The notes beneath the pieces were generated by a model, which had not been told where the DNA came from, did no database searches, and saw only the letters and a list, made by a program, of their open reading frames with translations. From contig JBPOHZ010000008.1 of the NCBI GenBank assembly GCA_052034955.1, positions 27,614-91,613 on the forward strand: DNA of 64,000 nucleotides, written 5' to 3'. This document shows positions 1-64,000 of the stretch, one piece after another. Within the stretch, counting starts at the first letter, position 1; each line of letters begins with the position of its first letter. Both the position numbers and the translations under genes were made by a program. Origin of the DNA: Candidatus Saccharimonadota bacterium. GTDB taxonomy: Bacteria; Patescibacteriota; Saccharimonadia; Saccharimonadales; AWTP1-31.

Positions 1-588
1 AGTGGATTTAGCATAGAGAACAAATACGACTGGAAAGTTAGCGAGAAAGATACATCGGCGAATTACAAAGGCTTAACTTCGGGAGAGAAAATAACCCTCT
101 CGACTGTTGAGTTTGCAATAAACGAAAAACAGAAATTAGTATTTGAAGCAGATGCCAACTTAGTGGGTAACGATTGTGTGCCGAAGAAAACAGATAAGCC
201 TTTCCAGAAAGGTAATAACTGCAGCTCATTTACAAGAATAAAAGCCGATAAATTACCTGAATCAAGTTATGTAAAGAGTGCTCAAAACTCTTCATCCGCT
301 GACGCATATGTGTCAACTTATAAATACATGGGTAGGGATGACAGTAAGCCATTTACTATGGTAGGCATTGAAAATATAGATAATACTACAGGTGTACGTG
401 ATCTAAACACGGCAGTTATGGGCTATTTTATGCCTTACACTTCAGTAGATGTGTTGACAGAAAAGACAGCTAATGTCCCATATACAATTTATAACAAAAT
501 AATTGACGCCAAAGGCAATCCAACTCAGCTAATTGATTCAGATATAGCAAAAGTTGAAGAAGTTTTAAAAACCTTCAAAATCATCTAG
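1..588 (+). CDS. Hypothetical protein, C-terminal part (5' end lies upstream of the window)
   Basis: Frame +1 is open from nt 1 to TAG 586-588. The track ORF 163..588 is only the part after an internal GTG. No recognisable motifs. Confidence 0.5.
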   Translation, partial: SGFSIENKYDWKVSEKDTSANYKGLTSGEKITLSTVEFAINEKQKLVFEADANLVGNDCVPKKTDKPFQKGNNCSSFTRIKADKLPESSYVKSAQNSSSADAYVSTYKYMGRDDSKPFTMVGIENIDNTTGVRDLNTAVMGYFMPYTSVDVLTEKTANVPYTIYNKIIDAKGNPTQLIDSDIAKVEEVLKTFKII

Positions 589-604
589 CTGTTACAATAG
601 ATAG

Positions 605-2788
605 ATGTCATCAGAGCCCAAGTCAGATTTATTTAAAGGCCTAAACCCCGAGCAAAAACGGGCTGTCGAGACCACCGATGGACCACTACTCATTCAGGCT
701 GGTGCTGGTAGTGGTAAGACCATGGTGCTGACTCATCGCATTGCTCATATCATTTCTAGTCATAAAGCTACTCCTTATAATATTTTGGCTGTTACGTTTA
801 CCAATAAGGCCGCCAAAGAAATGCGTGCCCGGGTCGCAAGTTTGCTTGGCGAGAACTCCGAAAACAGATCTTTCATGCCATACATGGGTACATTCCACAG
901 TATCTGCGTGCGATTACTCCGTCAGGACGGCGAGCACATTGGATTGCCGCGCACCTTTGTGATCTTTGACGAGTCCGACCGTCAGACTGCAGTAAAGCGT
1001 GCAAGCCGAGAACTTCACATCGACGAAAAGGCTTTTCCGGCCCGTCAAATAAGCGGCATGATCAGTAGTGCCAAAAACGAAATGATTGGTCCAAGCGAAT
1101 ACAGCGGTGCGGCTCAAAGCCCCGCGTCTCAGGCTGCGGCCCAAGTCTATCCAGTTTACGAGCGGGCTCTAAAAGACGCTGGAGCATTGGACTTTGATGA
1201 CCTCATTTCCAAGACCGTTGACATGCTTAAGAATAATCAAGAGATTCGACGCAAATGGCAAGCTCAGTTTAAATACATAATGATCGACGAGTATCAAGAT
1301 ACAAACAGCGCCCAGTATCAGCTTGTTAAATTGTTGACTGCCGAGCACAATAACTTGGCAGTAGTTGGCGACGACTGGCAGTCAATTTATTCTTGGCGAG
1401 GAGCTGATTTTAGAAATATTCTAAAATTCGAAAACGATTACCCAGATTGTACGGTTATTAAGCTAGAGCAAAACTATCGTAGTACCAAACACATCCTAGA
1501 TGCTGCTCATGCCATCATCACCAAAAACGAAAAGCGCAGCGACAAAAAGTTGTGGACAGCCGCCGGTGATGGTCATCCGGTCCGGATAGCTCAGGTTAAT
1601 GGTGAGCGCGCCGAGGGCGAGGCTGTTGTGCGTCGGATTCGTGGCGGAGTAGATAGTGGACTGCGCGACTACAAAGATTTTGCAGTGTTGTACCGGACCA
1701 ACGCACAAAGTCGATCGGTCGAAGAAGCATTTGTGCATTATGGAATTCCTTACCGAATTGTTGGGGGTCAAAGATTCTACGACCGAAAAGAAGTCAAAGA
1801 TCTCTTAGCTTATCTTCGGTTAGTTTATCAGCCAGAAGATCGTGTTAGCTTTGAAAGAGTCGTAAATGTCCCAGCCCGTGGAATAGGTGCCAAGTCTGTA
1901 GAAAACTTTTTAGGTTGGCGAGTAAATTCCGGCCTAACTCTAGACCAGGCTCTTATCCGGGCCGAAGAGTGTACGGCCGTGACGCCCAAGGCCCGAAAGG
2001 CTTTAAGCGAACTCGGTGATATCTTAGTTAGTCTTAGGGCGGTCATGGAAGAAACTAGTGTCTCTGGACTGATAGACTCTTTGATTCGTCGCACCGACTA
2101 CCTAAAATACTTAGACGACGGAACAGCTCAGGGCGAGTCGCGACAAGAAAACGTCAAAGAACTAATTAGTGTGGCTCAGGAATACCAAGATGTTGGACTA
2201 GATGGATTCTTGGAAGAAGTGGCACTTGTTAGTGACTTGGACAATGTCGAGTTTGGCAGTAACGTTGTGACACTGATGACTTTGCACTCGGCCAAGGGCC
2301 TAGAGTTCCCAGTAGTCTTTATGGTCGGTATGGAAGAATCTATCTTCCCGCACTCCAGAGCATTGTATGATCAGCACGAGATGGAAGAGGAACGTCGGCT
2401 TTGTTACGTTGGTATGACTCGGGCTAGGGAAGAGTTGTATTTGTTGTATGCCAGCAGCCGGGTGCTGTATGGCGGTATTCAACACAATCCACCAAGCAGG
2501 TTCCTAAGCGAAATTGATGGCGAATTCCAGGATGATGGATACAGCAATTCGGCCATGATGAACGGCTATGATCGTTATGATACCAATGCCAAGGCACCCG
2601 ACCCTCAAGCTTTTGTTAGCGACGAACCTCAATATGTACCTGAGTTAAACGAAGGTGACCACGTCCGGCATCAGGTATTTGGCGAAGGGCAAGTAATGGA
2701 ACTAGACGGTGACAGTGCCGTGATTTACTTTAAGGGCAAGGGGTCCAAGAAGTTGAATATTGCCTTTGCACCATTGAAAAAAATGTAA
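605..2788 (+). CDS. pcrA: ATP-dependent DNA helicase PcrA/UvrD (superfamily 1)
   Basis: 727 aa. Walker A AGAGSGKT, motif II DEYQDTN, VGDDWQSIYSWRGA, QNYRST, TLHSAKGLEFP and VGMTRA motifs. TGTTACAAT -10-like box ends 6 nt before the ATG. Confidence 0.93.
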   Translation: MSSEPKSDLFKGLNPEQKRAVETTDGPLLIQAGAGSGKTMVLTHRIAHIISSHKATPYNILAVTFTNKAAKEMRARVASLLGENSENRSFMPYMGTFHSICVRLLRQDGEHIGLPRTFVIFDESDRQTAVKRASRELHIDEKAFPARQISGMISSAKNEMIGPSEYSGAAQSPASQAAAQVYPVYERALKDAGALDFDDLISKTVDMLKNNQEIRRKWQAQFKYIMIDEYQDTNSAQYQLVKLLTAEHNNLAVVGDDWQSIYSWRGADFRNILKFENDYPDCTVIKLEQNYRSTKHILDAAHAIITKNEKRSDKKLWTAAGDGHPVRIAQVNGERAEGEAVVRRIRGGVDSGLRDYKDFAVLYRTNAQSRSVEEAFVHYGIPYRIVGGQRFYDRKEVKDLLAYLRLVYQPEDRVSFERVVNVPARGIGAKSVENFLGWRVNSGLTLDQALIRAEECTAVTPKARKALSELGDILVSLRAVMEETSVSGLIDSLIRRTDYLKYLDDGTAQGESRQENVKELISVAQEYQDVGLDGFLEEVALVSDLDNVEFGSNVVTLMTLHSAKGLEFPVVFMVGMEESIFPHSRALYDQHEMEEERRLCYVGMTRAREELYLLYASSRVLYGGIQHNPPSRFLSEIDGEFQDDGYSNSAMMNGYDRYDTNAKAPDPQAFVSDEPQYVPELNEGDHVRHQVFGEGQVMELDGDSAVIYFKGKGSKKLNIAFAPLKKM

Positions 2789-3264
2789 TGGATGCACTTC
2801 TAAACAAAATTTGGAGAAGACTGGGCCGAGCCTTCTTTTTAGTTACTTGGCCCGGAATCTGGCTAGTTGTTAGGCTGTCGCCACCAAGGACCAGGGTACT
2901 GGTAATCCATGACGGAGAAGCTTTACTTGTTAAGGATTGGTTAGGTAACGGAAAATGGAAACTTCCGGGCGGTGGTATGCATCGAGACGAGAACCCAATA
3001 CAGGGCGCAATTCGGGAGCTCAAAGAAGAGGTATCGATACTGGCTACGTCTTCTCAATTAAGACAAATAGCCAAATTCAAGACCCGGTCAAATAGGATGA
3101 ACGCCCAGATTATTGCTTTTGTTTTGCAGGTATCCGATCGACCGGATGTCAAAATGCAACCCTACGAGATTAGTGATTACACCTGGTGCTCGCTAGATGA
3201 CATAGACTTAAATAAAGTCAGTTTAACCACTAGAACAGTTCTAGAACACTTTAAAAAGAGCTGA
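2788..3264 (+). CDS. NUDIX hydrolase
   Basis: GGGMHRDENPIQGAIRELKEEV fits the Nudix box GX5EX7REUXEEXGU. The ATG overlaps the pcrA stop (TAATG). Confidence 0.85.
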   Translation: MDALLNKIWRRLGRAFFLVTWPGIWLVVRLSPPRTRVLVIHDGEALLVKDWLGNGKWKLPGGGMHRDENPIQGAIRELKEEVSILATSSQLRQIAKFKTRSNRMNAQIIAFVLQVSDRPDVKMQPYEISDYTWCSLDDIDLNKVSLTTRTVLEHFKKS

Positions 3265-3346
3265 ATATTTGCTAAAATAATAACGGCTTTGGAGGGCAAC
3301 AACACCTTAATATGTTTTACAGTTAACCTCCTTTAATGCCTAATCT

Positions 3347-4624
3347 ATGCGTAGAATAAAACGACTATCACGTAAATACACTGCAATCAGCCGCCGAAAT
3401 CTTAGGCGGGTTCATCCCCTAAAGGGCCACCCGCTTGTAATACCAGTATTATCTTTTCTGGGACTTTTCTTTATATGTGCCGTAGGCCTAGTTATTGGAA
3501 ATGCTCAAACCATTGGTGCTAGCGACTCTCGAATAGTAGAGATATTGGTCGATGGCCAAAGTAGGACAGTTCCAACACGAGCCAAGAATGTAGCCGATCT
3601 GTTGGACCGTTTACAGATTGAAGTTGACAGTCAGGACTTAGTGGAACCCAAGCTTGATACTGCCATCCTTGAAGACAACATGAAGATAACTATCCAGCAG
3701 GCTAGACCAGTCACAATTATTGATGGAGCAAGTGTCAAAACGGTGATCAGTCCACATCAACAGCCACGTACCGTAGTGGAGGATGCCGGTATAAAGCTTT
3801 ATCCGGAAGACGGCATAGAAACTGACGCTCCAGACAATATCACAGCTCAACCAATTTTAGGTGATCAGCTTGTAGTAGACCGTGCTATCCCGGTTAACAT
3901 CAATTTGTATGGAACAAACATTCCAGTTCGTACTAGGGTGAACACGGTCGCCGATTTACTTAATCAGAAGGATATCAAAACACTCGAAGGCGACACGGTT
4001 ATACCGGAACCTCAGGCAAAGCTTACAGCCGACCTTCAAGTATTTGTGGTTCGTAAGGGTAAGCAGGTTGTGACTGTCGAAGAAAAGATCAAAGCCGCCA
4101 CCGAGACTATTGATGACCCGACATTGACGGCTGGAACAACTGTCGTTAAAAACCCTGGTAAGGATGGACGCAAGGTCGTCACCTACGAAATCAAACTAGA
4201 AAATGGCAAAGAGGTTGGACGAAAAGTTCTGCAAACAGTTATCGCTTCTAAGCCAGTCAAGAAAGTTGTGGCCAAAGGAACCAAGGTACTAGTAACCGGA
4301 ACAAGAGGTGATTGGCTCAGGGCTGTTGGAATATCACCAAGTGAATACTACGCCGTAGATTACATAATTGGGCGGGAATCAGGCTGGTGTCCAACTAAAT
4401 GGCAGGGAGAATACGGAGGATGTCCAGCTTATCACGGCGCTCCGGGCTCCGGTATTGGATACGGGCTTTGTCAGGCCACTCCTGGCAACAAGATGTCTAG
4501 TGCTGGTGCTGATTGGGCTTCTAACCCAGTAACTCAGCTAAAATGGTGTACTGGCTATGCTAGGTCAAGGTACGGAAGCTGGCCGGCAGCTTATAAGTTC
4601 TGGCAACAAAATCACTGGTGGTAG
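3347..4624 (+). CDS. Membrane-anchored cell-wall protein of the DUF348/G5 type with a Cys/Trp-rich C-terminal transglycosylase-like domain (YabE/Rpf-like)
   Basis: Basic N-terminal tail plus a TM helix. Repeated beta-rich segments. G5-like stretch GKDGRKVVTYEIKLENGKEV. C-terminal GWCPTKWQGEYGGCP...WCTGYARSRYGSW. Confidence 0.65.
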   Translation: MRRIKRLSRKYTAISRRNLRRVHPLKGHPLVIPVLSFLGLFFICAVGLVIGNAQTIGASDSRIVEILVDGQSRTVPTRAKNVADLLDRLQIEVDSQDLVEPKLDTAILEDNMKITIQQARPVTIIDGASVKTVISPHQQPRTVVEDAGIKLYPEDGIETDAPDNITAQPILGDQLVVDRAIPVNINLYGTNIPVRTRVNTVADLLNQKDIKTLEGDTVIPEPQAKLTADLQVFVVRKGKQVVTVEEKIKAATETIDDPTLTAGTTVVKNPGKDGRKVVTYEIKLENGKEVGRKVLQTVIASKPVKKVVAKGTKVLVTGTRGDWLRAVGISPSEYYAVDYIIGRESGWCPTKWQGEYGGCPAYHGAPGSGIGYGLCQATPGNKMSSAGADWASNPVTQLKWCTGYARSRYGSWPAAYKFWQQNHWW

Positions 4625-4639
4625 TGCTAAACTAAAGCG

Positions 4640-5416
4640 ATGTACGATAACACCCCCAAAAAATCTTTAGGTCAGCATTGGCTAAGTGATGAACTTAGCC
4701 TAACAGCAATGCTAAGTGCTGGCGAGGTTACCGACCAAGACTTGGTTGTCGAAATCGGGCCAGGCCAAGGTACGCTAACAAGGTTCTTGGTAGACAACGC
4801 TAAACAAGTCATCGCTCTAGAATACGACCAAGACTTGGCCAGACAACTTCCTTCCCGGGTAAAGGCCGACAACCTAAAAGTTGAATTTGCTGATTGTCTG
4901 ACATTCGACTACACTAGCTTACCGGCTGGCTACAAAGTTGTGGCCAATATCCCATATTACTTAACAAGTAATCTGCTGCGCACATTATCTGAATCTGCTA
5001 ATCCGCCATCTGTTATAGCTTTGTTAGTTCAGAAAGAGGTTGCCGAAAGAGTGGCCGCTGGTCCTGGTGACATGTCGATGTTGAGCGTCAGTGTCCAACT
5101 CTATTACCAGGCTGAGCTCAAAGACATCGTACCTGCAATTCTATTTACTCCTCCGCCAAAAGTAGATTCCCAGATTATCAAATTAGTTCGTAGGCCAGAA
5201 CCACTGTTTGAGAACCTGGATGAAAAGAAGTTCTTTAGATTAGTCAAAGCCGGTTTCTCGCAACGTCGCAAAAAATTACGGAGCAGCCTAAGCGCTGGAC
5301 TGCATATTACAAAAGATCAGGCCGAGCAGATGCTGGGCGCCGCAAATATAGATTCTAATCTTCGTCCACAAGAGTTAAGCCTGGATCAGTGGCATAACCT
5401 TTACCTACAATTCTAA
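4640..5416 (+). CDS. rsmA: 16S rRNA (adenine1518/1519-N6)-dimethyltransferase
   Basis: 258 aa. SAM-binding VVEIGPGQGTLT and the NIPYY motif of the KsgA/Erm family. TGCTAAACT -10-like box ends 6 nt before the ATG. Confidence 0.92.
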   Translation: MYDNTPKKSLGQHWLSDELSLTAMLSAGEVTDQDLVVEIGPGQGTLTRFLVDNAKQVIALEYDQDLARQLPSRVKADNLKVEFADCLTFDYTSLPAGYKVVANIPYYLTSNLLRTLSESANPPSVIALLVQKEVAERVAAGPGDMSMLSVSVQLYYQAELKDIVPAILFTPPPKVDSQIIKLVRRPEPLFENLDEKKFFRLVKAGFSQRRKKLRSSLSAGLHITKDQAEQMLGAANIDSNLRPQELSLDQWHNLYLQF

Positions 5417-5440
5417 GCTTAAGCTATACTGGTGTTAGAT

Positions 5441-6733
5441 ATGAATATTAAAGCTCGTCTAAAAAATAGATTAAGACCGATACCTCCTGCTCCGGTCATT
5501 ATTATTTCTCTGATGGTTGTTGGTGTGTTAATGATTGTTTTATCGCAGGCTGCCAATAACGCCGCCAACTTCGAGGCAGAGTTTGGAGTACCAAACATCG
5601 CAACAAATACAGGAGATTCACTGGCTTCCAATAATCAAGCCGTCAGATTTGGTAAAGCTTCGACCACGGCATCGGGTAAGTTTTATGTAGTGGGCAAGAA
5701 CATTGTAGATCCCGATGGCAATATCTTTTTGCCAATGGGCGCCAACGTGGGTATGAGACAAGCACCGTATCTAGAGAATAACTACCTTTTTAACTACTTT
5801 GGTACGGCCAACGATAAAAGTGAACAAGTCAAAGCCTGGGGATGGAATACAATTAGACCTAATATTAACTGCGCCCCAACTGGTAGCCCCAGTGCGACCG
5901 AGACTTTGGCTGGCTTAGATCAGTTGGTTAACGAATATACGGCCAAGAAGTTGGTTGTTATGGTCACTTGTCGTGTAACGGTCGGCAGTGATTATGCTTA
6001 CTCAAGTTCGCAGATTCAGGCATCGTTGCCGATGATCAAAGCTATCGCCCAGAAGTATAAGGATAATCCTTACGTTTGGATGAATACTTTCAATGAACCG
6101 ATAGTAAACACTGGTGCATGGTCGTCCCTTAATCAAAGCCTTTATAATGATGTTAGAGCTCTGGCGCCAGATATGCTTTTTGTCGCCGACCTAGCAGGAC
6201 TTGGAAATAACATCGAGAGCCTAGCAGATGGTAATCTAGCAACAACTTTTGGAGCCGGAAAGTGTAACGTCGTATGTGACTGGCACGCTTATGGATTCAT
6301 CAATGGCTACGGCAGCGATGCGACTCACCAGCAGTACATATCTAACGTTGCGTCTAAAAATATTGCCTTGGTAGTAGGGGAGTTCGGCGATCCGCTAAAA
6401 GCAGACGGTAGCCCGCTACGGGCAACCGATCCAACGGTACCGGGGGTAGCAGGAAGCCCAGACCAGAATCGAATTGGCGCAAATGCTGTTATTAAGTATG
6501 GTCCATCAGCTGGCTACGGGTTGATCTGGTGGATAGCAACAGGTGATTCAAACCAAGGCATTGTCTACTCTTTGACCAAAGACAAGACATCTCCTTGGAC
6601 GGTAAATGCATCTAATGCATCAACCAAGCTTGCCCCGGCCGGTAAATTATTCTGGGATCTAACCCATCCTGCACGATCTGTCACCAAGTTTACAGGCAAC
6701 TTGGCGGCTAGCGGTTGTGCCTCGGCAAATTAG
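5441..6733 (+). CDS. Membrane-anchored glycoside hydrolase, GH5-like (clan A)
   Basis: N-terminal TM anchor. FNEP (acid/base-like) and VVGEFG (nucleophile-like) motifs at GH5-like spacing. Start moved from GTG 5432 to ATG 5441 because a TATACT box ends at 5430. Confidence 0.6.
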   Translation: MNIKARLKNRLRPIPPAPVIIISLMVVGVLMIVLSQAANNAANFEAEFGVPNIATNTGDSLASNNQAVRFGKASTTASGKFYVVGKNIVDPDGNIFLPMGANVGMRQAPYLENNYLFNYFGTANDKSEQVKAWGWNTIRPNINCAPTGSPSATETLAGLDQLVNEYTAKKLVVMVTCRVTVGSDYAYSSSQIQASLPMIKAIAQKYKDNPYVWMNTFNEPIVNTGAWSSLNQSLYNDVRALAPDMLFVADLAGLGNNIESLADGNLATTFGAGKCNVVCDWHAYGFINGYGSDATHQQYISNVASKNIALVVGEFGDPLKADGSPLRATDPTVPGVAGSPDQNRIGANAVIKYGPSAGYGLIWWIATGDSNQGIVYSLTKDKTSPWTVNASNASTKLAPAGKLFWDLTHPARSVTKFTGNLAASGCASAN

Positions 6734-6774
6734 TAAAGAGCTAACGTTTGTCCTGTTATACTAAAGGTAAGTTT

Positions 6775-8142
6775 ATGAAGAAGATTAAGATCAGCCTATC
6801 CAAGTCTCAGAAGCGATTCCTTTCTAGATATCGTCGTCAAATAATATTTGGTTCGAATATCGTGGCTTTTGTCACCCTGGGATTGGTTCTGCTCATATTT
6901 ACGCGCGCCGCACAGAACTCTACAAACTTTGAGGCAGAATTAGGTGTTAATAATGGAGCCGTGGAGTATTCAGATGGCCAGGCATCCGGAGGTAGATCGG
7001 TAAGATTCGGCAAGGCTACTGCCACCGATCTAGGCAATATTATGATCAACTCAACCTTAAACGCTAGAGCCGCTCAGTATAAAGATGCTTCGGAGTCGAC
7101 AGTAACTCAGAATCTTACCAGTAGAGGCAATCTAGAACCCAGCCCATCAGGCTATAACACGGCGAATGGACAAGGACAATTTAGATTTTTTTGCCAATAC
7201 TCACACTTTAATTACGACGATCCAATAGTCTACCCAGTTAAAGACGGAGTGCCTCAAAAAGGCAAGGCTCATCTGCATATGTTCTGGGGAAATACCGCGA
7301 TGAATGCCTCTATCACTAACGCCAACATCACGCAGACCGGTGGGGGTAGCTGCTCGGGCTTCGAGGCAAACAGAACCGGATATTGGATGCCGGCGGTTAT
7401 AGACGGTAATAATAAGGCGGTAATTCCCGAATCGATACTTATGTACTACAAATCGGCTTCCAACCTCAACGCCCAAACCAAAATTATGCCGGCGGGCCTA
7501 AAGATGATAGCGGGAAATTCTAGCGGTAATAGCCTTAGTACACCGAATAATGTAAATGGTATCCAATGGCAGTGCTATACCGGTAGTGTAAATTACACCT
7601 ACCAGGGGCAAACCATACCAGATAGGTGCCCGCCTAATCCGGGTACAAATGGAGATAACTTCCCCATCCAGTTGGTGGCAATTATTTACTTCCCAGCCTG
7701 CGTGGCAGTAGACGGCAGCAATAAGCCCATATTGGACACCTCACAGGATTTAGCTCGTTTCCCAAGCAATAATCATAAAGACCATCTATCCTACTTTGTT
7801 TCTAGCGGGGGCCAACTTGCTTGCCCATCTAGCCATCCATATATCATGCCCCAAGTTAGCTATCATGTATCATGGCCAGGAAATCTAGATTATTCTAGCT
7901 GGCACTTATCTTCAGATAGAATGCCTGGTATGCCAACCATGCAAGACGGACAAACCTTACACGCCGACTGGTATGGTGGTTGGAATGATACAATCATGAA
8001 ACATTGGACAGAAGGCTGCATAAACAAGGGTCAGAACTGTTCCAATGGGGTTATGGGTACTTCGGCTAATTTCCCGACTAACCAGCAACTCAAGGCTTTG
8101 CCGTCAAACTATAGCGGACCAAATCCAATAAGCTTACCATAA
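6775..8142 (+). CDS. Membrane-anchored DUF1996-like protein
   Basis: DDPIVYP...GKAHLHMFWGN resembles the DPIV.PG...HxHxFxG signature of DUF1996. TM anchor present. ATG 6775 is preferred over TTG 6748 (TGTTATACT box at 6754-6762, AAGG upstream). Confidence 0.5.
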   Translation: MKKIKISLSKSQKRFLSRYRRQIIFGSNIVAFVTLGLVLLIFTRAAQNSTNFEAELGVNNGAVEYSDGQASGGRSVRFGKATATDLGNIMINSTLNARAAQYKDASESTVTQNLTSRGNLEPSPSGYNTANGQGQFRFFCQYSHFNYDDPIVYPVKDGVPQKGKAHLHMFWGNTAMNASITNANITQTGGGSCSGFEANRTGYWMPAVIDGNNKAVIPESILMYYKSASNLNAQTKIMPAGLKMIAGNSSGNSLSTPNNVNGIQWQCYTGSVNYTYQGQTIPDRCPPNPGTNGDNFPIQLVAIIYFPACVAVDGSNKPILDTSQDLARFPSNNHKDHLSYFVSSGGQLACPSSHPYIMPQVSYHVSWPGNLDYSSWHLSSDRMPGMPTMQDGQTLHADWYGGWNDTIMKHWTEGCINKGQNCSNGVMGTSANFPTNQQLKALPSNYSGPNPISLP

Positions 8143-8190
8143 TCACGTTTAGTAATTGACGTGTTAAGTATCCAGGCGTAGGCTTAAGGT

Positions 8191-8652
8191 ATGAAACCTT
8201 CAAGTAATGTTGGGTATCTACTAAATCACCTGGCTTTTGTACTAGGGCGTCAATCAGACCAAGTGCTACAAGAAAGATTAGGGATTGGATTTAGTCAGTT
8301 TAAAATAATGATGACCTTGCAGAATGCACCGCATATCCAGCAAAAAGTCATTGCCGAGAAACTCGGGCAGACCGAAGCCAGCATTAGCAGGCAGATTAAG
8401 TTGATGCTAGATCAAAACCTGCTTCAAACGTTTAGGCGGCCAGAAAATAAGCGCGAGCATATAACTACCCTAACGTTAAAAGGGGATAGGCTCACCAACG
8501 AGGCCATGGATATTCTTGGACAATACCATGCACCAGTTATGGAAGCGCTTACCGAAAAGCAGCAACATGCCCTGACCGAGTCACTGCAAATAATGCATCG
8601 GGCCGCTTGTAGCAGTGATGGACCCGGCTCATGCCACCCAGATTTTGAATAA
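8191..8652 (+). CDS. MarR-family transcriptional regulator
   Basis: 153 aa with a winged-helix pattern: QQKVIAEKLGQTEASISRQIKLM followed by RRPENKREHITTLTLKG. Confidence 0.8.
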   Translation: MKPSSNVGYLLNHLAFVLGRQSDQVLQERLGIGFSQFKIMMTLQNAPHIQQKVIAEKLGQTEASISRQIKLMLDQNLLQTFRRPENKREHITTLTLKGDRLTNEAMDILGQYHAPVMEALTEKQQHALTESLQIMHRAACSSDGPGSCHPDFE

Positions 8653-8666
8653 TATAAAAGGAAGTC

Positions 8667-9953
8667 ATGTCAAAAAAAGAAACTAGTGCCAAAAGCACAC
8701 TAGAGAAAAAAGCTCTGCCAATTGTTCTGTTCACCGTATTCTTAGATGTCTTGGGAGTAGGGATCCTTATTCCGGTTTTGCCTCAACTTATCTATACAAT
8801 ATTTATTCCCCAAGGATTTACATACAATGGTTCTTTAATCATGCTTGGTTGGCTGACTGCCATCTTCCCGCTAATGCAATTTTTGGCCACGCCAATTTTG
8901 GGTCAGCTGTCCGACAGGCATGGAAGACGCAAGGTACTAGGCTTTAGTCTTGCCGGTACGGCATTTGGTTATGCCCTTTTTGCGGTAGCAATAATTATGA
9001 AGAACATTCCTTTACTGTTCGTAGCCCGTGGGCTGGACGGTATCACTGGCGGGAACTTAAGTGTTGCAAGGGCGGTGGTTGCCGATGTTAGCACTCCCAA
9101 GAATAGAACCCGTAACTTCGGACTCATCGGTGCCTGTTTTGGGCTAGGATTTGTATTTGGACCATATATCGGCGCCAGGCTGGCGTCACCTAAGGTAAGT
9201 TTTTTTGGTTTGTTCGACACTCCGCATTGGTTTGGACCATCCACTCCGTTTTGGTTTACGGCCATACTAAGCACTATTAACGTCATACTGCTTCTAATAT
9301 TCTTGCCCGAGACGCACAGGCATATCAACAGCAAGCTTAAAATGGTCTGGAACAAATCTCTCGACAATATTCGCCAAGCGGCCCTTAGTCCAAGCCTTCG
9401 AGTTGTGTTTGTATCCAACTTCTTGTTCTGGGGCGGATTTACGTTCTTTACAACATTCTTCCAAATTTTGTTAGTACAAAAACTTGGATTCAAGCAAAGT
9501 AATATCGGTGACTTCTTTGCCTACATTGGTATTTGGATTGTGATTAGCCAGGGAATCCTTACTCCATTACTTGCCAGGTTCAAGAACAGCACAATTCTGC
9601 GTTTTAGCTTCTTGGGTCTTGGATTTGCTTTGCTTCTTCAGCTGTTTCCAAATAACACCACACAGTTACTTTTGGTAGCACCATTCATCGCCATCTTTAA
9701 TGGGCTAAATATAGCCAACGCAACATCGTTGATTAGTTCTTCGGTAGGTCCCGAGATACAGGGCGAGGTACTAGGAATAGATGGAAGCATTCAGGCGCTA
9801 GCTGGTGCAATCCCAGCTATCATAAGTGGTTATGTTGCAACACTTGGTATTAACATGCCAGTTATAGTTGGTGGATTCACGATCATTGCCGGTGGATTGA
9901 TATTCAACATCTTCTACAAAGAGCCAAAAAAGCCACTGACCCAAGTTGTTTAA
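8667..9953 (+). CDS. MFS transporter (DHA1/Tet-like)
   Basis: 428 aa with about 12 hydrophobic helices. MFS motif A-like GQLSDRHGRRKVL. Lies immediately downstream of the MarR gene. Confidence 0.85.
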   Translation: MSKKETSAKSTLEKKALPIVLFTVFLDVLGVGILIPVLPQLIYTIFIPQGFTYNGSLIMLGWLTAIFPLMQFLATPILGQLSDRHGRRKVLGFSLAGTAFGYALFAVAIIMKNIPLLFVARGLDGITGGNLSVARAVVADVSTPKNRTRNFGLIGACFGLGFVFGPYIGARLASPKVSFFGLFDTPHWFGPSTPFWFTAILSTINVILLLIFLPETHRHINSKLKMVWNKSLDNIRQAALSPSLRVVFVSNFLFWGGFTFFTTFFQILLVQKLGFKQSNIGDFFAYIGIWIVISQGILTPLLARFKNSTILRFSFLGLGFALLLQLFPNNTTQLLLVAPFIAIFNGLNIANATSLISSSVGPEIQGEVLGIDGSIQALAGAIPAIISGYVATLGINMPVIVGGFTIIAGGLIFNIFYKEPKKPLTQVV

Positions 9954-9965
9954 GCTTAATTATTA

Positions 9966-9974
9966 TGCTATAAT
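9966..9974 (+). promoter_or_regulatory. Extended -10 promoter element (TGCTATAAT) for tmRNA
   Basis: TGnTATAAT lies 11 nt upstream of the mature tmRNA 5' end. Confidence 0.5.
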
Positions 9975-9985
9975 AGATGTCACAT

Positions 9986-10398
9986 GGGGCTGAATTTTAA
10001 GCTCGACGTTGGACTTTAACAGACTTTAATGGCAGGCCGGATTGATCTACACGTTAGCTGGATCAAAATTATAGTTGCAGAAAAATCTACAGCTCGCGGA
10101 TCTCTAATTAAAGAACTAGCTGCAAAGCTTGTTCCTAATTCAGAGTTCGCACTAGCAGCCTAATTTAATTAGACTGCCGCTTCATAAGTGACATCAGATA
10201 ATTTATGTCAGCGCTATATACTTCTGATTGCTCCAGACTTATTTGCCCATAAGTTTGGCTAAGCCTTAGGGCTGCAGCCATTACATTTTTTGTTTGTTTA
10301 CACTGTTTTGGCTAAAGAAACATCCAAACAAACTAAGCCTGTAGTCATAAAGCCATGTTAACTGACGGACGCGGGGGCAGTACCCGCCAGCTCCACCA
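9986..10398 (+). ncRNA. ssrA: tmRNA (SsrA)
   Basis: 5' GGGGCUGA pairs with 3' CAGCUCC-A-CCA, including the G3:U wobble. T-stem is GCGGG/CCCGC. An internal tag reading frame ends ...NSEFALAA-TAA (stop 10161-10163). An intrinsic terminator follows. The resume codon is uncertain. Confidence 0.9.
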
Positions 10399-10433
10399 AA
10401 AACGCATCAACTAAAGTTGGTGCTTTTTTATTT
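10389..10433 (+). repeat. Direct repeat copy 1 (last 10 nt of tmRNA plus its terminator)
   Basis: 45/45 nt identical to 11175-11219 by direct comparison. Confidence 0.95.
10404..10433 (+). terminator. Intrinsic terminator downstream of tmRNA
   Basis: Stem GCATCAAC/GTTGGTGC (one G-U pair), loop TAAA, then TTTTTTATTT. Confidence 0.75.
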
Positions 10434-10510
10434 ATGCCCCACATCAAATTGCTTTTGCTTGCAAAGACACGAAGAAGCGATATAGTAAGTTGAAATCCTA
10501 AGGAGTATTT

Positions 10511-11056
10511 ATGAGTTTCAGAAAACCACAACATCCCGGTGAAGTTCGAACAGTTATGGAGGCTTCATATGCACGTTACGCTATGGGGTTAGATATGTTC
10601 CCTGCCGCACGTCTACGGTCAAATCCTAGCGACCTCCCTAGAAAGTCAAAAGCTATTGCAAGAACACTTGCCAGTGCTTGGGTGCGTATTGATGAAGACG
10701 AGTCTTACTTTATGGACACTACGATTGGACTTATAAAGAGAGCGCACGAGAAGATTAGAGCCGGAGAGCTTGACGGTGGCGCGATGCTGGCTATAACACA
10801 AGTAGGCAGAAACTGCGTGAAAATGGCTACTGTCACACCTAGTGTTGATCAGCCTCAGGTAACTCTGGGCGTTTTTCCTCGAGAAGAGTTTGTTAGAGAA
10901 TTTGAAGGCTTTGAATTTAATGCATCTGGTGGCAGAACACTTTCCCTAGTTAATGGTCAATTACAGACGGAAGGTGGTGGTCCAGATGTTATGGTTGTTC
11001 GCGGGTCAAATGTCAGCGGTCTGTTCCTACCTGGAAGCAATCAAGAAGCATCCTAG
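10511..11056 (+). CDS. Hypothetical protein (the only gene inside the repeat-bracketed insert)
   Basis: 181-aa ORF with AAGGAG 7 nt upstream. TTGCAA-N16-TATAGT promoter-like boxes lie upstream. No recognisable motif. Confidence 0.55.
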   Translation: MSFRKPQHPGEVRTVMEASYARYAMGLDMFPAARLRSNPSDLPRKSKAIARTLASAWVRIDEDESYFMDTTIGLIKRAHEKIRAGELDGGAMLAITQVGRNCVKMATVTPSVDQPQVTLGVFPREEFVREFEGFEFNASGGRTLSLVNGQLQTEGGGPDVMVVRGSNVSGLFLPGSNQEAS

Positions 11057-11174
11057 CCAAGCAGTGCACTAACCTCCAGGCATTACTCCGCTCTTAAAGT
11101 TAGTCCAGGGTACTCGTAGAACACCCCGCCGCCGCCCCAGTTCTGCTTCAATGAGGTGCCAATTATTTTGTATT

Positions 11175-11219
11175 AGCTCCACCAAAAACGCATCAACTAA
11201 AGTTGGTGCTTTTTTATTT
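11175..11219 (+). repeat. Direct repeat copy 2 (includes a second copy of the terminator hairpin at 11190-11219)
   Basis: Identical to 10389-10433. Flanking bases differ on both sides. Confidence 0.95.
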
Positions 11220-11254
11220 GCAAATATTTTGATTAGGCGGATAATACTAAAATT

Positions 11255-11548
11255 ATGAGAAATTATAGACAAATATTATTTGGTGAAATGGCTGGAGCTA
11301 ATTCTAATAGTTTTAGAGGCGTAGGCGAGAGCGAACCTGATTCGGAGCCAGTCTTTCTGGGTAATCAAACAACTTTTGATGGACCCGAAGTATTGCCGGT
11401 TTTTGGCCGACCGGATTGCCAAGTAAGACGAAGTGTTTGGATAGATCATACCGTAGAGGTTATATTGGGCGACGTACCGGAGAGTCTTTCGGCTGATCCG
11501 TTTGAACGAACCCTATTGGAATACAACGGCGTCATTGAAGACTTGTAG
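11255..11548 (+). CDS. Hypothetical protein
   Basis: 97-aa ORF with no motif recognised. Confidence 0.35.
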   Translation: MRNYRQILFGEMAGANSNSFRGVGESEPDSEPVFLGNQTTFDGPEVLPVFGRPDCQVRRSVWIDHTVEVILGDVPESLSADPFERTLLEYNGVIEDL

Positions 11549-11592
11549 GTTATCTCCTTGACTGTATGGTCTGACCAGCCTAGCATTAGGAC

Positions 11593-12855
11593 ATGCTAAA
11601 GACAACAAAAATTGCTGGCAAAATTGTCCGAAAGATTACTGGTCAACGTGGTCAGATCGACCAACCGCATATTGCTGGCGCTCTAAGCTACATAGAGGAT
11701 CATTGGGCTGTTCTAACTCATGCCGAAAAGAGTGACATAGGCACGGTCATTGGGTTGCCCCACCCTTATGTTGTGCCAGCTGCCGATCCAAAGACAAAGT
11801 TTACTTTTAAAGAGCAGTATTACTGGGATAGTTACTTTACGGCTGTTGGTTTGGTGGGCGGATCTCACCAGAAGCTAGCCGAGGGAATGCTAGATAATCT
11901 CATCTACCTATACAAAAGGTTTCATTTTATTCCAAATGCTAGCCGTATGTACTACATGAGCCGGTCGCAGCCACCGGTGCTTACTAGCTTTATTCGGCTA
12001 ATATATGAAACAGGGAATAAAGATCACCAATGGCTAGCCGAGCGTATGGCTGTGGCCGAGCAAGAATATACGACTGTCTGGACCAGCGAAACTCACCCAT
12101 TCTGGCACAAAGTAGATCATGGCCTTAGCCGCTACTACGACATTAATATGCTCCATGACCTTGCCGAGGCAGAAAGTGGTTGGGATATGACCACCCGGTT
12201 CGAGCGTAAGTGCCTAGACTACTTGCCGGTAGACTTGAATTCGCTGCTGTATAAGTACGAAGCCGATTTTGCTTGGGCTGCTAAAGAATCGGGCAACAAT
12301 AAATCTGCCGAACACTGGAAGGCTGCGGCCTCTAGGAGAAAATCTGCCATGAATAAAACAATGTGGCACAGTCGAAAAAACTTCTTTTTTGACCATAACT
12401 ACAACAAAAATCAGATTGGTGACGTCTGGTCATTGGCTGGGTTCTTCCCTATGTGGGCTGGACTGGCTAGCAAAGACCAAGCCGAACAGCTTGTTAGGCA
12501 GATATTCAGGTTCGAACACGACGGAGGTCTGTCTACAACTACCAGGCCATTAATAGACATGACTATTTTTGGGTCACTTAAAGCCCAATGGGCCTTCCCA
12601 AATGGTTGGCCGCCACTTCATTTTATTGTTCTGGAAGGACTAGAAAATTATGGCTATCACGATGAAGCTAAGCGGTTGGCCCGTAAGTGGATAAAAACTA
12701 ATTTGTATTGGTTTGAGCGCGATGGCGTCTTTCTAGAAAAATATAACGTAGTTAAGCCACACAAGCATCCGGTTGAGGGAGTGTATCCAAGCCAAACTGG
12801 ATTTGGATGGACTAACGCCATCTTTAAATATCTTTGTGAAAAATATCTGGATTGA
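11593..12855 (+). CDS. Trehalase (GH37-like)
   Basis: 420 aa. KEQYYWDSYF and QWAFPNGWPPLH match the two GH37 trehalase signature regions. Confidence 0.8.
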   Translation: MLKTTKIAGKIVRKITGQRGQIDQPHIAGALSYIEDHWAVLTHAEKSDIGTVIGLPHPYVVPAADPKTKFTFKEQYYWDSYFTAVGLVGGSHQKLAEGMLDNLIYLYKRFHFIPNASRMYYMSRSQPPVLTSFIRLIYETGNKDHQWLAERMAVAEQEYTTVWTSETHPFWHKVDHGLSRYYDINMLHDLAEAESGWDMTTRFERKCLDYLPVDLNSLLYKYEADFAWAAKESGNNKSAEHWKAAASRRKSAMNKTMWHSRKNFFFDHNYNKNQIGDVWSLAGFFPMWAGLASKDQAEQLVRQIFRFEHDGGLSTTTRPLIDMTIFGSLKAQWAFPNGWPPLHFIVLEGLENYGYHDEAKRLARKWIKTNLYWFERDGVFLEKYNVVKPHKHPVEGVYPSQTGFGWTNAIFKYLCEKYLD

Positions 12856-12856
12856 C

Positions 12857-13027
12857 ATGTATGATGAACTCTTACCATGTGCCGATAAACTAGCGTTTGA
12901 TACTAACAAACAAGCCCGTGCGGCAGCTGTAGTGGCTGAGCTTCAACATGGGGCTAAGCTAAAGACTTACCTGTGTCGACATTGCCAGCTTTGGCATCTA
13001 GCCAGTCTGGTGGCGGGATCTGATTAG
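12857..13027 (+). CDS. Small hypothetical protein with a C-terminal CxxC (CRHCQLWH)
   Basis: 56 codons starting at ATG 12857, 1 nt after the trehalase stop. The last 74 nt overlap the convergent gene 12954..13673. Confidence 0.4.
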   Translation: MYDELLPCADKLAFDTNKQARAAAVVAELQHGAKLKTYLCRHCQLWHLASLVAGSD

Positions 13028-13673
13028 CTCTTATGTAATCAAGAACTTGTTGCCTGGTATCCTGGGTTATATGATTCTCGGCTACACCAATCTCTAGTAA
13101 CTCGGATATGGTAAAAATAGATATCATAGTTATTCCAGAAGCAGCCAAGGTTTTACGACCGCCTTGCTCACGATCACAGACATTAATTAAATGGGTCATA
13201 AAGGCATGATGATTAGCAGATAGCATTCGAGCAAATCGTAGGGCGGTAATTGCACCAGAAGTATGATCTTCGAAAGTCGCTAATAATTCGCCTGCTACTG
13301 GCGGTTCATTGGCTGGTACGAAAAGGTAGCCACTATTTGTCGCTTGCTTCTTAAACTCTCTAAATGGTCCTGATCTACTGCCGCCATATGCAACGGCCGA
13401 TCGGCCTAATCTTGTACCACCACTTGGGATGGCACTTAGCGGGCGATTATGAACTCCCGCTTCCTCTGCAAGCTCGAATAACAATTTTCCAGATAATGTA
13501 ACAACTGTTTCTGATTCCTCAAAGCCTGGCTCTCCGGGCTTCGGTAGATGCATGTAAATAGGAGAAAGCGGTAGGTCTGGGTTTTGTTGGTGAGCAGAGA
13601 TCTCGAAGTCACCAAAGCGAATTATATCTTGTTCAAAGTATCGGCTGGCAAGTTCTTCACGGATCACACTCAT
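12954..13673 (-). CDS. Phosphoribosyltransferase-fold protein, divergent orotate-PRT-like
   Basis: 239 aa, collinear by eye with PyrE. A PRPP-loop-like LLATFEDHTSGAIT replaces the usual hydrophobic-DD-T/S-GG pattern. CDREQGG resembles the PyrE DRxxGG motif. TATAAT ends 8 nt upstream of the ATG. Confidence 0.45.
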   Translation of the reverse strand: MSVIREELASRYFEQDIIRFGDFEISAHQQNPDLPLSPIYMHLPKPGEPGFEESETVVTLSGKLLFELAEEAGVHNRPLSAIPSGGTRLGRSAVAYGGSRSGPFREFKKQATNSGYLFVPANEPPVAGELLATFEDHTSGAITALRFARMLSANHHAFMTHLINVCDREQGGRKTLAASGITMISIFTISELLEIGVAENHITQDTRQQVLDYIRANQIPPPDWLDAKAGNVDTGKSLA

Positions 13674-13863
13674 TCAACTAAATTATAACGGGTTATTCCG
13701 AGGTGCGCTATTCAGTGGTATAATATTACAATGACAAAAGTAATACAGATATCTTCATTGATGTTGATGCCCTAGTGGCTATTACTTTTTTACACTCTTA
13801 AATTTGATTTAATTACTAACAATTAACCTGGGTATCATCCCAGATAAAAGGTACAATACATCT

Positions 13864-15309
13864 ATGAATTACCTAGTAACCACAGCTATACCCTATGTAA
13901 ATGGCGATCCCCATATTGGCAACGCGCTTGATTTTGTGATGGCTGATGTCTTGGCACGAGCTGCGCGCAAACAAGGCAAGCCAACAATCTTTACCACTGG
14001 TACCGATGAGCATGGCCAAAAAATAGCTGACAAAGCTGCTGAACTTAAGCTAACCCCCAAAGCTTACGTTGATCAGCAAAGTCAGAAATTCCGAGATCTT
14101 GCCAAGTTGTTAAACATCAGTAACGACCGTTTCATCCGGACCACCGATGCCGGGCACGAACAACGAGCCGCCATAATCTGGAAGCAACTCGAAAAAGACA
14201 TCTACAAGAGTAAGTACATTGGCTTGTACTGCAAGGGATGCGAAGAGTTTGTTACCGATAATGTAGCCAAAGAAAACAAAGGTGTTTGCCCTAGGCACAA
14301 CCAACCGTATGAGCGAGTAGAAGAAGAAAACTATTTCTTTAAACTTTCTAACTACTCCGAGCAAATAAGGGCCGCCATTCAGGCAGGCACCTTCGAGATC
14401 ATTCCTAAAACTCGTCGAAACGAAATCCTAAACCTGGCCATCGAAGGACTAGAGGACTTTAGTATTTCTCGGCCCACTAGCAAATTGACTTGGGGAATCC
14501 CCGTTCCCGGAGATAAAACACAGGTAATGTATGTCTGGCTAGACGCTTTAGTTAACTACATTACAGTACTTGGTTACCCCGAACACGAAGACTTCAAAAA
14601 GTTTTGGCCAGCCAACGTGCAGGTGATCGGAAAAGATATTATTCGATTTCATGCTGCATATTGGCCAGGAATTTTGCTGGGTCTTGGATTACCATTACCC
14701 GAAAAGCTTTATGTTCACGGCTTCGTAAACATTGCTAATCAAAAAATGAGCAAAACACTTGGCAACGTTGTCTTGCCGCAAGACATTGTTAAGCAATACA
14801 GTGCTGATGTGCTTCGCTACTATTTCCTACGTCACATACCAAGTTATGATGACGGAGATTTTTCCTGGGAGAACCTAGAGCGAGCCTACAATAACGAACT
14901 GGCAAACGAGCTAGGAAATGCTGTTCAACGTACGGCGGCCATGATTACGCAGTATCAAAAGGGTATCATCGGTGAAGTGCCTGCCCAAAACCACGACATG
15001 GCTTTGTACTGGGAGGCAATTAACGACTGCAAATTCGACCGTGCCCTTGACCATGTTTGGGAAAAGATTCGTGGGCTCAACCAATATATCGAAGAAGAAA
15101 AGCCTTGGGCAATCGCTAAGTCTGGCGATGAATCTCACCTACAAGAAATACTGGCTTACCAAGTTAGTAACTTGTTACAGATTGCCGAAATGCTCGAACC
15201 GTTCATGCCCGAAACTGCTGCTAAAATAAAGCATGTCTTTGACGAAGGGGTAATCCGTCCAAGTGAAGGTACTCTATTCCCACGTCGTGAACCAGCCAAG
15301 AAAGCTTAA
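13864..15309 (+). CDS. metG: Methionine--tRNA ligase
   Basis: 481 aa. Class I signatures PHIGNALD (HIGH) and KMSKT. Zinc knuckle CKGCEEF...CPRH. TACAAT ends 6 nt before the ATG. Confidence 0.93.
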   Translation: MNYLVTTAIPYVNGDPHIGNALDFVMADVLARAARKQGKPTIFTTGTDEHGQKIADKAAELKLTPKAYVDQQSQKFRDLAKLLNISNDRFIRTTDAGHEQRAAIIWKQLEKDIYKSKYIGLYCKGCEEFVTDNVAKENKGVCPRHNQPYERVEEENYFFKLSNYSEQIRAAIQAGTFEIIPKTRRNEILNLAIEGLEDFSISRPTSKLTWGIPVPGDKTQVMYVWLDALVNYITVLGYPEHEDFKKFWPANVQVIGKDIIRFHAAYWPGILLGLGLPLPEKLYVHGFVNIANQKMSKTLGNVVLPQDIVKQYSADVLRYYFLRHIPSYDDGDFSWENLERAYNNELANELGNAVQRTAAMITQYQKGIIGEVPAQNHDMALYWEAINDCKFDRALDHVWEKIRGLNQYIEEEKPWAIAKSGDESHLQEILAYQVSNLLQIAEMLEPFMPETAAKIKHVFDEGVIRPSEGTLFPRREPAKKA

Positions 15310-15315
15310 CTCTTG

Positions 15316-16113
15316 ATGGAGCTAGTAGACACCCATTGCCATATTCAAATTGCCGATTACGGCCTAGACCAGGACGAAGTGATCCAAAGCGCACAACAGG
15401 ATGGGGTAACCAGAATGTTGTGCGTTGGCTGCACTTTAGAGGATAGCAAGCTGGCAATCGCACTAGCTGCCAAGAAGGAAAATATATGGGCCACTATTGG
15501 ATTGCACCCACATGAGGCCAAAGATTATGTAGACAACCCACGTGCTCTGCAAGAATTTCATGACCTTGCTAGCAAACCAGAAGTGGTAGCTGTTGGCGAA
15601 ATTGGGCTTGATTACTTTTATAGCCACTCTGACCGCGAAGATCAGATAAAGATGCTCCGTTTTCAGCTGACGGTTGCCCAAGAGCATAATTTGCCGGTTA
15701 TCTTTCATGTCAGGGGTGCAAAAGACTTAAAACCAGGTCAAGCAGATGTTTGGGAGGATTTCTGGCCAATATTTGAAGAGTTTTCACCAAAAGGTGTAAT
15801 TCATAGCTTTAGCGCAGGTTCTAAGGAGCTAGAGCAGATTCTAAAACACGACTTGTTAGTGGGTTTAAACGGCATAATGACCTTTACTCGCGATCAAAAC
15901 CAGCTAGAAACCATAAAAACTATCCCATTAGACAAAATACTGGTCGAAACCGATGCTCCCTTCTTGACTCCCACCCCTTTTCGTGGTACAATCTGTGAGC
16001 CTAAACATGTGAGAGTAACGGCGGAGTTTTTGAGCAATTTGCGAGGCGAATCGCTCCAAGAATTTGCCAATACTACAACTGAAAATGCAGTTAACTTGTT
16101 CGGGCTAATTTAA
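15316..16113 (+). CDS. TatD-family metal-dependent hydrolase
   Basis: DTHCHI at the N-terminus, EIGLDY, HVRGA, IHSF and ETDAPF motifs. The alternative TTG start at 15313 is equally possible. Confidence 0.88.
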   Translation: MELVDTHCHIQIADYGLDQDEVIQSAQQDGVTRMLCVGCTLEDSKLAIALAAKKENIWATIGLHPHEAKDYVDNPRALQEFHDLASKPEVVAVGEIGLDYFYSHSDREDQIKMLRFQLTVAQEHNLPVIFHVRGAKDLKPGQADVWEDFWPIFEEFSPKGVIHSFSAGSKELEQILKHDLLVGLNGIMTFTRDQNQLETIKTIPLDKILVETDAPFLTPTPFRGTICEPKHVRVTAEFLSNLRGESLQEFANTTTENAVNLFGLI

Positions 16114-16117
16114 TCTT

Positions 16118-16546
16118 ATGACTATGACATCACCATTCGAAACTATTAAAGGAATCATATCTGGTAATCAAACACCAGAAGCTTTTGATGGCGACTCGGT
16201 TACCCGTGAATACGCTATGATTCGAGATAGCCTTGTTGCTCATGGTGTTCAAACTTTGATTGATGTCGCCCCAGTGGATCTTATCGTACCTAAAGAAGTT
16301 CCAAGTATTCATCGTCCAGAGCCTACTCCCGCTAAGCCAGAGCTAAACTTTGGTGCGCCAACAGGCATGCAGGCTCAACCGACAAAAGCAGAGCAAGTTC
16401 AGAATATCCAAGCAAATGCAGAGAAGACTTATGATTCTGCCGCAGCCGTAGCACAAGCCCGAGCAAAATACTTTGGTCTTCAAGAAGAAGCACCGATCGT
16501 TATGCCTGACGATTTTACTCCAAAGAATCAACTGATTAACTCTTAA
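16118..16546 (+). CDS. Hypothetical protein
   Basis: 142-aa ORF tightly packed after the TatD-family gene. No motif recognised. Confidence 0.4.
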   Translation: MTMTSPFETIKGIISGNQTPEAFDGDSVTREYAMIRDSLVAHGVQTLIDVAPVDLIVPKEVPSIHRPEPTPAKPELNFGAPTGMQAQPTKAEQVQNIQANAEKTYDSAAAVAQARAKYFGLQEEAPIVMPDDFTPKNQLINS

Positions 16547-16548
16547 TT

Positions 16549-16917
16549 ATGATTCAGAAATTTATAAAACTTGTAACCGGCACCAGCGCCGAGGAACGTA
16601 GGGCGGAACTTTACCGTAACCTTATTCGTCATGAAGCACGAATTGGCGGTACATTATTTGGACCAGTTCCCGAAGGTGGCAAAAGAGAATTCTTTTGTCT
16701 AGATGAACGTACCTGGATTTGGCATGAAGAGTGGATTGACGCCAATGGACAGCACCGCACCAAGACTACTCGATACGATGTTCGACCAAACGGAATCATT
16801 AAAGCACAAGACGGTACTAACCAGCAGTATGTATCTGATGAAGAAGCTCGACATTTACGTGATGCGGCGATTCTATACCAAAAGCGAATTCGCAGCGATT
16901 TGTATAGTAAAATTTAG
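16549..16917 (+). CDS. Hypothetical protein
   Basis: 122-aa ORF lying 2 nt after the previous stop. No motif recognised. Confidence 0.45.
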   Translation: MIQKFIKLVTGTSAEERRAELYRNLIRHEARIGGTLFGPVPEGGKREFFCLDERTWIWHEEWIDANGQHRTKTTRYDVRPNGIIKAQDGTNQQYVSDEEARHLRDAAILYQKRIRSDLYSKI

Positions 16918-16920
16918 TCT

Positions 16921-18063
16921 ATGAACCAGCCAATTTACATGGACCATGCTGCGGCTACTCCGCTAGATCCCGGCGTCCTGGCTGCTATGCAGCCATATTT
17001 GACTACCGAATTTTATAACCCAAGTGCTACTTATTTGGCAGCTAAAGAAGTTCGCTCTGCAGTCGAAGAAGCTCGTGCCAGAACTGCCAAGGCAATTGGC
17101 GTCCGACCTCGCGAGATTGTTTTTACGGCTGGTGCCACCGAGGCTAACAACTTGGCTATCCACGGAGTTATGGCTAAACATCCAAAAGGCAAAATCCTTG
17201 TTTCTGCTATTGAGCATGATTCGGTGCTCCAAGCTGCCAAGCAGCACAACCACGAAATTATTCCAGTCGACGCCACTGGTCATTTAGACATTGAAGCACT
17301 CAAGCAGATGTTAACTGATGATGTCGTTCTGGTAAGTGCTATTTATGCTAATAACGAAATTGGTACCGTTCAATACCTTAGTACTATCAGCGGCGTTCTA
17401 AAAGAAGTCCGATCAGCACGGATGTTCAAAGGTAATTTAAACACTCCACTTTATCTGCATACTGATGCGGCACAGGCTCCAAATTTGATGCTCTCGCTGC
17501 CAAAGAAATTTGGCGTTGATTTGATGAGTTTTAACGGCGGAAAAATCTATGGTCCTAAACAATCTGGAGCATTATTTGTATCTACCGGAATTGAGCTAGA
17601 ACCGCTTATTTATGGGGGCGGTCAAGAGTTTGGACTTCGAAGTGGAACCGAAAATGTAGCTGGAATAATTGGATTTAGCCATGCAATAGAAAAGGCTGTC
17701 AAAAAGCGCCCCGCCGAAGAAAAGAGGATGTTCCAACTCTGGAAGCACTTCGACGATTTGTTAACAGCAAAACTACCTCAGGTTGAGGTTACTACTCCTG
17801 GTGGATTGTTTAGCATTATGCACATAACTATCCCGGCTACTGACAACGAACGACTAATGATGGAGCTCGACGAAGCTGGCATTCAATGTGCTGTTGGATC
17901 GGCCTGTGGCGCTAGTAGCGACGAGCCTTCCCATGTACTTAAGGCTATTGGTATGACAGACGAACAAGCTCAAACCAGCCTTAGGTTTAGTATGGGCCGT
18001 AGTACCACCGAAAAAGATGTCCAAAAAGTTGTCGATACTCTTGCTAAGCTACTTCAAAAGTAG
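16921..18063 (+). CDS. Cysteine desulfurase (class V aminotransferase, NifS/IscS-like)
   Basis: 380 aa. HTDAAQ, PLP-lysine region SFNGGKIYGPK, RSGTEN, and the active-site loop GSACGAS. Confidence 0.88.
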   Translation: MNQPIYMDHAAATPLDPGVLAAMQPYLTTEFYNPSATYLAAKEVRSAVEEARARTAKAIGVRPREIVFTAGATEANNLAIHGVMAKHPKGKILVSAIEHDSVLQAAKQHNHEIIPVDATGHLDIEALKQMLTDDVVLVSAIYANNEIGTVQYLSTISGVLKEVRSARMFKGNLNTPLYLHTDAAQAPNLMLSLPKKFGVDLMSFNGGKIYGPKQSGALFVSTGIELEPLIYGGGQEFGLRSGTENVAGIIGFSHAIEKAVKKRPAEEKRMFQLWKHFDDLLTAKLPQVEVTTPGGLFSIMHITIPATDNERLMMELDEAGIQCAVGSACGASSDEPSHVLKAIGMTDEQAQTSLRFSMGRSTTEKDVQKVVDTLAKLLQK

Positions 18064-18112
18064 CCACTTACTGCTATACTAATGGCATAAGCATAACTTT
18101 TGTTTGGTGGGC

Positions 18113-18712
18113 ATGAATACACAGTTAATACTCCTTATCGTCTGGGTAGTAAGCGTTCTGGCTATAACGCTTGCTTTCATCTGGGTGGCGATTCGTCTTG
18201 GCCCAAAGGGTAGAGGCAAAGGCGGTGGTGGTAATAGTAGTGATGTTTTTAGTGATGAATTTAGGGATAAGCTTCGCGAAAGAGGAGTCGTCCGTTTCGA
18301 ACACAGTCTAGATCAAAACGCTGCAGTCTTGCAGCAAGATCTTCGCAAAATTAGCGACGATGTAAGTGAGCATATCAAGCTCCAGGCCTCCGAGATCCTT
18401 AAAGAAGAATTTGCCGACCAAAAGCAGACCGTGGTGGCTGCTCAGCAGCATATGAGCGAAGCCTTCGCCAAGGTAGACCGGGCCATCACCGAATATCAAA
18501 AAAACATGACGGCACAGATGACCGAAGAGCTATTAGCAGAAAAGAAGCGTCGCTTAGCTCGCTTCGAAGAAAATATGGCCGATGTAGTTACTCACCATGT
18601 ACAACAAACCTTGGGAACACATATGGAAGTTGGCGATCAAGTTCAGTACATCCTAAAGAACTTAGAAGATAACAAGACGGCAATTGTCGAGGATATTAAA
18701 CGTGAGTTCTGA
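18113..18712 (+). CDS. Hypothetical membrane-anchored coiled-coil protein (ATP synthase b-like topology)
   Basis: One N-terminal TM helix followed by a long charged helical region. ATG 18113 is preferred over TTG 18104. Confidence 0.45.
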   Translation: MNTQLILLIVWVVSVLAITLAFIWVAIRLGPKGRGKGGGGNSSDVFSDEFRDKLRERGVVRFEHSLDQNAAVLQQDLRKISDDVSEHIKLQASEILKEEFADQKQTVVAAQQHMSEAFAKVDRAITEYQKNMTAQMTEELLAEKKRRLARFEENMADVVTHHVQQTLGTHMEVGDQVQYILKNLEDNKTAIVEDIKREF

Positions 18713-19181
18713 GCCAGGCATTTTGTTGCCGGATAGTATCGTAACTCCGCTAGACCTGGGTAAGCTGCAGCGTGAGCTTTTTGCGTTAGATGAATTTTTG
18801 TCGGCTAGCAAAGGACGTAGCGGCAATAAGCTGCCATATACCAGCTCTGCACTTCAGTCACTGGCCAAAGATGCTAAGATCAACCTCTTAAAAGAAGACG
18901 ATCGGGATCAATTCACTAAGCAGCTACAGTTTGTACGTCGTACCGCGCCAACGGTCCAAATGAGCTTTGCTTCTGACCCCACCAAACAGGCCCTCAGACC
19001 TTTAGTTAGATGGTTCCGTGAAGCCGGTCACCCCAACACATTAATTGCAGTCGGTGTTCAGCCCAATATCGCCGGCGGATGCGTAGTAAGGACGGCAAGC
19101 CAGAGTTTCGACTTTAGCTTGCAGAAGCTCTTCAGGGACACCAAAAAAGATCTTGCAAACAGCTTGTCAATTAAGGCTTAA
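18684..19181 (+). CDS. Hypothetical protein with an OSCP/ATP-synthase-delta-like C-terminal region
   Basis: C-terminal ...VQMSFASDP...IAVGVQPNIAGGCVVRTASQSFDFSLQKL resembles the delta-subunit C-terminal pattern (VtsA...liGG..v..g...D.S....L) by eye. The start is uncertain (TTG 18684 or GTG 18702). Confidence 0.35.
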   Translation: MSRILNVSSEPGILLPDSIVTPLDLGKLQRELFALDEFLSASKGRSGNKLPYTSSALQSLAKDAKINLLKEDDRDQFTKQLQFVRRTAPTVQMSFASDPTKQALRPLVRWFREAGHPNTLIAVGVQPNIAGGCVVRTASQSFDFSLQKLFRDTKKDLANSLSIKA

Positions 19182-19213
19182 TATTTTTCTTTACCTCTGT
19201 TATAATATCAATA

Positions 19214-20272
19214 ATGAATGTTGTCAATAAACAGATAAAGGTATATGTAGGTCTAAGCGGCGGAGTAGATAGTTCTGTAACAGCTGCTCTTTTAAAGGAG
19301 CAGGGCTATGACGTCACTGGCGTATACATGAAGAACTGGAGCCAGGATTTGCCCGGTATGCCTTGTCCCTGGAAAGAAGACTACCAGGATGCCAAGCGTG
19401 TGGCAGTCCAGCTTGGAATTCCATTCAAGATGTACGATTTCCAAAAAGAGTACCGTAGGAAGGTTGTCGACTATATGGTTGCCGAGTATTTGGCAGGTCG
19501 GACTCCGAATCCCGATATTATGTGCAACCAAGAGGTTAAGTTCAAGGTGTTTCTTAGTTCTTGCCTAGAAGATGGCGCCGATATGATCGCTACCGGGCAT
19601 TACGCCGACACCAAAGATGGCCGGCTTTTGACAGCCAAAGATGACAACAAAGATCAAACCTACTTTTTATACCGGGTCACAGAAGACGCGCTAAAGCATA
19701 CGCTCTTCCCGCTGGGGGATTACACCAAGCCTGAGGTCCGCAAGTTGGCCGAGAAGTTTGGATTAGTTACGGCCACCAAAAAAGAGAGCATGGGTATTTG
19801 TTTCGTAGGAAAGGTTGGCATCAAAGATTTTCTGATTCACGAACTTGGTCCACAAAAGCCCGGCCCAATTATTGAGCAAAATGGCGTGACCATCGGTAGC
19901 CACGATGGGGCAATATACTACACCATTGGTCAAAGGCATGGACTAGACGTTGGCGGCGGACTGCCTTACTACGTTACTGGCAAAGATATGAAGAAGAACG
20001 AAGTTTATGTAACAACCCATATTGACGATCCAAACCTATGGACCAGGACTTTAACGTTAACCGATGTTCATTGGATCGGTCATCCAGCCAAAGATGGAGC
20101 TAAAGTACAAGTTAGAACCAGACACCGCGCCCCCTTAGTCGAAGCCACCTTAAGTATTGATGAGCACGAAACAATTCTAAATCTCAAAGATGAAATTCGT
20201 GCCGCTACCCCCGGCCAGTCCGCTGTTATATATAGCAACGATGTTTGCCTCGGCGGCGGCATTCTCATCTAA
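19214..20272 (+). CDS. mnmA: tRNA 2-thiouridine(34) synthase
   Basis: 352 aa. PP-loop GLSGGVDSSV and the typical MnmA body, including ATGHYA. TGTTATAAT ends 7 nt before the ATG. Confidence 0.92.
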   Translation: MNVVNKQIKVYVGLSGGVDSSVTAALLKEQGYDVTGVYMKNWSQDLPGMPCPWKEDYQDAKRVAVQLGIPFKMYDFQKEYRRKVVDYMVAEYLAGRTPNPDIMCNQEVKFKVFLSSCLEDGADMIATGHYADTKDGRLLTAKDDNKDQTYFLYRVTEDALKHTLFPLGDYTKPEVRKLAEKFGLVTATKKESMGICFVGKVGIKDFLIHELGPQKPGPIIEQNGVTIGSHDGAIYYTIGQRHGLDVGGGLPYYVTGKDMKKNEVYVTTHIDDPNLWTRTLTLTDVHWIGHPAKDGAKVQVRTRHRAPLVEATLSIDEHETILNLKDEIRAATPGQSAVIYSNDVCLGGGILI

Positions 20273-20337
20273 AAGATAATTGACACAAATACAAAAATAA
20301 TATATCGTATTCAATGACTATTAAGTCATACGTTGAT

Positions 20338-20392
20338 CTGCATATCTGTATTTGGTCGCTTGGATAAGCAGGGAGTAAGTAGCGAAACCGGG
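20338..20392 (+). promoter_or_regulatory. Candidate cis-regulatory pseudoknot RNA, copy D
   Basis: P1 is CUGCAUAUC/GAUAAGCAG. The loop carries GGUCGCU, complementary to the downstream AGCGA-AA-CC. A TTGACA box lies at 20280-20285. The RBS-sequestering hairpin UCUCUAUC/GAUAGGAGA (20424-20446) precedes ATG 20452. Confidence 0.6.
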
Positions 20393-20451
20393 ACGAATCT
20401 CTCTTGAATACAAGTTTGTTCGATCTCTATCAATTAAGATAGGAGACCTTT

Positions 20452-20892
20452 ATGTCTACAGAAAAAGAACTTAGCCCGCATCAAATACAAAGCAACAGGT
20501 TGTATAACAGAGCCTTAGACAAATTTCGTAGTGCAACTATTCAACTAGGTGTATTTGTATGTGGTGTCGCAGGTATTCCATTCGTGAGCGATTTTATCCA
20601 AGATATTGACCAAGCAAAAATAGTGGAAGCAGCATTAATTGGCAGTTACAGCACGGCCGTATTGGCTGTTGGAGCATGTAGCGTAAAGAATTTTGCGGAT
20701 GGTATATCGCTTAGTTCTGCATCTCACACAATTGAAGCTCTAGGCAATATCGCACAAGTATCGAGTCCGGCTGAAAGCTCAAATGTTTTGCCCCAGACTG
20801 AGCTAATGACTCAACCTGCTATTGAGGCCATTCAAGATATGGGAAATGATGTTATGAATGCTACACAACCGAGGTGGCGTGATGATGTCTAA
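20452..20892 (+). CDS. Hypothetical membrane protein
   Basis: 146-aa ORF with AGGAG 6 nt upstream and hydrophobic segments. Confidence 0.55.
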   Translation: MSTEKELSPHQIQSNRLYNRALDKFRSATIQLGVFVCGVAGIPFVSDFIQDIDQAKIVEAALIGSYSTAVLAVGACSVKNFADGISLSSASHTIEALGNIAQVSSPAESSNVLPQTELMTQPAIEAIQDMGNDVMNATQPRWRDDV

Positions 20893-21121
20893 CAGACGGC
20901 GCGGCGAGTACATCCCTTCTAGTCATCGTGTTCCAGATTGGAACGATGATTGCATGGATGGTGATATTGCAATGACAGTGTTTGCTACGAGCGCCTCAAT
21001 ATTATTCTCTACAGTCGCGGTAGTTGTGCTAGCAAATTGCCTTTCCGATCCAGAACCTCAGGTAGTTGTTACTCCGCCGGTTGTTATAACTATCGATACA
21101 TCAATACCTCCACAAAGGTAA
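20882..21121 (+). CDS. Hypothetical small membrane protein
   Basis: GAGGTGG lies 4-7 nt upstream of tandem ATGs at 20882 and 20885. The start overlaps the upstream stop, suggesting translational coupling. One TM helix. Confidence 0.45.
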   Translation: MMSNRRRGEYIPSSHRVPDWNDDCMDGDIAMTVFATSASILFSTVAVVVLANCLSDPEPQVVVTPPVVITIDTSIPPQR

Positions 21122-21182
21122 TATTAGACTTCAATTGATTAGCCTGGCTTGAGTCCTGAGCTACCTCTGTTATAATAGCTGT

Positions 21183-23081
21183 ATGAATGCACAAGCTATC
21201 CGTAAGGCCTATTTAGATTTTTGTACAGAAAATAAGCACGTAGTCATACCGCGGGCCAAGCTGGTGCCGGACAATGATCCAACGACACTTTTTACTGGTT
21301 CAGGTATGCAGCCACTCCTGCCATATTTACTGGGCGAGCCACATCCTGCCGGTACTCGTGTTGCTGATAGCCAGACCTGTTTTCGTGCCGATGATATAGA
21401 AGAGGTCGGCGACAATCGTCATACGACTTTCTTCGAAATGCTTGGTAACTGGAGTTTTGGTGACTACTTTAAGGCCGAACAGCTTCCATGGTTCTTTACC
21501 TTCTTGGTTGATCGGGTTGGTTTGGACCCAAATAAACTGTACGTTACTGTTTTTGCGGGCGATAAGGAATTCGATTTGCCACAAGATGATGAGTCGGTAG
21601 ATATCTGGCAGGGGCTATTCAAGAGTAAGGGTATTGACGCCCAGGCAGCCATGATTGGTTCCGAGGCCGACGGTTACAAGCGCGGAGTCAACTCCGGCGA
21701 ACGAATCTTTTATTACGACGGAGCCAAAAACTGGTGGAGTCGTGGGGGCAAGCCGGCTACAACACCAGTGGGCGATCCTTGTGGACCCGACAGCGAAGTG
21801 TTTTATATGTTTGACGAAGTCGAGCACAATCCCGAATTTGGTGAGCACTGCCATCCAAACTGTGACTGTGGCCGATTCATGGAAATCGGTAACTCAGTAT
21901 TTATGACCTACAAACGAACCGACAAAGGTTTCGAGGAGCTACCAAACAAAAACGTCGACTTTGGCGGTGGACTGGAACGTATCGCTGCGGCTGCCATTAA
22001 TAGCCCTGATATGTTTAAGATCAGCTTGTTGTGGCCACTTGTCGAGGGTCTCGAGTCTGCAACAAACAAGAAATATAGTGACCACACTGCCGCAATGCGA
22101 GTCATCGCTGATCACCTTCGTGTAGCAGTTTTCTTGGCGGTTGACGGGGTTACCCCGAGCAATAAAGAGCAGGGCTACGTTATGCGCCGGCTCCTGCGCC
22201 GGGCTATTCGTTTTGCCTTTGATCTTGGTATAGAAAAAGATTTGATGCAACTAGCTATCCCGATTGTGCTTGAAGCTTACCATCAAGATTTCCCAGAAAT
22301 AGCTGAGCAGCAGGATAAGATTATGGAAATCCTAATCAAAGAAGAAAAAACTTTCCGTCAGACGCTGACCAAAGGCCTCCGTGAATTTGCCAAACTGTTT
22401 GATGGAGCAGACCAAAAACAACATGGTGAGCTCATCTTTAAGTTATACGACACTTATGGATTTCCCATGGAACTTAGCGAGGAAGAGGCTAAGCAGCAAG
22501 GGATTGACCTGGCATTAGACTGGCGCGAGCAGTTCGACACTCATATGCAAAAGCAGCGTGATATGTCCCGCACGGCTACCAAAGGTCAGTTTAAGGGTGG
22601 CTTGGGTGGTCAGACCGATCAACACAAGAAGTACCACACTGCAACGCACCTCATGTACCAAGCACTTCGTGAAGTTTTGGGAGATCATGTTATTCAGCGA
22701 GGAAGTAACATTACCGAAGAGCGGCTGCGTTTTGACTTTAGCCACGACGAAAAAGTAACCCGTGAGCAGTTAGACCAAGTAGAACAGATTGTTAACGAAC
22801 AGATTGGCAAAGACCTTAAAGTAAGCTGGGCAGAATATCCTACTGCCGAAGCCACTGGCCCACTTGGTGCACTTGGACAATTTGGTGACCGTTATGGCGA
22901 CACCGTTAAGGTTTACAAAATGATTGCCGACGGCGTCGACAAGCCATTTAGCTTCGAGATCTGCGGTGGTCCACATGTCGACCATACTCTTCAGCTTTTC
23001 GAAGATAATAAGAAATTTAAAATTCTAAAGGAAGAAGCAAGTTCTGCGGGTGTGCGGCGCATAAAAGCTGCTTTAGTTTAG
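21183..23081 (+). CDS. alaS: Alanine--tRNA ligase, short form ending after the editing domain
   Basis: 632 aa. N-terminal class II core (FTGSGMQP, FEMLGNWSFGDYFK). Editing-domain motifs HTATHLM and CGGPHV. Ends ...GVRRIKAALV with no C-Ala domain. Confidence 0.9.
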   Translation: MNAQAIRKAYLDFCTENKHVVIPRAKLVPDNDPTTLFTGSGMQPLLPYLLGEPHPAGTRVADSQTCFRADDIEEVGDNRHTTFFEMLGNWSFGDYFKAEQLPWFFTFLVDRVGLDPNKLYVTVFAGDKEFDLPQDDESVDIWQGLFKSKGIDAQAAMIGSEADGYKRGVNSGERIFYYDGAKNWWSRGGKPATTPVGDPCGPDSEVFYMFDEVEHNPEFGEHCHPNCDCGRFMEIGNSVFMTYKRTDKGFEELPNKNVDFGGGLERIAAAAINSPDMFKISLLWPLVEGLESATNKKYSDHTAAMRVIADHLRVAVFLAVDGVTPSNKEQGYVMRRLLRRAIRFAFDLGIEKDLMQLAIPIVLEAYHQDFPEIAEQQDKIMEILIKEEKTFRQTLTKGLREFAKLFDGADQKQHGELIFKLYDTYGFPMELSEEEAKQQGIDLALDWREQFDTHMQKQRDMSRTATKGQFKGGLGGQTDQHKKYHTATHLMYQALREVLGDHVIQRGSNITEERLRFDFSHDEKVTREQLDQVEQIVNEQIGKDLKVSWAEYPTAEATGPLGALGQFGDRYGDTVKVYKMIADGVDKPFSFEICGGPHVDHTLQLFEDNKKFKILKEEASSAGVRRIKAALV

Positions 23082-23087
23082 TTCAGT

Positions 23088-23693
23088 ATGTTAGACACCG
23101 ATACTACTCCGGAGTATTTGCAATTGGCAAAAGAACAGTTTCTGTATTTGCCGGATACCATTGATCCGATAACTGCTAAAAAAGCAGCTCGAAGTTTAAT
23201 CAAGCTCAACTCACCATACGATGGCGAAAAAGAATATGTCGATAAAGGTCTTGTGCATGGTGTCCGTAAGATTTCTGCCTCGCCAAAAAGAATAGCAAGC
23301 CCAATTCAGGAAGTTGCAGAAGTCCAGCAAAGGATACGTCTGGTCTTGATGGACTTAGGATTAGCTGATCCAGAGTGGTGTGATGATTCGATAAATCACA
23401 GGATTTCTTCATTAGCTCAAATTGCCTTACCGGGCGGCCACTTTGATAATCATCAGGATAGACTATCTAGGACGCGTATTTTTGCCATTACTTCACTAAT
23501 GGGAACGCGAAGATTTAGGATGACAAGAAGTTACGAGGCTAAAGAAGCTTTTCCGGCGCCGCACGAGCCAGAAAAAATTGTAGATGTCCAGCAGGGTGGG
23601 TTACTTGTTGTCGATGGATTCGCTAATCCATGGCACTCTACAGTCAACCAGAGCGAACTTCTAGGTGTTAACCTGTTGATGTACGAACTATAA
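23088..23693 (+). CDS. Hypothetical protein (possible HxD...H double-stranded beta-helix oxygenase-like)
   Basis: 201 aa. GGHFDNHQD and a distal NPWHS could form an HxD...H metal triad. This is weak evidence. Confidence 0.3.
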   Translation: MLDTDTTPEYLQLAKEQFLYLPDTIDPITAKKAARSLIKLNSPYDGEKEYVDKGLVHGVRKISASPKRIASPIQEVAEVQQRIRLVLMDLGLADPEWCDDSINHRISSLAQIALPGGHFDNHQDRLSRTRIFAITSLMGTRRFRMTRSYEAKEAFPAPHEPEKIVDVQQGGLLVVDGFANPWHSTVNQSELLGVNLLMYEL

Positions 23694-23749
23694 ATATTCT
23701 GATTACTCCTATGATTACGGGCTGATAAGATGTTATACTGGTTTAGCTT

Positions 23750-25060
23750 ATGCTAGACAAAATAAAGAACCTCAAAAGCACAGTGAGCGCCAACGTTGCG
23801 TCCAAAACAAATCGTGCAAAAAAAGACGAAAGCCAATACCTTGTCGCTCTCGACATTGGTACTGAGTTTGTAAAAGCACTTATCGGAAAAGTTACCGACG
23901 ACGGCATAGACATTGTTGGTGTTGGTCGAACTCATCAAGAACTAAGTGATATGCAGGCAGGTGCGATTGCCGATATTCAATCTGTTGTGAAGAACTGCGA
24001 CGACGCTCTTAGCCAGGCCGAAGAGCAAGCCGGTGTCAGCACCAAGGCAGCCGTTATTGGTATTGCCGGCGAGCTAGTTAAAGGTACAACCACCACGGTT
24101 CACTTCAATCGCAAAAATCCCGAAAAAGAAATCGACATTACCGAAATGGAGAAGATTATTGGATTGGTCCAGCAACGTGCCCGTGAGCGAGCCAAGCAAC
24201 AGCTTGCCTGGGAGCTTGGCGGTAAAGATGTAGAGATCAGGCTAGTTAACAGTGCTTTGGTAAATATCGAGATCGACGGCTATCCAATTACAAGTCCAGT
24301 CGGCTTTAAGGGCAAGGAAGTGGTCGTCCAGCTTTATACAGCTTTTGCGCCAATGATACACATTGGAGCGTTGGAGCGAACCGCAAAAGAGCTAGATCTA
24401 GACCTACTGGCTGTCGCAGCCGAGCCGTTTGCTGTTGCCCGTTCGGTTATTGGGGATGATTCTAACAATGGAATGAGTGCCATCCTTATGGACGTCGGTG
24501 GAGGAACTACTGATATCGCTGTTATTAACGATGGTGGAGTCCAGGGAACCAAAATGTTTGGAATTGGCGGCCGGGCATATACCAGGAGTATCGAAAAAGA
24601 CTTGGGTGTTAGCTTTGCCACAGCCGAAGAGCTCAAGCTAGGGCTCTCTACCGGAAAGGTGGCCGAAAGCAAGCGTCCGGTTATCGAGAAAAGCCTAAAA
24701 AAGACACTCGACGTTTGGACATCGGGTGTCGAGTTGGCCTTGGGTGAATTTACCCAACTGGACCATTTGCCGCGACGCATCTTGCTGTGTGGAGGTGGCT
24801 CTAGCCTAGATATGCTTATGCATACTCTGGAGTCATCAAACTGGTACTCCGACCTTCCTTTTACCCGCAAACCGGTAGTCCAGCACATTAAGCCGAGCCA
24901 CGTGGCGGGCATTGACGACCATACCGGAACAGTTACTGACCATACCTTTATTACGGCAATGGGGCTGCTAAGAGTAGGTCTGGACACTATGCAGCAAGAA
25001 GGTGACGCGCCATCCGACGGGTCTTTTCGGCAAAAAATTGATAAAATTCTAAGAGTATAA
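23750..25060 (+). CDS. ftsA: Cell division protein FtsA (actin-like ATPase)
   Basis: 436 aa. LVALDIGTEFVKALIG phosphate-1 motif, MDVGGGTTDIAV, LCGGGS, and a C-terminal amphipathic tail FRQKIDKILRV. Confidence 0.85.
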   Translation: MLDKIKNLKSTVSANVASKTNRAKKDESQYLVALDIGTEFVKALIGKVTDDGIDIVGVGRTHQELSDMQAGAIADIQSVVKNCDDALSQAEEQAGVSTKAAVIGIAGELVKGTTTTVHFNRKNPEKEIDITEMEKIIGLVQQRARERAKQQLAWELGGKDVEIRLVNSALVNIEIDGYPITSPVGFKGKEVVVQLYTAFAPMIHIGALERTAKELDLDLLAVAAEPFAVARSVIGDDSNNGMSAILMDVGGGTTDIAVINDGGVQGTKMFGIGGRAYTRSIEKDLGVSFATAEELKLGLSTGKVAESKRPVIEKSLKKTLDVWTSGVELALGEFTQLDHLPRRILLCGGGSSLDMLMHTLESSNWYSDLPFTRKPVVQHIKPSHVAGIDDHTGTVTDHTFITAMGLLRVGLDTMQQEGDAPSDGSFRQKIDKILRV

Positions 25061-25079
25061 ACGACATTAGGGGCAAACC

Positions 25080-26798
25080 ATGGCAGAAGCGGCTAAAGAC
25101 ACCATTTATATCGACATCGATGATGACATAACTAGCATCATTGATAAAGTTACCCAAAGTAAGAATAAGATTGTTGCATTAGTTTTGCCCAAGAGGGCCA
25201 GTGCCTTGCAAAGCATTGTCAACATGAAACTCCTAAAGCGGAGTGGAGATAGCAACAAAAAGAAGCTTGTCCTGATAACCTCCGAATCCGGACTATTACC
25301 TCTGGCTGGCGCAGTAGGTTTGCATGTTGCAAAAACGCTGCAATCCAAGCCGTTAATACCGGCCGCCCCAAATGTTCCATCTCACGAAGTCGAGGCCGAA
25401 GACGCCATTGACGATGCCATAAAAGAAGATGACTCTGATCTTGATGCAGACGCCAAGTTAGACAGTGCCAAGCCGGTGGGTGAACTAGCGGCCGCCAGTA
25501 AGGCATCTAGCCAGGCACCAGAGGAAACGATAGAGTTAGACGATGAGCCAGAAGAAGTGGAAGAGGCCAAGTCAGATAAAAAATCCACTAAGAATGATAA
25601 AAAGCTGAAGATCCCTAACTTCAACTCCTTCCGCAAGAAAATACTAATCGGCGGAGTTGCCTTTGTGGGTCTAATCGTGTTCTGGTATTTTGCAAATTTT
25701 GTCATGCCAACCGCCAATGTAGTTATTACCACTGATAACGTAAGTGTTACGGCCGAGGTTACGCTTACTGCCGATACTGGAGCCGAAGCATTTGATGCCG
25801 AAAAGGGCTTAGTTCCGGCAACAGAAGTTTCTGTAAAGAAAACGGACACCGAAAAGGTACCCGCCACTGGCAAAAAGAATGTCGGCGAAAAGGCCACCGG
25901 AACAGTAAGCCTTCAGCTTACCAACTGTTCAGATGTTTCGGTCACGGTTCCGGCCGGTACCGGAGTGAGCAATAACGGACTGACCTATATTACTCAGGCG
26001 AGTGCGACATTCTATAGCATTCTTATCGGCGGCAGTTGCCAGAACTCAACTCGGCCAGACCTGACTACGGCTACCATAAATGTTGTGGCCCAGAATTCTG
26101 GCGATGAATACAATATCAGCGAGAATCGAAAGTTTACAGTTAGTGGGTTTAGTAATGTAACTGGCTTTACTAGTAGTTCAATGTCTGGCGGTACTGATAA
26201 GCAGGTCAAGGTTGTTAGTAAAGAGGATATAGAATCAGCAAGTGAAAAGCTTAAAGACAAAAGCCTCAGTGCGGCTACCGAAGAACTTAAGAAGAAGATA
26301 ATAGATCAAGGATTATATCCGATAGTCGAAACGCTTACATCTGGAAGTTCTAAAGTATCTTCATCGCCAAAGGTTGGCAAAGAAGCCGACGAGGCTACTG
26401 TGTCTAGCGATGTCACCTACAAGATGCTCGGAGTAAAACGTGACGACCTCAAGACCTTGATTGTCGATAACGCCAACGAGAAAATTGACACTAGCAAACA
26501 AAAGATCAGTGACGATGGCCTAGACGGTGATAACGCTGTCATTAAGGTCACTAACCAGGACGATAATCAGCGGCAGAATATAACCATTCAATCCAACGTT
26601 GGAACCGGTGCACAAGAAGATCAGGATGCTATCAAGCAAGAGATATCTGGCAAAAAGAAGGGGCAGGCCGAACAGCTACTCAAAGCCAGGCCAGGTGTGA
26701 CAGAAGTCAATGTTAACCTTAGTCCATTCTGGGTAAGTAGTGTCCCCGGCAAGGCAAGCAAAATAACCATAGAGTTCAAACAGGTTCAGAACCAGTAG
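25080..26798 (+). CDS. Hypothetical bitopic membrane protein (acidic linker, one TM helix, large extracytoplasmic domain)
   Basis: 572-aa ORF. N-terminal globular part, a D/E-rich linker, the TM segment GGVAFVGLIVFWYFANFV, then a Ser/Thr/Val-rich region. Confidence 0.6.
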   Translation: MAEAAKDTIYIDIDDDITSIIDKVTQSKNKIVALVLPKRASALQSIVNMKLLKRSGDSNKKKLVLITSESGLLPLAGAVGLHVAKTLQSKPLIPAAPNVPSHEVEAEDAIDDAIKEDDSDLDADAKLDSAKPVGELAAASKASSQAPEETIELDDEPEEVEEAKSDKKSTKNDKKLKIPNFNSFRKKILIGGVAFVGLIVFWYFANFVMPTANVVITTDNVSVTAEVTLTADTGAEAFDAEKGLVPATEVSVKKTDTEKVPATGKKNVGEKATGTVSLQLTNCSDVSVTVPAGTGVSNNGLTYITQASATFYSILIGGSCQNSTRPDLTTATINVVAQNSGDEYNISENRKFTVSGFSNVTGFTSSSMSGGTDKQVKVVSKEDIESASEKLKDKSLSAATEELKKKIIDQGLYPIVETLTSGSSKVSSSPKVGKEADEATVSSDVTYKMLGVKRDDLKTLIVDNANEKIDTSKQKISDDGLDGDNAVIKVTNQDDNQRQNITIQSNVGTGAQEDQDAIKQEISGKKKGQAEQLLKARPGVTEVNVNLSPFWVSSVPGKASKITIEFKQVQNQ

Positions 26799-26799
26799 G

Positions 26800-27228
26800 A
26801 TGGATAGTTCTACCAATAACGACTCGGCAATCTTGGCCTTAGACGTGGGAGCCGCTAGGATTGGCGTGGCCAGTGCGACGATGCCTGCCAAGATAGCTTG
26901 TCCGCTTACCTATCTTCCTAACCACGAAGGAATTGTAGAGGATATAGTAAAGTTGGTTAAGGACCACCAAGCTACAGCTTTGGTAGTCGGCTTGCCTAGG
27001 GGGCTGGACGGCCAAGAAACAGCCCAAACAAATGCCATACAGGAGTTTGTCGCTAAGCTCAAGCCAAGTCTTGATGTTCCAATACACATGCAGGACGAGG
27101 CGCTGACATCTCGCCAGGCAGAGATAGAGCTCGAGGCCCGTGGCAAGGCTTACACCAAAGGTGATATCGATGCCCTGGCCGCTTGCTATATATTGACAGA
27201 CTTCATAAATGAGTATAAGACTTGGTAG
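26800..27228 (+). CDS. ruvX: Holliday-junction-resolvase-like nuclease YqgF/RuvX
   Basis: 142 aa. ILALDVGAARIGVA N-terminus, VVGLPRGLDG, and DEALTS motifs. Confidence 0.85.
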   Translation: MDSSTNNDSAILALDVGAARIGVASATMPAKIACPLTYLPNHEGIVEDIVKLVKDHQATALVVGLPRGLDGQETAQTNAIQEFVAKLKPSLDVPIHMQDEALTSRQAEIELEARGKAYTKGDIDALAACYILTDFINEYKTW

Positions 27229-28270
27229 TACTATGAATAATAAATTTGCCCCGAACAATCGTCCCAGAATAATACTAATTGTAGCTGTATTTGGAGTACT
27301 GGCCGTGGTGGGCGGTGCGTTTGCAGCTAGGCATTATTATTATGATAATTTGAAACCGCTCAGCACTAGCCAGCAATCAGTAAACCTTACTATTCCCGCC
27401 GGCTCGACCTTAACTGAAGTGTCCGAGATCTTACACAAAAATTTACTTATCCGCAACAGGTGGGCTTTTAGACAATTCGTTCTCTCTAAACAATTAGAAG
27501 ACGAGATTCAAGCCGGAACCTATGCCATCAAACCTAGTCAAGGAGTCGCCGAGATCGTAGAAATTATTACCCAAGGAAAAGTCGCAAGTAACCTGGTAAC
27601 CATTAAGCCCGCACAGCGTATAGATCAAATAGAACAGACCTTAGTGAACAGTGGCTTTAGTCCCGACGAGGTCAAGACGGCTCTTGATCCGGCACAGTAC
27701 GAAGGCCATCCGGCCTTGGTAGATAAGCCGGCCGACGCAACCCTAGAGGGTTACTTGTATCCAGAATCATTCCAGAAGACAGCCGAAACCACGGCCCAAG
27801 TGATCATCCGCTCATCATTGGATGAGATGCAAAAAAGATTAACTCCGGGCGTTAGGGAATCATTTTCTAAGCGCGGCTTAAGTGTACATAAGGCAATTAT
27901 CCTGGCCTCAATAGTCGAGAAGGAAGTCTCCCGGCCGGGCGATAGAACAAAGGTGGCTCAGGTTTTCTTAAAGCGACTAAAGGCTAATATCAAGCTTCAG
28001 TCCGATGCCACCTCTAGCTATGGGGCCATACTTAATGGCCAAGAACCATCAATTACCTACCAATCAAAATACAATACTTATACTAGTCTGGGACTACCTC
28101 CTGGACCAATTAGCAACGTTAGCGAGTCTTCGTTGCAAGCTGTTGCTAACCCGGCGACCACCGACTGGCTGTATTTTGTATCTGGTGATGACGGCACAAC
28201 ACACTTCAGCAAGACCCTAGAAGAGCACGAAGCACTAACTGCAAAATACTGCACCAAGCTCTGTCAATAA
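27209..28270 (+). CDS. mltG: Endolytic murein transglycosylase MltG (YceG-like)
   Basis: 353 aa. TM anchor, ILASIVEKE catalytic-region motif, and YNTYTSLGLPPGPISN. The alternative ATG at 27233 is possible. Confidence 0.88.
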   Translation: MSIRLGSTMNNKFAPNNRPRIILIVAVFGVLAVVGGAFAARHYYYDNLKPLSTSQQSVNLTIPAGSTLTEVSEILHKNLLIRNRWAFRQFVLSKQLEDEIQAGTYAIKPSQGVAEIVEIITQGKVASNLVTIKPAQRIDQIEQTLVNSGFSPDEVKTALDPAQYEGHPALVDKPADATLEGYLYPESFQKTAETTAQVIIRSSLDEMQKRLTPGVRESFSKRGLSVHKAIILASIVEKEVSRPGDRTKVAQVFLKRLKANIKLQSDATSSYGAILNGQEPSITYQSKYNTYTSLGLPPGPISNVSESSLQAVANPATTDWLYFVSGDDGTTHFSKTLEEHEALTAKYCTKLCQ

Positions 28271-28437
28271 GTAATGACCCCTGTTAATAGAATTGTTTGG
28301 GTAGACAATCTGTGCTATTATAGAGCCATCGGTTCCTGGTATTCCACCCCTGTAATAACACCTGTGAACTGTATCAAGATTGATCGGTAAATAATAAGAG
28401 TGAGTCGATCACTCAAAATATCAATTAACAACCAATC

Positions 28438-29601
28438 TTGATCTGGGAAATATCCCGGGAGAATACAATACGTATCTTTAGTAAAACCTTAGAGCCAACC
28501 CAGCTAGTAAAGCTTGGAAGTCTACAGGATAAAACACAAAAACCTTTCAAAATAACACTGAATAAGCGTTCTCAGAAACGTGCTGTTCGGTACGGCATAT
28601 TGATGGCCAACCTGTTCTTATTGGTTGGTGTTGCTACTTTTGTGCTTCGTAGCCCAAGTGTTGCTCCCGGTGCTGCTAGCAATAGCGTCGTGTCTGGTGA
28701 ATCTACTGCGGCCACTGGTGCATTAGACCAAATATCTTCGGCTGACATAGCTGTTCATGTTGCCTATATGACCAACCTTCCAGAAGCCCCATCGGTTGCT
28801 AACAATGCCGATTCAGTTAACGCTAAGCTGGCAGTTTCGGCTTCGGACGATACAGTAATCGCCAAGCCACAAGTGGTGGCTACTAGCCTAAAATCCTACA
28901 AGGACATTATTCGATATAAAACCGTAAAAGGCGACACTATACCAAAGATTGCTAAGCGATTCGGTATTACCTCTGACACTGTCCGTTGGTCTAACGGTTT
29001 GCAGGGTGATAACGTCGATGCCGGTAAATCTTTGCTGATTTCTCCTGTTAATGGTGTAGTCCTAAAGATCAAGAAGGGCGACACTATCGCCAGCATCGCT
29101 TCAAAATATAGCGCCGACAAGCAACAGCTTATCGCAGACAACGATGCCGAAGTTGGTAGCCTAAAACCAGGCCGACTCTTCCTAGTACGTGGCGGAAAGG
29201 TTGCATCACCTCGCGTAGCGAGATTTAGCAGGCCATCTGGTTTTGCTTGGGGTGGCGGACAGGCAGTTTATGGATCTAACGGTTATGACTATGGATATTG
29301 TACTTGGTATGTTGCTAACCGTCGCGCTCAAGCAGGAAAGCCAATCCCTAATAACTTAGGTAATGCCAGCACCTGGAAGGCTTTAGCCGCCCGTGCTGGA
29401 TTCTCTGTCGGTAATCGTCCTCAAGCAGGCGCGGTTATTTGGACACCTCCTCGCGACTATTACGGTCACGTTGGCTATGTCGAAAAGGTTAACAGTGACG
29501 GAAGTGTGCTTGTTTCCGAGATGAACACTCGTGGTTGGGCTGTACGCAGCACCAAAACACTTTCTGCATCTGACGCTGCCCGCTACTCCTACATCTACTA
29601 A
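28438..29601 (+). CDS. Peptidoglycan hydrolase with two LysM domains and a C-terminal CHAP domain
   Basis: LysM-like YKTVKGDTIPKIAKRFGIT... and LKIKKGDTIASIASKYSAD.... CHAP motifs YGYCTWYVANRR and GHVGYVE. The start codon is uncertain because TTG 28438 lies inside a predicted stem. Confidence 0.8.
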   Translation: MIWEISRENTIRIFSKTLEPTQLVKLGSLQDKTQKPFKITLNKRSQKRAVRYGILMANLFLLVGVATFVLRSPSVAPGAASNSVVSGESTAATGALDQISSADIAVHVAYMTNLPEAPSVANNADSVNAKLAVSASDDTVIAKPQVVATSLKSYKDIIRYKTVKGDTIPKIAKRFGITSDTVRWSNGLQGDNVDAGKSLLISPVNGVVLKIKKGDTIASIASKYSADKQQLIADNDAEVGSLKPGRLFLVRGGKVASPRVARFSRPSGFAWGGGQAVYGSNGYDYGYCTWYVANRRAQAGKPIPNNLGNASTWKALAARAGFSVGNRPQAGAVIWTPPRDYYGHVGYVEKVNSDGSVLVSEMNTRGWAVRSTKTLSASDAARYSYIY

Positions 29602-30338
29602 GCAGTATGTTTTTGTAAAAACTCAAATAGAGCTTTAACAGTATAGTCACCTAGCGACGGCATTTTAGCCAGCTCTACGATATTCAGTGTGCCCTTAGGA
29701 AAGCTAATTGCACGAATCTTACGGTCTGCATTGTAATGCACTTCAACTTCGCCATCGGCTACCCAATCAGTCATATAACTATTTTTCCTGAGAAGTGTCA
29801 TCACTTTTCCAGGTAAAATATTATTAGAACTTCGTGGAGTTGGCGTAATGAGTGCTACTAATTGTTGTTTAAAGTGGACATATCTATCTTTTACATCGCC
29901 AGACATATATGCTTCGCCGACATGAAATCCATCCAAAAGTAAAGTTACAGGTGCAAAATCTACTTCAGAAGGTACCTCTACTTGTCTAGTAGTCTCTATA
30001 GGTTCTCGTTTAGTCTCTATAGGTTCTCGTTTTGTAGTTAAACCACGAGCACGTCTTTCGAAAAGTCTATTTGTCGCACTTACTTGTCGATTTTCATGTA
30101 TTTTTGTATCTAGTGCTTCACGTTCAGCCAAAAGATAAGAGTGCCTGTCTTCGATCTGCTGATCTTCTCTAGAGATACGTTCGGCTAAGGCATTTGATAT
30201 AGTTAATAGCCGATTTTCTTGTACAGCATTAGCGGCGGATAAACGATCCTCATCTGAGAGTTGGCCTAGACTTTCAATTACGTCAGAAACATCAAGAAAG
30301 GTTAGTACTTCATCTCGTACTTGTTCGAAATTTGACAT
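29598..30338 (-). CDS. Hypothetical protein (coiled-coil N-terminal half; contains the KREPIET x2 duplication)
   Basis: 246-aa ORF and the only minus-strand gene in this stretch. Its stop overlaps the convergent CHAP gene stop (CTAA). Confidence 0.55.
   Translation of the reverse strand: MSNFEQVRDEVLTFLDVSDVIESLGQLSDEDRLSAANAVQENRLLTISNALAERISREDQQIEDRHSYLLAEREALDTKIHENRQVSATNRLFERRARGLTTKREPIETKREPIETTRQVEVPSEVDFAPVTLLLDGFHVGEAYMSGDVKDRYVHFKQQLVALITPTPRSSNNILPGKVMTLLRKNSYMTDWVADGEVEVHYNADRKIRAISFPKGTLNIVELAKMPSLGDYTVKALFEFLQKHTA
29991..30032. repeat. Perfect 21-bp tandem duplication (2 units)
   Basis: AGTCTCTATAGGTTCTCGTTT occurs twice back to back, in frame within the minus-strand ORF. 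Confidence 0.95.
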
Positions 30339-30418
30339 ATCATAATTATAAAATAATATTAACTTTAAAGCAATTACTTGATTGCTAATCTAAGCTAAAA
30401 ATTGTATAATTAACAGAT

Positions 30419-31696
30419 ATGTTCGTAGACAAAGCAACAGTTAAAGTTGGGGCAGGTGATGGTGGCGATGGCTATGTTAGTTTTCGCCAGGAAAAATTCA
30501 TCGACAGAGGTGGCCCAGATGGCGGTGACGGTGGTAATGGTGGAAGCGTAATTATGATCGCCAGCCGTAATCAAAATACTCTGGCTAGCTTTCGATATCA
30601 CAAAGAGCTTCTAGCCGATCCCGGTAAGCCAGGCTTTTCACAAAAGAAGCATGGCCGTAATGGTAAAGACCGGATTATCCAGGTTCCGGTTGGTACAATG
30701 GTCCGAAACGACGAAGGCACACTACTCGCTGACTTCGTTAATGACCAACAAGAAATTATTATCGCTCATGGTGGAAAGGGTGGCTTTGGTAACGCTCACT
30801 TTGTATCATCTACCAGACAAGCTCCAAGGGTCGCCGAAAAAGGTGAACGAGGTCAGATACTAGAACTCCATCTAGAACTCAAAGTTATTGCCGATGTAGG
30901 AATTGTAGGACTCCCAAACGCCGGTAAATCTACGTTGCTTGCCAGCGCCAGCAACGCTCGACCAGAAATTGCCAACTATGCCTTTACGACACTTATTCCA
31001 AATCTAGGAGTTGTCGATCTAGACAGCAAATCTAGCCTGCTACTCGCAGACGTTCCTGGTCTTATAGAAGGCGCAAGCCAGGGCAAAGGTCTTGGTGACG
31101 AATTCTTGCGTCATGTCGAGCGTACAAGCGTTCTGATGCACATGATTGACGCTTACGGTGATGATCCAGTTGCGGCCTACAAGACAGTTCAAAAAGAACT
31201 TGCTGATTATCAGGTTGACCTAACTACCCGTCCGCAAGTTGTGGTCCTAAATAAAATAGATGGATTAGACGATGAAATTATCGACGACCTACAGAAGCAA
31301 CTTAAAAAAGTAATTCCAAAGGGTACACTGCAGTTTGCCATCTCGGCTCAAAGTGGAAAGAACGTTAAAGAAATGATGTTTGCCATCAAAAAGGTAGTAG
31401 ACACCGAACGTACCAAGCACGCCGAAGAGCTAGAGGCCAATGCCGAGCTTCCTGTTATTAAACTTCCTGACACCATGAATAGCTGGAATGTCGAAAAGAG
31501 CGGTAAGAAGTTTATTGTTACCGGACGAAAGATCGAGCGCTTTGCCGAGCGTACCGACTTTGGCAATAACCACAGCGTCGAGCGACTTCGAGACATTATG
31601 AAAAAGATGGGCATCATGCACCAACTTCGTCGCATGGATGTTGAAGCCGGACAGAAAATTGTCTTTGGTCGTGACCTTGGCTCTATCGAATACTAG
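30419..31696 (+). CDS. obg: GTPase Obg/CgtA
   Basis: 425 aa. Glycine-rich Obg fold (GGDGGNGGSV), G1 GLPNAGKST, G3 DVPGLIEGA, G4 NKID, and a C-terminal OCT-like domain. Confidence 0.93.
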   Translation: MFVDKATVKVGAGDGGDGYVSFRQEKFIDRGGPDGGDGGNGGSVIMIASRNQNTLASFRYHKELLADPGKPGFSQKKHGRNGKDRIIQVPVGTMVRNDEGTLLADFVNDQQEIIIAHGGKGGFGNAHFVSSTRQAPRVAEKGERGQILELHLELKVIADVGIVGLPNAGKSTLLASASNARPEIANYAFTTLIPNLGVVDLDSKSSLLLADVPGLIEGASQGKGLGDEFLRHVERTSVLMHMIDAYGDDPVAAYKTVQKELADYQVDLTTRPQVVVLNKIDGLDDEIIDDLQKQLKKVIPKGTLQFAISAQSGKNVKEMMFAIKKVVDTERTKHAEELEANAELPVIKLPDTMNSWNVEKSGKKFIVTGRKIERFAERTDFGNNHSVERLRDIMKKMGIMHQLRRMDVEAGQKIVFGRDLGSIEY

Positions 31697-31730
31697 TATT
31701 TACTGGTTCTCCGATTTATACTGGTCAAAT

Positions 31731-31979
31731 ATGGAAACACCTATTCAAACTAAACACGAAGAAGTTCTATCTGCAATTAATAGAGTAAGAAATGCCGAGA
31801 TAGGATTAGTCGCCCTAGATGGACTTGCTGTAGCAACAGATTATGTGCCAGTGTTACCAGGTATTTTGGTGGCTGTTGGTATTGGTCTGGCTGCAGTATC
31901 TACCCATATGCTTGGCAACAGGGTTAGGCACAATATGCCAATGACTCACCAAGAATGGTCTAGAGCGCCGTTAAGCTAG
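31731..31979 (+). CDS. Hypothetical small membrane protein
   Basis: ATG 31731 is preferred over the upstream start that overlaps obg. One or two hydrophobic helices. Confidence 0.4.
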   Translation: METPIQTKHEEVLSAINRVRNAEIGLVALDGLAVATDYVPVLPGILVAVGIGLAAVSTHMLGNRVRHNMPMTHQEWSRAPLS

Positions 31980-31980
31980 G

Positions 31981-32385
31981 ATGACCAAGTCTGTTAACTC
32001 TTGTGTGGTGTATGTCTTAACCAAATATTTCGAAAACAATTGGCCTGGAGATCTAGCAGTAGCTCAGCAAAAAGCGCTTAACAATAAACTGCCGTTAGCG
32101 GTAGTTTATTGCTTAGAACAGTGGAATGACCATGAGCTAGACGAGCTTCGTCCGGTAGAGACTGATCTGGCAGATTTAGGTATTCCACTAATCGTATTAA
32201 TAGGAGAGGCCAAGGCAACATTAAATGGCTTTATTCATCACACTAATCCTAGCCACCTAGCAAAGTACGATTCCAATTATCAGGATGATGGTCGGTTGAT
32301 TAGTCATCCAATATCTTGGCCAGGCGTGGTAATTAAGATTAATCAACTAGAAGAGCTTCATGCTAAAGGTAAATTAGCATGTTAA
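31981..32385 (+). CDS. Hypothetical protein (weak resemblance to the photolyase N-terminal alpha/beta domain)
   Basis: 134-aa ORF. The alternating beta-alpha pattern VVYVL...LAVVYCL...IPLIVLIG was judged by eye only. Confidence 0.3.
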   Translation: MTKSVNSCVVYVLTKYFENNWPGDLAVAQQKALNNKLPLAVVYCLEQWNDHELDELRPVETDLADLGIPLIVLIGEAKATLNGFIHHTNPSHLAKYDSNYQDDGRLISHPISWPGVVIKINQLEELHAKGKLAC

Positions 32386-32433
32386 GTATGTAGTGCTCAT
32401 GGCGCGCTGGGCGGGCAATGATACACTGTCTGC

Positions 32434-33888
32434 ATGGCAGACACATTTTACTTTTACGACCTAGAGACTTCAGGAATTAAACCCCGCGAATCACGTATCA
32501 TGCAGTTTGCTGGCCAGCGCACCGACCTAGACCTCAACCCGATTGGCGAGCCTCACAATATCTTGATCGCTCTATCCGAAGATATTCTTCCAGACCCAGA
32601 TGCCATACTGGTGACCGGTATTACTCCACAACATACTATAGCCGAAGGCACTACCGAGGCAGACTTTTTAAATACTTTTCACCAAGAGATAGCCACACCG
32701 GGGACAATCTTTGTTGGTTATAATTCGGTTCGATTTGATGATGAGTTTATGAGGGCAGTAAACTACCGAAATTTTTACGACCCCTATCAGTGGCAATGGA
32801 AAGAAGATCGATCGCGTTGGGATTTGTTGGATGTAGTTAGGATGACTCGGGCATTAAGGCCAGAGGGAATTAATTGGCCAGTCGACGCCGAAGGCAAGCC
32901 AACTAACCGGCTAGAGCTTTTGACGGCTCAAAATGGGCTAGATCACAGCAATGCACATGATGCCCTGAACGATGTTTTGGCAACTATTTCCTTGGCTCAG
33001 TTACTCAAGCAAAAACAACCTAAATTATTCGACTATCTTTTGAAGGTACGATCCAAGGCTGCGGTTCAGCAACTTGTCAGGTCAAATCAACCATTTGTAT
33101 ATACATCTGGCAAGTACGATAATCAGACCAATAAGACTGCAGTTGTAGTTATGCTGGCCGAGAACCATCGGGGTGATGGGGCTTTAGTGTACGACCTAAG
33201 GCACGACCCAAGCCAGTTCTCGGGCATGTCTGCTAAAGACTTGGTAGAGGCTTGGCAATGGCAGAAGCCCGAAGATCGAGATGACAGTAAACCAAGGCTG
33301 CCTATCAAAACCCTCAAGTACAATCGCTGCCCGGCAGTGGCCCCGTTGGGGGTTATAAAAACCGATGGTGTTGCCCAGGAGCGAATTGGAGTGGATATGG
33401 ATTTAATTCAGTCAAATCTTCACAAGCTAAAGGCTGTTCCGGAGTGGCCAGAACGGGTGCTCGAGGCCCTGGAGATTATGGATCAAGCTCAGAACGAGCG
33501 ATTTGCCGATCAAAAAACCAATGTTGATGCCCAGATCTATGATGGATTCATGGGGGATGGCGATGTAAGTACGATGGAACAGATTCGACAAGCCAACCCC
33601 GAGCAGTTAGCCAGCTTTATACCTAAATGCAAAGACAATCGCCTCAAACAGCTTTTGCCGCTATATAAAGCCCGCAATTATCCCCGAAAACTTACTGACG
33701 CAGAAAGGCAGCAGTGGGAAGAATATAAAAAACATCAGCTGTTTGACGGTGGCCAACAAAGCCGCTTGGCAGCCTACTTTGCACGCCTAGAAGAACTAAC
33801 TAAGAAACCGGGCTTAACGGACGCCCAAAAGTATCTACTAGAGGATTTGCAGTTGTACGGGCAAAGTCTTATGCCAACTGATGAGTAG
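32434..33888 (+). CDS. sbcB: Exodeoxyribonuclease I
   Basis: 484 aa. DEDDh ExoI motif FYFYDLETSG, plus YNSVRFDDEF and HDALNDV. TGATACACT ends 6 nt before the ATG. Confidence 0.9.
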   Translation: MADTFYFYDLETSGIKPRESRIMQFAGQRTDLDLNPIGEPHNILIALSEDILPDPDAILVTGITPQHTIAEGTTEADFLNTFHQEIATPGTIFVGYNSVRFDDEFMRAVNYRNFYDPYQWQWKEDRSRWDLLDVVRMTRALRPEGINWPVDAEGKPTNRLELLTAQNGLDHSNAHDALNDVLATISLAQLLKQKQPKLFDYLLKVRSKAAVQQLVRSNQPFVYTSGKYDNQTNKTAVVVMLAENHRGDGALVYDLRHDPSQFSGMSAKDLVEAWQWQKPEDRDDSKPRLPIKTLKYNRCPAVAPLGVIKTDGVAQERIGVDMDLIQSNLHKLKAVPEWPERVLEALEIMDQAQNERFADQKTNVDAQIYDGFMGDGDVSTMEQIRQANPEQLASFIPKCKDNRLKQLLPLYKARNYPRKLTDAERQQWEEYKKHQLFDGGQQSRLAAYFARLEELTKKPGLTDAQKYLLEDLQLYGQSLMPTDE

Positions 33889-34048
33889 TATCAGTAACCT
33901 GTTTGGTATCAACAGTCTTGCGTGATTTGTTGATCTCTACCAATAATAGAGCAGACAAAGTAAATAATAGTGCTATCAAAAGCACCCAGCGAACGGTTAA
34001 TACAATGTTTGTACCAGGAACAATCCCCAGAACGATGAAGTCCAACAT
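33869..34048 (-). CDS. Small hydrophobic protein (59 aa), not in the ORF track
   Basis: My translation is MLDFIVLGIVPGTNIVLTVRWVLLIALLFTLSALLLVEINKSRKTVDTKQVTDTTHQLA. GGAG lies 9 nt upstream. It sits 75 nt downstream of pheA on the same strand, and its 3' end overlaps the sbcB stop by 20 nt. Confidence 0.45.
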   Translation of the reverse strand: MLDFIVLGIVPGTNIVLTVRWVLLIALLFTLSALLLVEINKSRKTVDTKQVTDTTHQLA

Positions 34049-34123
34049 TTTCAGCGTCTCCCACTAAATATTTGATGGCATTATACATCCGAATTGTACT
34101 TATGTCAATAATATTATATTACG

Positions 34124-34963
34124 CTAATGCTTGTCAGATTTGTAGGAGCCCAGTACTTCAACTTTCCAGTTTAGTTGGCTAAGTTCTTGGAGTGCTTTTT
34201 GACCTTTATCGCTGCTTACAGGTTCATCGAAATCTATGTAAAAATTGTATATTCTTTTCTTTCCAGGTAAGGGGTGGCTGTGGAGACTGGTAAGGTTAAT
34301 ATCCAGATTAGCAAAGACGCCAAGTGCGGCATATAAGTTACCGGCTTGGTCGGATTTTTCGGTAAGAACAATAGCCGTTTTATCGGCTTCTTTGGCAACG
34401 TCCGAATTCTTGGTAATACATACAAAACGAGTGTAGTTATCTAGGTCGTCGTTAACAGGAACCGCTACAATCTGCCCACCATATATTTCGGCCGCGGCAT
34501 GGCTTCCGACTGCTAATTTTAAGTCATTACCTTCACGAGTAACCATCTTAATAGCTTCAGCCGTATCATTTATCTCTGTTAATTTTGCATTTGGTAAGTT
34601 TTTGGCAAACCATTGTTCACACTGACTTAGCGCAACATTTTGGGAATAAACTTCGATGGGCAAGCTCTTTAGATCCTGAACTGTTGTTTGACTATGTCCT
34701 ACTAAACAAAGCTCAATGTGCAGTCTTGCCTCACCACAAATCTTTAACTTTTCGTTAGCCAGCAAGCGGTAGACAGGATTGATTGGACCATTTAAAGAGT
34801 TTTCTATGCCAACTACACCATAATCAGCATTGCCCAAGTTTACGCAGTTAAAAACATCTCGAAAGGTTTCGCATTCTACAATTTCAAAATCAGAATTTGG
34901 GAATAATTTGTGGGCGGCTTGCTCGTGGAAAGAGCCTTTTATGCCCTGGATGGCGATTTTCAT
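34124..34963 (-). CDS. pheA: Prephenate dehydratase (PDT plus ACT domains)
   Basis: 279 aa. N-terminal IAIQGIKGSFHEQAA, the TRF motif (NYTRFVCI), and a C-terminal ACT-like region. Confidence 0.85.
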   Translation of the reverse strand: MKIAIQGIKGSFHEQAAHKLFPNSDFEIVECETFRDVFNCVNLGNADYGVVGIENSLNGPINPVYRLLANEKLKICGEARLHIELCLVGHSQTTVQDLKSLPIEVYSQNVALSQCEQWFAKNLPNAKLTEINDTAEAIKMVTREGNDLKLAVGSHAAAEIYGGQIVAVPVNDDLDNYTRFVCITKNSDVAKEADKTAIVLTEKSDQAGNLYAALGVFANLDINLTSLHSHPLPGKKRIYNFYIDFDEPVSSDKGQKALQELSQLNWKVEVLGSYKSDKH

Positions 34964-35065
34964 AACTCAACAAGCATAACATGTCAGTAATAATTTGTAC
35001 CACTGTATAGCACTAGTAAAATATCCCAAAATAGAGTACAATTATTTGACTTTAAAGAGGTTTAA

Positions 35066-37876
35066 ATGAACGACTACATAGACGTTAAGGGTGCTCGAGA
35101 ACACAACCTAAAGAATGTCGATGTTCGCATTCCAAGGGGAAAGCTAGTTGTTATAACCGGACTAAGTGGATCTGGTAAATCTAGCCTGGCTTTTGACACC
35201 ATTTATGCCGAGGGCCAGCGTCGTTACGTAGAATCTCTAAGCAGCTATGCTCGTCAGTTTTTGGGTCTTATGGAAAAACCAGATGTTGACCAAATTGACG
35301 GGCTGAGTCCAGCAATTAGCATCGACCAAAAATCCACCAGCCGGAATCCCCGCAGTACAGTTGCTACCGTTACCGAAATATACGATTACCTGCGTCTACT
35401 TTTCGCCAGAATTGGTATTCCTCATTGCCCGGTTTGCGGCAAACCAGTTGAGCGACAAACTACCCAAGATATTGTCGATAAAATTGCTAAACAATCTGTC
35501 GACGCCAGGCTACTTATCTTGGCTCCGGTTATCATAGACAAAAAAGGTGCCTTCGAACATATCCCAGAACAGTACCAGCGTGCCGGTTTTGCTAGGGCCA
35601 GAGTCGACGGAGTGGTCTATGCCTTGGACGAATTCCCAGAACTCGATAAAAAGTATAAGCACACTATCGAAATCGTTATTGACCGTTTAGTAAACAACCA
35701 AGAGAGCCGGGGACGCTTAGCTCAATCTGTAGAACAAGGTCTAGAGATCGCCGGCGGTCAGCTAAAAGTTATTGATGCCGACCAAAATGCCGGATATTCA
35801 TATAGCTTAATGTATGCCTGCGTTGATCACCCAGAAATTAACATTCCAGAACTCGAACCCAGGACATTCAGCTTTAACAGTCCTCATGGTGCCTGCCCGG
35901 TATGTACTGGACTCGGATCAAGGCTAGAGGTTGACCCCGAACTAGTTATACCAAATGGCAGACTAACTATCGCCGAGGGGGCTATTCGCCCATTTAACCG
36001 CATCAACACCGATGCTTGGTATACCAAAAAGCTCCAAGCCGTAGCCGACCGACACGGGTTTAGCTTGCATGTTCCTACCGGTGAGCTTACCGACAAAGAA
36101 ATATACATCTTGATGTATGGTACGGGTGACGAAAAATATTCTGTTAGTTTGGGATCGGGCCGAAATTTCGAAACTACCTACGAGGGGGTAGTTAATAACC
36201 TAGAACGTCGCCACAAAGAAACAGAAAGTGATTTTATCCGTCGAGATATAGAGCGTTTCATGCAAGAGCGACCATGTCATGCCTGCCAGGGCAAACGCCT
36301 CAAGCCAGAAGTTTTGGCGGTCACTGTCGGTACTAAGTCAATTATGGATATCTGCGAAATGTCTATTGACGAGGCTGTTAGCTATTTCAATACCATTAGT
36401 CTTAACGACAAAGAATCGCATATTGCCGATATGATCTTTAAAGAGATTTGTGCTCGCCTGCAGTTCTTGCAGGACGTTGGACTAAACTATCTTAACTTAC
36501 TTCGTAGTGCAGCTACCCTAAGTGGTGGTGAGGCTCAGCGTATCCGCTTGGCAACCCAGATTGGATCAGGTCTTCAAGGTGTTCTATATGTACTAGACGA
36601 GCCATCTATTGGTTTACACCAACGTGATAACGCCAGGTTAATCTTGACCCTCAAGCATCTTCGAGATATCGGTAACTCGGTAATCGTTGTCGAACACGAC
36701 GAAGAAACCATCCGGACCGCCGACTACTTATTGGACATCGGTCCAGGAGCCGGTATTCACGGTGGGCACGTAGTAGCACAAGGAACACCAGACGAGGTGG
36801 CCAAGACCGAGAAGAGTATTACCGGTCAGTATTTACGCGGTACCAAAGAAATCGCCGCTCCAAAGAGCTACCGTAAAGGCAACGGTAAGGAACTAGTCAT
36901 TAAAGGCGCCCGAGAAAATAACCTGCAAAATGTAACAGTCCCAATTCCACTCGGAAAACTAGTAGTTGTTAGTGGTGTTTCAGGATCCGGTAAATCTAGT
37001 CTTATTAATGACATTCTAGCCAAAGAGCTATCGGCACGATTAATGCGCTCCAGTACTGTACCTGGTAAGCACGACGAGATCACTGGCATAGACCATCTAG
37101 ATAAGGTCATCATCATCGATCAATCTCCAATCGGTCGAACTCCAAGAAGTAACCCGGCAACATACACTGGCCTATTCACACCAATCCGTGAATTATTTGC
37201 CAGCGTCCCCGAAGCTAAACTACGTGGTTATAGCGCTGGACGATTTAGCTTTAACGTCAAGGGAGGCCGCTGTGAAAACTGTTCTGGCGATGGAATCATC
37301 AAGATCGAAATGCATTTTCTTCCAGATGTATATGTCCCATGCGAGGTTTGTCATGGCAAGCGTTACAACCGCGAAGCCCTAGAGATTCATTACAAGGGTA
37401 AAACAATTAGCGACGTCTTGGGCATGACCTGTGAGCAAGCTCTAGAATTCTTTAGCAATATTCCATCCATCGCTCGTAAGCTCCAAACATTGGTTGACGT
37501 TGGTCTGGGCTATATCGGACTTGGACAGCCTGCCACAACGCTTAGCGGCGGAGAAGCTCAACGTATCAAGTTAGCGAGCGAGCTTTCACGCCGACCAACT
37601 GGACGTACTTTGTACATTCTGGACGAACCAACTACCGGACTTCACATCGCAGACGTAGCTAAGCTACTTCAGGTTCTCAATGCATTAGTAGACACCGGCA
37701 ATAGTATGGTGGTTATCGAACATAACCTAGACGTAATAAAATCTGCCGACCACCTCATCGACATGGGCCCAGAAGGTGGAAATGGCGGCGGCCAAGTTGT
37801 AGCCACCGGTACTCCAAAAGAAGTCGCCAAAGTTGCCGTCAGCCATACCGGCCAATACCTCAAAGAAATGATCTAA
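35066..37876 (+). CDS. uvrA: Excinuclease ABC subunit A
   Basis: 936 aa. Two ABC modules (GLSGSGKSS and GVSGSGKSS; LSGGEAQR twice). Zinc modules CPVCG.. and CxxCxG..CxxC. Confidence 0.96.
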
Positions 37877-38296
37877 ATGGCTCATCCAGAGTTAGCTACA
37901 AGTATAATTAGTAAATTTGGCGTTCAATCTCAGAGTCTACGATTTCAGAGAGCTTTATTAATAAGTGCCCAAACAGATTTTTATCAGGAGCTAGGGGTTA
38001 GAGTTAGTCCTCGCAATGACATGGATAATTACCAAAGATGTCTTTGGTCTGGAAGTATGAAGTACCAGGAAGCTCATTCCGCATCGCACCCACTGGAAGA
38101 TCCTGAATTAGAGCAGTACCGTCGCCTGGCGGTAGTTGCGGCCGCTAGCTTTGAAGTAATCGTAAGACTTGGTGATGTTGGTATAGATACTTCAGTTCTT
38201 CAAACACCCGCAGTATACGCCGAAGTTGCTCCCGAAGTATTCACCAGGGCTCGTTACAATCCTGTAGATTTGGTAAGATTACCTATCGCCGCTTAG
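37877..38296 (+). CDS. Hypothetical protein
   Basis: 139-aa ORF. The ATG immediately follows the uvrA stop (TAAATG). No motif recognised. Confidence 0.4.
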   Translation: MAHPELATSIISKFGVQSQSLRFQRALLISAQTDFYQELGVRVSPRNDMDNYQRCLWSGSMKYQEAHSASHPLEDPELEQYRRLAVVAAASFEVIVRLGDVGIDTSVLQTPAVYAEVAPEVFTRARYNPVDLVRLPIAA

Positions 38297-38946
38297 TCGA
38301 CTTTTTTATTGAGGAAGAGTTTACTGATGTTCGATTTAACGGCATGGAAGATCATGCTGCGAGTTTTTGGGTCTTTAAGCAGGTGAGCACTAGCTAAAGC
38401 GATACTTAGGACCATTACGCCGACAATAACCAACTCTATGTACTTGTCTAGATGTGGGATACGTCCGCCAATAGCATATCCAAGTAGCGACATACCACCA
38501 CCCCAGAGTACTCCTCCGACGATGTTATAAATCAAAAACTTTTCGCGGGGCATTTTGCCGGCACCGGCAACTACAGGCGCAAAGGTCCTAACAATGGGGG
38601 TAAAGCGGGCTAGGATAATTGTTTTTCCGCCGTGATCTTCGTAGAATTTCTCGGATTTTTGTAGATATTCTTGCCGGAAGAGTATCCCATCTTTACGCTT
38701 AAAGATTCTTGGACCGGCCCGGCGTCCAATACTGTACCCAACGTTGTCGCCAATAATGGCCGCCAGAACCACAGACACAATTAACCATAACAAAGAGAAT
38801 TTACCCTGAGAGGCCGCCAGGCCAGCACCAAACAACAATGTATCTCCAGGTAAAAAGAAGCCAATAAGTAAGCCAGATTCGGCAAATATAATGGCAGCGA
38901 TTAGTAAAATTCCACCGGCAGAAATGATTTGTTCGATATCTATCAC
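38293..38946 (-). CDS. DedA-family (SNARE-associated) membrane protein
   Basis: 217 aa. GFFLPGDTLLF and RFTPIVRTFAPVVAG motifs typical of DedA. Confidence 0.85.
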   Translation of the reverse strand: MIDIEQIISAGGILLIAAIIFAESGLLIGFFLPGDTLLFGAGLAASQGKFSLLWLIVSVVLAAIIGDNVGYSIGRRAGPRIFKRKDGILFRQEYLQKSEKFYEDHGGKTIILARFTPIVRTFAPVVAGAGKMPREKFLIYNIVGGVLWGGGMSLLGYAIGGRIPHLDKYIELVIVGVMVLSIALASAHLLKDPKTRSMIFHAVKSNISKLFLNKKVD

Positions 38947-39031
38947 TAATACATTCTACACTAACTGTCGTACCTAACCGTAATCTGTTATAGTAAGAGT
39001 ATTAATTGTTGAACATCAGGAGATTATACAG

Positions 39032-39691
39032 ATGAGCGGACAAGATATTAGTTTAGCTTTAGAAAAAAGAGAAGTAATCCGTAAAGGATTAAACCAATTA
39101 CGTGCAGATGGATTCACTCCAGCAGTTATACATGATCACGGAAAAGAATCTGTCCATGTTATGGCCAAGGCGGGTGAGGCACTTAAAGTATTTAACGTTG
39201 CTGGTAAGCATCATCCAGTTAACTTAACTATCGGTTCACAAAAGTACATGGCCCTAATTAAGGACATCGACTACGAACCACGTAAGCACACTGTTCGCCA
39301 CATTGTCTTTAACGCTATTAAGGCCGACGAAAAGCAGCAAACAGAAGTTCCTGTTCATCTTACTGGTGAAATCCCCGCCGAAAAAGCTGGTTTAATGGTT
39401 ATTCGCCAACTTGACGTTGTCGAAATCGAAGCACTTCCGAAAGACCTTATCGACGAGCTAACAGTAGACGCTAGCCAGTTGGCTGAAATCGGAGACAAAG
39501 TTACTGTTGCCGACATTAAGTTGCCAGCCGGTGTCGAAATGCTTACTGAGCTGGAACACCCTATCGCCGTCATCGAAGAGACTAAGGCTCAAATGTCTGA
39601 AGAAGCCGAAGAAGAAGCTGCCGCCGAAAATGAAGCAAGCGAAGTCCCATCCGACAACGGTGGTGAAGCCGCCGAAGAAACCAAAGAATAA
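39032..39691 (+). CDS. rplY: 50S ribosomal protein L25/general stress protein Ctc
   Basis: 219 aa. N-terminal R.G.N.LR..G.PAV pattern (RKGLNQLRADGFTPAVIH) and an acidic C-terminal tail. AGGAG RBS present. Confidence 0.85.
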   Translation: MSGQDISLALEKREVIRKGLNQLRADGFTPAVIHDHGKESVHVMAKAGEALKVFNVAGKHHPVNLTIGSQKYMALIKDIDYEPRKHTVRHIVFNAIKADEKQQTEVPVHLTGEIPAEKAGLMVIRQLDVVEIEALPKDLIDELTVDASQLAEIGDKVTVADIKLPAGVEMLTELEHPIAVIEETKAQMSEEAEEEAAAENEASEVPSDNGGEAAEETKE

Positions 39692-41524
39692 TTAATCTTT
39701 GTAGCCTTCCGCTTGGTTGGTAAAGAGGGTCTTGTACAGGCCCTCTTTCTTCATAAGTTGAGTGTGGCTACCTTGTTCGATAATCTTTCCTTGCTCGAAG
39801 ACAATAATTCGATCAGCTCTTCTGACTGTACTAAAACGGTGACTAATAATTATGGCTGTCCTATCTTTGTAGTGACTAAAAATATTATTAAAGATCTCAT
39901 ACTCAGCGTTTGCGTCAATTGCTGAGGTAGGCTCATCCAAGATTAGTAGCTTAGCATTCCTATAGAATGCCCTGGCCATTGCTACTCTTTGCCATTGTCC
40001 GCCACTTGGCTCCACACCTTTCTTAAAACTACTATCAAGTACCGTATCCCAACCATGCTTATATTTTTTGATCATATTTGAAATGCTGGCAAAATCTCCA
40101 GCTTTATCTCGGAGTTTTGTATCGACTTTAGTATCGGAACGGCCAACAGTTATATTCTCGCTAATTGATAATGGATACTGATTGAAATCTTGAAATAGTG
40201 TAGCCATTTGGTTGTACCAGCTCTCGATAGCAATATCTTTTAGATCTATACCGTTTATTAGGATTCGGCCAGAGTCTGGTTTGTAGAAGCGCATCAATAG
40301 CTTAATTAATGTACTTTTACCGACGCCATTTTCGCCAACAATAGCGATATGCTCGCCAGATTTGATCTTCATGTTTAAATCATTGAATACAACATGTTCT
40401 TGACCAGGGTACGAAAACGATAGATTCTCAATAATAATTTCCGGAGATCTATTAGATTTAAGTACTATTGGGTTTTTGCTATCGACAATTTCTGGTTTCA
40501 TATCAACTAGACAGAAATAATCATCAGCAAAGAATAATGGTTCTTGCATCCGGGTTAACGTACCAAAGATGGTGTTAAGAGCCCCTCCGACTCTAAACAA
40601 AGCTCCTGTTAAGAAGAAGTACCTGTCTAGCTCAATTGCACCTCGAAGGAGTTTTTTTAGTAGGTAAACTACACCGACTGTTGTCCCTACAGCTTCAAGT
40701 ATTTTAGTTCCTACAAGTGTCGTATCAGTTTCCTTGAACTTCCTTTCCTGCTCGTTATAGAATTCGCTATTCATCTTATTTATTCGTTCTAAGACAAAAC
40801 TTGCCGCCTGGCTACTTCTGAGTTCCATTTGGCCTTTTACTTGTCGTGTAAGTGATTCTAGGCCCCAAAATATATGCCGTTGGTCTCCTTTTTGATCCCA
40901 TACAAACCATACAAGCTTAGCAATTTTTCTTTCAGCCATTAGGCTAGGAAGCAAGAAGATGGCTATTAAGGGTATGATCCACCAAGAAATTTGAGCTACA
41001 ACCACTGTTATGGCTAAGAATCTCAGTAGGCTGTAGATTAAATCGAGATTAGACTCGGATAGATTAGAGATTTGCCAAGTGTACGCGCCTTGTACTTTGT
41101 TTATACGATTCCTTACATCTTCATTATAAAAAGCAGCAATATCTAGTCTGGTGACAGCATCTAAATAGGTGCTAGTAGACCAATGTACAAAACGGAAATA
41201 CATTAATCTTTTGCAATAGTTCATTGCAAAGAAACCTAATGAGATGATAATCCCTGCGATAACATCTATCCAAACCCACTGCCAAATATAGTCGGTCTTT
41301 CCGGTGGAAACAAAATTAGCTAAATATCCAACCAATTTTGATGATGCATATATTGATCCTATTGTTCCACCGATTTCCATGATTGCACCAACGAAAAAGA
41401 ACATAACAATATATGGCCGAAGCTTAAATCCAAGTTTCAGCACTCTTAGGCTAAGCCTGAGGGATTGTTTAAAAGTAAGGCTTCTGTCGTTTTTGTTACT
41501 CATATTATTCCTCGATGAATCCAC
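39692..41524 (-). CDS. ABC transporter, fused permease/ATPase (exporter half-transporter)
   Basis: 610 aa. Six-helix TMD. Walker A GENGVGKST, signature PSGGQWQR, Walker B LLILDEPTS. Confidence 0.9.
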   Translation of the reverse strand: MDSSRNNMSNKNDRSLTFKQSLRLSLRVLKLGFKLRPYIVMFFFVGAIMEIGGTIGSIYASSKLVGYLANFVSTGKTDYIWQWVWIDVIAGIIISLGFFAMNYCKRLMYFRFVHWSTSTYLDAVTRLDIAAFYNEDVRNRINKVQGAYTWQISNLSESNLDLIYSLLRFLAITVVVAQISWWIIPLIAIFLLPSLMAERKIAKLVWFVWDQKGDQRHIFWGLESLTRQVKGQMELRSSQAASFVLERINKMNSEFYNEQERKFKETDTTLVGTKILEAVGTTVGVVYLLKKLLRGAIELDRYFFLTGALFRVGGALNTIFGTLTRMQEPLFFADDYFCLVDMKPEIVDSKNPIVLKSNRSPEIIIENLSFSYPGQEHVVFNDLNMKIKSGEHIAIVGENGVGKSTLIKLLMRFYKPDSGRILINGIDLKDIAIESWYNQMATLFQDFNQYPLSISENITVGRSDTKVDTKLRDKAGDFASISNMIKKYKHGWDTVLDSSFKKGVEPSGGQWQRVAMARAFYRNAKLLILDEPTSAIDANAEYEIFNNIFSHYKDRTAIIISHRFSTVRRADRIIVFEQGKIIEQGSHTQLMKKEGLYKTLFTNQAEGYKD

Positions 41525-43265
41525 CGGACTGATGGGCCCAGAGCTCTGCGTAAGTACCTTTGAGCTTTAAGAGTTCATGGTGACTTCCTTGCTCAGTAAT
41601 CTTGCCGTTGTCCAAGACAATTATCCGATCCATTTTCTGGATTGTACTAAGTCGGTGAGCGATAACGATGGCTGTCCGTCCTTCCATGAGCTTCCAGAGT
41701 GCTCTTTGGATTAGAACTTCACTTTCTGAATCTAGGGCACTGGTTGCTTCGTCAAGGACCAGTATGGGAGCATCTTTAATCATAGCCCTGGCAATAGCTA
41801 CCCTCTGTCGCTGTCCACCAGAAAGTTTTACGCCACGTTCTCCAACAAGCGTATCGTAGCCATATTTTAGATCTTTTATGAAGTCATCGGCGTGAGCAAG
41901 TTTGGCGGCCTGAATTATTTCTTTACGAGTGGCTTCCGGACGACCGTAGCTTATGTTTTCGGCGATTGTTCGGTGAAACAATAAAGGTTCCTGAGACACA
42001 TAGGCAATGGACTTACGTAAACTTTGTTGAGTAACTTCGGCAATGTTTTGCTTATCAATCAGTATCTCCCCACCTTGCAGGTCAGACATCCTAAGAATCA
42101 ATTTAGTGATTGTCGTTTTGCCGCCACCGCTATGACCCACCAATCCAATTTTTTCGCCTGGTTTAATAGACAGTGACAAATCATTGAAAAGTGCTTTGCG
42201 TCCTTGGTTCTCTGGGTATCTGAAGACAACGTTATTAAAGTCGATGGCACCGTCTTTTGTGATCAAATCACGAGCTTCCACTTTGTCTAAAATCGTTGGT
42301 TTGTCTTCCATGATCTCGACCATTGGACTGGCGTCAATAACTGAGCTTTCTAAGTTCATGATGATGCCACTGATTTCGAACATTTTGTTAGTTAAGTTAA
42401 TGCTAAATATGAAAGAGAATATACCTGCAGCTAGTACACTAGGATCTTGCTTGACCATTAGTACCACAAGTATCATAAACAAGGCTTGCATGATTAAAAT
42501 CGCCGATATTCTGTTGTTCCCGTTATAGCTGGTTGCCTTCCAATCGCTTAATCTTTTTTGAGTTAGTATTTCGCTCAGATTGGCGTTTTGTTTTAACTCC
42601 TCAGTTTCTTGTGCAAAGGTTTTTACGTTAAGGTTGTTCCCGATAACATCAGCGAAGTAGCCATGTAGATTTCTTTGGGTTTCATGCCTGGCTTCTCTGA
42701 GTGGTTTTCTTTTTCTGCTAGATCTAAAGGCGCCAAGAATAACAACAATTGTCATCACTAGTAGACCACCAGCAAGGGCCGGTGAGTTGATGGCTACAAT
42801 TACAATTCCGGCCAGTATGTTAGTTAAGAAAGGCAGGGTGTTTATAGCGATCAGGTCCTGAAATCTTATAAATGCCGAAGCAAGCGATATACCATCGGCA
42901 ACTATCTTTCCGGTCATCCGATTGGCATAGAAGTCGCTGCTTTTTTCTAGTAGTCGTTTCATCATGTCTTTTTGAATACGATCCAGAGTTGTAGCTTGGC
43001 TAGTCAGTAGATTTAAAAAACCAATTCGGTTAGTTATGGTTCCGGCAATTGCAAACACCCCAAACATAAACATTGATGTTTGCCAATTTGCCTCGGCGCC
43101 ATTACGGGATAGCTCGGCGAGCAAATGGCTAACTATGTAAGGCAATACCGACCCAATGAACAAAGAGCTCAGGGGAATCATGGATATGCTGATCCAGAGT
43201 TTCTTATTCTTGAAGCTCTCGAGGTACATAAACTTTAGTACTTTTTTAGTGTTTACTTCTTTCAT
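41505..43265 (-). CDS. ABC transporter, fused permease/ATPase (exporter half-transporter, partner of 39692..41524)
   Basis: 586 aa. Walker A GHSGGGKTT, signature LSGGQRQR, Walker B ILVLDEATS. AGGAGG RBS. Overlaps the downstream partner by 20 nt. Confidence 0.9.
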   Translation of the reverse strand: MKEVNTKKVLKFMYLESFKNKKLWISISMIPLSSLFIGSVLPYIVSHLLAELSRNGAEANWQTSMFMFGVFAIAGTITNRIGFLNLLTSQATTLDRIQKDMMKRLLEKSSDFYANRMTGKIVADGISLASAFIRFQDLIAINTLPFLTNILAGIVIVAINSPALAGGLLVMTIVVILGAFRSSRKRKPLREARHETQRNLHGYFADVIGNNLNVKTFAQETEELKQNANLSEILTQKRLSDWKATSYNGNNRISAILIMQALFMILVVLMVKQDPSVLAAGIFSFIFSINLTNKMFEISGIIMNLESSVIDASPMVEIMEDKPTILDKVEARDLITKDGAIDFNNVVFRYPENQGRKALFNDLSLSIKPGEKIGLVGHSGGGKTTITKLILRMSDLQGGEILIDKQNIAEVTQQSLRKSIAYVSQEPLLFHRTIAENISYGRPEATRKEIIQAAKLAHADDFIKDLKYGYDTLVGERGVKLSGGQRQRVAIARAMIKDAPILVLDEATSALDSESEVLIQRALWKLMEGRTAIVIAHRLSTIQKMDRIIVLDNGKITEQGSHHELLKLKGTYAELWAHQSGGFIEE

Positions 43266-43492
43266 ACTGACAGCCTCCTACTGCAGTTACTATGGATTTA
43301 ATTGTGAATTTTGTTTTAGAGTTTTTTCGAGCGTGGTCGATCTAGCGTGCCACGCAAGGGACGACCAATTGAGATTTTGATGTATAAATGCTGTGCATTT
43401 GTGGCCGTCCTTTCCGTTAATAATGATGCAGATACTGTAACATAAGCGCACCTCTGATGACAAGAAGTTAAAAATATTGTAGAATGTAGCCG

Positions 43493-44386
43493 ATGAATAA
43501 AGTCATTCTCTATTATAAATTTGTTCCAGTTCCTGACCCGGCCATGACTATGCATTGGCAAAAAGAGCTTTGCAATCGTCTTGGCCTAAAAGGACGGGTA
43601 ATTATTAGCAAACACGGTATCAATGGTACGCTTGGTGGCGAAATTGAAAACTTGCGTGAGTATAAGCGCGAGATGAATCGCTCAATTACCTTTAAAGGGA
43701 TCATGTATAAATGGAGTGATGGCCATAAGGAAGGTCAGAAGCCAGACTTTCCGCGCTTAAGCGTTAAGGTCCGTGATGAGCTTGTAGCTTTTGGCGCCCC
43801 GGAAGAAGTCAAAGTTGACGAAAAAGGCGTAATTGGTGGCGGCAAACACCTCAAACCCGAAGCTGTGCATAAGTTGGTAGAAGAGCGTGACGATGTAATA
43901 TTCTTTGACGGACGTAATGCCTATGAGGCGGCAGTGGGTAAGTTCAAGGACGCAATTGTCCCTGATACTCAAACAACCAGAGATTTCCTAGATGAACTAG
44001 AGGGCGATAAGTACGCCGATATCAAAGATAAGCCGGTAGTTACATATTGTACCGGTGGAATTCGCTGCGAAGCACTTAGTGTGCTGATGAAAAATCGTGG
44101 CTTCAAAGAGGTCTACCAAATCGACGGCGGCATTGTGAAGTACGGCGAAAAATACAAAGACGATGGCTTGTGGGAGGGCGCACTTCATATTTTTGACGAC
44201 CGCATGACTCATCGTTTTAGTGATAAATCTAAGGACATTGGCGAGTGTGTCCATTGTGGTGGAAAAACTAGCCGATACATAAACTGTGCAGATGTGTCAT
44301 GCAACAAGCTAGTACTGGTTTGTGATAAATGTGACAAGAAAACGCACTGTAAATTGCACCAAACTGCCGATATTAAGCATATCTAG
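43493..44386 (+). CDS. trhO: Rhodanese-domain tRNA uridine(34) hydroxylase (YceA/TrhO family)
   Basis: 297 aa. The N-terminal YYKF... start typical of YceA, rhodanese active loop YCTGGIRCE, and a C-terminal Cys cluster CVHCG...C..C. Confidence 0.8.
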   Translation: MNKVILYYKFVPVPDPAMTMHWQKELCNRLGLKGRVIISKHGINGTLGGEIENLREYKREMNRSITFKGIMYKWSDGHKEGQKPDFPRLSVKVRDELVAFGAPEEVKVDEKGVIGGGKHLKPEAVHKLVEERDDVIFFDGRNAYEAAVGKFKDAIVPDTQTTRDFLDELEGDKYADIKDKPVVTYCTGGIRCEALSVLMKNRGFKEVYQIDGGIVKYGEKYKDDGLWEGALHIFDDRMTHRFSDKSKDIGECVHCGGKTSRYINCADVSCNKLVLVCDKCDKKTHCKLHQTADIKHI

Positions 44387-44400
44387 CGTAGCAAGCGGTA

Positions 44401-44430
44401 TTGACAACGCTAGTCAATAGGATATAAAAT
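44401..44430 (+). promoter_or_regulatory. Sigma70-like promoter for RNA copy A
   Basis: TTGACA (44401-44406), then a 16-18 nt spacer, then TATAAAAT (44423-44430). Confidence 0.55.
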
Positions 44431-44469
44431 ACTATTACTACTAAGTCTATTTGTTGTGTAGGCATCGAT

Positions 44470-44521
44470 ACCTCGCACTAATCTGGACGCTTGTGAAAGG
44501 TTGAGCCAATAGCGTAACCGG
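44470..44521 (+). promoter_or_regulatory. Candidate cis-regulatory pseudoknot RNA, copy A
   Basis: P1 is ACCUCGCAC/GUGAAAGGU (7 of 9 positions paired). The loop carries GGACGCU (44485-44491), complementary to AGCGU-AA-CC (44511-44519). Confidence 0.6.
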
Positions 44522-44546
44522 ACCTTCAAGTAGACGAAGTGGTGTT

Positions 44547-44579
44547 CCCCGGGCAGAGATGTCCGGGGTTTTTGTTTTG
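44547..44579 (+). terminator. Intrinsic terminator following RNA copy A
   Basis: Stem CCCCGG/CCGGGG with a 10-nt loop, followed by TTTTTGTTTT. Confidence 0.8.
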
Positions 44580-44594
44580 TATAGAACCAGGTAA

Positions 44595-44623
44595 TTGACA
44601 AATAATAAACAAAGTCGTAAAAT
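44595..44623 (+). promoter_or_regulatory. Sigma70-like promoter for RNA copy B and gene 44763
   Basis: TTGACA, a 17-nt spacer, then TAAAAT. Confidence 0.6.
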
Positions 44624-44660
44624 ATGACTAATCAAAGCAATTTGGTTGTCGACTAAGAAG

Positions 44661-44712
44661 CAGTACTCGTATTTGGACGCTTGAGTATTGTGGAGTCACT
44701 AGCGTAACCGGG
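44661..44712 (+). promoter_or_regulatory. Candidate cis-regulatory pseudoknot RNA, copy B
   Basis: P1 is CAGUACUCG/UGAGUAUUG (9 bp, 2 G-U). Loop GGACGCU (44675-44681) is complementary to AGCGU-AA-CC (44701-44709). An RBS-sequestering hairpin lies at 44741-44759. Confidence 0.6.
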
Positions 44713-44762
44713 CAACAAGCTACTCTATTGAGTATCTCGAGCTCTTATAAATAAGGAGCAAT

Positions 44763-46163
44763 ATGAATCACGAAAGATTAGTCGGCAGCTTGCTTGCCGT
44801 AGGAATGCTGGCGTCTACACTTGCGCCACAAGATACAAGTGAATTTCAAGTTATAGCTAAAACCGAAGATGTCACTCAACAAGTAGGTAGTATAGCTTGC
44901 ACTATAAATGAATCGGCTGGACTGCATGGCTATCCAATACCATTTTTAATAGATAGGGCATATGCCCATCCCGACCCAGGTGCATTAGTCAAAAAACCCA
45001 GTGAAGAAGTCGAAGATTATGTAACGGCTGAAGAATTGATTTCCGATTTAGATTATCGTCTTCCATTTCCTTTAAAGTCTTCTGAGATAAGTGATACTCC
45101 AAGTCATATGTATCGAGAAAACATTAAAAACGTAGTAGCTGATCTCGCCAGGGATCTAGAAGGCCTGCCTTTATCGTTTATAGAAAGAGGATTTATACAG
45201 GGAATTGCCTTTCGAACAGAGTTAAGAGATGAAAATGACGAAGTTGTTTCATCATTATTTGGTGATGATGGAATACTAAGACTCAATATGACATTGCCAA
45301 GCGATAAATACGGCGAAATGTATTTCGGACCAAAAGCAATGTGGCAAGGAATTTTAAAAGAAGCGGGTCTAGCTGATTGCGATGAGTATAAACGACTTAT
45401 GGAACTAGACACAGAGTTTATGACATTTGGTGGTGACGCCTCTCGTTATGTCGATCGAGTTCTTCCACACAAGGATGTTCGAGATGTTGCTCTTGATATG
45501 CTTCGAATGGGTGCCGGATTCGATGAAGCATGGGACTACTTTGAAGAGCATACCCAGCTGGTATTGCTTGATAATTCCGAAAACTTAGATAGTACTGCAG
45601 ATAAGAATTTTAGAAAGGTACTATCTATTGTTAATGGCATCGATCCAAAACTCAGTCGACAGTTACTAGGCGCTGCTATGCAAAATGGAGATGATAGAAA
45701 AATAGATACACTTCGTGAGACTGAAAAACTTTGGCGTCGTTGGGCTAGCGAAAGGGCACTTCGACAATACCTTGGATATGATAAGCCGGAGATTGATGAT
45801 ATGGAACCTATCTATCCAGCATCCAGAGCAATTGATTCGGATGGTGAGTTAGATTTGCCATACATTGATGTACCAGTTGGGGAGTATACCGTTGGAGTCA
45901 GATTCGACCATCAACGAGAACGTTTATACTCGATTGTAAGCGGCGTTGGTGTCGGAGAATGGGGAACTATCGAACAAAATATAGCTAGCCGTGAATTTGA
46001 TGAACTATATGTTCGGGCTGCATTTTCACAGATACTCGGAGTAGCCCCAGAAGAACTTGTGCTTGAAGAATTTGTTTCGACTAGAGAAGACGGATATAGT
46101 GATCGAGCTATAGCAGTTGATGCAACTGATTGGGAAGGTTTTAGCAAGATTGTCGAGAAATAA
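44763..46163 (+). CDS. Hypothetical secreted protein
   Basis: 466-aa ORF with AAGGAG 6 nt upstream and an N-terminal signal-like LVGSLLAVGMLASTLAP. No known motif recognised. Confidence 0.65.
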   Translation: MNHERLVGSLLAVGMLASTLAPQDTSEFQVIAKTEDVTQQVGSIACTINESAGLHGYPIPFLIDRAYAHPDPGALVKKPSEEVEDYVTAEELISDLDYRLPFPLKSSEISDTPSHMYRENIKNVVADLARDLEGLPLSFIERGFIQGIAFRTELRDENDEVVSSLFGDDGILRLNMTLPSDKYGEMYFGPKAMWQGILKEAGLADCDEYKRLMELDTEFMTFGGDASRYVDRVLPHKDVRDVALDMLRMGAGFDEAWDYFEEHTQLVLLDNSENLDSTADKNFRKVLSIVNGIDPKLSRQLLGAAMQNGDDRKIDTLRETEKLWRRWASERALRQYLGYDKPEIDDMEPIYPASRAIDSDGELDLPYIDVPVGEYTVGVRFDHQRERLYSIVSGVGVGEWGTIEQNIASREFDELYVRAAFSQILGVAPEELVLEEFVSTREDGYSDRAIAVDATDWEGFSKIVEK

Positions 46164-46274
46164 CACAACACTTTCTATCTAATAAGTATATATTTTAGAT
46201 AACTTTGTTGACAAATATCAAACTTACGTAGTACGCTTAAATCAATCAAAGCAATTTGGTTGTAGACAATGAAA

Positions 46275-46326
46275 CAATACTCGTATTTGGACGCTTGAGT
46301 ATTGCGGAGTCAGTAGCGTAACCGGG
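46275..46326 (+). promoter_or_regulatory. Candidate cis-regulatory pseudoknot RNA, copy C
   Basis: P1 is CAAUACUCG/UGAGUAUUG. The G-to-A change relative to copy B converts a G-U pair into A-U. GGACGCU is complementary to AGCGU-AA-CC. TTGACA lies at 46208-46213. Confidence 0.6.
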
Positions 46327-46352
46327 CAACGAAAAACTAATCTCATATAAGA

Positions 46353-46389
46353 GCGGTTTGGCCCATACGCCAAGCCGCTTTTGATTTTT
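46353..46389 (+). terminator. Intrinsic terminator following RNA copy C
   Basis: Stem GCGGTTTGGC/GCCAAGCCGC (one G-U), loop CCATAC, then TTTTGATTTTT. Confidence 0.75.
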
Positions 46390-46454
46390 ATAAACAAGCT
46401 AGAAACCTTGGTGAGGGGTGTTTTCTGCTGCCTAAAAACTGGAAGGCTTTGAAA

Positions 46455-49331
46455 ATGAAACATTTTAATGATGGTATGCCGTCTGCCGACTCTGCGGAGT
46501 TAGAGGCTATTTTGACTTACGTTAGGCGTGACGATGAACCGCTTTTCTGTGATCCAAATTCCATTCCTGGCCCCGACGAAATTATGCAAGAGCTGGGCAT
46601 TGACGAGGTGACGATTCCACGAATGCCTCGACTAAGAGCTGACCAACGATTTGATTATGAATCAACTAGGACTTTATCAGCAAGGGATGTGGGGGCGCGT
46701 CGTTTGCCTAGTAATGCCACCGTAGTTAGGGATAAAGATGGACAGTTCCGAGTAGACTTTAGGGTTGACCCCATGAGTCCAGCGAATATCGTGCGAACTC
46801 AAGCCGCTCTTACGGGGATGTTTGGACGTGCGGCTAGCGAAGCATTAGTTAACCCATCGGTTCAAAAAGAAGTAGATCCTCGTGATCGTCCCAATCCTCT
46901 TCCGCCGGGTTCTGTAAAAACTCTAGACGAATATATGCGGGAAGCGGTGGTATTTGGGGCTGATGCCCTACAAGAACGTAAAGACGAAGTGCGTTCAGTA
47001 GTTGCTGCAAGTGTCATAGCTGGTGTGTTGATGACCGGTACACCCCAGATTAGTGCGCCATCAAGACCTGCAGCTGTGTCGGCTCAGCCAGCGAAGCGAG
47101 CAGGCGAATCTCCGAAGGATATGAAATCAAAGGAATCCACTGATCCAGTAGAACGTGTACTTCCGATTAGCCTGGTTTCCGCAAGTTACGTGCCAAAAAA
47201 ACCGACACATTTGCGCGCAGTCGCTATTGCATTGGGTGTTCCAACAAAGCAAATTAAGGCAGCTAACCCTCATCTTGATCCAAAAGCAGAAATTCCTGCT
47301 GGAACAGTTATAAATGCCGAAGTTAAAACCTCATCGCTGACTATAGATGAGTCAATGCCCGTTGGCTCTGTTGCAAGGGCATTTGGTTTGACTGACGATG
47401 CTGTACTAAGCGTTAATGAACCTAACCAAGATGGACTTCTTCAGGGACGAATAAATATTCCCCGAACGCTAGTCAAGTTAGATGACGGAATGAGGCCTAA
47501 TATTGGAGCAGTGGCAAAAGAATATGGACTTGGCCCCGATCAGGCCCGTGATCTCCATTATGCCAATAATCACACTCCTGCCGGTATTCTGGTTTTGCCG
47601 GTCAATACCGAGATTGGCGATCATCCAGATGCCGTTAATCAGCTGGTCGCCATTGCTCAGTCAGAAAGCGAAGTTATAGATACTCCGGCAATAGTTGTTC
47701 CCGATGCAACGGTTCCTGTTGACAACCCTCCCGCCGAACCACCGATTGTCGAGACTCCACCTGCTGAACCAGCGGTAGTTGAAGCGCCGCCGGTTGTCGA
47801 GACTCCTCCCGCCGAACCGGTAGAGACTACCGTTCCACCGGTCTCCGATCCCGAGTCTACGCAACTAGACAACACGTCAACTACCTTACCTACTGCCGAA
47901 CCGCCAGTTATCGAAACACCGCCCGCCGAACCGCCGGTAGTCGAAACACCGCCGGTTGTCGAGACTCCTCCCGCCGAACCAGCGGTAGTTGAAGCGCCGC
48001 CGGTAGTCGAGACTCCACCCGCCGAACCGCCAGTTCAGCCTCCAGTACCAACCGGTGCTCCCGATGTCTTTGCATCACAGCGGGATAACCCGAGTATGGG
48101 CGAAAGACCGAATGGTAAGCCGATCAACTCTACAAATACCTGTAACATAACTTCGTTAACCATGGCGCTTCAGGGGCTAGGCTTGCTCCAGGGTGTGGCA
48201 GATGGTGCGCAGCCTGAACAGCTGGTGGTTTTGAAATACTTGAGTGATCTCGCCAAAAAAGGTCGTGATATAACCGATCCATTTACCTTACAAAAACTTG
48301 CTGAGCAATTTGGTGCAAACGGCGAAGTACGTGAGGTGCAGAATAACTTCCTATTCTGGGTGGATCTAAATAATCGACTACTAAACGGTGAGAAGGTAAT
48401 CATGAGCATCTCGGGTCATATAGTTCATGTTAAAGAAATGAATATGATGGGTATCGTCGTCGACGATCCTGCTGGCGCCTCGGTCCTACTTCACAAAGTA
48501 AATGGTCGTTGGGTATCGAGTAGTGATCCGAATATTACCGACCGCTCCGGAACAGAATGGTATGAATTTAGTGCACTCAACAGTAAAAACCCAGCATCAC
48601 CAAATCAACCCGGACAGCCTGGCGACAATCATCTTTGGCCATGGTCAGATGTGGGTGAGTATCAGCACTTTAATTGGGTCTTAACGCTCCGCGGAAATTC
48701 TCCTACGCCTCCACCGGCTCCGCCAGTACCGCCAGTAGCTCCACCAGCCGCAGAAGTACCAGCTCCGGAGCAGCCTCCAGTAGAGACCCAAGCCCCCGTA
48801 ACGGAAGAAGTAGATTATGCAAAACTCGACGCATTACAAAGAAATATTCTACCGGTTACGGCAGGCATACCTGCCGAGTACCTCCCGCTCATTAAGGCTA
48901 GCGAGCACTTTTCGGCCATCCAGCTTGCCGCTCAGATAAAGAACGAGAGTAACTTTAATCCAAATGCCCGAAGCGGTGCTGGGGCTGTTGGCCTTGGACA
49001 GTTTACGAATGGAGCTTGGGATGAAATGGGCAGAAGATATCCTGAGCTCACCAACCCAAATGCCAGTCGTAATGATCCCGTCGAGTCAATTATTCGACAG
49101 CGACTTTATATGGACGATATGTACGATCTTGTTCAGAAGTATTTATCAGAAGGCAAGATAAGCGGCGATCCTATTGAGTTGACCTACGCAGCATACAACG
49201 CCGGGATGGGTAATGTCTTGAAGTACAAGGGTGTCCCACCGTTCAAAGAAACTAAAACATACATCGCACGAAATAAGCAGACAATCATGGAATTCGTCCT
49301 ACAAGTAGCGACGGAAAATCCAGGAATTTAA
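46455..49331 (+). CDS. Large secreted cell-wall-active protein: LysM-like repeats, Pro-rich linkers, Cys/His peptidase-like domain, C-terminal GH23 lytic transglycosylase (SLT)
   Basis: GGAAGG lies 8 nt upstream of ATG 46455. Three LysM-like segments. TCNITSL (Cys codon 48141-48143) and SGHIVHV (His codon 48417-48419). SLT motifs IKNESNFNPNA (Glu codon 48945-48947), GLGQF and AYNAGMGNV. Confidence 0.75.
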   Translation: MKHFNDGMPSADSAELEAILTYVRRDDEPLFCDPNSIPGPDEIMQELGIDEVTIPRMPRLRADQRFDYESTRTLSARDVGARRLPSNATVVRDKDGQFRVDFRVDPMSPANIVRTQAALTGMFGRAASEALVNPSVQKEVDPRDRPNPLPPGSVKTLDEYMREAVVFGADALQERKDEVRSVVAASVIAGVLMTGTPQISAPSRPAAVSAQPAKRAGESPKDMKSKESTDPVERVLPISLVSASYVPKKPTHLRAVAIALGVPTKQIKAANPHLDPKAEIPAGTVINAEVKTSSLTIDESMPVGSVARAFGLTDDAVLSVNEPNQDGLLQGRINIPRTLVKLDDGMRPNIGAVAKEYGLGPDQARDLHYANNHTPAGILVLPVNTEIGDHPDAVNQLVAIAQSESEVIDTPAIVVPDATVPVDNPPAEPPIVETPPAEPAVVEAPPVVETPPAEPVETTVPPVSDPESTQLDNTSTTLPTAEPPVIETPPAEPPVVETPPVVETPPAEPAVVEAPPVVETPPAEPPVQPPVPTGAPDVFASQRDNPSMGERPNGKPINSTNTCNITSLTMALQGLGLLQGVADGAQPEQLVVLKYLSDLAKKGRDITDPFTLQKLAEQFGANGEVREVQNNFLFWVDLNNRLLNGEKVIMSISGHIVHVKEMNMMGIVVDDPAGASVLLHKVNGRWVSSSDPNITDRSGTEWYEFSALNSKNPASPNQPGQPGDNHLWPWSDVGEYQHFNWVLTLRGNSPTPPPAPPVPPVAPPAAEVPAPEQPPVETQAPVTEEVDYAKLDALQRNILPVTAGIPAEYLPLIKASEHFSAIQLAAQIKNESNFNPNARSGAGAVGLGQFTNGAWDEMGRRYPELTNPNASRNDPVESIIRQRLYMDDMYDLVQKYLSEGKISGDPIELTYAAYNAGMGNVLKYKGVPPFKETKTYIARNKQTIMEFVLQVATENPGI
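47728..48055 (+). repeat. Pro-rich tandem repeat region (V/I)ETPPAEP(P/A)VV containing long duplicated DNA blocks
   Basis: GTTGTCGAGACTCCTCCCGCCGAACC and GAACCAGCGGTAGTTGAAGCGCCGCCGG each occur twice, about 200 nt apart. Confidence 0.85.
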
Positions 49332-49343
49332 AAAACAAGGATA

Positions 49344-50327
49344 ATGAAAGGAAATACAATGAGCGATCCAGAAAACAGTGCCGAACTAAGAATCCCCAAA
49401 CGACAAAAAAATACAAGACATAATCAGCATCGTATAATACGAAAACCCAAGAGATTAGCTGCTATGACATTAGCTGCCGTACTATCAGTTGGGGCTGCTG
49501 CTGATTACCTTGGTCTTATTGATCTGCCCGGGTTTCCTGATTTTAGCGCTAATCCCGGACAAATCCCGGGCAAGACGGTTTTAGAAGATATTGATATAGT
49601 TAAGTTTAGAGCCAGTAGCACAGATGCTCTGGGAGAAGCTACGGTTAAGGTCGACAGAGTAACTCAAGTTATGATCGACAAACCAGAAAAAGGCGACAAA
49701 AAATCTAATCCACACGAGACACGTATCTATGACGAGGGTGAGTATACTGCTCAGTGGGTTGTATCTGGAGTTTGGAAACCAGAACTTCAGCCAAATGGTG
49801 ACTTAGTAGTAACTCTGCCAGAGTCTCAAGGCAAGAGAATTGTTACCGAAAAGGATCCTAAATATAATGACGATGCCAGCGAAATTGCTACTATGCAATG
49901 GATTGGTAGTTTGGGTGGTGCAAGTACTGAAGATGATATCGCCTATGACAATGCCAGGACAAAGCTTACGGACTGGGCGAACGATCCCGAGCAGAGCGGA
50001 ACTTTCCATAGAGCTGTATCTTGCGTGGCGCTTGCTGGAGCTGCTGGTAAAGCCGAAGCATTTTCGCTTAGTACACCTGTAAATATTGTAAAATTCACTC
50101 CAGCTCGTGAGCCAGTTGCGGCACCAGAAGAAGGACTTCCTACAATTAGCTTCCAGATTCCAAATCCCACAGAAAAGGGAAGTATGCTAAATATGGAAAG
50201 TTGCCTTGAAACCCTTGATGACATGGGTTTTGACCCCAAGACAATGTCAACCGATAACCAAAGCGCCGTTGGCCTGGCAACATATCACATTAAAAAGTTA
50301 GAGTTACCAGAGCATATTCAAGAGTAA
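49344..50327 (+). CDS. Hypothetical membrane-anchored or secreted protein
   Basis: 327-aa ORF. Basic N-terminus followed by the TM/signal segment LAAMTLAAVLSVGAAA. The alternative ATG at 49359 has better AAAGGA spacing. Confidence 0.6.
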   Translation: MKGNTMSDPENSAELRIPKRQKNTRHNQHRIIRKPKRLAAMTLAAVLSVGAAADYLGLIDLPGFPDFSANPGQIPGKTVLEDIDIVKFRASSTDALGEATVKVDRVTQVMIDKPEKGDKKSNPHETRIYDEGEYTAQWVVSGVWKPELQPNGDLVVTLPESQGKRIVTEKDPKYNDDASEIATMQWIGSLGGASTEDDIAYDNARTKLTDWANDPEQSGTFHRAVSCVALAGAAGKAEAFSLSTPVNIVKFTPAREPVAAPEEGLPTISFQIPNPTEKGSMLNMESCLETLDDMGFDPKTMSTDNQSAVGLATYHIKKLELPEHIQE

Positions 50328-50345
50328 ACACTATATAATAGCTTT

Positions 50346-51851
50346 GTGAATCAACAGCTATCAGAAAAACTAAAGTCACTACCCAAAGAACCGGGCGTCT
50401 ACTTTCATAAAAGTAAAACAGGCGAGATTATTTATGTTGGCAAAGCGGCCATACTTCGAAATCGGGTAAGACAGTATTTTCAGAAATCTAGGACACGAGA
50501 TCCCAAAACCGATCTTTTAGTCGCAGAAATACACGATACCGATTGGCAAGTAGTAGACAGCGAATTTGAGGCCCTATTCCTGGAAGCCGAGATGATCCGT
50601 CGCTACATGCCAAGGTATAATATTTTACTTCGCGACGACAAAAGTCAGACTTTTGTGCGGATCGACTTTAAGCAGCAATATCCGTCAGTTACTACCACTC
50701 GTCGACCGTTGGACGATGGAGCAACTTATTATGGCCCGTTCCTGAGCACGATTGCCGTGCGTCGAGCCTTAAAATATTTGCGAAAAATTTTCCCATATTC
50801 AACCCATACTACCTTGCCGTCACGAGCCTGTTTGCTGGTGCACCTGCATTTATGCCCCGGCCCAGAAACCGGCGAGTTAGACGAAAAAGGGTACAAGTCT
50901 AGCCTTCGCAAATTGGTACGAGTTATCGAGGGCCACAAAGGTTCAATCGTAAAAGAGCTCGAAAAAGATATGAAAGTAGCATCTAAGGCTGCCGATTTTG
51001 AGCAAGCTGCCAAAATCCGTGACCAAATTACCGACCTTAACGACCTAGATAAGCGAGTACTGTTTAGTGACAAAGAATTTATGGACCTGTCCAAAGATCA
51101 TGCTTTGGTAGATCTAACGGATTTGCTTGGGCTTTTAAAAGTACCACGCCGCATAGAAGGATATGACATTAGTCATATGTCTGGAACAGATGTAGTCGCC
51201 AGTATGGTGGTCTTTAGTAACGGAGCTGCCGACAAATCAAATTATCGTAAGTTCAAATCTCGCATGCAGAACAATGACGACTTCGAACACATGCGCGAAA
51301 CCATGACTCGACGCTTTAGCGAGAAGAATATTAAAGCTTGGGGAAAGCCCGATTTATTATTAATCGACGGTGGCAAGGGGCAGCTCGAAGCGGCGTTAGG
51401 AGTGCTCCGCGAAAAAAATATTCAAATTCCAGCGATCGGAATCGCCAAAAAGCATGAAGAGATTGTAGTCCGAAATGACTGGCCATTTACTAAACTTCAA
51501 CCAACCGTTGTCTTAAAGCAAAGAGGCTTTAGTCGAGTAAGCGATGATTTTACGCTTGTAGACCTACCCAACAATAGTAATGTCGTAAAACTACTTCAAC
51601 GAATTCGTGACGAGTCTCACCGTTTTGCAGTCAGCTACCACTCAGTTTTAAAAGTTAAAAGACAGACAGCCAGCATTTTGGATGACGTTCCAGGTATTGG
51701 GCCACTAACACGGAAGAAACTGATCCGTACATTTGGAAGTTTACGAGGAGTCCAGCAAGCTCGACAAATAGAGCTCGAAAAGATCCTTGGCGAGAAGAAA
51801 GCCACCGTGCTCAGGCAGTATTTAAGAGCTGCCAAAAAAGAAGAGTTATAA
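50346..51851 (+). CDS. uvrC: Excinuclease ABC subunit C
   Basis: 501 aa. GIY-YIG (GVYFHK...IIYVGKA...YF), UVR-like region (FEQAAKIRDQI), endonuclease domain, and C-terminal HhH (GIGPLTRKKLIRTFGS). GTG start lies 6 nt after TATAAT. Confidence 0.9.
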   Translation: MNQQLSEKLKSLPKEPGVYFHKSKTGEIIYVGKAAILRNRVRQYFQKSRTRDPKTDLLVAEIHDTDWQVVDSEFEALFLEAEMIRRYMPRYNILLRDDKSQTFVRIDFKQQYPSVTTTRRPLDDGATYYGPFLSTIAVRRALKYLRKIFPYSTHTTLPSRACLLVHLHLCPGPETGELDEKGYKSSLRKLVRVIEGHKGSIVKELEKDMKVASKAADFEQAAKIRDQITDLNDLDKRVLFSDKEFMDLSKDHALVDLTDLLGLLKVPRRIEGYDISHMSGTDVVASMVVFSNGAADKSNYRKFKSRMQNNDDFEHMRETMTRRFSEKNIKAWGKPDLLLIDGGKGQLEAALGVLREKNIQIPAIGIAKKHEEIVVRNDWPFTKLQPTVVLKQRGFSRVSDDFTLVDLPNNSNVVKLLQRIRDESHRFAVSYHSVLKVKRQTASILDDVPGIGPLTRKKLIRTFGSLRGVQQARQIELEKILGEKKATVLRQYLRAAKKEEL

Positions 51852-51875
51852 AGTTTGATATACTAAGGTCTTGCT

Positions 51876-53102
51876 ATGGTAGAGAGCCTTAACGCAGAGT
51901 TTTATTCCAACAACCGTGCCCGCCTTAGAAAATTGTTTCAGGGCAAGGCGCCTATTGTAATTACGGCCCATGGCCAAGTTCAACAAGGCGGCGATTATGC
52001 CTACAAGTTCCATCAGGATGGAAGCTTTTTATACCTGACGGGTATTGATCAGCCAAACATAGTTTTGGTTATAGATAAAGAAAAAGAATACCTGATCTTG
52101 CCCGATCGTAGCGACTACTCTGATATATTTGACGGAGCATTTAATCCGGCAAAGTTTGCCGAGCTATCAGGTATAAATGAGGTGCTAGATAATAAAACTG
52201 GCTGGAAAAAACTGACTGCAAGATTCAGAAAAGCAAAACACTTTGCGACTTTGGCACCTCTTCCGGCCTACGTAGATAGCCACGACTTTTATGCCAATCC
52301 AGCCCGGGCCAATTTAATCGCTAAAATTAAACAGATCAACCCAGCCTTAGAAGCTCTTGATCTGCGCCAGCATCTTGGAGTTATGAGGATGGTAAAGCAG
52401 GCTCCAGAGATCGAGGCAATCCAACAGGCAGTTGATGTTACTGTTCAAACCTTTAAAGAGGTGCGCACCAGGCTGGCCAAGCAAGAGTATGAGTATCAGG
52501 TCGAAGCGGCCTTGAGCTATGGTTTTCGTAAACGTGGTTCCGATGGACACGCTTACGATCCAATTGTGGCCGGCGGACTAAACTCTTGCACTCTTCATTA
52601 CTGTCAAAACAATAGTCGTCTAAACCACGGTGAATTAGTCCTAATAGATGCTGGCTCACAAGTTAATCGTTATGCAGCCGACATCTCTCGAACTTATAGC
52701 GTCAGTGGCGAACCGTCCAAGAGGCAAAAACAAATCCATAGTGCAGTGATGGAAGTCAGGCAGTTCGCCTTGGATCATCTTAAGCCGGGTATCACTATTC
52801 GGGAGAACGAAAAGCTTGTAGAGCAATTCATGGGAGAGAAGCTTCGCTCACTGGGGCTAATACGTAATGTCGAACATGATGAAATACGTAAGTACTACCC
52901 GCACGCAACATCTCACTTTCTAGGCTTAGACGTTCATGATGGAGGTGACTATGAGCGTGCCCTTGAACCAGGGGTGGTGCTGACTGTCGAACCAGGAATT
53001 TATATAGAGGAAGAATCTATCGGTATCCGCATAGAAGACGATGTTCTAATTACCGACGATGGCAATGTAGTTATGTCTGCAAAATTGCCCCACGAACTCT
53101 AG
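51876..53102 (+). CDS. Xaa-Pro aminopeptidase (M24B family)
   Basis: 408 aa. Metal ligand pattern DAG...D (LIDAGSQVNRYAADISR), HATSHFLGLDVHD, TVEPGIY, and IRIEDD. Confidence 0.88.
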   Translation: MVESLNAEFYSNNRARLRKLFQGKAPIVITAHGQVQQGGDYAYKFHQDGSFLYLTGIDQPNIVLVIDKEKEYLILPDRSDYSDIFDGAFNPAKFAELSGINEVLDNKTGWKKLTARFRKAKHFATLAPLPAYVDSHDFYANPARANLIAKIKQINPALEALDLRQHLGVMRMVKQAPEIEAIQQAVDVTVQTFKEVRTRLAKQEYEYQVEAALSYGFRKRGSDGHAYDPIVAGGLNSCTLHYCQNNSRLNHGELVLIDAGSQVNRYAADISRTYSVSGEPSKRQKQIHSAVMEVRQFALDHLKPGITIRENEKLVEQFMGEKLRSLGLIRNVEHDEIRKYYPHATSHFLGLDVHDGGDYERALEPGVVLTVEPGIYIEEESIGIRIEDDVLITDDGNVVMSAKLPHEL

Positions 53103-53120
53103 CCAGGTATACTTAAATAA

Positions 53121-53339
53121 ATGAGCAGAACGGATTACTTTAAATACTTGTCCTTAGTTCTATTGGCAATACTCTTTACACTTTTTGTAGTTAGTTATTC
53201 GGGCTATATTAAACACAGGGCGCCGCTTAAGGCCGTAGACCCAAACGTAAAATACGGCTACTTCCACCATCTAAAAGTTGTTACTTGGGCGACCCTAATT
53301 TATCGAATCGGCGTACGACTAAAATCAAAACGTAAATGA
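53121..53339 (+). CDS. Hypothetical small membrane protein
   Basis: 72-aa ORF with one TM helix. Confidence 0.35.
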   Translation: MSRTDYFKYLSLVLLAILFTLFVVSYSGYIKHRAPLKAVDPNVKYGYFHHLKVVTWATLIYRIGVRLKSKRK

Positions 53340-53965
53340 CAAACGATGATTTATCGTTAGTAACGTTGGACAACGCTAGTAGCTACTTGGAGCAAAACGA
53401 AAAAATAGTTACCAGGCTGATAGCCCAACAGAGCATGGCCGATCTGGATATCATGGCCGTCGAGATTACCAAATCGGAGTTCAAAAAAGTCGATTTCACA
53501 GGCAGTAGTCTGCGCCGAATTACACTGAGCAACTGCAAGTTCGAGCACTGTGATTTTATTACAACTGACATGTCGGATGGTGGCGTTCGACTTTGCGTAT
53601 TTATTAGTTGCCGGATCTCAAATCTAGATCTATCCACTAGCCACCTAAAAGATCTGATATTCAGGGATTGTAAGATAGATTCGCTAAATCTACGGATGAC
53701 CAAATGCCAGGCAATCACATTTGTGGATTGCATCATAGACGAGGTAGATATGTTAGGCTCGGAACTATCCAAGGTAAAGTTCGAAAAATGCCAAATAGCC
53801 AAAATTGATATTTCCAACTCCAAACTTAATAAAGTAGATATCTCCGAGTCCGAAGTGGTAGGAGTAAACGGACTACCAACGGCCAAAGGCTTAATTATTA
53901 GCGACCAACAACTTTACCAGCTAGCTCCAATGTTTGCCAACGAGTTGGGTATTATTGTCTCTTAA
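53336..53965 (+). CDS. Pentapeptide-repeat protein
   Basis: 209 aa. Long run of A(D/N)LXX-type pentads, for example DFTGSSLRRITLSNCKFEHCDFITTDMSDG. Confidence 0.8.
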   Translation: MTNDDLSLVTLDNASSYLEQNEKIVTRLIAQQSMADLDIMAVEITKSEFKKVDFTGSSLRRITLSNCKFEHCDFITTDMSDGGVRLCVFISCRISNLDLSTSHLKDLIFRDCKIDSLNLRMTKCQAITFVDCIIDEVDMLGSELSKVKFEKCQIAKIDISNSKLNKVDISESEVVGVNGLPTAKGLIISDQQLYQLAPMFANELGIIVS

Positions 53966-54007
53966 CTTTGAATTCATTAGAGCGCTTATGCTACAATTGG
54001 TTTAACT

Positions 54008-54370
54008 ATGAAAAAGCCACTAGGCCGATTTTTAATTCGCTGGTTTGTTTGCAGCTTGGGTCTTTGGATTGCTGCAGCATTACTTGGTGACAAGATAAAC
54101 TACGGAGAAAGCTCCGGAGTGATAATTATTTCCGGATTAATCTTAGCTTTGGTTAACGCCATCATTAAACCTTTGGTTATTTTGCTGTCTCTGCCAGCTA
54201 TTTTATTTAGCTTAGGATTGTTTATGATTGTTATCAATGGATTAATGGTCATGTTGGTCAGCAAACTTTATTCTCCGTTGCACGTCACTAACTTTGCGGC
54301 TGCCATGATTGGCGGAATGGTTATCGGATTAGTAAACTATCTGGTGACCACTATTCTAGAAGACAAATAA
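54008..54370 (+). CDS. DUF360 / phage-holin-4-like membrane protein (YvlD-like)
   Basis: 120 aa with 4 TM helices. LVNAIIKPLVILLSLPAILFSLGLFMIVINGLM matches the DUF360 core pattern. Confidence 0.75.
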   Translation: MKKPLGRFLIRWFVCSLGLWIAAALLGDKINYGESSGVIIISGLILALVNAIIKPLVILLSLPAILFSLGLFMIVINGLMVMLVSKLYSPLHVTNFAAAMIGGMVIGLVNYLVTTILEDK

Positions 54371-54390
54371 ATAGTACAATAGGTTCAAAT

Positions 54391-54603
54391 ATGAATATAT
54401 TCAATTACATTACTATTGGTTCGATGGTCCTGGTTACTATTTTAATTCTTATCCAAACTCGTGGAGCATCGCTGGGTGCCGGGCTTGGCGGCGGCGGAGA
54501 AGTAAACAGTGTTCGACGGGGTTCCGACAAGACTCTACACCAGATAACAATTCTATTAGTGATTATTTTTGGTGTATCACTTATCCTCGGCATATTAAAT
54601 TAA
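54391..54603 (+). CDS. secG: Preprotein translocase subunit SecG
   Basis: 70 aa with two TM helices flanking the Gly-rich loop QTRGASLGAGLGGGG. Confidence 0.8.
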   Translation: MNIFNYITIGSMVLVTILILIQTRGASLGAGLGGGGEVNSVRRGSDKTLHQITILLVIIFGVSLILGILN

Positions 54604-54627
54604 GCATTAAACAAGTGTGGGCATAAA

Positions 54628-56409
54628 ATGATTGATCGTACCACCAAACTCAGATGGCGACGACGGCTAAGACGAAGCAAGCGTCAGGTCGAAGACTTGG
54701 GCATGCAAGCCGAAGACAGCCTGGAGCAACACTTCTTTAAGCGCCTCAGCAGACTAACCCGTGTCCGTCGCTTCATAGCTTCTTGGGTGGTATTATTCAT
54801 TCTTTTGATAGGCGGTACGCTTTATCAAACAAGAGGCCTAGGCCGTAATTACTTATTTGCCGAACCGGCCGATGGTGGAATCTATAGCGAAGGAATACTC
54901 GGGACGTTTACCAACGCTAATCCTATCTATGCTACCGGAAGCGTCGATAGCAGTGTCGAGCGTTTAGTTTTTTCTGGTTTATTCAAACACAACCAAGACA
55001 ACAAGCTGGTTGGTGATTTAGCCAAAAGCTGGAAGGCTGATCCAACTGGAAAGATCTATACTGTAAAGCTAAAAAGTGGACTTACCTGGCATGATGGAGC
55101 ACCACTCACGGCCGATGACATATTATTTACTTACGACCTAATTCAGGACCCAGACGCCAAGTCGCCCTTGGCCGGTAGCTGGCAGGGTATCAAGGTAGAG
55201 AAGATTTCCCAAACAGAGATAAGGTTTGTGTTACCTAGTATCCTGAGTGCTTTCCCGCAATCCATGACTAATGGCATCGTCCCTAAACATATTCTGGATG
55301 GCATCCCAATCGCTCAACTTAGGTCATTGGCCTTTAATACCAGTTATCCAGTTGGCTCCGGCCCCTATAAATGGGAGGCAGTAGAGGTAGTAGGGACGAA
55401 TCCTGACGACCGAGAACAACGAATCGCTCTTGTTCCTAACCAAACTTATGTTGGCGGAAAGCCCAAAATAGAGAAGATAATAATTCGTACATTTCAAAGC
55501 GAAGAAAAAATAATCAATGCTTTCAAGAATCAAGAGATAAACGCAGTCGCCGGATTAAATGTCGTTCCTGAAGACATCAAGGACGACCTGTCGGCCCGAG
55601 CCCTAAATATACCGTTAACAAGTGAAGTTCTATTGTTCTTCAAAAACAGTTTACCGGTATTTGATTTACAAACTAGGAAAGGTTTGGCCTACGCCATTAA
55701 TACCCCCGAGCTATTATCGGGCATTGGCAGGCCCGTCTTGCCAGCATCTGGACCGTTGCTACGGAGTCAGGTTGGCTTTAGTGACAAGATAAAACAAAAC
55801 ACCTCCAATCCAGAGCTTGCCGATAAGCTACTCACCGAAGCCGGCTGGTCTCTTAATAACGGAACAAGAGTTAATAAGTCGGGTCAAAAATTGCAATTTA
55901 CTATAACTACCCAGAAAAACAGCGCCTATGACTATGTGGCTCATGTACTAAAGAAGCAGTGGCAAGCTTTTGGGGTTAGTGTCGATATAGTTCTGTTAGA
56001 AGATGATCAGCTTCAGGAGTCTCTGGCCAATCATAACTACGAAGCCTTGTTGTATGGAATCTCTCTGGGGGCTGATCCGGATGTCTTTGCTTTCTGGCAT
56101 AGCTCGCAGGCCGATCCTCGTTCCGACAACCGTCTGAATTTTTCGGAATATAACTCCAAGATTGCCGATCGTTCACTGGAAGCCGGACGAACCAGAAGCG
56201 AAGACATTGTTCGCAGTATCAAATACCAGCCATTTTTAACTGCATGGCGTGACGATGCTCCGGCCATTGCTTTATATCAACCCAGGTATCTCTATCTTGT
56301 AAGAGAGCCACTTTTTGGGCTTAATCCAAAGATCATGAATAGCGGAGCTGACAGGTTCAACGACGTTAACAACCTTCAGATACGTAAGACATATCAGGCT
56401 CGGCCATAA
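54628..56409 (+). CDS. ABC transporter substrate-binding protein, family 5 (peptide/nickel type)
   Basis: 593 aa. N-terminal TM anchor. LTWHDGAPLTADDILFTY motif typical of SBP_bac_5. Confidence 0.8.
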   Translation: MIDRTTKLRWRRRLRRSKRQVEDLGMQAEDSLEQHFFKRLSRLTRVRRFIASWVVLFILLIGGTLYQTRGLGRNYLFAEPADGGIYSEGILGTFTNANPIYATGSVDSSVERLVFSGLFKHNQDNKLVGDLAKSWKADPTGKIYTVKLKSGLTWHDGAPLTADDILFTYDLIQDPDAKSPLAGSWQGIKVEKISQTEIRFVLPSILSAFPQSMTNGIVPKHILDGIPIAQLRSLAFNTSYPVGSGPYKWEAVEVVGTNPDDREQRIALVPNQTYVGGKPKIEKIIIRTFQSEEKIINAFKNQEINAVAGLNVVPEDIKDDLSARALNIPLTSEVLLFFKNSLPVFDLQTRKGLAYAINTPELLSGIGRPVLPASGPLLRSQVGFSDKIKQNTSNPELADKLLTEAGWSLNNGTRVNKSGQKLQFTITTQKNSAYDYVAHVLKKQWQAFGVSVDIVLLEDDQLQESLANHNYEALLYGISLGADPDVFAFWHSSQADPRSDNRLNFSEYNSKIADRSLEAGRTRSEDIVRSIKYQPFLTAWRDDAPAIALYQPRYLYLVREPLFGLNPKIMNSGADRFNDVNNLQIRKTYQARP

Positions 56410-56476
56410 GCCAAGCTAGCGCTCCGATCGGATATAGATTAAAATAATCTGGTAGTTAACCAGGTATGTTTTTGTT

Positions 56477-56563
56477 GCCGCGATGGCGGAATTGGTAGAC
56501 GCGCTAGCTTCAGGAGTTAGTGGGGGTAACCCCGTGGAGGTTCAAGTCCTCTTCGCGGCACCA
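56477..56563 (+). tRNA. tRNA-Leu (anticodon CAG), type II with a long variable arm and encoded CCA
   Basis: Acceptor GCCGCGA/TCGCGGC. Anticodon stem CTAGC/GTTAG with loop TTCAGGA. Variable arm GGGG-TAA-CCCC. T arm GGAGG-TTCAAGT-CCTCT. Confidence 0.93.
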
Positions 56564-56803
56564 AAAATAGAAATGGTTAGATATCGGCTAACGGGAAAGT
56601 AGCAGAGCAGTCCGACTCACTATTATTAATCAGACATTGTTGATATTGTCTTTGCTGATGTTGTTTCTTGAAGTTGGTTGGTCTTATAAATATAATTTGG
56701 ATTAATATCGAGATAATTAGACACCCCGTACCAACCCAGAATAACTTGTTGGCAGACTGACGATAATTTTTATGCATAATCTTTATGCTAATATTATAGC
56801 AAT

Positions 56804-57248
56804 AATGAGTCACAAAAAATCAAAGTCATCACACCAGTTATTGACGTACATTATGTTTGTAGTTGCTTTTGCTGCGCCCCTGTCCAACTTTCCTCAAATT
56901 TATACATTGTTTAGTAAGAGAGTAACCGAAGGCCTGTCATTAGAAACTTGGATTATGTATGTAGTATTTGCTTTTGTTCAGCTTTTCTATGCGGTTACCA
57001 ATAAGATTAAGCCTTTGATCGTTTCAAATTTACTATGGATAGTCGTTGAGCTTGTAATGATCTATGGTATTGTCAGCTTTAGAATGGCAGACGCACCGTT
57101 AGCATATGACAGGTTGCTTATGATAAATAATATTGGCAAGTCAATTGGCGGTTTAGCAATGATATGCTTTAGCTCAGCAGCGGCATTATTTGCATACGAC
57201 CTAATGGGTGTTTCGAATAAAAACCGAAGAGTAGGCCAAAAAACATGA
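56804..57248 (+). CDS. PQ-loop (SemiSWEET-like) membrane protein
   Basis: LSNFPQIYTLF PQ motif in the first TM helix, with several further TM helices. ATG 56804 is preferred over 56772. Confidence 0.55.
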
Positions 57249-57643
57249 GTTCTTTAAGTAATAACAGATTTAAAAAAGATAAGCTAATGCTTAGTGCTTC
57301 GTTAATAGCATTAGTTGGTACTTCTTACGTTGTGCTTAGTTTTGCTGCTACGCCTGCCGATACTACCAAACCTGGCACAATCTATGCCGAGAATTTAGAC
57401 GTTCGCCATGATGCCGCACAAGCTAGCGTGAGAATAAGTACTGTCCCAGGATTGAGATACTGTCTTGTTCCCCGAAAGGCTATTCCAACAAAGGGTAGAG
57501 TTACGTCTGATAAAACTTCAGTAACTGATCTTTATATTAATAAAGAAGGCAAGGTTTGTTATACAGCCGATAACGCTGAAAAAGTCACCATGACTATTCA
57601 GGGTCCAAACATTCAGCCTGACAGATTAGAAATTACAAAATAG
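57245..57643 (+). CDS. Hypothetical secreted protein
   Basis: 132-aa ORF with an N-terminal signal/anchor. Overlaps the upstream stop by 4 nt. Confidence 0.5.
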   Translation: MSSLSNNRFKKDKLMLSASLIALVGTSYVVLSFAATPADTTKPGTIYAENLDVRHDAAQASVRISTVPGLRYCLVPRKAIPTKGRVTSDKTSVTDLYINKEGKVCYTADNAEKVTMTIQGPNIQPDRLEITK

Positions 57644-57724
57644 TGTTTTTTGGCGTCCACCCAGGGATCCAAATGTGCTATTATATCTCAAGAAGATTAC
57701 GCTTTATTTAATACAAGAGGGTCC

Positions 57725-59362
57725 ATGAGTAAGGTTGCACATTATTTACAAGAGCATGTAAGTGGCGAAGTAACAGCTGCCGCAGACATGCGTCGTTATT
57801 TTTCGACAGACGGTGGAGTCTTTACGGTCACACCATCATTAATAGTTTATCCACGTAACGAAGGCGATGTCCGAAAAACGGCTAGATTTACTTGGCAATT
57901 AGCTGAACGGGGACGAATAGTTCCGATTACCGCAAGGGGTATGGGTACCGACCAAGGCGGTGCTGCTGTTGGCTCCGGAATAATGATGGTTTTCCCGGCG
58001 CACATGAATCGAATTTTAGAGCTAGATGGTAAGTCTGGTGATGTTGTTGTAGAGCCAGGCCTTTTATACGGCAAGTTACAACAAACATTGCATACCCATG
58101 GCAGGTTCTTGCCTCCATACCCATCTTCAATCGAGTACAGTACTATCGGTGGCGCAGTAGCCAACAATGCTGCCGGCGAAAAGACAATTAAATATGGTGC
58201 TACCAGGGACTTTGTAAAGAGTTTGCGAGTAGTTCTTGCCAATGGTGAGGCCATCGAGACCAAGCGGCTCAGCAAACGCGAGCTTAGCAAGAAGATGGGC
58301 CTAACCAATTTCGAGGGCGAAATTTACCGAGCTGTAGACGCGCTTATCGACGAGAACAAAAAAGTAATCGAAGATAGCCTACTAAATGTATCCAAGAACT
58401 CAGCAGGCTATGCACTGCGTGACGTAAAACGTAAAGATGGATCTTTTGATCTAACTCCGTTATTCGTAGGTTCTCAAGGAACGCTGGGTATAGTCACCGA
58501 GTCGACCATTAGTACGGCGGTTTATAACCCCGAAACTACTCTAATTGCTGCCTTCTTTGATGATCTTCAAGTTGCCGAGCAGGTAATATCCGAAATTCGT
58601 GCATTGCCAGAAATACCTAGTGCTATGGAGCTTGTCGATGAGCACCTATTAACATATTTAGACCAGCATAACCCTAATCAGCTAAAGGGAATCGTCGAAA
58701 AACCTTTTCATAAGCTGATCGTTTTGATCGAATTCGACAATAGTAATGTCCGAATTCAGAAGAAGATGGCCAAGCGGGCACTAAAAATTCTTAACAAATC
58801 TCAGGTTAAATACCAAATAGAGACTGATGAACACGAGAAAGAAAAGCTTTGGCAAATCCGCCATAGTGCGGCGGCGGTTATATCGCACTCCGAAGGAAAC
58901 GTAAAAGCTCTGCCAATTATCGAAGACGGAATAGTACCTACCGAGAAGTTCCAGCAATACATCAAAGGTGTTTACGAGTTATTCGATAAGTACAAGTTGC
59001 AAGCTGCTATCTGGGGACACGCCGGTAACGCCAACCTTCACATGCAGCCATTCCTAGACCTCAGCCAGGTAGGCGATAGACAAAAAGTCTTTAAGATTAT
59101 CGATGAGTATTACAACATGGTTATAGATCTTGGGGGTAGTACTAGTGGCGAGCACAGTGATGGACGTTTGCGAGCTGCCTATTTACCAAAACTATATGGC
59201 CAAGAAATGTATGGTGTCTTTCAAAAACTTAAGGCTATTTTTGACCCACACGGAACCATGAACCCAGGTGTCAAGATTGATGTCACGGTAGATGATGTGA
59301 AGCCTCTTCTTAGGCACGAATACTCTATGAGTCACCTTGGTCATCACTTACCTAGGAGCTAA
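57725..59362 (+). CDS. FAD-linked oxidase (GlcD/D-lactate dehydrogenase-like)
   Basis: FAD_binding_4 pattern (VYPRNEGDV...ITARGMGTDQGGAAVG), GSQGTLGIVTE, and C-terminal GGSTSGEHSDG. AGAGGG lies 4 nt upstream of ATG 57725. Confidence 0.85.
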   Translation: MSKVAHYLQEHVSGEVTAAADMRRYFSTDGGVFTVTPSLIVYPRNEGDVRKTARFTWQLAERGRIVPITARGMGTDQGGAAVGSGIMMVFPAHMNRILELDGKSGDVVVEPGLLYGKLQQTLHTHGRFLPPYPSSIEYSTIGGAVANNAAGEKTIKYGATRDFVKSLRVVLANGEAIETKRLSKRELSKKMGLTNFEGEIYRAVDALIDENKKVIEDSLLNVSKNSAGYALRDVKRKDGSFDLTPLFVGSQGTLGIVTESTISTAVYNPETTLIAAFFDDLQVAEQVISEIRALPEIPSAMELVDEHLLTYLDQHNPNQLKGIVEKPFHKLIVLIEFDNSNVRIQKKMAKRALKILNKSQVKYQIETDEHEKEKLWQIRHSAAAVISHSEGNVKALPIIEDGIVPTEKFQQYIKGVYELFDKYKLQAAIWGHAGNANLHMQPFLDLSQVGDRQKVFKIIDEYYNMVIDLGGSTSGEHSDGRLRAAYLPKLYGQEMYGVFQKLKAIFDPHGTMNPGVKIDVTVDDVKPLLRHEYSMSHLGHHLPRS

Positions 59363-59373
59363 TAGGGTTCCGT

Positions 59374-62300
59374 ATGGCTCGAGATAAATCGATCCTAAGA
59401 AGGTTGTTTAGGAAGAACAATCTGCCTAAATTCTATAGCCGCAGAATTAGAGGTAACAAAATTTTTTCTGCTATAGCTGGTTCGCTGTTGTTTACGATTT
59501 TGGCTATATTGCTGCTTAGGGCTAGGTCGTCATTTGAGCAGAGCGCCTGGAGACTATTATTTACCGGCAATAAGCCAGACTTTTTAGCTATGGGCGGAGT
59601 GCTGGCGGCTATTGGGCTCCTTGCCTTGGCCCTGACAATAATCTACTGCTTCGTAGATTACAGGCGACACAAAAAGCCGTTAGCGCTTGAAGATCCTGGT
59701 GTCAAATACAGCTTACTCCATCATGCTAAGGCAGTTTTTATACCTAGGGCTTCGTATTACAAAAAACGGACATTACTGTGGTCTGGCTACACGGCTGTTT
59801 TGTCGGTATTGCTGGTAGCGGCAGTTGCCGTGCAGCTTAGTCGAACCTATGCCTATGCTCCGAATGAATTTGTAACTACTTGGGATATCCAGCAACCGAC
59901 AAAAACGCTCACCATACCGTCATACAGCCTTGGTGGCTATAATTACAATATAGACTGGGGTGATGGCAACGTAGATACGGGTGTGACAGCCGCCGCTTAC
60001 CATACCTATGCATCAAAAGGAGTTTATACCGTTAAAATTAGCGGTACATTTCCGCGTATGGTTCTAGACTCGTCTAATGCCGGTGAACTGATTACTGTGG
60101 ATCAATGGGGCAATAATCCTTGGGCAACAATGGAGTCTGCTTTTCAAGATGCCAACAGATTAACTATAACCGCATCTGATGCACCTGATCTGTCTAACGT
60201 TACATCGATGGCCAATATGTTCTTGGGGGCAAGTCAGCTCAATCAACCATTGAACAGCTGGGACGTTAGCAATGTCACGAATATGAGTCAGTTGTTTCTT
60301 GGGGCTTACAATTTTAATCAACCACTGGATAACTGGGATGTTAGTAACGTCACGAATATGCATAGTATGTTTAAGAATGCTGTTACTTTCGACCAACCCC
60401 TTAATGGCTGGGATGTTAGTTCGGTAGTATATGGCAACTTTGAATCTATGTTCTCCAGTGCCGTCAGCTTCAACCAGCCACTGGATAGCTGGGATGTTAG
60501 TAACGCCACTATTCTAGGTAGGATGTTTGAATCTGCTGCGAGCTTCAACCAACCTCTTGACGGATGGAACGTAAGTAGCGTAACTAACATGTCTGGTATG
60601 TTTCGTGGTGCAACATCATTTGACCAGCCGCTAGCTAACTGGGACGTTAGCAGCGTGCAAGATATGTCTGCCATGTTTGATTCTGCTAGAGTCTTTGACC
60701 AGCCACTCGCTAGCTGGAATGTCAGTGGTGTGACAGATATGCGCCAAATGTTTGCGAGTACACACAACTTTAACCAACCACTTAATGGTTGGGATGTTAG
60801 CAGCGTGCAAGATATGTCCAGGATGTTTAGTTCTACCGACGCCTTTAACCAACCACTTAATGGTTGGGATGTTAGCAGCGTAACAGATATGAACTCGATG
60901 TTCAGTTATAGCCAGGTCTTTGATCAATCAATAAACGATTGGGATGTAAGTAATGTTACTAACATGGCCGGAATGTTTGGATCCACTAGCTTATTTAACT
61001 CGCCGCTTGATCAATGGAATACTGGTGCGGTACAAACAATGGAAAGTATGTTTTCTGGTGCGGTGGTATTTAACCAGCCTATAGATAGCTGGGATACATC
61101 TAGCGTTACTAACATGGCCGGAATGTTCAGTTACACACCGGCGTTTAATCAGCCCCTAAATAGCTGGGATACATCTAGCGTTACGGGCGAGAGTGGCGTT
61201 TATTATCAGTACTACGGCATGGATAGTATGTTCCAGCAGGCGGAATCTTTTAATCAACCGCTAAACAATTGGGATACATCTAGCGTTACTAACATGTCCG
61301 AAATGTTCTTTATCGCACCACTTTTTAACCAACCGCTAAACAACTGGGATGTTAGCAGCGTTAAGGACATGGATTATATGTTTAGTCGGGCGACCAATTT
61401 TAATTCATCGGTTGCAGGTTGGGCGTGGGATAATCCAGTAACAATGTCATCAATGTTTGCCAATGCATCGGCATTTAACCAGCCCGTGGACGACTGGGAT
61501 GTTAGTCAGGTTACGGCTATGGACTATATGTTTATTAATGCTGATGTCTTTGACCGGTCACTCGGTAGCTGGGACGTCGGCAATGTTACAACTATGTATA
61601 GAATGCTCGAGAGCACCACCGGTTTGTCTGATCTAAACTATGATCTGTCTCTAATTGGGTGGCTATCGCATGGCGTACGGTCCAACGTACAGCTAGGCGC
61701 CTATAACTTGATGTATTGTCGGGCAATAACGGCACGACTTACCCTGGTAAATGATTACAATTGGAGCATTACAGATGGTGGTGAAGGATGTGAGGTGCCA
61801 ACGATTAGCACAACAACCGCCGATGGAACATACGGAGCAGGGACCGTTATTCCGCTTCAGATAACGTTTGTGACGCCGGTATATGTTACTGGTACGCCTC
61901 AGCTAAACCTTGCCCATGGTCCAAGCGCACAGTATGTGAGCGGTTCTGGAACCACGGTACTTACATTTGCCTACACCGTGTCCCAGGGTGACAATGCCAA
62001 TCAATTAGACTGGCTATACTTTGGCCCAGATAGCCCCTTCATATCTTTAAACGGAGGTACCCTAAAGTACCAAGACGTACAAGATTTATCATTAGACGAT
62101 CGAAGATGGCCAGTAGGTGGTGGGTTAAACCTTGGGACAAATCATAGTATTCGCATAGATACAGTGCTGCAAACTGACTTTAAGCTAGATATTTCACTGC
62201 CCACACCAAAGCCGATCTTGAGCGGATCAACAGTATCGTCGCACGTTACCATAACCAATCAGGGGCCTAACGACTCCTTTTATGGTGGCGGCATGTTTTA

Positions 62301-64000
62301 TGTATTACCGCCTGGGTTAACATATAGCTCTAACACTAACACCGACAAGGTTAGTTGTGCCTTTATTGGAAGTGGAGCAGAATCGGGCGAACCATATTTT
62401 GCAGAAGTATATTCGGACAATGGTCTTATTCTTTGCAATTCAAATGACGAATCAACACCATTACCCATTGGGCAAAGTGTTGAGTTCGATATAGCCCTTA
62501 GCGCAACTATTGATATTCCGGATGGCAGTATATTCGGTGGCATTTATATAGACAGCGATCTTGAAACTGTGGTTTTGGATCAATATTTTGAGGCCTATAC
62601 AAACCGACAGGATTTTACCCTGTTGTCCAGTAACAATGTCAGTCGCAAGACGTACACTATTACAGATGTTGAGCCCCCAACAACCAGCTATAAATGCAGT
62701 GACTTGACTGCTTCAATCGATAAGCAAACCGGCAACAGAACAGTGCCATTAACAGTCAAATTTAAAGCTAAAGGTCAGGTTCTAAACACATCTATCAAAT
62801 CCTATTTATACGATTTTGGAGATGGTGTATCGAAAGATTCAACTGGTGCATCCATAAACCATACCTACAGAAAGGCTGGTGTCTTCACTGCGCAAGTACG
62901 AATAAAAACAGACAAAGGCATAACCCCGGCAACTGCAGTTTGTAAGCTGACTATTACTGTAGACCGGACACCTGCAGCAGCTACTACTTCTGTACCTACA
63001 AAAACAAAATCGTCAGATAATGTACCTACACCCGAAAAATTTGAATCATTATTAAGGGCTGGTGGTGATGTAGATAAACTGTCAAATATATCAACTCTTG
63101 CAAGTACTCGGCCAGGCGGGGTCGATCTGTATTCTAGTACATTTATGTCACTGTTATTACTCCTGGCCTTAGCTTATGCTCTGCAGGCGTGGCGCGAATA
63201 TCGTTTTGTAAGAGATTCTAAGCAAGCTATTGCAGCTGCTAAGCAGAGTGCCAAAAGAACCCAACAGTTCCTCGAGATAATTAGTCATTATCTTAACACG
63301 CCGCTTGCTATATTGCAGGGCGCTCATGAGTTAATGACCAGCAAGCATGCATTAGATAGCTCATTCCTTATAGGGTTCGGCCATAAACTCGCTGCCCTCA
63401 ATACAATGGTGCAAGGATTCGAAGTCTCGGTGCAGAGCGCCCTTGGGCAGGACGGCCGGACTGGTTTTACCGATGATGACCAAAAGCTACTAACAAAAGC
63501 AGGAAAACTCTGGATTAGCTTGCTCGGTATTGCACTGGCTATTGCGGCTATTGATTTAACACTACTATTTATGGGTGTCTACGAAAAGCGGGGTGGTCGG
63601 CTGGTCAATGCTATAATCTTAACCCTATTTTCTGGGTTGCTGATCGGTGCATTGAGCTTTTATCTTAAACGTTCCAAGGTTCTGCATAACGGCATCAACC
63701 AGGAGGTATCGAATATGACCACACTTGCCAAACAAAAGGCCGATCTTTTGCAGACGGTTGCACCATCGCTGCAATACCATACCGACAAATTGAAACAGGG
63801 TACCGAAGGTATGTCACAGCTTGCCGATGCACAGACATTAGTAAACGGCTTGGCTATGCTGCAGCAGTTAACACAAGAACTCACTAGCTATCAGCGATTG
63901 ACTCAAGTTGAACAGGCGAGCACAGTTGATGTTAGTATGTATTACCAGCAGTCAATTGAGCCGGAAATTAAGAGAGTTGCACAGGCAAAGGGGAATACCT
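59374..64000 (+). CDS. Giant polytopic membrane/surface protein (3' end beyond the window): DUF285/BspA-type repeats, Ig-like, DUF11-like, PKD, TM helices, H-box-like motif
   Basis: ATG 59374 lies 11 nt after the upstream stop. I read frame +1 codon by codon to nt 63999 without finding a stop, and the frame was verified at 60259, 62797, 63286 and 63961. The ORF is absent from the track because it has no stop in the window. Confidence 0.85.
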   Translation, partial: MARDKSILRRLFRKNNLPKFYSRRIRGNKIFSAIAGSLLFTILAILLLRARSSFEQSAWRLLFTGNKPDFLAMGGVLAAIGLLALALTIIYCFVDYRRHKKPLALEDPGVKYSLLHHAKAVFIPRASYYKKRTLLWSGYTAVLSVLLVAAVAVQLSRTYAYAPNEFVTTWDIQQPTKTLTIPSYSLGGYNYNIDWGDGNVDTGVTAAAYHTYASKGVYTVKISGTFPRMVLDSSNAGELITVDQWGNNPWATMESAFQDANRLTITASDAPDLSNVTSMANMFLGASQLNQPLNSWDVSNVTNMSQLFLGAYNFNQPLDNWDVSNVTNMHSMFKNAVTFDQPLNGWDVSSVVYGNFESMFSSAVSFNQPLDSWDVSNATILGRMFESAASFNQPLDGWNVSSVTNMSGMFRGATSFDQPLANWDVSSVQDMSAMFDSARVFDQPLASWNVSGVTDMRQMFASTHNFNQPLNGWDVSSVQDMSRMFSSTDAFNQPLNGWDVSSVTDMNSMFSYSQVFDQSINDWDVSNVTNMAGMFGSTSLFNSPLDQWNTGAVQTMESMFSGAVVFNQPIDSWDTSSVTNMAGMFSYTPAFNQPLNSWDTSSVTGESGVYYQYYGMDSMFQQAESFNQPLNNWDTSSVTNMSEMFFIAPLFNQPLNNWDVSSVKDMDYMFSRATNFNSSVAGWAWDNPVTMSSMFANASAFNQPVDDWDVSQVTAMDYMFINADVFDRSLGSWDVGNVTTMYRMLESTTGLSDLNYDLSLIGWLSHGVRSNVQLGAYNLMYCRAITARLTLVNDYNWSITDGGEGCEVPTISTTTADGTYGAGTVIPLQITFVTPVYVTGTPQLNLAHGPSAQYVSGSGTTVLTFAYTVSQGDNANQLDWLYFGPDSPFISLNGGTLKYQDVQDLSLDDRRWPVGGGLNLGTNHSIRIDTVLQTDFKLDISLPTPKPILSGSTVSSHVTITNQGPNDSFYGGGMFYVLPPGLTYSSNTNTDKVSCAFIGSGAESGEPYFAEVYSDNGLILCNSNDESTPLPIGQSVEFDIALSATIDIPDGSIFGGIYIDSDLETVVLDQYFEAYTNRQDFTLLSSNNVSRKTYTITDVEPPTTSYKCSDLTASIDKQTGNRTVPLTVKFKAKGQVLNTSIKSYLYDFGDGVSKDSTGASINHTYRKAGVFTAQVRIKTDKGITPATAVCKLTITVDRTPAAATTSVPTKTKSSDNVPTPEKFESLLRAGGDVDKLSNISTLASTRPGGVDLYSSTFMSLLLLLALAYALQAWREYRFVRDSKQAIAAAKQSAKRTQQFLEIISHYLNTPLAILQGAHELMTSKHALDSSFLIGFGHKLAALNTMVQGFEVSVQSALGQDGRTGFTDDDQKLLTKAGKLWISLLGIALAIAAIDLTLLFMGVYEKRGGRLVNAIILTLFSGLLIGALSFYLKRSKVLHNGINQEVSNMTTLAKQKADLLQTVAPSLQYHTDKLKQGTEGMSQLADAQTLVNGLAMLQQLTQELTSYQRLTQVEQASTVDVSMYYQQSIEPEIKRVAQAKGNT
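60100..61615 (+). repeat. Array of about 18-20 protein repeats of about 26 aa (F..FNQPL..WDVS.VT.M..MF), DUF285 / 26-residue surface-protein repeat type
   Basis: About 18 clear units with W(D/N)(V/T)S...M..MF periodicity plus two degenerate leading units. Several units share identical DNA blocks of more than 30 nt. Confidence 0.85.

Follow-up and report, generated by a model that had tools for sequence, protein, structure and literature searches.

A recombinase-less single-gene cassette 3′ of ssrA in Saccharibacteria, probably inserted by a large serine recombinase

SCC and SCCmec elements are inserted by the large serine recombinases (LSRs) CcrAB or CcrC at the 3′ end of rlmH (orfX), where the target is regenerated and tandem composite arrays are found; pseudo-SCC units that lack ccr and bear the same repeats are thought to have been moved in trans. 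In mycobacteriophages, attP reportedly lies inside the repressor gene, the C-terminus of which differs between the integrated and the excised state, and the enzyme that acts there is a tyrosine integrase. The closest described layout to the one reported here is that of the ssrA-GIs of Dehalococcoides, for which the serine recombinase DsiB is linked to entry into the single-copy ssrA gene at its 3′ end (McMurdie et al. 2011, PMC3146451). These islands stand in tandem 3′ of ssrA, and short direct repeats derived from its end mark their boundaries; beside attL, on the reverse strand, is the gene of a ~540-aa recombinase, the ORF of which overlaps the 3′ end of ssrA in antisense (PMC3146451). Some units are devoid of the integration module and keep attL and attR ('cis-mobilizable'), the overlapping part of the recombinase was reported to be divergent, and the authors speculated that dsiB may need the circle, or a place behind another island, to be complete (PMC3146451, which also summarises the likenesses with SCC).

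We examined the ssrA locus of a Saccharibacteria genome within a 64-kb stretch of DNA (the window). The tmRNA gene is full-length at 9986–10398 on the forward strand (Rfam RF00023, 85 bits, E 1.6e-31, model positions 1–374; ARAGORN made no tmRNA call at these positions). A repeat search of the window returned an exact 45-nt direct repeat, AGCTCCACCAAAAACGCATCAACTAAAGTTGGTGCTTTTTTATTT, at 10389–10433 and 11175–11219, with 100% identity, a spacing of 786 nt and bordering bases that differ between the copies on both the left and the right. We estimate that by chance a sequence of 64 kb would contain on the order of 1e-18 exact pairs of 45-mers. The repeat spans the final 10 nt of ssrA and the 35 nt behind it, where both copies have a terminator: a hairpin with a stem of 8 bp and a loop of 4 nt (10404–10423 and 11190–11209), and then T6. 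Between the repeats lies a 741-bp insert with a single 181-aa ORF and no compositional anomaly. The perfect repeat around a one-gene insert, described in an earlier note made from the sequence alone, was thus borne out.

So was the reported lack of an integrase in the insert. The bracketed segment gave no recombinase match in Pfam, PHROGs or NCBIfam, and tblastn with three LSRs found nothing in the 64-kb window. No tyrosine recombinase was detected by motif (regex) or Pfam in the window, the arrays or their flanks, and the genes upstream of ssrA (KsgA, MarR, MFS and similar ones) include no recombinase. The cargo gene (10511–11056, forward strand) is preceded by its own promoter-like site, TTGCAA-16-TATAGT (10459–10486), and by an RBS, AAGGAG (10500–10505), all on the forward strand. 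The promoter region contains a TTGCTTGCAA box, a motif that recurs at the left ends of cassettes. The 181-aa protein is an ORFan with only 3 homologs in 5.8e9 proteins and has no Pfam, PHROGs, PADLOC or NCBIfam match; its AlphaFold2 model is of low confidence (pLDDT 62), and the best Foldseek PDB match (E=0.13) does not amount to a fold match. Its family is found in three genomes (the window, L001 and L004), at three different array positions and with different neighbours. Homology among these copies runs from the promoter box through the element described below and no further, and the box and 5′ UTR are common to the three. The gene is thereby not a syntenic neighbour of ssrA, an arrangement that the earlier note had named as grounds for dropping its reading.

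The ~125 nt to the left of the second repeat (about 11064–11174) are one copy of a conserved element. This element went unnoticed by the earlier reader and is more informative than the 45-mer. Seventeen Saccharibacteria stretches contain its motif, GGTGCCAATTWTTT..TCCACCA, with only 6 chance matches elsewhere, and an nhmmer profile recovered ~45 copies on ~20 Saccharibacteria contigs, the window copy scoring 117 bits. Copies lie downstream of ssrA and on the same strand in six of the seven scanned tmRNA-bearing loci as well as in the window, and a small ORF precedes each of them. Unrelated small ORFs, each with its element, form rows of 1 to at least 6 units 3′ of ssrA. No further decayed element appeared in the window in an unfiltered nhmmer search at E<=50.

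The element is coding on its reverse strand. Its reverse complement can be translated without interruption into a conserved peptide of ~40 aa, ..NWH.I..E..RW..L..V.W.R.K.GY.PEG*, the stop of which is conserved too, and the ORF is kept in most copies. In the window the frame is intact and reads LVELIQNNWHLIEAELGRRRGVLRVPWTNFKSGVMPGG* on the reverse strand of 11064–11174, with its stop codon at 11069–11071. Codon periodicity on this strand is significant (third-position entropy 1.03 bits vs 0.74, p=0.006). The peptide matches the C-terminal tail of the full-length recombinases P0031, P0024 and P0021. We also considered a structured RNA or an attC-like hairpin and rejected both: RNAalifold gave no consensus fold (−2.4 kcal/mol, with only an invariant 4-bp helix), and hairpins proposed by eye showed no covariation above shuffled controls.

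The peptide is an alternative C-terminus of a ~520-aa LSR, a recombinase encoded in relatives. LSRs of 523–562 aa with Resolvase, Recombinase and Zn-ribbon domains are found in L016, L021, L029, L030 and L031, so that the LSR-type domain layout is present in the relatives, while the window itself encodes no such protein. Those of L021, L016, L030 and L029 have the motif RVS(T/S)xxQ, a CxxC...CxxC motif and a coiled-coil-like stretch; their Pfam Resolvase matches are at E 1e-13 to 2e-18, and those to Recombinase and Zn_ribbon_recom are weak. A search by sequence against solved structures gave no match for the LSR. The L005 protein scores only 33 bits against the CcrB NCBIfam model, the cut-off of which is 900, and matches to XisF and CcrB are weak and below threshold. 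The integration module consists of the LSR, a ~140-aa ORF and an ORF of 50–76 aa.

The arrangement of these genes in relatives is that of ssrA-type islands, with insertion at the 3′ end of ssrA, a repeat at the far end and an antisense LSR at attL overlapping ssrA. For instance, the LSR ORF of L030 (10001–11626) is convergent with the tmRNA gene (11526–11919) and overlaps it by ~100 nt. L016 and L021 are whole contigs on which an element and an LSR ORF occupy opposite ends, the ORF entering a tmRNA 3′ end. Among 117 full-length LSR homologs, 45 match the strict pattern of a tmRNA-antisense tail (VEL.G.AP.S) and 3 have an element-type tail. In L029 and L031, it is the preceding cassette whose element provides the tail of the LSR.

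Cargo is highly diverse. In the cassettes, 47 of 54 ORFs are singletons, with typical accessory functions: methyltransferases, GNAT, NUDIX, sortase, lipase, regulators and transporters, next to many ORFans. None of the 54 is a recombinase. The idea of a defence island was discarded, as PADLOC matched few of the 54 ORFs. A phage origin was rejected too: neither the element motif nor the LSR had a match in IMG/VR viral contigs, and PHROGs returned nothing for the cargo.

Occupancy of the site also differs among genomes. Trehalase is syntenic downstream of ssrA in at least seven relatives and MetG in at least three (trehalase, MetG and TatD in L029; trehalase and MetG in L071 and L054; trehalase in L057, L074, L049 and L097). 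Hypervariability is restricted to the slot that separates ssrA from trehalase. L030 has the same left flank as the window (UvrD, G5, KsgA, MarR, MFS, ssrA) followed by a 6.5-kb LSR island, and six other relatives, with trehalase downstream of ssrA, have ssrA–trehalase gaps of 1.6–5.5 kb with unrelated genes inside. The content behind ssrA thus differs completely among relatives, where an identical arrangement in all of them would have spoken against the earlier note. Its suggestion that the whole block to the right is accessory has to be narrowed, however. Trehalase (11593–12855, Pfam Trehalase) through MetG (13864–15309), all on the forward strand, is a conserved chromosomal frame that lies outside the element and is not accessory; what holds of the suggestion is the hypervariable slot before trehalase and two genes without homologs in the relatives examined, the 97-aa ORFan and a 239-aa gene between trehalase and MetG. 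The former (11255–11548, forward strand) follows the second repeat and has a promoter-like site, TTGCAA-16-GATAAT, at 11218–11245. No element copy was found behind it, even with relaxed nhmmer settings, and since it sits in the hypervariable slot without a 3′ element, it is an uncertain candidate for a second cassette.

For the window strain itself, searches for an empty site, an excised circle or strain polymorphism returned none, and a metagenome scan yielded no near-identical relative. Exact-protein look-ups for MetG, the 97-aa ORF and MarR led to one Logan sample only, with a contig that breaks inside the repeat, and the 181-aa ORF and the MFS gene had no exact-protein record. The contig of the only further assembly, L028, stops 30 nt into the repeat, as expected of a k=31 assembler, from which it follows only that the 45-mer has at least two left-hand contexts there.

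The length of the repeat deserves separate comment. At 12 other loci with ssrA and an element, the exact attL/attR repeat is only 6–10 nt long, (AG)CTCCACCA, and identity with ssrA is limited to these last 6–10 nt, short of the T-arm. Identities this short would be consistent with LSR-type att sites, which have a central crossover dinucleotide and no long arm-type sites. The remark in the earlier note that the repeat extends mostly beyond the tmRNA gene is consequently right for the window and specific to this locus. In the window, the core AGCTCCACCA is found at 10389–10398 and again at 11175–11184. The 45-nt repeat runs past the tmRNA gene because the left arm of the cassette has a terminator identical to that of the host site. 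An identity of 45 nt, far above the 6–10-nt core, is unusual, and the recombination model alone leaves it unexplained.

We consider it likely that positions 10399–11184 are a recombinase-less single-gene integrative cassette, belonging to a family of elements which, in Saccharibacteria (Saccharimonadales), are placed at the ssrA 3′ end by a clade of LSRs. In the full elements, of 2.8–7 kb, the LSR gene adjoins attL in antisense to ssrA, and its last ~16 codons would double, on the opposite strand, as the tmRNA terminator. The crossover in attP would fall within TCCACCA, inside the LSR ORF and ~40 codons before its stop; this placement is suggested by the islands with both ends known, which share only 7–11 nt (GCTCCACCATA in L030, TCCACCA in L029). 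With attP inside the recombinase gene, integration would leave the 3′ end of that gene at attR: the body of the LSR gene would stay at attL and read into the tmRNA gene, and its last ~40 codons would go to the far end, as the ~125-nt element. As the tmRNA 3′ end would be restored at each insertion, more units could enter, and rows of terminator–promoter–ORF–element units would build up. The LSR would be the catalyst of insertion, and mini-cassettes may be moved by it in trans.

Applied to the window, the 3′ end of ssrA would provide the target (B arm and core). The first repeat copy would be attL, in which the core is followed by the left (P′) arm of the cassette (10399–10433), doubling as the ssrA terminator (hairpin 10404–10423 and T-tract). 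The element at 11064–11174 would be the P arm and the detached 3′ end of an LSR gene, and the second repeat copy would be attR, with the core followed by the displaced native ssrA terminator (hairpin 11190–11209). The unit would thus have kept both att arms and have lost, or never possessed, a recombinase module. Given that the window has no such recombinase, the cassette would be a miniature, non-autonomous unit and not a complete member of the LSR elements. Since recombination of attL with attP is not a reaction of canonical LSRs, repeated entry at an occupied ssrA would require relaxed site selectivity, which we assume to be like that of Ccr. The model would also have to account for conservation of the element over ~125 nt, well above the needs of an LSR half-site, in cassettes without a recombinase.

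An alternative history is that a full LSR island arrived and lost its recombinase module and most of its cargo by internal deletion, leaving a fixed, immobile remnant that never came in as a mini-circle. Decay in situ and arrival as a cassette differ only in history and in present mobility. LSR fragments do persist within other arrays (L006 3690–3809, L031 3936–4052), the window has no LSR, and minimal LSR islands are just 2.8–2.9 kb long, with the LSR module and one cassette-like unit. Yet the 181-aa cassette recurs with the same box and boundaries in the arrays of two other genomes, which is hard to obtain through independent deletions, and left ends share the terminator and the TATGCTTGCAA box over many unrelated cargos. 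The intact reverse-strand frame of the element points the same way, as do the repeats, identical at 45 of 45 positions, which suggest a recent event. We therefore regard decay in situ as unlikely, though well short of negligible. Much less credible is a classical tyrosine-integrase island at the tmRNA gene reduced to one gene. Duplicated tRNA and tmRNA 3′ ends are the usual mark of such islands (Islander), but the window and the array loci carry serine recombinases or none, with no tyrosine-recombinase signature, the short identity with the tmRNA gene does not reach the T-arm, and the element encodes the tail of a serine recombinase. The earlier reading of the repeats as attL and attR accordingly stands as far as the scar is concerned, not as to its being of the standard kind, and the enzyme family pointed to is the LSRs.

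Rows of promoter, ORF and repeat with hyper-diverse cargo recall integron arrays, and the element could in principle be read through its fold, whether as an attC-type single-strand site, as a structured RNA or as a tRNA-like 3′ UTR. We find this very improbable: against it stand the missing consensus fold, covariation no higher than in shuffled controls, conservation that follows codon periodicity on the reverse strand, the absence of any IntI-type recombinase among those found, and the promoter and terminator that each cassette has of its own. We give equally little credence to a local tandem or segmental duplication, or gene conversion, of the ssrA terminator without site-specific recombination, next to which the 181-aa gene would be an ordinary neighbour. 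The unusual length of the repeat, mostly outside ssrA, and the identical terminators would suit such an event, but it is already contradicted by evidence at the level of the family, since what precedes the second copy is a family element and no stretch of tmRNA sequence, synteny of the 181-aa gene with ssrA is lacking in relatives, and the ssrA–trehalase slot varies. Among the three origins proposed in the earlier note, a miniature element mobilised in trans and a decayed islet both fit, and a cassette duplication merely reusing the terminator does not.

The preferred reading, an LSR-inserted cassette, brings the locus close in layout to the Dehalococcoides ssrA-GIs. In contrast to those islands, the system belongs to another phylum (Patescibacteria/Saccharibacteria) and consists of single-gene units of 0.6–1.3 kb, each of which brings a promoter and a terminator, and which form rows of as many as 6 or more. 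Its integration module is much smaller than the six-gene module of Dehalococcoides, and the Saccharibacteria ORFs scanned contain no homologs of DsiA, ParB, RecF or Mom. A conserved, coding, ~40-aa alternative C-terminus across attP further sets Saccharibacteria apart. With SCC the system would share LSR-mediated entry at the 3′ terminus of a conserved and essential gene, but there the target is protein-coding, the elements measure 20–60 kb, and the recombinase gene is internal and unsplit by attP. In the mycobacteriophages, the split gene is the repressor, whereas here it would be the recombinase itself, for which any regulatory role is speculative. Integrons resemble the system in outcome only: one platform site, rows of single genes, diverse and mostly unknown cargo, and a conserved recombination sequence 3′ in each unit. 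The Saccharibacteria rows differ in having neither IntI nor an attC hairpin, in the promoters and terminators of the units, and in that the repeat is a relic of recombinase coding sequence. Our literature search found no report of this kind of system in the phylum Saccharibacteria.

We tentatively put forward, as a possibility that we think less likely than not, that Saccharibacteria have an integron-like, LSR-driven capture platform at ssrA, where self-promoted cassettes whose terminators serve the tmRNA gene are shuffled in trans. The LSR gene would be split in such a way that the ~40-aa C-terminus is made only when the element is excised or lies behind another unit, and the tmRNA-antisense tail when it lies beside ssrA; this swap of tails may act as a switch that sets directionality or activity according to the integration state. 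A split recombinase gene with an alternative C-terminus makes the speculation of the Dehalococcoides authors testable. With its short, well-defined att sites at an RNA gene that is conserved universally, the compact LSR could also be made into a tool for genetics in a phylum that is very hard to engineer. In Saccharibacteria, as in other CPR, genomes are tiny and little is known of how genes are gained; the ssrA slot would be a main site of strain variation in Saccharibacteria and an obvious place to search for host-interaction or defence genes.

Two exact copies of a 45-nt direct repeat, AGCTCCACCAAAAACGCATCAACTAAAGTTGGTGCTTTTTTATTT, were returned by a repeat search of the window (10389-10433 and 11175-11219), with unlike sequence on both outer flanks. 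Rfam places a complete ssrA tmRNA at 9986-10398 (85 bits; uncalled by ARAGORN in a window scan), so the repeat comprises the last 10 nt of ssrA and 35 nt beyond, which in both copies form a canonical intrinsic terminator (8-bp stem, 4-nt loop, T6). The full-model Rfam alignment of this tmRNA shows a long unaligned insertion at the model's tag-reading-frame position. The sole ORF predicted between the copies encodes 181 aa (10511-11056) and is preceded by a promoter-like site, TTGCAA-16-TATAGT, and the RBS AAGGAG. The exact copies, the Rfam tmRNA and the one-ORF content bear out the repeat-bracketed single-gene insert described in the earlier note. The 181-aa protein has no match in Pfam, PHROGs or NCBIfam and only three relatives among 5.8 billion sequences; no anomaly was detected in the composition of the insert.

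In the contig of a 63%-identical homolog of this protein (L001), six small, mutually unrelated ORFs stand in a row, and a conserved ~125-nt element follows immediately on the stop codon of every one. Its 3' end reads ..GGTGCCAATTTTTT..(A/G)G.TCCACCA, a terminator hairpin comes next, and window positions 11047-11223 are a copy of the element. A scan for this 3' motif in one genome per species gave 23 stretches, 17 of them in Saccharibacteria or Saccharimonadales MAGs and six isolated matches in unrelated phyla, with zero matches in viral contigs; a profile search mapped ~45 copies. In the window, and in six of the seven tmRNA-bearing loci of the motif scan, the copies are found on the ssrA strand, downstream of that gene. 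The array pattern is ssrA followed by one to at least six ORF-plus-element units, the last element being truncated in some arrays (L001 3927-3970 and, in another contig, L013 7030-7080). The terminator after TCCACCA comes from a handful of recurrent families, and next to it there is often a TATGCTTGCAA box, which at cassette left ends fits a -35 hexamer. In different genomes, at least four hairpin families recur immediately past TCCACCA, at element copies as well as at tmRNA genes, so the cassettes appear to bring the ssrA terminator along with them, as the left arm. L001 also has a 132-aa gene (12918-13316) with 23S_rRNA_IVP/bAvd-like matches within the ATP synthase operon, flanked by the genes for the gamma and beta subunits.

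By BLASTP, 47 of 54 array ORFs are singletons. Their Pfam content includes SAM methyltransferases, GNAT, NUDIX, sortase, GDSL lipase, Crp and response regulators, and transporters, next to many ORFans; Pfam found no recombinase among the 54, and PADLOC matches are few. The 181-aa family has its window member immediately after ssrA, its L001 member no earlier than position 5 of the row, and its member in a third contig, L004, ahead of a different cassette. Homology among these three copies spans promoter box, ORF and element, with complete divergence beyond, and the cassette thus behaves as the unit.

We compared the chromosomal setting. A metagenome scan anchored on the tmRNA 3' end only gave at least 80 loci; in the 47 of them that extend 1.5 kb or more downstream, the element is present in seven or eight, a recombinase or a fragment of one in two or three, and neither in the rest. 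The trehalase downstream of ssrA is kept in six metagenomic relatives, two of which (L071 and L054) also retain the MetG alignment; L029 has trehalase, MetG and TatD, its ssrA lying past the contig end. The ssrA-to-trehalase gap measures 1.2 kb in the window and 1.6, 1.6, 2.7, 2.8, 3.8 and 5.5 kb in the six relatives, where it holds unrelated genes. This variation in length and content indicates that the slot directly behind ssrA is hypervariable and that trehalase and MetG form the chromosomal frame, so the block up to metG that the earlier note took for accessory is not wholly so. A small CxxC protein (12773-13027, 84 aa), matching phrog_15216 (E 3.5e-5), is kept in many relatives at varying positions around ssrA and trehalase. 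A 239-aa gene between trehalase and MetG (12954-13673, minus strand) bears a weak, sub-threshold likeness to orotate phosphoribosyltransferase (23 bits vs a cut-off of 208), and the syntenic relatives have no homolog of it. Its position may be a further, smaller site of variation. The window also holds three c-di-GMP-II-type riboswitch aptamers on the plus strand (20317-20402, 44639-44722 and 46253-46336; Rfam RF03169 and RF01786, all over gathering score), a notable number for 64 kb of a small genome.

A Pfam overview of 94 flanking ORFs found KsgA in six, NUDIX in six, DEAD helicase in four and MetG in two, which constitute a conserved chromosomal frame. Three Resolvase-domain proteins among them are large serine recombinases: 523 aa in L021, 526 aa in L016 (62% identity with L021) and at least 383 aa in L005 (30% identity with L021; Resolvase and Recombinase domains). 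L016 and L021 are whole contigs of ~7 kb each, with an element copy, core and terminator at one end; at the opposite end the recombinase ORF runs antisense through the terminator hairpin into the tmRNA 3' end, its C-terminus (..SLMVELAGNAPASASL) being the tmRNA acceptor and T-arm translated antisense. A protein search gave 775 relatives at E<=1e-10, from Saccharimonadales wherever the source names one. Among the matches listed, 117 full-length recombinases were scored for tail class: 45 pass the strict pattern for a tmRNA-antisense tail, in which the paired residues A..A, V..T, E..S and R..R reflect compensatory changes of the T-stem, and three (P0031, P0024 and P0021) have an element-type tail instead, e.g. 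..ELILKNWHQIEPELERWKELLLVPWNRHKQLQTPGVT. Similarity to the XisF and CcrB models is weak and far below cut-offs, and no solved structure was matched by sequence. A sister clade (P0063-P0094) ends in ..SLLVRV(R/K/Q)GL, a tail resembling an antisense reading of some other tRNA-like 3' end (..GCGCACCA); its members may accordingly have a different RNA gene as their target.

L030 shares the left flank of the window (UvrD, G5-domain protein, KsgA, MarR, MFS and ssrA) and carries a 6.5-kb recombinase island where the window has the cassette. Its recombinase ORF (10001-11626) overlaps the opposite-strand tmRNA (11526-11919) by ~100 nt, and the island ends in an element copy (4937-5072). The 2.8-2.9 kb islands of L029 and L031 comprise the recombinase, a ~140-aa ORF, a small ORF and one cassette-like cargo, and sit behind a recombinase-less cassette whose element provides the recombinase tail. 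The settings in L030, L029 and L031 bear out the geometry seen in L016 and L021. All recombinase-bearing islands have one and the same conserved left (P') arm, TCCACCA followed by TAAGAGACTTTCGGTCAA.CCGAAGGTCTTTTTTG, which supplies the final codons of the recombinase and, read on the opposite strand, an ssrA terminator. Since the two island ends are identical only in GCTCCACCATA (L030) or TCCACCA (L029), the crossover can be placed, from sequence, in this GCTCCACCATA/TCCACCA core. A conserved small ORF of 50-76 aa ends at or overlaps the recombinase start (L016 5183-5347; L021 5511-5666; L029 9778-10008; L030 9852-10004) and is a candidate excision or directionality factor. The upstream ~140-aa ORFs of L029 and L031 are 69% identical; a ~142-aa ORF in the corresponding position of L030 is without detectable similarity to them. 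The L021 island also contains a LOOT RNA (5046-5158; RF03000, 81.5 bits) adjoining a translesion-polymerase-family gene (Pfam IMS/IMS_C) and a SRAP gene, a set that is DNA-damage-tolerance cargo.

RNAalifold detected no conserved fold in the element itself (-2.4 kcal/mol; the sole helix, of 4 bp, is invariant), and hairpins proposed by eye had covariation no higher than shuffled controls. The reverse complement of nearly every copy is an open frame, a few being frameshifted, encoding (L/M)V(E/D)L.(R/Q)(K/N)NWH.I..E(Q/L).RW..(L/I)L.V.W.R.K.GY.P(E)G*; replacements are conservative, and the stop, which lies within the element's 5' box, is conserved. Column entropy tracks the codon phase of this strand: 1.03 bits at third positions vs 0.74 at the other two (Mann-Whitney p=0.006), with p ~0.9 in the two alternative phases.

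The repeat of the window is long for the family. At 12 other ssrA-plus-element loci, exact identity covers 6-10 nt of ssrA and 0-6 nt past it; downstream identity is 35/35 in the window, and only L100 (32/35) and L026 (26/35) come near. The window's terminator family (AAAACGCATCA..TGGTGCTTTTTT) recurs at att junctions of the related genomes L016, L008, L004 and L019, indicating that the cassette's left arm carries the same terminator as the site entered, which is compatible with exchange within one lineage or a recent event.

These arrangements suggest a mechanism in which attP would be internal to the recombinase gene. By integrating at the ssrA 3' end, the element would regenerate the tmRNA, supply a new terminator and keep the recombinase body beside ssrA, the gene's last ~40 codons being deposited at the far end; repeated entry would build the rows. 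Units without the recombinase module would retain both arms and need a recombinase in trans. We infer recombinase activity, crossover position, trans-mobilisation and the origin of the mini-cassettes from these comparisons. Recombinase remnants within arrays (L006 3690-3809; L031 3936-4052) indicate that module deletion does occur. In L006, a promoter-plus-tmRNA segment (~455 nt, within 6900-7900) is inverted relative to KsgA and the cassette array, and the array-side junction retains a partial core and P'-like arm (..ACCA followed by TAAGCGTCAAGTTTTTTCAATTTATGTTCGCAAAAC), an arrangement that suggests ssrA itself was inverted by a recombinase. In the 64-kb window, tblastn with the three recombinases found none, and no further element copies were found, decayed ones included; the unit is of the kind that lacks the module and keeps both arms. 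For the window strain, searches turned up neither an empty site nor a circle or polymorphism; its only other assembly (L028) begins exactly 30 nt within the 45-nt repeat, as a k=31 assembler does at repeats.

The closest known system is the Dehalococcoides ssrA-island family, with tandem islands bounded by a 20-bp ssrA repeat, integrase-less units, and DsiB, a ~540-aa CcrB-like serine recombinase on the reverse strand adjoining attL, whose gene runs over the final ~70 bp of ssrA; the authors of that study noted that dsiB may be intact only in the circular form or when it lies behind a second island (PMC3146451). The SCC and pseudo-SCC arrays at rlmH are another analogue. The Saccharibacteria system differs in phylum, in its miniaturisation to single-gene units, in a smaller integration module and in the conserved coding tail across attP; we found no description of an ssrA cassette system of this type in Saccharibacteria or Patescibacteria in the literature. 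An integron was rejected, there being neither IntI nor an attC fold in this system, as was a tyrosine-integrase island for the window insert. The insert is best interpreted as a non-autonomous cassette with a single gene, belonging to a family of serine-recombinase elements that target ssrA, and its main value is the family-level picture that it exposed.

Follow-up and report, generated by a model that had tools for sequence, protein, structure and literature searches.

Copy D, the fourth occurrence of a recurrent motif in the 64-kb stretch of DNA analysed here (the window), is in all likelihood a c-di-GMP-II riboswitch aptamer of a Candidatus Saccharibacteria (TM7) genome, transcribed from its own TTGACA promoter within the 5' leader shared by two orphan ORFs for small membrane proteins (probability roughly 0.85). 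Judged from sequence comparison, the motif is a genuine folded RNA of this already described riboswitch class. It adds no new kind of RNA, as its fold, pseudoknot and ligand class are established; what is mildly new is confined to its phylogenetic setting and to the hypervariable cargo. Copy D lies in the 179-nt gap between the end of the mnmA ORF (20272; a match to Pfam tRNA_Me_trans) and the ATG of the next ORF in the window's ORF list (20452), about 24 kb from copies A-C, exactly where the original prediction had located it.

Fold and covariation of copy D

The Rfam model of the c-di-GMP-II class, RF01786, matches copy D over its full length (model positions 1-84 of 84) at 50.5 bits, with an E-value of 3.8e-8 over the whole 64-kb window and of 1.8e-10 over 301 nt. 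This is 3 bits under the RF01786 gathering score of 53.5, which is an operational annotation threshold and not a structural feature, and the shortfall arises because P1 is mismatched. Under E-value thresholds RF01786 is the best model for copy D. A second model of the same Rfam clan (c-di-GMP-II), RF03169 or c-di-GMP-II-GAG, scores 41.2 bits and passes its own gathering score of 40. Alignment to the consensus shows that the conserved core stretches UGA, UAUUUGG, GGAG and AGU.GCG.AACCG are all intact. Plain minimum free energy (MFE) folding of the leader performs no better than shuffles (z = -0.37), and is uninformative here because the fold depends on a pseudoknot, an element that is likewise absent from the encoding of the Rfam covariance model. 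The components of the leader and of the genes behind it are as follows, in window coordinates.

20280-20308, + strand: sigma-70-like promoter of copy D (10/12 matches)
20317-20402, + strand: c-di-GMP-II class aptamer, copy D (full-length Rfam model match)
20325-20327, + strand: P1 5' strand GUC, pairing with GAC at 20392-94 (Rfam alignment)
20329-20331, + strand: P2 5' strand UAC, pairing with GUA at 20375-77
20332-20337, + strand: internal loop GUUGAU (alignment to consensus)
20338-20346, + strand: P3 5' strand CUGCAUAUC (DNA CTGCATATC; sequence, covariation)
20354-20360, + strand: pseudoknot 5' strand GGUCGCU (DNA GGTCGCT), in the P3 loop (covariation)
20363-20371, + strand: P3 3' strand GAUAAGCAG (DNA GATAAGCAG; sequence, covariation)
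20375-20377, + strand: P2 3' strand GUA, inside GGAGUA
20381-20389, + strand: pseudoknot 3' strand AGCGA-AA-CC (DNA AGCGAAACC; covariation)
20392-20402, + strand: nominal P1 3' strand GACGAAUCUCU (Rfam alignment)
20424-20446, + strand: Shine-Dalgarno (SD)-sequestering hairpin UCUCUAUC / GAUAGGAGA (DNA TCTCTATC / GATAGGAGA; folding)
20452-20892, + strand: first downstream ORF, 146 aa, two hydrophobic segments, orphan
20858-21121, + strand: second downstream ORF, 87 aa, one hydrophobic segment, overlapping the first ORF and upstream of alaS (21183)

Promoter (20280-20308), aptamer, SD hairpin and ATG (20452) follow one another on the sense strand. The promoter consists of the -35 box TTGACA (20280-85), present as originally claimed, a 17-nt spacer and the -10 box TATCGT (20303-08), and transcription is predicted to start near 20315.

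By comparison with the class, the RNA forms P2, a kink-turn-like loop and P3, probably closed by a short P1, and a 7-bp pseudoknot reaches from the P3 loop (GGUCGCU) to AGCGA..CC. Class membership further suggests that the ligand would be c-di-GMP, bound where the solved C. acetobutylicum aptamer binds it, inside the core made up of pseudoknot and triple helix. This pseudoknot and the ligand-binding triple helix are known from the Clostridium acetobutylicum crystal structure 3Q3Z, as outlined in PMC7583470, and the kink-turn of 3Q3Z is described in an account of that motif (PMC4316175). The primary reports on the class are Lee et al. 2010 and Smith et al. 2011, as cited through PMC7583470 and PMC4316175. 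With the RF01786 class and 3Q3Z, copy D shares the helices P2 and P3, probably a short form of P1, the kink-turn, the conserved core and the pseudoknot that ties the P3 loop to the ..GCG.AACC segment. It likewise lies in a sense-strand 5' leader and, as elsewhere in the class, several copies, some of them in tandem, are found in one genome. It differs in its degenerate P1, to which the 3-bit deficit belongs, in a pseudoknot pair that is U-A where the consensus has G-C (a difference within family variation), and in its host, a Saccharibacteria (Patescibacteria) genome.

All 7 pairs of the pseudoknot form in copy D (U20360-A20381, C59-G82, G58-C83, C57-G84, U20356-A20385, G55-C88 and G54-C89). 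The original prediction had described this helix as a loop and its downstream partner without recognising the pseudoknot of the known class, and the nine-position helix that it had named P1 is the P3 of the class; the pairing itself is present, at 8 of 9 positions with a single A.A mismatch. The GUUGAU loop and GGA (20372-74) together are the counterpart of the conserved UGA / GGAG kink-turn region, and the linker GGAGU, which had been noted as retained and is present at 20372-76 (GGAGT in DNA), comprises the 3' half of that region plus P2. P2 itself covaries, being UAC/GUA in copy D and GAC/GUC in copies B and C. P1 is the weak part. Just three contiguous pairs (GUC/GAC) remain and the rest of the nominal 11-bp helix is mostly mismatched, 6 of the 11 model pairs being non-canonical, compared with a P1 of 6-7 bp in the orthologues of copy D described below; in addition, P1 has a competitor in a 5' hairpin predicted at 20315-28 (probability 0.98).

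Evidence for the fold beyond the window comes from metagenome contigs, scanned using only the motif's 3' half (GGAGNNANTRGCGNAACCG) so that the P3 loop remained unselected. About 60 aptamers, of 33-70% GC, were recognised by covariance model among the 120 loci returned, and an alignment of 62 aptamers was assembled from the window copies, three Saccharibacteria orthologues and the metagenomes. Standard pairs occupy 87.3% of cells in this alignment, compared with 60.4% when partners are shuffled, and none of 500 shuffles reaches the observed value; sliding the partners by 1-3 columns leaves 33-41% of cells paired. P3 is 95% paired, with all 8 of its 8 pairs changed on both sides, and the pseudoknot helix is 97% paired, its two free positions covarying. 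The seven window and orthologue sequences behave in the same way: 84% of cells are paired, against 64% with shuffled and 29-39% with slid partners, all cells of the pseudoknot and of P2 are paired (100%), and changes on both sides affect two pairs in the pseudoknot and two of the three in P2. Across the seven- and 62-sequence alignments, P3 is 88-95% and P2 95-100% paired. Since the pairing is far above the shuffled and slid controls and the Rfam E-value holds for the whole window, the motif is not a chance occurrence. The double covariation that had been proposed from the four copies stands, as covariation of both helices is seen among the copies of the window and again among 58 further aptamers.

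The exchange of A-U for U-A noted in copy D coincides exactly, as claimed, with one of the pseudoknot pairs (U20356-A20385, against A-U in copies A-C). At the corresponding columns 48/125, U-A occurs in 26 of 58 aptamers, G-C in 13 and A-U in 11, and 8 carry non-standard combinations (A.A in 6, G.A in 2). In this sample U-A is the commonest state (26/58) and copy D no unusual variant, and the pair is usually kept but not obligatory. The adjacent pseudoknot pair, columns 54/121, is U-A in 39 aptamers, C-G in 10, U.G in 4 and otherwise composed in 3. The A.A combination, GGACGCU facing AGCGAAACC, is found in high-scoring, mostly low-GC metagenome aptamers (L165, L099, L100, L158, L193 and L115), and G.A in the metagenome loci L089 and L190. 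Another metagenome contig, L184, bears a c-di-GMP-II-like aptamer at 4-86 (-) and, starting some 300 nt away on the other strand, group II intron domains (381-662 and 2090-2159, +).

Expression platform and direction of the switch

Downstream of the aptamer, the arms 20424-31 and 20438-46 form a hairpin of 8 bp with one bulged G and a predicted energy of -6.2 kcal/mol. It covers the SD sequence AGGAG (20441-45), whose predicted unpaired probability is 0.14-0.19. The sequestering hairpin of the original prediction is therefore present, but it is weak, and D itself shows no evident coupling between it and the aptamer. A search near and downstream of D found no intrinsic terminator and, because an SD-sequestering hairpin is present instead, control is expected at the level of translation: binding of c-di-GMP would alter access to the SD sequence. 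An OFF switch is modestly favoured for copy D, the opposite of the characterised c-di-GMP-II example, in which translation is turned ON (PMC7583470).

The case for an OFF layout is built largely on the three orthologues. Their P1 5' strand (CAGAGCAA) lies within CAGAGCAAUUGC, which mimics the SD region (AGGAGCAA), and is perfectly complementary over 8 bp to the anti-SD strand UUGCUCUG. Because this 5' strand shares the nucleotides GCAA with the P1 of the Rfam register, P1 and the pairing of the 5' strand with the anti-SD are mutually exclusive. In forced-state folding, the anti-SD pairs with the SD once P1 is formed and the pseudoknot nucleotides are reserved, and the SD is open once the 5' strand is paired with the anti-SD; the SD-open state is favoured by 4-10 kcal/mol, not counting the energies of pseudoknot and ligand. 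The orthologues would then alternate between two arrangements. With P1 unlocked, the SD mimic CAGAGCAA would take the anti-SD UUGCUCUG and leave the SD free; with P1 locked, the anti-SD would be released to close the SD. Copy D has a weaker equivalent, in which GGGACGA (20390-96) can pair with UCGAUCUC (20420-27; -6.8 kcal/mol, pair probability ~0.35). Forced-state folding of D is ambiguous between ON and OFF, the coupling between aptamer and SD hairpin being weak, and its bound-like secondary structure lies 13 kcal/mol above the MFE when pseudoknot and ligand terms are left out.

A real, if lesser, chance belongs to the reverse arrangement, in which the same aptamer and ligand constitute an ON switch and binding keeps the anti-SD occupied, for example through an outer helix stacked on a short P1, thereby exposing the SD. 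Such a device has the precedent of the published ON case (PMC7583470), and the nested ViennaRNA folds of two of the orthologues (L001 and L002) do combine the pairing of 5' strand and anti-SD with a 4-bp P1 (UUGC/GCAA) and intact P2 and P3; this alternative register of P1, however, leaves 6-12 unpaired nucleotides between ACCG and P1, where the family has 1-2. In copy D the aptamer would be enclosed by a perfect 8-bp outer helix, GUAUUCAA (20307-14) with UUGAAUAC (20404-11), but the anti-SD is not involved in it, it could arise by chance with a probability of ~0.04, and the strand at 20307-14 runs into the predicted -10 box and is probably absent from the primary transcript. On the two latter grounds the outer helix was set aside as the true P1, although it is kept as a possibility. 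In layout, GUAUUCAA / UUGAAUAC is analogous to the CAGAGCAA / UUGCUCUG pair of the orthologues. The OFF direction remains modestly favoured for copy D.

Orthologues, insertion hotspot and competing readings

The neighbourhood of copy D was followed in 80 loci gathered by MnmA from species-representative genomes, all of Candidatus Saccharibacteria / Patescibacteria, the best three MnmA relatives being 80-81% identical. When a covariance model built from the four window copies was run on these loci, the three closest relatives proved to carry orthologues of D, each in the gap that separates mnmA from alaS (L002 5091-5168, L003 5093-5174 and L001 5924-6001); no aptamer was found by this model in the other 77 Saccharibacteria mnmA loci. 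The orthologues keep the U-A pair of D and replace the neighbouring, fifth pseudoknot pair, U-A, with C-G (GGUCGCC / GGCGAAACC). They score 50.6-52.8 bits with RF01786 and 43.6-50 bits with RF03169, the latter being the family reported at gathering thresholds.

What lies behind the aptamer is far less constant. The cargo ORFs of the four genomes, for small membrane or secreted proteins, show no mutual similarity; the 236-aa cargo ORF of L002 has a CAP/SCP domain. For the small membrane-protein gene pair that had been described behind copy D, the two ORFs and their hydrophobic segments are present, but both are orphans with no detectable homologues: neither the 146-aa nor the 87-aa product has a Pfam match, and the only match of the 146-aa protein among 5.8 billion clusters is itself. 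These ORFs could be spurious. In 68 of the 80 loci alaS follows mnmA in the same orientation, across a gap of 16-3684 nt, and almost every one of the 202 ORFs that the related loci carry in this mnmA-alaS gap is a singleton. On both counts the gap behaves like a hypervariable hotspot for insertions, set between two housekeeping genes. Two such gaps contain divergent GGDEF-domain ORFs (PF00990; L054 5033-5962, -, 36.6 bits; L070 5074-6150, +, 47.3 bits), so that cyclase-like genes exist in the phylum, and at the very hotspot of copy D. Since these ORFs occur at the same locus in other Saccharibacteria, an endogenous c-di-GMP ligand is plausible; within the 64-kb window itself, no GGDEF, EAL or HD-GYP motif of a diguanylate cyclase or phosphodiesterase was found.

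Alternatively, copy D could be the decaying, non-functional relic of a duplicated riboswitch in a fast-turnover hotspot. Its eroded P1, a score under the gathering score, the orphan ORFs downstream, an expression platform poorly coupled to the aptamer and the hypervariability of the gap (16-3684 nt across 68 genomes) are all compatible with decay. On the other hand, the conserved core nucleotides are all intact in D, relatives at ~80% MnmA identity keep the aptamer in place, and the changes in P3, P2 and pseudoknot are compensatory, not random. The promoter tells the same way, with a consensus -35 box retained at the distance seen in the other copies. A relic is accordingly improbable.

Slightly less probable again is that copy D and its orthologues form a specificity variant of the c-di-GMP-II-GAG type, sensing a ligand other than c-di-GMP. 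All four are reported as RF03169 at gathering thresholds (41.2-50 bits, against 40), and the RF03169 consensus has the same U-A and C-G pairs in its pseudoknot. This labelling follows from their position just under the RF01786 gathering score, and their RF01786 bit scores (50.5-52.8) exceed those for RF03169. Other aptamers with the U-A pair and GAA pass the RF01786 gathering score (L098 60.8, L088 57, L187 55.3 and L112 55.1). Taking the meaning of the name 'GAG' from the two Rfam consensus lines, the canonical class reads ...GUGCAACCG with the loop UAUuUGG and the GAG class ...GGCGAGACCG with the loop aacaCGG. Copy D reads GCGAAACCG and UAUUUGG; all it has in common with the GAG consensus is the U-A pair of the pseudoknot. 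Its GAAACC (GCGAAACC), compared with GAGACC in the RF03169 consensus and GCAACC in that of RF01786, keeps the canonical conserved A, and its loop is that of RF01786, not aacaCGG. Copy D has, to be sure, the clan and fold of RF03169 and passes its gathering score (41.2 vs 40), but it differs by GAAACC and UAUUUGG, precisely the positions that distinguish the variant; the variant core nucleotides (GAGACC, aacaCGG) are absent and these sites are in the canonical state. On this comparison copy D is a canonical c-di-GMP-II aptamer with a weak P1.

The same comparison exposes a boundary effect in Rfam, by which canonical AACCG-core aptamers slightly under the RF01786 gathering score are labelled RF03169 despite having no GAGACC core. 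Aptamers that carry the label in this way are the following.

Window 20317-20402: copy D
L001 5921-6004, L002 5088-5171 and L003 5092-5175: its three orthologues
L084, L085, L145, L150, L154, L160 and L169: further aptamers

For annotation this is a pitfall, as aptamers with the U-A pair just below the RF01786 threshold receive the 'GAG' label in spite of a canonical core.

Finally, the reading of copy D as a DNA site bound by protein, or as an inverted repeat that arose by chance, for which nothing speaks beyond the presence of inverted repeats, is scarcely credible and was rejected, given a strand-specific, full-length match to a curated structured-RNA model and pairing that is kept while the sequence changes, including G-U pairs meaningful only in RNA; the original preference for a folded RNA over a protein-binding site holds.

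The other copies and a possible regulon

Copies A-C, all on the + strand, are summarised with their surroundings below.

44449-44531, + strand: copy A aptamer (RF01786, 45.3 bits, under E-value thresholds), with its own promoter at 44401-30 and followed by an intrinsic terminator at 44547-68
44639-44722, + strand: copy B aptamer (RF01786, 56 bits), with its own promoter at 44595-44623 and a 466-aa ORF downstream
46253-46336, + strand: copy C aptamer (RF01786, 63.3 bits), followed by a terminator at 46348-83 and then by a 960-aa protein

TTGACA occurs 15 times on the plus strand of the 64-kb window, and 4 of the 15 sit 37-48 nt upstream of the four aptamers, each with an acceptable -10 box 16-18 nt further on. 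This regular placement argues for an independent promoter for each copy. Copies A and B stand in tandem (44401-44722), each with an 11/12 promoter match, and the terminator of A precedes the promoter of B (44595). With its own promoter and a terminator ahead of that of B, copy A could therefore give rise to a short stand-alone aptamer transcript of ~130 nt plus read-through. Tandem c-di-GMP-II arrangements are already known (PMC9481103).

The 466-aa ORF behind copies A/B (44763-46163) has a signal-peptide-like N-terminus and no Pfam match. The 960-aa protein behind copy C (window 46253-49331 including the aptamer) combines proline-rich repeats with a C-terminal SLT lytic-transglycosylase domain (PF01464, 49 bits). 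In this epibiont, an enzyme that cuts the cell wall would thus come under c-di-GMP control.

The c-di-GMP-I (GEMM-I) riboswitch is a leader element controlling surface or motility genes. Copy D shares with it the presumed ligand and a similar role, and its fold is unrelated; the Rfam scan of the window returned no GEMM-I match. To our knowledge, regulation in Saccharibacteria is almost unstudied. The literature searched yielded no paper relating c-di-GMP riboswitches, of class II or any other, to Saccharibacteria, Patescibacteria or the candidate phyla radiation (CPR), and no mention of c-di-GMP or riboswitch control in papers on Saccharibacteria. Against this background copy D points to c-di-GMP signalling in Saccharibacteria, and a handful of orphan surface or secreted proteins become candidates for lifestyle switching on the host surface.

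A more far-reaching and rather doubtful extension is that some environmental Saccharibacteria run a c-di-GMP riboswitch regulon of OFF-type switches for the secreted and surface proteins of their epibiotic lifestyle, with copy D as a 'regulatory socket'. It takes as its measure the number of aptamers, at least four of them within 64 kb, the genome being assumed to be ~1 Mb in size. If it were true, the targets would be the 960-aa SLT protein, the 466-aa signal-peptide-like protein and lineage-specific small membrane proteins, unrelated cargo genes would be swapped in behind a conserved copy D in the mnmA-alaS hotspot, and a 5' SD mimic would underlie the OFF-type switches, which would differ in this from the characterised ON example.

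Two further RNA genes were encountered in the window: a tmRNA gene at 9986-10398 (85 bits), reported by Rfam and missed by ARAGORN, and a tRNA-Leu(CAG) gene at 56477-56563.

Follow-up and report, generated by a model that had tools for sequence, protein, structure and literature searches.

What kind of regulator is represented by the repeated, structured elements that precede a secreted-protein gene in this Saccharibacteria genome, and what do two of them do head to tail in a single intergenic gap? A sequence-only reading of the locus had described an unclassified pseudoknot RNA motif with riboswitch-like expression platforms, and had itself named a significant match to a known family in an Rfam scan as evidence against novelty. 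Searches of the window, by which we mean the whole 64-kb stretch of DNA analyzed, returned matches to known families for all four copies of the motif (A to D), that of copy A below the curated threshold, and the description "unclassified" no longer holds.

Copies B (44639-44722) and C (46253-46336) scored 56.0 and 63.3 bits, respectively, with the Rfam covariance model of the class II cyclic-di-GMP riboswitch (c-di-GMP-II, RF01786), above its curated gathering score of 53.5 bits. Copy A (44449-44531) matched the full length of the same model with E = 7e-9 and, at 45.3 bits, fell below the gathering score on score alone. Copy D (20317-20402) went to the sister model RF03169, whose gathering score of 40 bits it narrowly exceeded with 41.2 bits. 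Using R1, a covariance model made in this analysis, the four copies scored 65.1 (A), 77.5 (B), 87 (C), and 64.6 (D) bits, and no fifth copy was found in the window. The earlier count of four was thus correct, although the element is ~84-100 nt long rather than ~52 nt. Exact occurrences of AGCGNAACCGG start at positions 20381, 44511, 44701, and 46315, and the core pattern TTGGNCGCTT..GAG..AGCGNAACCGG occurs three times in the window compared with 0.00 expected from shuffles. A set of 20 related Saccharibacteria loci gave 15 matches to RF01786 and four to RF03169. By these model scores, the four window elements are class II cyclic-di-GMP riboswitches, that is, new examples of an already known regulator and not a new RNA class. 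This riboswitch class was reportedly first described by Lee et al. in 2010.

We consider it quite probable that a single explanation covers the locus: four c-di-GMP-II riboswitches with c-di-GMP as ligand, a conserved A-B tandem, and OFF logic for the terminator-type copies. Family identity, covarying structure, tandem conservation, and the types of downstream genes are observations, and from them we infer the ligand, the OFF direction, and the activity of the promoters. The structural part of the sequence-only reading was right, since these are pseudoknotted aptamers of ligand-sensing type in 5' leaders whose expression platforms are terminators or Shine-Dalgarno hairpins, with one tandem pair among them. 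The gap between the trhO stop codon (44386) and ATG 44763 is 376 nt long and holds copies A and B at the coordinates originally given. Its features are as follows.

44401..44430, plus strand: promoter P1 of copy A, TTGACA-18-TAAAAT (consensus scan, 11/12 positions)
44437..44543, plus strand: copy A aptamer
44437-44442 with 44538-44543, plus strand: outer extension of helix P1 in copy A
44547..44579, plus strand: intrinsic terminator T1, CCCCGGGCAGAGAUGUCCGGGG and a U run (hairpin 44547-44568; terminator scan)
44595..44623, plus strand: promoter P2 of copy B, TTGACA-17-TAAAAT (consensus scan, 11/12 positions)
44639..44722, plus strand: copy B aptamer
44639-49/44712-22, 44651-53/44695-97, and 44660-68/44683-91, plus strand: helices P1, P2, and P3 of copy B
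44675-81 with 44701-09, plus strand: pseudoknot of copy B
44721..44734, plus strand: small hairpin UACUC-UAUU-GAGUA, repeating both P3 strands (read from the sequence)
44741..44759, plus strand: hairpin GCUCUUAU/AUAAGGAGC, covering the Shine-Dalgarno sequence of ATG 44763 (read from the sequence)
44763..46163, plus strand: 466-aa gene with a signal-peptide-like N terminus, the putative regulated gene of the A/B leader

Most elements of this layout had been proposed before and were recovered here: the TTGACA promoters ahead of A and B, the strong terminator after copy A (hairpin energy, ~-18 kcal/mol), the small hairpin repeating both strands of what had been called P1 (P3 of the family), and the hairpin burying the ribosome-binding site, which is present in both the minimum-energy and the aptamer-forced folds. 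The starts of A and B are 190 nt apart, and the distance from promoter end to aptamer is 0-10 nt for every window copy. Expression platforms lie between aptamer and gene in each leader, with terminators after A and C and Shine-Dalgarno hairpins after B and D. The 466-aa protein had no Pfam domain match, only two homologs among 1.84 billion cluster representatives, and only its self-match in a word-based search; a 42%-identical ortholog is also aptamer-flanked.

Two related loci, L135 and L140, have the orthologous A-B-C layout, with pair starts 198 nt apart, next to a TrhO of 86% identity; as in the window, two complete same-class riboswitches follow one another there ahead of a single gene. 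The order promoter-aptamer A-terminator-promoter-aptamer B-gene is kept as well. L135 retains promoters P1 and P2, the core of the aptamer, and terminator T1, whereas its stems have changed with compensation. The L135 ortholog of copy A scored 75.5 bits and has three compensatory pairs in P3. The -35 to -10 stretch of promoter P1 is near-invariant in L135 while its flanks have diverged, and promoter P2 is also kept (TATTAT for TAAAAT) though the spacer before it has diverged. A P3-like hairpin follows the ortholog's aptamer in the L022a leader (ACUC..GAGU), with the same bases in L135, and Shine-Dalgarno hairpins of the same kind but other sequence are found in L121, copy D, and L021. Further tandem pairs occur in at least 16 of about 115 loci, and the order aptamer-terminator-aptamer recurs in L096 and L058.

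A strict tandem would have no entry point for transcription between its sensors. Here, the conserved promoter-like TTGACA-17-TAAAAT lies between T1 and aptamer B, and on account of this putative internal promoter the A/B pair is not a simple case of two sensors in one leader. Copy A might even play no part in regulating the secreted-protein gene: a separate ~140-nt RNA, such as a c-di-GMP-binding small RNA or a decoy, would then come from the unit of promoter P1, aptamer A, and T1, or T1 would serve mainly as terminator or insulator of trhO, and copy B alone would control the gene. This would agree with the strength of T1, for which no anti-terminator better than chance was found, with the near-consensus promoter P2 kept in L135, and with the terminator scan, which detected no other terminator from the trhO stop to T1. 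However, L058 has the aptamer-terminator-aptamer order with no promoter-like site recognizable by eye between its copies, and the AT-rich spacer of L096 contains only a weak 9-of-12 promoter match; a layout lacking a strong internal promoter fits serial control. In addition, the 5' half of the L135 terminator (CCCCGGAC) repeats the aptamer CCGGAC exactly, as a competing anti-terminator would need, the alternative pairing of L096 copy 1 exceeds shuffles (z = -2.3), and same-class tandems in which the units have their own expression platforms are documented (PMC9481103). We therefore regard a copy A detached from the downstream gene as rather unlikely. Under the preferred tandem reading, transcripts from promoter P1 would meet two sensors in series, and transcripts from promoter P2 would meet sensor B only.

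How binding of the ligand would be read out can be proposed for the terminator-type copies. Without ligand, the aptamer 3' strands (the 3' strands of the pseudoknot and of helix P1) would form an anti-terminator with the terminator region and let transcription read through. When c-di-GMP is bound, the pseudoknot and helix P1 would sequester these strands, the stand-alone terminator would form, and transcription would stop, making an OFF switch. In the set gathered by pattern search, 16 of 29 Saccharibacteria aptamers had a terminator starting 22-49 nt after AACCGG and two had an overlapping terminator. The remaining aptamers, largely from Bacillota and Actinomycetota, had seven stand-alone and 32 overlapping terminators. 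The stand-alone terminators of most Saccharibacteria copies suggest OFF logic. OFF is not the default of the family, since the C. difficile class II riboswitches tested were ON in four of four cases (PMC6200980).

Pairing between aptamer 3' strands and terminators was stronger than in shuffles for L119 (z = -4.4), L022b (-4.1), L062 (-3.2), L096, and copy C (-2.07), with a mean z of -1.2 over 18 cases. For copy A, the anti-terminator proposed earlier as ACCGGA/UCCGG does exist as a 6-bp pairing (CCGGAC/GUCCGG), but it is no better than shuffled controls (z = +0.07), and the forced anti-terminator fold reaches -29.1 kcal/mol compared with -46.5 kcal/mol for the minimum-energy fold. With an anti-terminator at chance level and far weaker than the terminator, copy A may terminate constitutively according to these energies; its anti-terminator is at best weakly possible, with the exact repetition of CCGGAC in L135 in its favor. 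Copy B would act on translation through its Shine-Dalgarno hairpin. An alternative pairing of 44675-44689 with 44731-44745, which includes part of the 44721-44734 hairpin, gave z = -2.6. As an anti-sequestering helix it was rejected, as the forced fold re-pairs the Shine-Dalgarno sequence with the freed P3 strand, and this sequence is predicted thermodynamically to be paired in both the aptamer and the competing fold. For this reason, we claim no direction for copy B. When the leaders were folded by minimum energy, ON and OFF states could not be told apart, and the pseudoknot strands came out as a nested helix.

The two remaining copies precede other genes.

46253..46336, plus strand: copy C aptamer, a close paralog of copy B
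46348..46393, plus strand: stand-alone terminator of copy C (terminator scan)
46456..49331, plus strand: gene after C, ~958 aa, with a C-terminal SLT lytic transglycosylase domain (Pfam SLT, E = 4.8e-13)
20317..20402, plus strand: copy D aptamer, with a U-A pseudoknot pair
20424..20446, plus strand: hairpin UCUCUAUC/GAUAGGAGA of copy D, covering the Shine-Dalgarno sequence of ATG 20452 (read from the sequence)

Copy C with its own terminator would control the SLT cell-wall hydrolase gene, for which we prefer the start ATG 46456, behind GGAAGG, over TTG 46449 of the ORF list. The loop of this terminator (GCCC-A-UACGC) is complementary to the aptamer GCGUA-ACC-GGGC, and the terminator forms a duplex of -14.8 kcal/mol with the aptamer 3' part. 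The terminator recurs in L022; its 5' half GCGGUUUGG is common to L022b, L115, and L001, and L066 has CGGUUUGG. Homologs of the SLT gene lie downstream of riboswitches in L022 and in L001, and through the latter L115 is linked as well. Copy D would control the gene at ATG 20452, which encodes a small protein of 146 aa with no Pfam domain; an equivalent Shine-Dalgarno hairpin is present in L021, the copy D ortholog. Copy D sits 24 kb away from the A-B-C cluster.

Each aptamer consists of helices P1, P2, and P3, and its P3 loop (UGGNCGCU) pairs with the 3' tail (AGCGN'AACCGG) in an H-type pseudoknot. The pseudoknot, ACGCU/AGCGU plus GG/CC across an AA bulge, had been recognized in the initial description and is present in all four copies, in which the UGG, GAG, A-N-U, and AACCGG columns are also intact. 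The helix first described as P1, with nine complementary positions, is real and equals P3 of the family, but copy A pairs only seven of the nine positions (ACCUCGCAC/GUGAAAGGU), the other two forming a 2x2 internal loop. Two outer helices, P1 and P2 (GGC/GCC), had been overlooked; in copy A, helix P1 is formed by GUCUAUUUG (44446-44454) and CAAGUAGAC (44528-44536).

Covariation was analyzed in an alignment of 131 aptamers gathered by a pattern that fixed six pairs of the pseudoknot and left the stems free. Matches of the pattern in five GC-rich genomes (L032, L035, L040, L046, and L085) had no covariance-model match, were attributed to chance, and were left out. Pairing was seen in 83.5% of cells, compared with 31-40% when partners were slid. 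There were 914 cells with changes on both sides, compared with 353 ± 20 in shuffles, none of 500 of which reached the observed value. Each of the 20 nested pairs showed two-sided changes, with a covariation score of 0.556 compared with 0.171 in shuffles. The six pseudoknot pairs fixed by the pattern are uninformative on covariation, and the only one left free was G-C in 54 aptamers, A-U in 44, U-A in 28, and unpaired in five. Lack of covariation in a larger alignment had been named beforehand as evidence against a structured RNA; the signal is strong and includes a compensated pseudoknot pair.

For the window aptamers, c-di-GMP is the most likely ligand. GGDEF cyclase genes lie directly 3' of riboswitches of the same type in L062 and L023, and a search for GGDEF, EAL, and HD-GYP motifs found none within the window, a stretch too short to be decisive for the whole genome. 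The AACCG tract, invariant here, is among the published ligand contacts when these are placed on the alignment columns by the presumed 3Q3Z sequence and numbering. The contacts reported for 3Q3Z include A13, U37, G39, A61, A69, A70, C71, C72, and G73, and also C68 (PMC7288161).

The free pseudoknot pair lies next to the binding pocket, and its change from G-C to A-U (copies A, B, and C) or U-A (copy D) could mean that the c-di-GMP-II fold is retained with altered specificity, for instance for another cyclic dinucleotide. C68 of this pair is on the 3Q3Z contact list, RF03169 was the model assigned to copy D and to four related aptamers that also have the U-A pair, and copy B has C at a P1-P2 spacer position where 114 of 131 sequences have A. 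The RF03169 variant is not known to have an established ligand. Yet the pair change is compensated on both sides in 72 of 131 sequences from several phyla, and a change so common and so compensated behaves as that of a structural pair. Copy D retains the standard identities, U ahead of GG and AA in the bulge, and not the C and GA of the RF03169 consensus. Moreover, U-A-pair aptamers stand upstream of the diguanylate cyclases in L062 and L023, as fits c-di-GMP feedback, and the spacer C occurs naturally in 12 of 131 sequences. A shift in specificity is very unlikely in our view, and we retain c-di-GMP as the probable ligand.

That the elements form a new class of riboswitch or leader, responding to a ligand of its own, now appears extremely improbable. 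The score of copy A below the Rfam gathering score is the one point left in its favor, against the threshold matches of B and C, the full-model match of A, the intact UGG, GAG, A-N-U, and AACCGG columns of the c-di-GMP-II core, and the occurrence of the same sequences, covarying as the family does, in Bacillota, Deinococcota, and Actinomycetota. Chance matches, a mobile repeat, or parts of the two minus-strand ORFs overlapping the region (44410-44601 and 44447-44635; 62-63 aa) can be set aside as practically negligible, given a chance expectation of 0.00 for the core pattern, stems that vary with compensation around fixed loops (as expected of structured RNA rather than coding sequence), and ORFs that both start with TTG and span promoter and terminator.

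Saccharibacteria are episymbionts with very small genomes, and the best DNA matches of the window were to metagenome-assembled genomes of this group. Of about 115 c-di-GMP-II loci from species-representative genomes, at least 24 belong to Saccharibacteria, and the window alone holds four copies; the class is common in this lineage. Promoters like P2 precede most of these copies. The genes downstream encode cell-wall hydrolases and near-orphan secreted proteins, and in relatives GGDEF cyclases. In the literature searched, no relevant paper was found on c-di-GMP riboswitches of Saccharibacteria, of Patescibacteria, or of the Candidate Phyla Radiation. For these genetically poorly tractable organisms, the riboswitches point to a candidate c-di-GMP regulon made up of secreted hydrolases and orphan surface proteins. 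From the stand-alone terminators, a regulatory sign opposite to that of the best-studied examples is predicted, and such predictions are open to in vitro assays that need no culture of the organism. More speculatively, c-di-GMP-II could be a main c-di-GMP output of Saccharibacteria, mostly OFF, with high c-di-GMP silencing secreted hydrolases and fast-evolving surface proteins, and with copy A perhaps also a free c-di-GMP-binding small RNA. We hold this broader picture to be unlikely. If true, the silenced proteins may serve attachment to, or attack on, the host bacterium, and the wiring would be the reverse of the tested Clostridioides cases.

Compared with the c-di-GMP-II family (RF01786; PDB 3Q3Z from Clostridium acetobutylicum), the window copies share the P1-P2-P3 fold, the loop-tail pseudoknot over an AA bulge, the UGA, UGG, GAG, and AACCGG core, and the position in 5' leaders of genes for cell-surface and secreted proteins. 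They differ in the pseudoknot, GGACGCU/AGCGUAACC compared with the consensus GGGCAC/GUGCAACC, with two pairs swapped with compensation, and in their Saccharibacteria host, where most copies have a stand-alone and not an aptamer-overlapping terminator. Copy D and four Saccharibacteria aptamers, all with the U-A pair, matched RF03169 (c-di-GMP-II-GAG) best, with 41-47 bits. Copy D, however, reads UUUGGUCGC and GCGAAACC; the variant identities (C before GG, and GAGACC for GCAACC) are not found in it, and the U-A pair is all it has in common with the variant. Its assignment appears to be a borderline case that hinges on a single base pair. We infer the meaning of "GAG" in the variant name from two Rfam consensus lines.

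In Clostridioides difficile, Cdi-2-1 to Cdi-2-4 likewise represent several copies per genome and place surface proteins, adhesins, and pili under c-di-GMP (PMC6200980). All four are ON switches, whereas the terminator-type window copies are predicted to be OFF. The Saccharibacteria targets are instead an SLT hydrolase, an Amidase_2 protein with GDSL (L066), CAP-domain proteins, and a GH16 hydrolase, together with near-orphan secreted proteins and GGDEF enzymes.

Tandem c-di-GMP-II riboswitches have already been published, as 59 doublets and nine triplets, mostly from Paraclostridium and ahead of a surface anchor protein gene (Sherlock et al. 2022; PMC9481103). As in those cases, the window has two complete c-di-GMP-II units in series, spaced by ~190 nt, before a gene for a surface or secreted protein, and the first unit has a terminator of its own. 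A steeper response to ligand is the expected effect of such same-class tandems. The window pair differs by the conserved near-consensus promoter between its units, through which the second sensor would also receive transcripts that never met the first.

We scanned the whole window against Rfam 15 with curated thresholds (gathering score for RF01786, 53.5 bits). Copies B (44639-44722, 56.0 bits) and C (46253-46336, 63.3 bits) were identified as c-di-GMP-II riboswitches (RF01786), and copy D (20317-20402) matched the sister model c-di-GMP-II-GAG (RF03169) with 41.2 bits against a threshold of 40. Copy A aligned with the full RF01786 model at 44449-44531 (45.3 bits, E = 7e-9), a score below gathering that is reported at a permissive threshold only. 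The sequence-only reading was thus right to call these elements riboswitches, but the motif that it left unclassified belongs to a known family, and a significant Rfam match is the very outcome that it had named as evidence against novelty. Its "P1" is helix P3 of the family, its invariant AGCGUAACCGG forms the 3' side of the c-di-GMP-II pseudoknot, and its ~52-nt element is ~84-100 nt in size, two outer helices having been overlooked. The pseudoknot of the window copies is GGACGC/GCGUAACC versus GGGCAC/GUGCAACC in the Rfam consensus, indicating that two pairs have been swapped, with compensation. The features of the locus and the conserved cores are as follows.

43493-44386: TrhO-type rhodanese gene (Pfam UPF0176_N, Rhodanese, Rhodanese_C)
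44401-44430 and 44595-44623: near-consensus promoters (promoter scan), ahead of copies A and B, respectively
44547-44568 plus U run: strong intrinsic terminator (terminator scan), after copy A
44484-44521, 44674-44711, 46288-46325, and 20353-20391: conserved core, four sites

The 376-nt gap from the trhO stop to ATG 44763, both promoters, the terminator, and two small hairpins ahead of this start codon were all present as first described. The copy A helix, described as complementary over nine positions, exists but pairs at seven of them. The four core sites compare with 0.00 expected matches in shuffles.

One genome per species was scanned with a pattern for this version of the pseudoknot, yielding at least 120 loci in Saccharibacteria, other Patescibacteria, Trueperaceae (Deinococcota), Bacillota, and Actinomycetota. 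Five matches in GC-rich genomes were rejected as chance matches. In an alignment of 131 aptamers, the c-di-GMP-II structure paired in 83.5% of cells, compared with 31-40% with slid partners, and both sides had changed in 914 cells versus 353 +/- 20 in shuffles. From this alignment we built a covariance model, which recovered exactly four matches within the window, the number originally claimed. Core columns were intact in all four; the spacer between helices P1 and P2, usually A, is C in copy B, as in 12 of the 131 natural sequences. The only pseudoknot pair left free by the search pattern was G-C in 54 sequences, A-U in 44, and U-A in 28 (n = 131). The five unpaired cells come from Mageeibacillus and other Bacillota (loci L017, L038, L042, L043, and L078), where a loop G or A lies opposite a tail A (TGG[G/A]CGC ... 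AGCGAAACC); these aptamers might be true binding-site variants.

RF03169 was the best-scoring model for copy D and four relatives. These share only the U-A pair with c-di-GMP-II-GAG, and at the unpaired positions that distinguish the two consensus sequences they retain the standard U and AA. By our mapping of structure 3Q3Z onto the alignment, C68 would be a member of the covarying pair. C68 is a published ligand contact (PMC7288161), so the pair could affect ligand specificity, but such an effect is unlikely given that the change is compensated, is frequent across phyla, and occurs in aptamers linked to GGDEF genes. Diguanylate cyclase genes of this type lie behind U-A-pair aptamers, the copy D type, in two related loci (L062, E 2e-22; L023, E 4e-31), which shows, as far as gene content tells, that these organisms make c-di-GMP.

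The closest DNA matches of the window were Saccharibacteria metagenome-assembled genomes, with 70-76% identity in genes, and the order trhO-riboswitch recurs in loci L066, L115, L001, and L010. Searching metagenomes for the P1 strand of the B/C type recovered two contigs, L135 and L140, with aptamers at 1692-1789, 1890-1989, and 6125-6224 and an adjoining TrhO 86% identical to that of the window. Across the intergenic alignment, both promoters, the aptamer core, and the terminator were kept, whereas stems P1 and P3 of copy A and the spacer 3' of the terminator had diverged. Three pairs in P3 of copy A have changed with compensation from one species to the other, and the outer helix of this copy was also compensated (ACUACU/AGUGGU in the window versus ACCACC/GGUGGU in L135). 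By this comparison, copy A has been maintained as a structured element, and the tandem with its two promoters is a design that has been conserved. The aptamer-terminator-aptamer-gene layout was also found in Saccharibacteria loci L096 and L058, and tandem pairs occurred in 16 of ~115 loci among the matches listed.

UGGUGUU directly ahead of the terminator (window 44538-44546; L135 1789-1801) is conserved between species though the adjacent stem has diverged; part of this stretch belongs to the outer extension of helix P1. Assembled genome L022 carries two copies (2170-2500 and 6480-6740, minus strand) with identical ~170-nt upstream sequence and no copy A, unlike the near-identical contigs L135 and L140, which carry the A-B tandem. 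This pattern looks like assembly collapse at a repeated riboswitch; the breaks of the short contigs L121 and L122 also fall inside aptamers.

The gene behind copy B encodes a protein of 466 aa whose N terminus resembles a signal peptide and which has no Pfam domain; a search of 1.84 billion cluster representatives gave only two homologs. The 42%-identical ortholog of this protein lies on short contigs ending inside aptamers at both ends. Copy C precedes a gene for a ~958-aa protein with an SLT lytic transglycosylase domain, and copy D one for a 146-aa protein without a Pfam domain. A 327-aa ORF without a Pfam match (49344-50327, plus strand) immediately 3' of the SLT gene is probably co-transcribed with it, which would place this ORF under copy C as well. 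Relatives carry the same riboswitch ahead of genes for an Amidase_2 and GDSL protein, CAP-domain proteins, a GH16 hydrolase, and many proteins with signal-peptide-like N termini but no Pfam domain.

Almost all Saccharibacteria copies are preceded by a TTGACA-N16-18-TAnnnT promoter, which ends 0-10 nt ahead of the copy. Among 29 Saccharibacteria aptamers of the pattern set, 16 had a stand-alone terminator starting 22-49 nt past AACCGG and two an overlapping one, compared with seven and 32, respectively, among the other aptamers (mostly from Bacillota and Actinomycetota). An overlapping terminator would give ON logic, because ligand binding takes away its 5' half; OFF logic would follow where the terminator stands alone and the aptamer supplies the anti-terminator. 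Complementarity between the aptamer 3' part and the terminator exceeded shuffled controls in L022b (z -4.1), L119 (-4.4), L062 (-3.2), L096 (-2.3), copy C (-2.07), L066 (-2.0), and L115 (-2.0); the mean was -1.2 (n = 18). The copy C terminator loop GCCC-A-UACGC is complementary to aptamer GCGUA-ACC-GGGC. In L022b, L115, and L001, where the proteins encoded downstream are homologs of the window SLT protein, the 5' half of the terminator (GCGGUUUGG) is similar to the P1 5' strand and could pair with the P1 3' strand; L066 has CGGUUUGG there, ahead of a different hydrolase. These pairings lead us to lean, by a modest degree, towards copy C being an OFF switch. For copy A, the proposed anti-terminator pairing CCGGAC/GUCCGG exists but does not exceed chance (z +0.07) and falls well short of the terminator in strength, leaving the regulation of this copy uncertain; the one support for the pairing is the exact repeat of CCGGAC in the L135 terminator 5' half. 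In copy B, pairing of 44675-44689 with 44731-44745 (-13 kcal/mol, z -2.6) would form a competing helix that releases the Shine-Dalgarno hairpin's 5' half. In this predicted fold the freed P3 strand pairs in turn with the Shine-Dalgarno sequence, so the helix fixes neither ON nor OFF. Within the P1/P2 5' strand of copy B, 11 nt (44646-44656, UUGUCGACUAA) are complementary to codons 5-8 of the gene that follows (44776-44786, UUAGUCGGCAG), two of the pairs being G-U. This match, which may be due to chance, is the dominant pairing when the long leader is folded to minimum energy.

Rfam also detected a full-length tmRNA (9986-10398, plus strand; 85 bits, E 1.6e-31), in an alignment where a long stretch is inserted and several helices pair weakly; contrary to this, ARAGORN found no tmRNA anywhere in the window. 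The sole tRNA in the 64 kb is a tRNA-Leu(CAG) with a long variable arm (56477-56563, plus strand). Related Saccharibacteria loci carry a SAM-I riboswitch (L031 3677-3778, minus strand) and an L10 leader (L062 5286-5414, plus strand), suggesting that these small genomes have kept several classic cis-regulatory RNAs.

Our literature search found no paper on the c-di-GMP-II class in Saccharibacteria or wider Patescibacteria. Aptamer-ribozyme pairs of this class are reported from C. difficile only (PMC9481103); in L058, a group I intron (RF00028, 71 bits; 6333-6647, minus strand) lies ~2.4 kb upstream of a tandem pair on the same strand, and the two elements do not adjoin. Published tandem c-di-GMP-II riboswitches comprise 59 doublets and nine triplets, mostly 5' of surface anchor protein genes (PMC9481103), and all four C. 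difficile class II riboswitches tested are ON switches (PMC6200980). The window elements are further members of this known class in an already known tandem arrangement. What stands out is the frequency of the class in Saccharibacteria, the conserved internal promoter within the tandem, and expression platforms that mostly stand alone, and are probably OFF, in front of genes for secreted hydrolases and orphan surface proteins.

Follow-up and report, generated by a model that had tools for sequence, protein, structure and literature searches.

Riboswitches of the ydaO type, which respond to c-di-AMP, precede wall-hydrolase genes (rpfA, NlpC/P60) in Actinobacteria. The locus described here shares with these systems the placement of a cyclic-dinucleotide riboswitch where it would gate a predicted peptidoglycan-cleaving enzyme, whereas its RNA family and predicted ligand are different. 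The RNA motif in question is already known, as the c-di-GMP-II riboswitch (Rfam RF01786), four copies of which lie in the window, our term for the whole 64-kb stretch of Candidatus Saccharibacteria DNA that was analyzed. Class II switches drive surface proteins in Clostridioides difficile, where Cdi-2-1, Cdi-2-3 and others belong, like the RNAs of the window, to the RF01786 family, use terminator platforms and have surface-protein genes downstream (PMC6200980). In contrast to that species, the window comes from another phylum, and its main conserved target is a predicted multidomain peptidoglycan hydrolase rather than an adhesin or pilin. Tandem class II switches precede surface-anchor genes in Paraclostridium and its relatives, with two complete units in series, each with an expression platform, before an envelope gene (PMC9481103). 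The tandem pair of the window has the same layout, but differs in taxon and target gene, in the promoter-like site that its second unit has for itself, and in that this unit appears to use occlusion of the Shine-Dalgarno sequence instead of a terminator.

The locus adds a case from Saccharibacteria to a known type of regulation, that of c-di-GMP switches before envelope genes; our literature search found no paper tying c-di-GMP-II riboswitches to Saccharibacteria or CPR bacteria. We consider it likely that this genome has a c-di-GMP riboswitch regulon to which the region belongs and that one of the region's products, P2, is a tethered wall hydrolase. The riboswitches, their putative control elements and the associated genes are as follows.

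20317-20402, + strand: riboswitch copy D, c-di-GMP-II clan (RF01786 50.5 bits, E=4e-8, below the gathering score)
20452-20892 and 20858-21121, + strand: overlapping gene pair at copy D, small membrane proteins of 146 aa and 87 aa
44401-44430, + strand: promoter-like site TTGACA-18-TAAAAT before copy a (11/12 consensus matches)
44449-44531, + strand: c-di-GMP-II aptamer copy a, first of the tandem pair (RF01786 45.3 bits, E=1.1e-6, below the gathering score)
44547-44578, + strand: terminator-like hairpin and U tract, platform of copy a (nine pairs, seven of them G-C)
44595-44623, + strand: second promoter-like site, TTGACA-17-TAAAAT, before copy b (11/12 matches)
44639-44722, + strand: c-di-GMP-II aptamer copy b (RF01786 56.0 bits, E=1e-9, above the gathering score)
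44741-44759, + strand: predicted hairpin in which the Shine-Dalgarno sequence AGGAG of the P1 gene pairs with GCUCUU (minimum-free-energy fold)
44763-46163, + strand: P1, 466 aa, signal-peptide-like N-terminus, without known domain (ORF list)
46253-46336, + strand: c-di-GMP-II aptamer copy c, before P2 (RF01786 63.3 bits, E=9.2e-12)
46348-46393, + strand: terminator-like hairpin and U tract, platform of copy c (15 pairs)
46455-49331, + strand: P2, 958 aa from ATG (ORF list)
49344-50327, + strand: P3, 327 aa, starting 12 nt past P2 (ORF list)

The initial annotation of this DNA, made from the letters alone, had placed the three large reading frames correctly; only its length for P2, 959 aa, is off by one, the protein having 958 aa from the ATG or 960 aa from a TTG at 46449. 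Its proposal that one RNA switch is shared by the genes likewise stands, in that the RNA belongs to a curated class and the linkage is kept in relatives. That annotation had further likened the motif to c-di-AMP riboswitches that control cell-wall hydrolases. Because the motif is a c-di-GMP-II riboswitch, the idea behind this analogy was right and the nucleotide was wrong. The ydaO c-di-AMP riboswitch, considered as a candidate in its own right, has no Rfam match in the window at E<=1.

The gathering score of RF01786 in our covariance-model search of the window is 53.5 bits, and two of the four copies (a and D) fall below it. The ortholog of copy a in one relative, L001, reaches 61.8 bits, and orthologous copies in the relatives score 57.7-64.9 bits with the same model. 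Copy D passes only the GAG variant model (41.2 bits versus a cut-off of 40), a model of which we found no description in the literature. We infer that c-di-GMP is the ligand of the window aptamers since GGDEF/PAS genes occur behind the same aptamer subtype elsewhere (4 of 78 scanned downstream proteins), the pattern expected for feedback in c-di-GMP signaling. A motif scan of the 64-kb window and of the related loci revealed no GGDEF, EAL or HD-GYP genes.

Linkage between riboswitch and gene is conserved. One or two c-di-GMP-II riboswitches precede a P2-like operon in the window and in L001, L124/125, L126 and L127, that is, in all of the five independent Saccharibacteria lineages that were obtained. 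The P2-like gene is single-copy and syntenic throughout, within the order rhodanese, cassette, P2, P3-like gene, uvrC and M24 peptidase, and its neighborhood consists of conserved housekeeping genes (uvrC, pepP, secG). No strong terminator was detected between P3 and uvrC, which leaves the operon boundaries uncertain, and the stretch from P1 to copy c yielded no + strand promoter.

To this sample we added a survey of 120 metagenome loci carrying the same aptamer subtype. Of the 65 downstream proteins with 150 aa or more, 51 (78%) have an N-terminal hydrophobic segment, while the figure for background ORFs is 39% (p=1.4e-9). Copies elsewhere also have genes for response regulators, hydrolases and a ParA/MinD-like ATPase behind them. 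The association of the riboswitch with envelope proteins is an enrichment and no rule. The proposed co-occurrence of the motif with the gene families of this locus is found for the P2-like operon in all five lineages, but outside it other gene classes share the downstream position.

Intrinsic terminator-like hairpins start 12-16 nt past aptamers a and c; the layout at copy a recurs in L001 and L124, and the terminator of copy c is kept in L001, L124, L126 and L127. No terminator was found downstream of copies b and D. For copy b, the predicted hairpin at 44741-44759 is a possible translational platform. Thermodynamic folds form the terminator with or without the riboswitch fold element called P1 (not the protein of that name), and no clear anti-terminator was found in such folds of the aptamer-terminator regions. 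This platform layout suggests that the cellular c-di-GMP level gates transcription into the P2-P3 pair and probably also translation of P1. Copy a, first of the tandem pair, would act before the P1 gene through its own promoter-like site and terminator, copy b would follow with another such site and with a hairpin masking the Shine-Dalgarno sequence, and copy c would gate P2-P3 through its strong intrinsic terminator. By analogy with the class II switches of C. difficile, we lean very slightly toward c-di-GMP turning the switch ON.

The proteins that accompany P2 are difficult to place by homology. P1 begins with a signal-peptide-like segment (MNHERLVGSLLAVGMLASTLAPQ) and has no match in Pfam, NCBIfam, PHROGs or the PDB; a search of 5.8 billion proteins returned only P1 itself, and its positional counterpart in L001 is 31% identical over ~150 aa. 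These comparisons indicate that P1 is lineage-specific. P3 has one N-terminal transmembrane (TM) segment at aa 38-62, and its position is filled in every relative by a partner of similar size that shares only 15-21% identity. At copy D, the 146-aa protein has two hydrophobic segments and the 87-aa protein one; the latter is conserved in L042. Neither P3 nor the two copy D proteins matched a known family. The initial descriptions of P1 as a signal-peptide protein without recognizable domain, of P3 as anchored and of the copy D pair as small membrane proteins all agree with these data. We propose that P1, P3 and the small copy D proteins are fast-evolving envelope proteins placed under the same signal.

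P2 has a more informative architecture, which runs from an N-terminal region of ~180 aa through a TM anchor, three LysM units, a Pro-rich linker, a Cys/His/Asp domain and a second linker of ~45 aa to an SLT/GH23 domain.

46995-47054, + strand: TM anchor, aa 181-200 (hydropathy)
47166-47597, + strand: three LysM-fold units in tandem, aa 238-381
47667-48056, + strand: Pro-rich linker 1, ~130 aa, with PAEPPVVETPP-type repeats
48057-48710, + strand: papain-fold Cys/His/Asp domain (C563 at 48141-48143, H655 at 48417-48419, D671 at 48465-48467)
48924-49262, + strand: SLT/GH23 lytic transglycosylase domain (catalytic-type Glu831 at 48945-48947)

The N-terminal ~180 aa are conserved among relatives and have no confident fold (pLDDT <50 for aa 1-230). 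Because the TM anchor lies behind this conserved region, P2 is expected to be tethered and not to be a free secreted protein. Neither the region nor the anchor had been mentioned in the initial annotation, whose other assignments within P2 (three LysM-like segments, Pro-rich linkers, a C39-like Cys/His region and a C-terminal SLT domain) were each upheld by the evidence that follows.

Among the LysM units, segment 1 is borderline in sequence searches (18.4-20.1 bits versus the Pfam PF01476 cut-off of 20.9) and segments 2 and 3 have no PF01476 match, while the relatives P0006 and P0007 exceed the cut-off with 31.4 and 27.4 bits. A model of aa 235-405 (pLDDT 72-90) contains three beta-alpha-alpha-beta units, and its best fold matches are the triple-LysM ectodomains of LYR4, CEBiP and NFP (E=6e-5 to 1e-3), followed by bacterial LysM hydrolases that include MltD and NlpC/P60 LysM structures. 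In the DNA of linker 1 there is a 48-nt tandem repeat at about 47895-48031.

The Cys/His/Asp domain was assigned by transitive homology, since in isolation it falls under the cut-off of Peptidase_C39_2 (PF13529; 16.2 bits versus 24, E=0.016). An exhaustive HMMER search with this domain gave 111 relatives at E<=1e-3, counted as representatives at 50% clustering. Among the 104 that were scanned, 74 match PF13529 at E<=1e-3, with P0008 above the cut-off at 28.4 bits. The Cys, His and Asp residues (C29, H121 and D137 of the domain, which are C563, H655 and D671 of P2) are invariant in 30 sequences, and the AlphaFold model has high confidence (pLDDT 92.6, pTM 0.90). Foldseek matches to the PDB are weak (best E=2.4e-3, TM 0.40-0.47); the 50 best listed are mainly papain-like proteins of clan CA (Alr0975, PeiR, C39 domains, calpain, Atg4B, staphopain), and pseudomurein endoisopeptidase ranks level with the C39 domains. 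By sequence and model, the domain belongs to a divergent subfamily of Peptidase_C39_2. Family C39 proper, the leader peptidase of ABC exporters, was rejected, as the profile search of P2 gave no ABC domain and a Pfam C39 match of only E=0.28, and the domain is internal, past the TM anchor.

The company that this domain keeps points to the wall. Among its relatives, the fusion partners are SH3_3 (25), SH3_4 (16), SLT (7), PG_binding_1 (7), LysM (5), glucosaminidase (3) and phage lysozyme (2) modules, and also eCIS cores (5) and T6SS Hcp (1). The best viral structural matches are cyanophage lysozymes or endolysins (BFVD A0A096VKH0, A0A1D7SKI2, A0A6G8R5Z4; E=2e-7 to 2e-5, TM 0.46-0.56), which like P2 carry a papain-fold domain in a wall-lysis context but are viral and only 15-22% identical to the P2 domain. 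These fusions and lysin folds together argue for a wall-directed role. The literature yielded no biochemical characterization of the cyanophage lysins or of this papain-fold subfamily, and with 111 representatives on wall-binding modules, phage lysins, T6SS Hcp and eCIS cores, it is a sizeable and uncharacterized group.

The SLT domain was readily identified. It matches PF01464 with 49.1 bits (cut-off 21.3, E=4.8e-13), as do the relatives P0001 and P0004 (46.6 and 45.4 bits), and the PHROG endolysin match has E=3.6e-24. The P2 translation contains KNE831S, GLGQF and AYNAG, in agreement with E-S (with the catalytic Glu), G-L-x-Q and A-Y-N-x-G, which we take to be the signatures of the SLT/GH23 family. 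Enzymes of this kind split MurNAc-GlcNAc bonds without hydrolysis and leave 1,6-anhydro ends. Catalytic modules are swapped among relatives: P0001 has another middle domain, and in P0005 a GDSL-like domain replaces SLT.

Bifunctional hydrolases that join an SLT domain to a Cys peptidase are known from Gram-positive conjugation systems, namely CwlT, PrgK and TraG. P2 is like these proteins in that a single chain carries, as predicted here, one head that cuts glycan and one that cuts peptide, and like MltD-type enzymes in combining LysM targeting with GH23. It differs from all of them in that its peptidase head is a papain fold of the Peptidase_C39_2 type and not CHAP or NlpC/P60, and in having an N-terminal cytoplasmic region with a TM tether, very long Pro-rich stalks and no T4SS context. 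We propose that P2 would be held in the producer's own membrane by its one TM helix, that the three membrane-proximal LysM units would bind peptidoglycan, and that long Pro-rich stalks would carry the two catalytic heads. The Cys563/His655/Asp671 head may then cut peptide stems or cross-links and the SLT head glycan strands. These activities are predictions from sequence.

Which wall P2 would cut is a separate question. One answer, to which we give somewhat less than even weight, is that it is a housekeeping autolysin remodeling the producer's own wall for growth, budding, division or envelope-spanning machines (type IV pili, competence, type IV secretion), with the riboswitch tying it to lifestyle state. 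A membrane tether with LysM units close to the membrane suits a self-directed enzyme, as does a single-copy gene syntenic in all five lineages. LysM plus SLT is also the housekeeping architecture of MltD, which with NlpC/P60 LysM structures is among the fold matches, and the best NCBIfam match of P2, although far under the cut-off, is a flagellar-assembly lytic transglycosylase. In contrast, swaps of catalytic modules between close relatives are rare in housekeeping autolysins, such enzymes rarely stand behind tandem second-messenger switches with hypervariable neighbors, and long stalks are unnecessary for reaching one's own wall.

Another answer, which we hold only tentatively, is that stalked P2 is a weapon or feeding tool that extends over the boundary between epibiont and host and opens the Actinobacteria-type wall of the latter. 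P1, P3 and the cassette proteins would be host-specific adhesins or effectors, and c-di-GMP would turn the system on at attachment. The partner and cassette proteins diverge very rapidly, with 15-21% identity for proteins in corresponding positions, and module swaps such as those in P0001 and P0005 are what lysins and toxins aimed at differing walls typically show. The C39-like domain has relatives on T6SS Hcp, eCIS cores and phage lysins, the two linkers (~130 and ~45 aa) could, judged by sequence, bridge tens of nanometers, and patescibacterial lytic transglycosylases have already been proposed to compromise host envelopes (PMC11665869). Against a host-directed role stand the anchoring of P2 in the producer's membrane, with the LysM units beside it, the housekeeping surroundings of the gene (uvrC, pepP, secG), and the lack of any secretion-system gene adjoining the locus or of a recognizable immunity-like gene.

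A broader version of this idea strikes us as unlikely, namely that class II riboswitches mark a host-interaction regulon of this clade: riboswitch-headed cassettes for hypervariable envelope proteins would undergo gain, loss and duplication at two conserved sites of the chromosome, and stalked P2 would breach the host wall once the signal goes up on attachment. If the genome has no diguanylate cyclases of its own, the switches could even read c-di-GMP of host-cell origin. In a recent perspective, how epibionts regulate attachment and feeding is listed among the questions still to be answered, and riboswitches come up solely as potential engineering tools (PMC11665869). On our preferred reading of a c-di-GMP riboswitch regulon with a tethered wall hydrolase, whichever wall is cut, the locus offers a signal read by RNA with no need for a protein receptor, which is attractive for a reduced genome. 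It also offers a conserved target, the tethered enzyme predicted to cut both glycan and peptide parts of peptidoglycan, and candidate surface factors in the co-regulated, fast-evolving envelope proteins. All three could be tested in genetically tractable Saccharibacteria strains if the locus is present there.

It is improbable that the Cys/His domain is instead a processing protease of the C39 double-glycine leader type, maturing P1, P3 or other secreted proteins and leaving peptidoglycan alone. The family name, the weak Pfam C39 match (E=0.28) and the C39 peptidase domains of LahT, PCAT1 and ComA among the fold matches would fit such an enzyme, but the domain is predicted to be extracellular rather than cytoplasmic and has no ABC-transporter fusion. 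Moreover, its relatives are overwhelmingly joined to wall-binding or wall-cutting modules, its best viral structural matches are lysins, and pseudomurein endoisopeptidase ranks as high among its fold matches as C39 domains do.

Finally, we give very little credence to the locus being a phage or conjugative-element remnant (a lysis or VirB1-like module) with incidental RNA elements: the SLT domain does match families of phage endolysins and tail lysins, relatives have a Phage_holin_4_2-family gene a few genes 3' of the P2-like locus, and SLT plus Cys peptidase is the makeup of the conjugation hydrolases CwlT, PrgK and TraG, but the phage matches are limited to the SLT part at 30-44% identity, the flanks have no structural, integrase or T4SS genes, five lineages keep the locus in synteny amid housekeeping genes, its linkage to riboswitches is conserved, and the GC content of 0.47-0.48 is near the window mean of ~0.45.

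The repeated RNA motif belongs to a curated riboswitch family: a covariance-model scan of the window identifies it as the aptamer of the class-II c-di-GMP riboswitch (Rfam RF01786). The shared RNA switch proposed in the initial annotation stands; it had been likened there to c-di-AMP riboswitches, but the Rfam scan yields no ydaO riboswitch in the window at E<=1. The four aptamer copies and the genes that follow them are:

20317-20402, copy D, RF01786 aptamer, 50.5 bits (E=4e-8)
20452-20892, 146-aa protein gene of the copy D locus
20858-21121, 87-aa protein gene, overlapping the former
44449-44531, copy a, RF01786 aptamer, 45.3 bits (E=1e-6)
44639-44722, copy b, RF01786 aptamer, 56.0 bits
44763-46163, P1, 466-aa protein
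46253-46336, copy c, RF01786 aptamer, 63.3 bits
46449-49331, P2, multidomain protein of 960 aa from a TTG, or 958 aa from the ATG at 46455
49344-50327, P3, 327-aa protein

Copies b and c exceed the gathering score of 53.5 bits; D and a stay below it but have significant E-values. Copy D and its two counterparts on contig L042 (71-156 and 2985-3070) score 48-50 bits, below the c-di-GMP-II gathering score. Copy D exceeds the threshold of the GAG variant model (c-di-GMP-II-GAG, 41.2 bits vs 40), and it may therefore differ in ligand specificity from the remaining copies. The same scan returned two ordinary housekeeping RNAs, a tmRNA gene (9986-10398, 85 bits) and a long-variable-arm tRNA (56477-56560, 53.5 bits).

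A DNA pattern specific to the aptamer subtype is found at no fewer than 120 metagenome loci. Of the 65 ORFs that come first downstream and have 150 aa or more, 51 carry an N-terminal hydrophobic segment, compared to 39% of background ORFs (Fisher p=1.4e-9, from crude ORF calls and a crude background set). Pfam domains among 78 downstream proteins include CAP (8) and the DUF7507, SpaA, DUF11 and Ig-like surface domains, as well as GGDEF (4), PAS and response regulators (3). Given this mixture, the association of the switch with envelope proteins, which had been proposed for the window, is a strong bias but not a rule. In locus L014 (5241-6796), on a Saccharibacteria-like contig of 576 kb, a 64.9-bit c-di-GMP-II copy likewise lies ~350 nt upstream of a gene for a ParA/MinD-like ATPase, which is not an envelope protein. 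The presence of GGDEF genes among the targets supports c-di-GMP as the ligand. Scanning the window and the related loci for GGDEF, EAL and HD-GYP motifs gave no credible hit, which says little for a genome of ~1 Mb; no diguanylate cyclase gene is visible in the 64-kb window, and ultra-small MAGs are reported to contain such genes (PMC9938205).

An ORF scan reproduces exactly the positions first assigned to P1, P2 and P3. The ATG of P2 stands 8 nt behind GGAAGG, and we number the protein from it. Three LysM-like segments, a C39-like Cys/His region and a C-terminal SLT domain had been recognized in P2, and all three assignments are borne out by the searches and models described here. The SLT domain is matched by Pfam (E=4.8e-13), with the E-S, GLGQF and AYNAG motifs readable in its sequence, and in PHROGs the same stretch falls within endolysin and lytic-tail families (E=3.6e-24). 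Pfam detects LysM in segment 1 only, and there at a borderline score; the P2 relatives P0006 and P0007 exceed the Pfam LysM cut-off. A structure model of aa 1-410 is confident for aa 235-405 only, where it contains three beta-alpha-alpha-beta units. In the PDB this part matches triple-LysM ectodomains best, and bacterial LysM hydrolases, MltD among them, rank next.

The initial annotation had overlooked a hydrophobic segment at aa 181-200 of P2 and the fact that linker 1 is encoded by a DNA tandem repeat. Because the hydrophobic segment follows a conserved N-terminal region (P2 and its relative P0001 are 40% identical over aa 6-470), P2 is predicted to be tethered to the membrane. Residues 1-180 (window 46455-46994) are kept among relatives, match no family and are modeled with pLDDT below 50; this region could serve cytoplasmic regulation or act as a targeting signal.

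With full-length P2 as query of a word-indexed database, the Pro-rich linker swamped the search and one match was returned; the isolated Cys/His domain also gave a single match there, and a single-sequence genome scan with the C-terminal part found one relative only. The Cys/His family was recovered only when 1.84 billion cluster representatives were searched exhaustively with HMMER, which yielded 111 relatives of the domain at E<=1e-3. The isolated domain of P2 itself scores 16.2 bits against Peptidase_C39_2, below the cut-off of 24, but 74 of the 104 relatives scanned match this family, and a Cys, His and Asp (C563, H655 and D671 of P2) are invariant in a 30-sequence alignment. From this alignment AlphaFold2 predicts the domain with pLDDT 92.6 and pTM 0.90. 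Searches of PDB sequences with the domain, alone or as a profile, gave nothing significant. Foldseek matches in the PDB are weak (best E=2.4e-3, TM 0.40-0.47) and mainly of the papain fold, including Alr0975, the pseudomurein endoisopeptidase PeiR, the C39 domains of LahT/PCAT1, calpain, Atg4B and staphopain. Among predicted structures of viral proteins, cyanophage lysozymes/endolysins match best (E=2e-7 to 2e-5). Members of this C39-like subfamily are fused to SH3_3, SH3_4, SLT, PG_binding_1, LysM, glucosaminidase and lysozyme modules, with eCIS cores and T6SS Hcp as further fusion partners. Based on these fusions and the structural matches to phage lysins, the best reading of the domain is a putative peptidoglycan-directed peptidase or amidase.

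On this reading, P2 would bind peptidoglycan close to the membrane, and its two heads, carried on long stalks, would cleave the glycan as well as the peptide portion. From the sequence, its target may be the cell's own wall or that of a host, two readings that we keep as rivals; damage to host envelopes by patescibacterial lytic transglycosylases has been proposed before (PMC11665869).

The remaining proteins also agree with their earlier descriptions. P1, described as a signal-peptide protein without recognizable domain, has a start resembling a signal peptide and finds only itself in an index of 5.8 billion proteins. P3, described as anchored, has one TM segment (aa 38-62). Neither protein has a match in Pfam, NCBIfam or PHROGs, or a significant one by PDB sequence search. 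The two small membrane proteins at the copy D locus carry two hydrophobic segments (146 aa) and one (87 aa).

Five independent lineages with a P2-like protein could be compared on contigs: the window itself, L001 (encoding the P2 relative P0001), L124/L125 (P0004), L126 (P0005) and L127 (P0007). The conserved gene order is a rhodanese gene, a variable insert, the P2-like gene, a gene for a TM protein of 322-347 aa, uvrC, an M24 peptidase gene, a holin_4_2-family gene and secG, and in every placed lineage a c-di-GMP-II riboswitch lies directly upstream of the P2-like operon. The Phage_holin_4_2-family gene sits beside secG in L001 (17657-18019), L124 (8005-8367) and L126 (7784-8155), downstream of the P3-like gene, from which uvrC and an M24 peptidase gene separate it.

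Across lineages, the proteins encoded at the P1 and P3 positions can hardly be aligned, the counterparts of P3 having diverged too far to align usefully, and the catalytic modules of P2 are exchanged between relatives. In P0005, a GDSL-like acylhydrolase (aa 735-874) replaces SLT. P0001 carries an unrelated middle domain (aa ~560-860; L001 ~11680-12580) that is rich in His/Asp motifs and has no Pfam or PDB match; a guess from its H..D and HxH motifs that it is a LAS/M15 metallopeptidase was dropped, as neither database supports it.

Gene cassettes headed by riboswitches turn over at two conserved places in the chromosome, one lying between the rhodanese gene and P2 and the other flanked by an mnmA-like gene and alaS, and their content differs in every lineage (window 43493-46448 and 19214-23081; L001 1100-10000; L042 1-3600; L125; L127 2400-4900). 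At the mnmA-like/alaS position, the window has the 146-aa and 87-aa genes, and L042 carries three different genes together with a second riboswitch and a 91-aa protein homologous to the 87-aa one. L001 contains two copies of a four-gene unit that has a riboswitch of its own (1455-5458 and 5693-9696). A prophage or conjugative-element origin of the locus was considered and rejected.

No single part of this system is of a new kind, be it the riboswitch class, the arrangement of switches in tandem, the surface-protein bias, or the LysM, SLT and papain-fold domains. Our literature search found no paper tying c-di-GMP riboswitches to Saccharibacteria, and a Cell 2023 genetics paper contains none of the relevant terms. 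We consider as new the occurrence of a c-di-GMP-II riboswitch in Saccharibacteria, its conserved association with a tethered hydrolase for which two catalytic domains are predicted, and the cassette-like turnover of envelope genes predicted to be co-regulated.

The upstream switches are in tandem in the window, L001 and L124/125, and tandem class-II switches upstream of surface-anchor genes have been documented (PMC9481103). Copy a lies between a promoter-like site and a terminator, followed by a second promoter-like site before copy b, and thus forms a self-contained unit without an ORF of its own (44401-44623). This unit could open a tandem switch as its first stage or be a stand-alone c-di-GMP-binding RNA. 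The same aptamer-terminator unit is found in L001 and L124/125, with a second TTGACA behind it in both L124 and L001, the promoter scan itself covering the window. Copy b has no terminator, and in its minimum-free-energy fold a predicted hairpin pairs the Shine-Dalgarno sequence of the P1 gene. A 15-pair terminator begins 12 nt after copy c and is kept in all relatives.

A conserved element, AAUCAAAG, lies 4 nt 5' of the b- and c-type aptamers (window 44629-44649 and 46243-46263; L127 4100-4120). It is complementary to the 5' strand of aptamer helix P1 and can compete for that strand, and in L127 the pairing (ACCAAAA/UUUUGGU) differs by one compensatory change. The element may therefore be a helix-P1 competitor within the expression platform. 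We attempted to read the switch direction from the folds of the window and relative copies, but the terminator is present in every minimum-free-energy structure, with no convincing anti-terminator. Since all four class-II switches of C. difficile are ON switches, which drive surface proteins and pili (PMC6200980), we lean weakly toward c-di-GMP turning the window switches ON.
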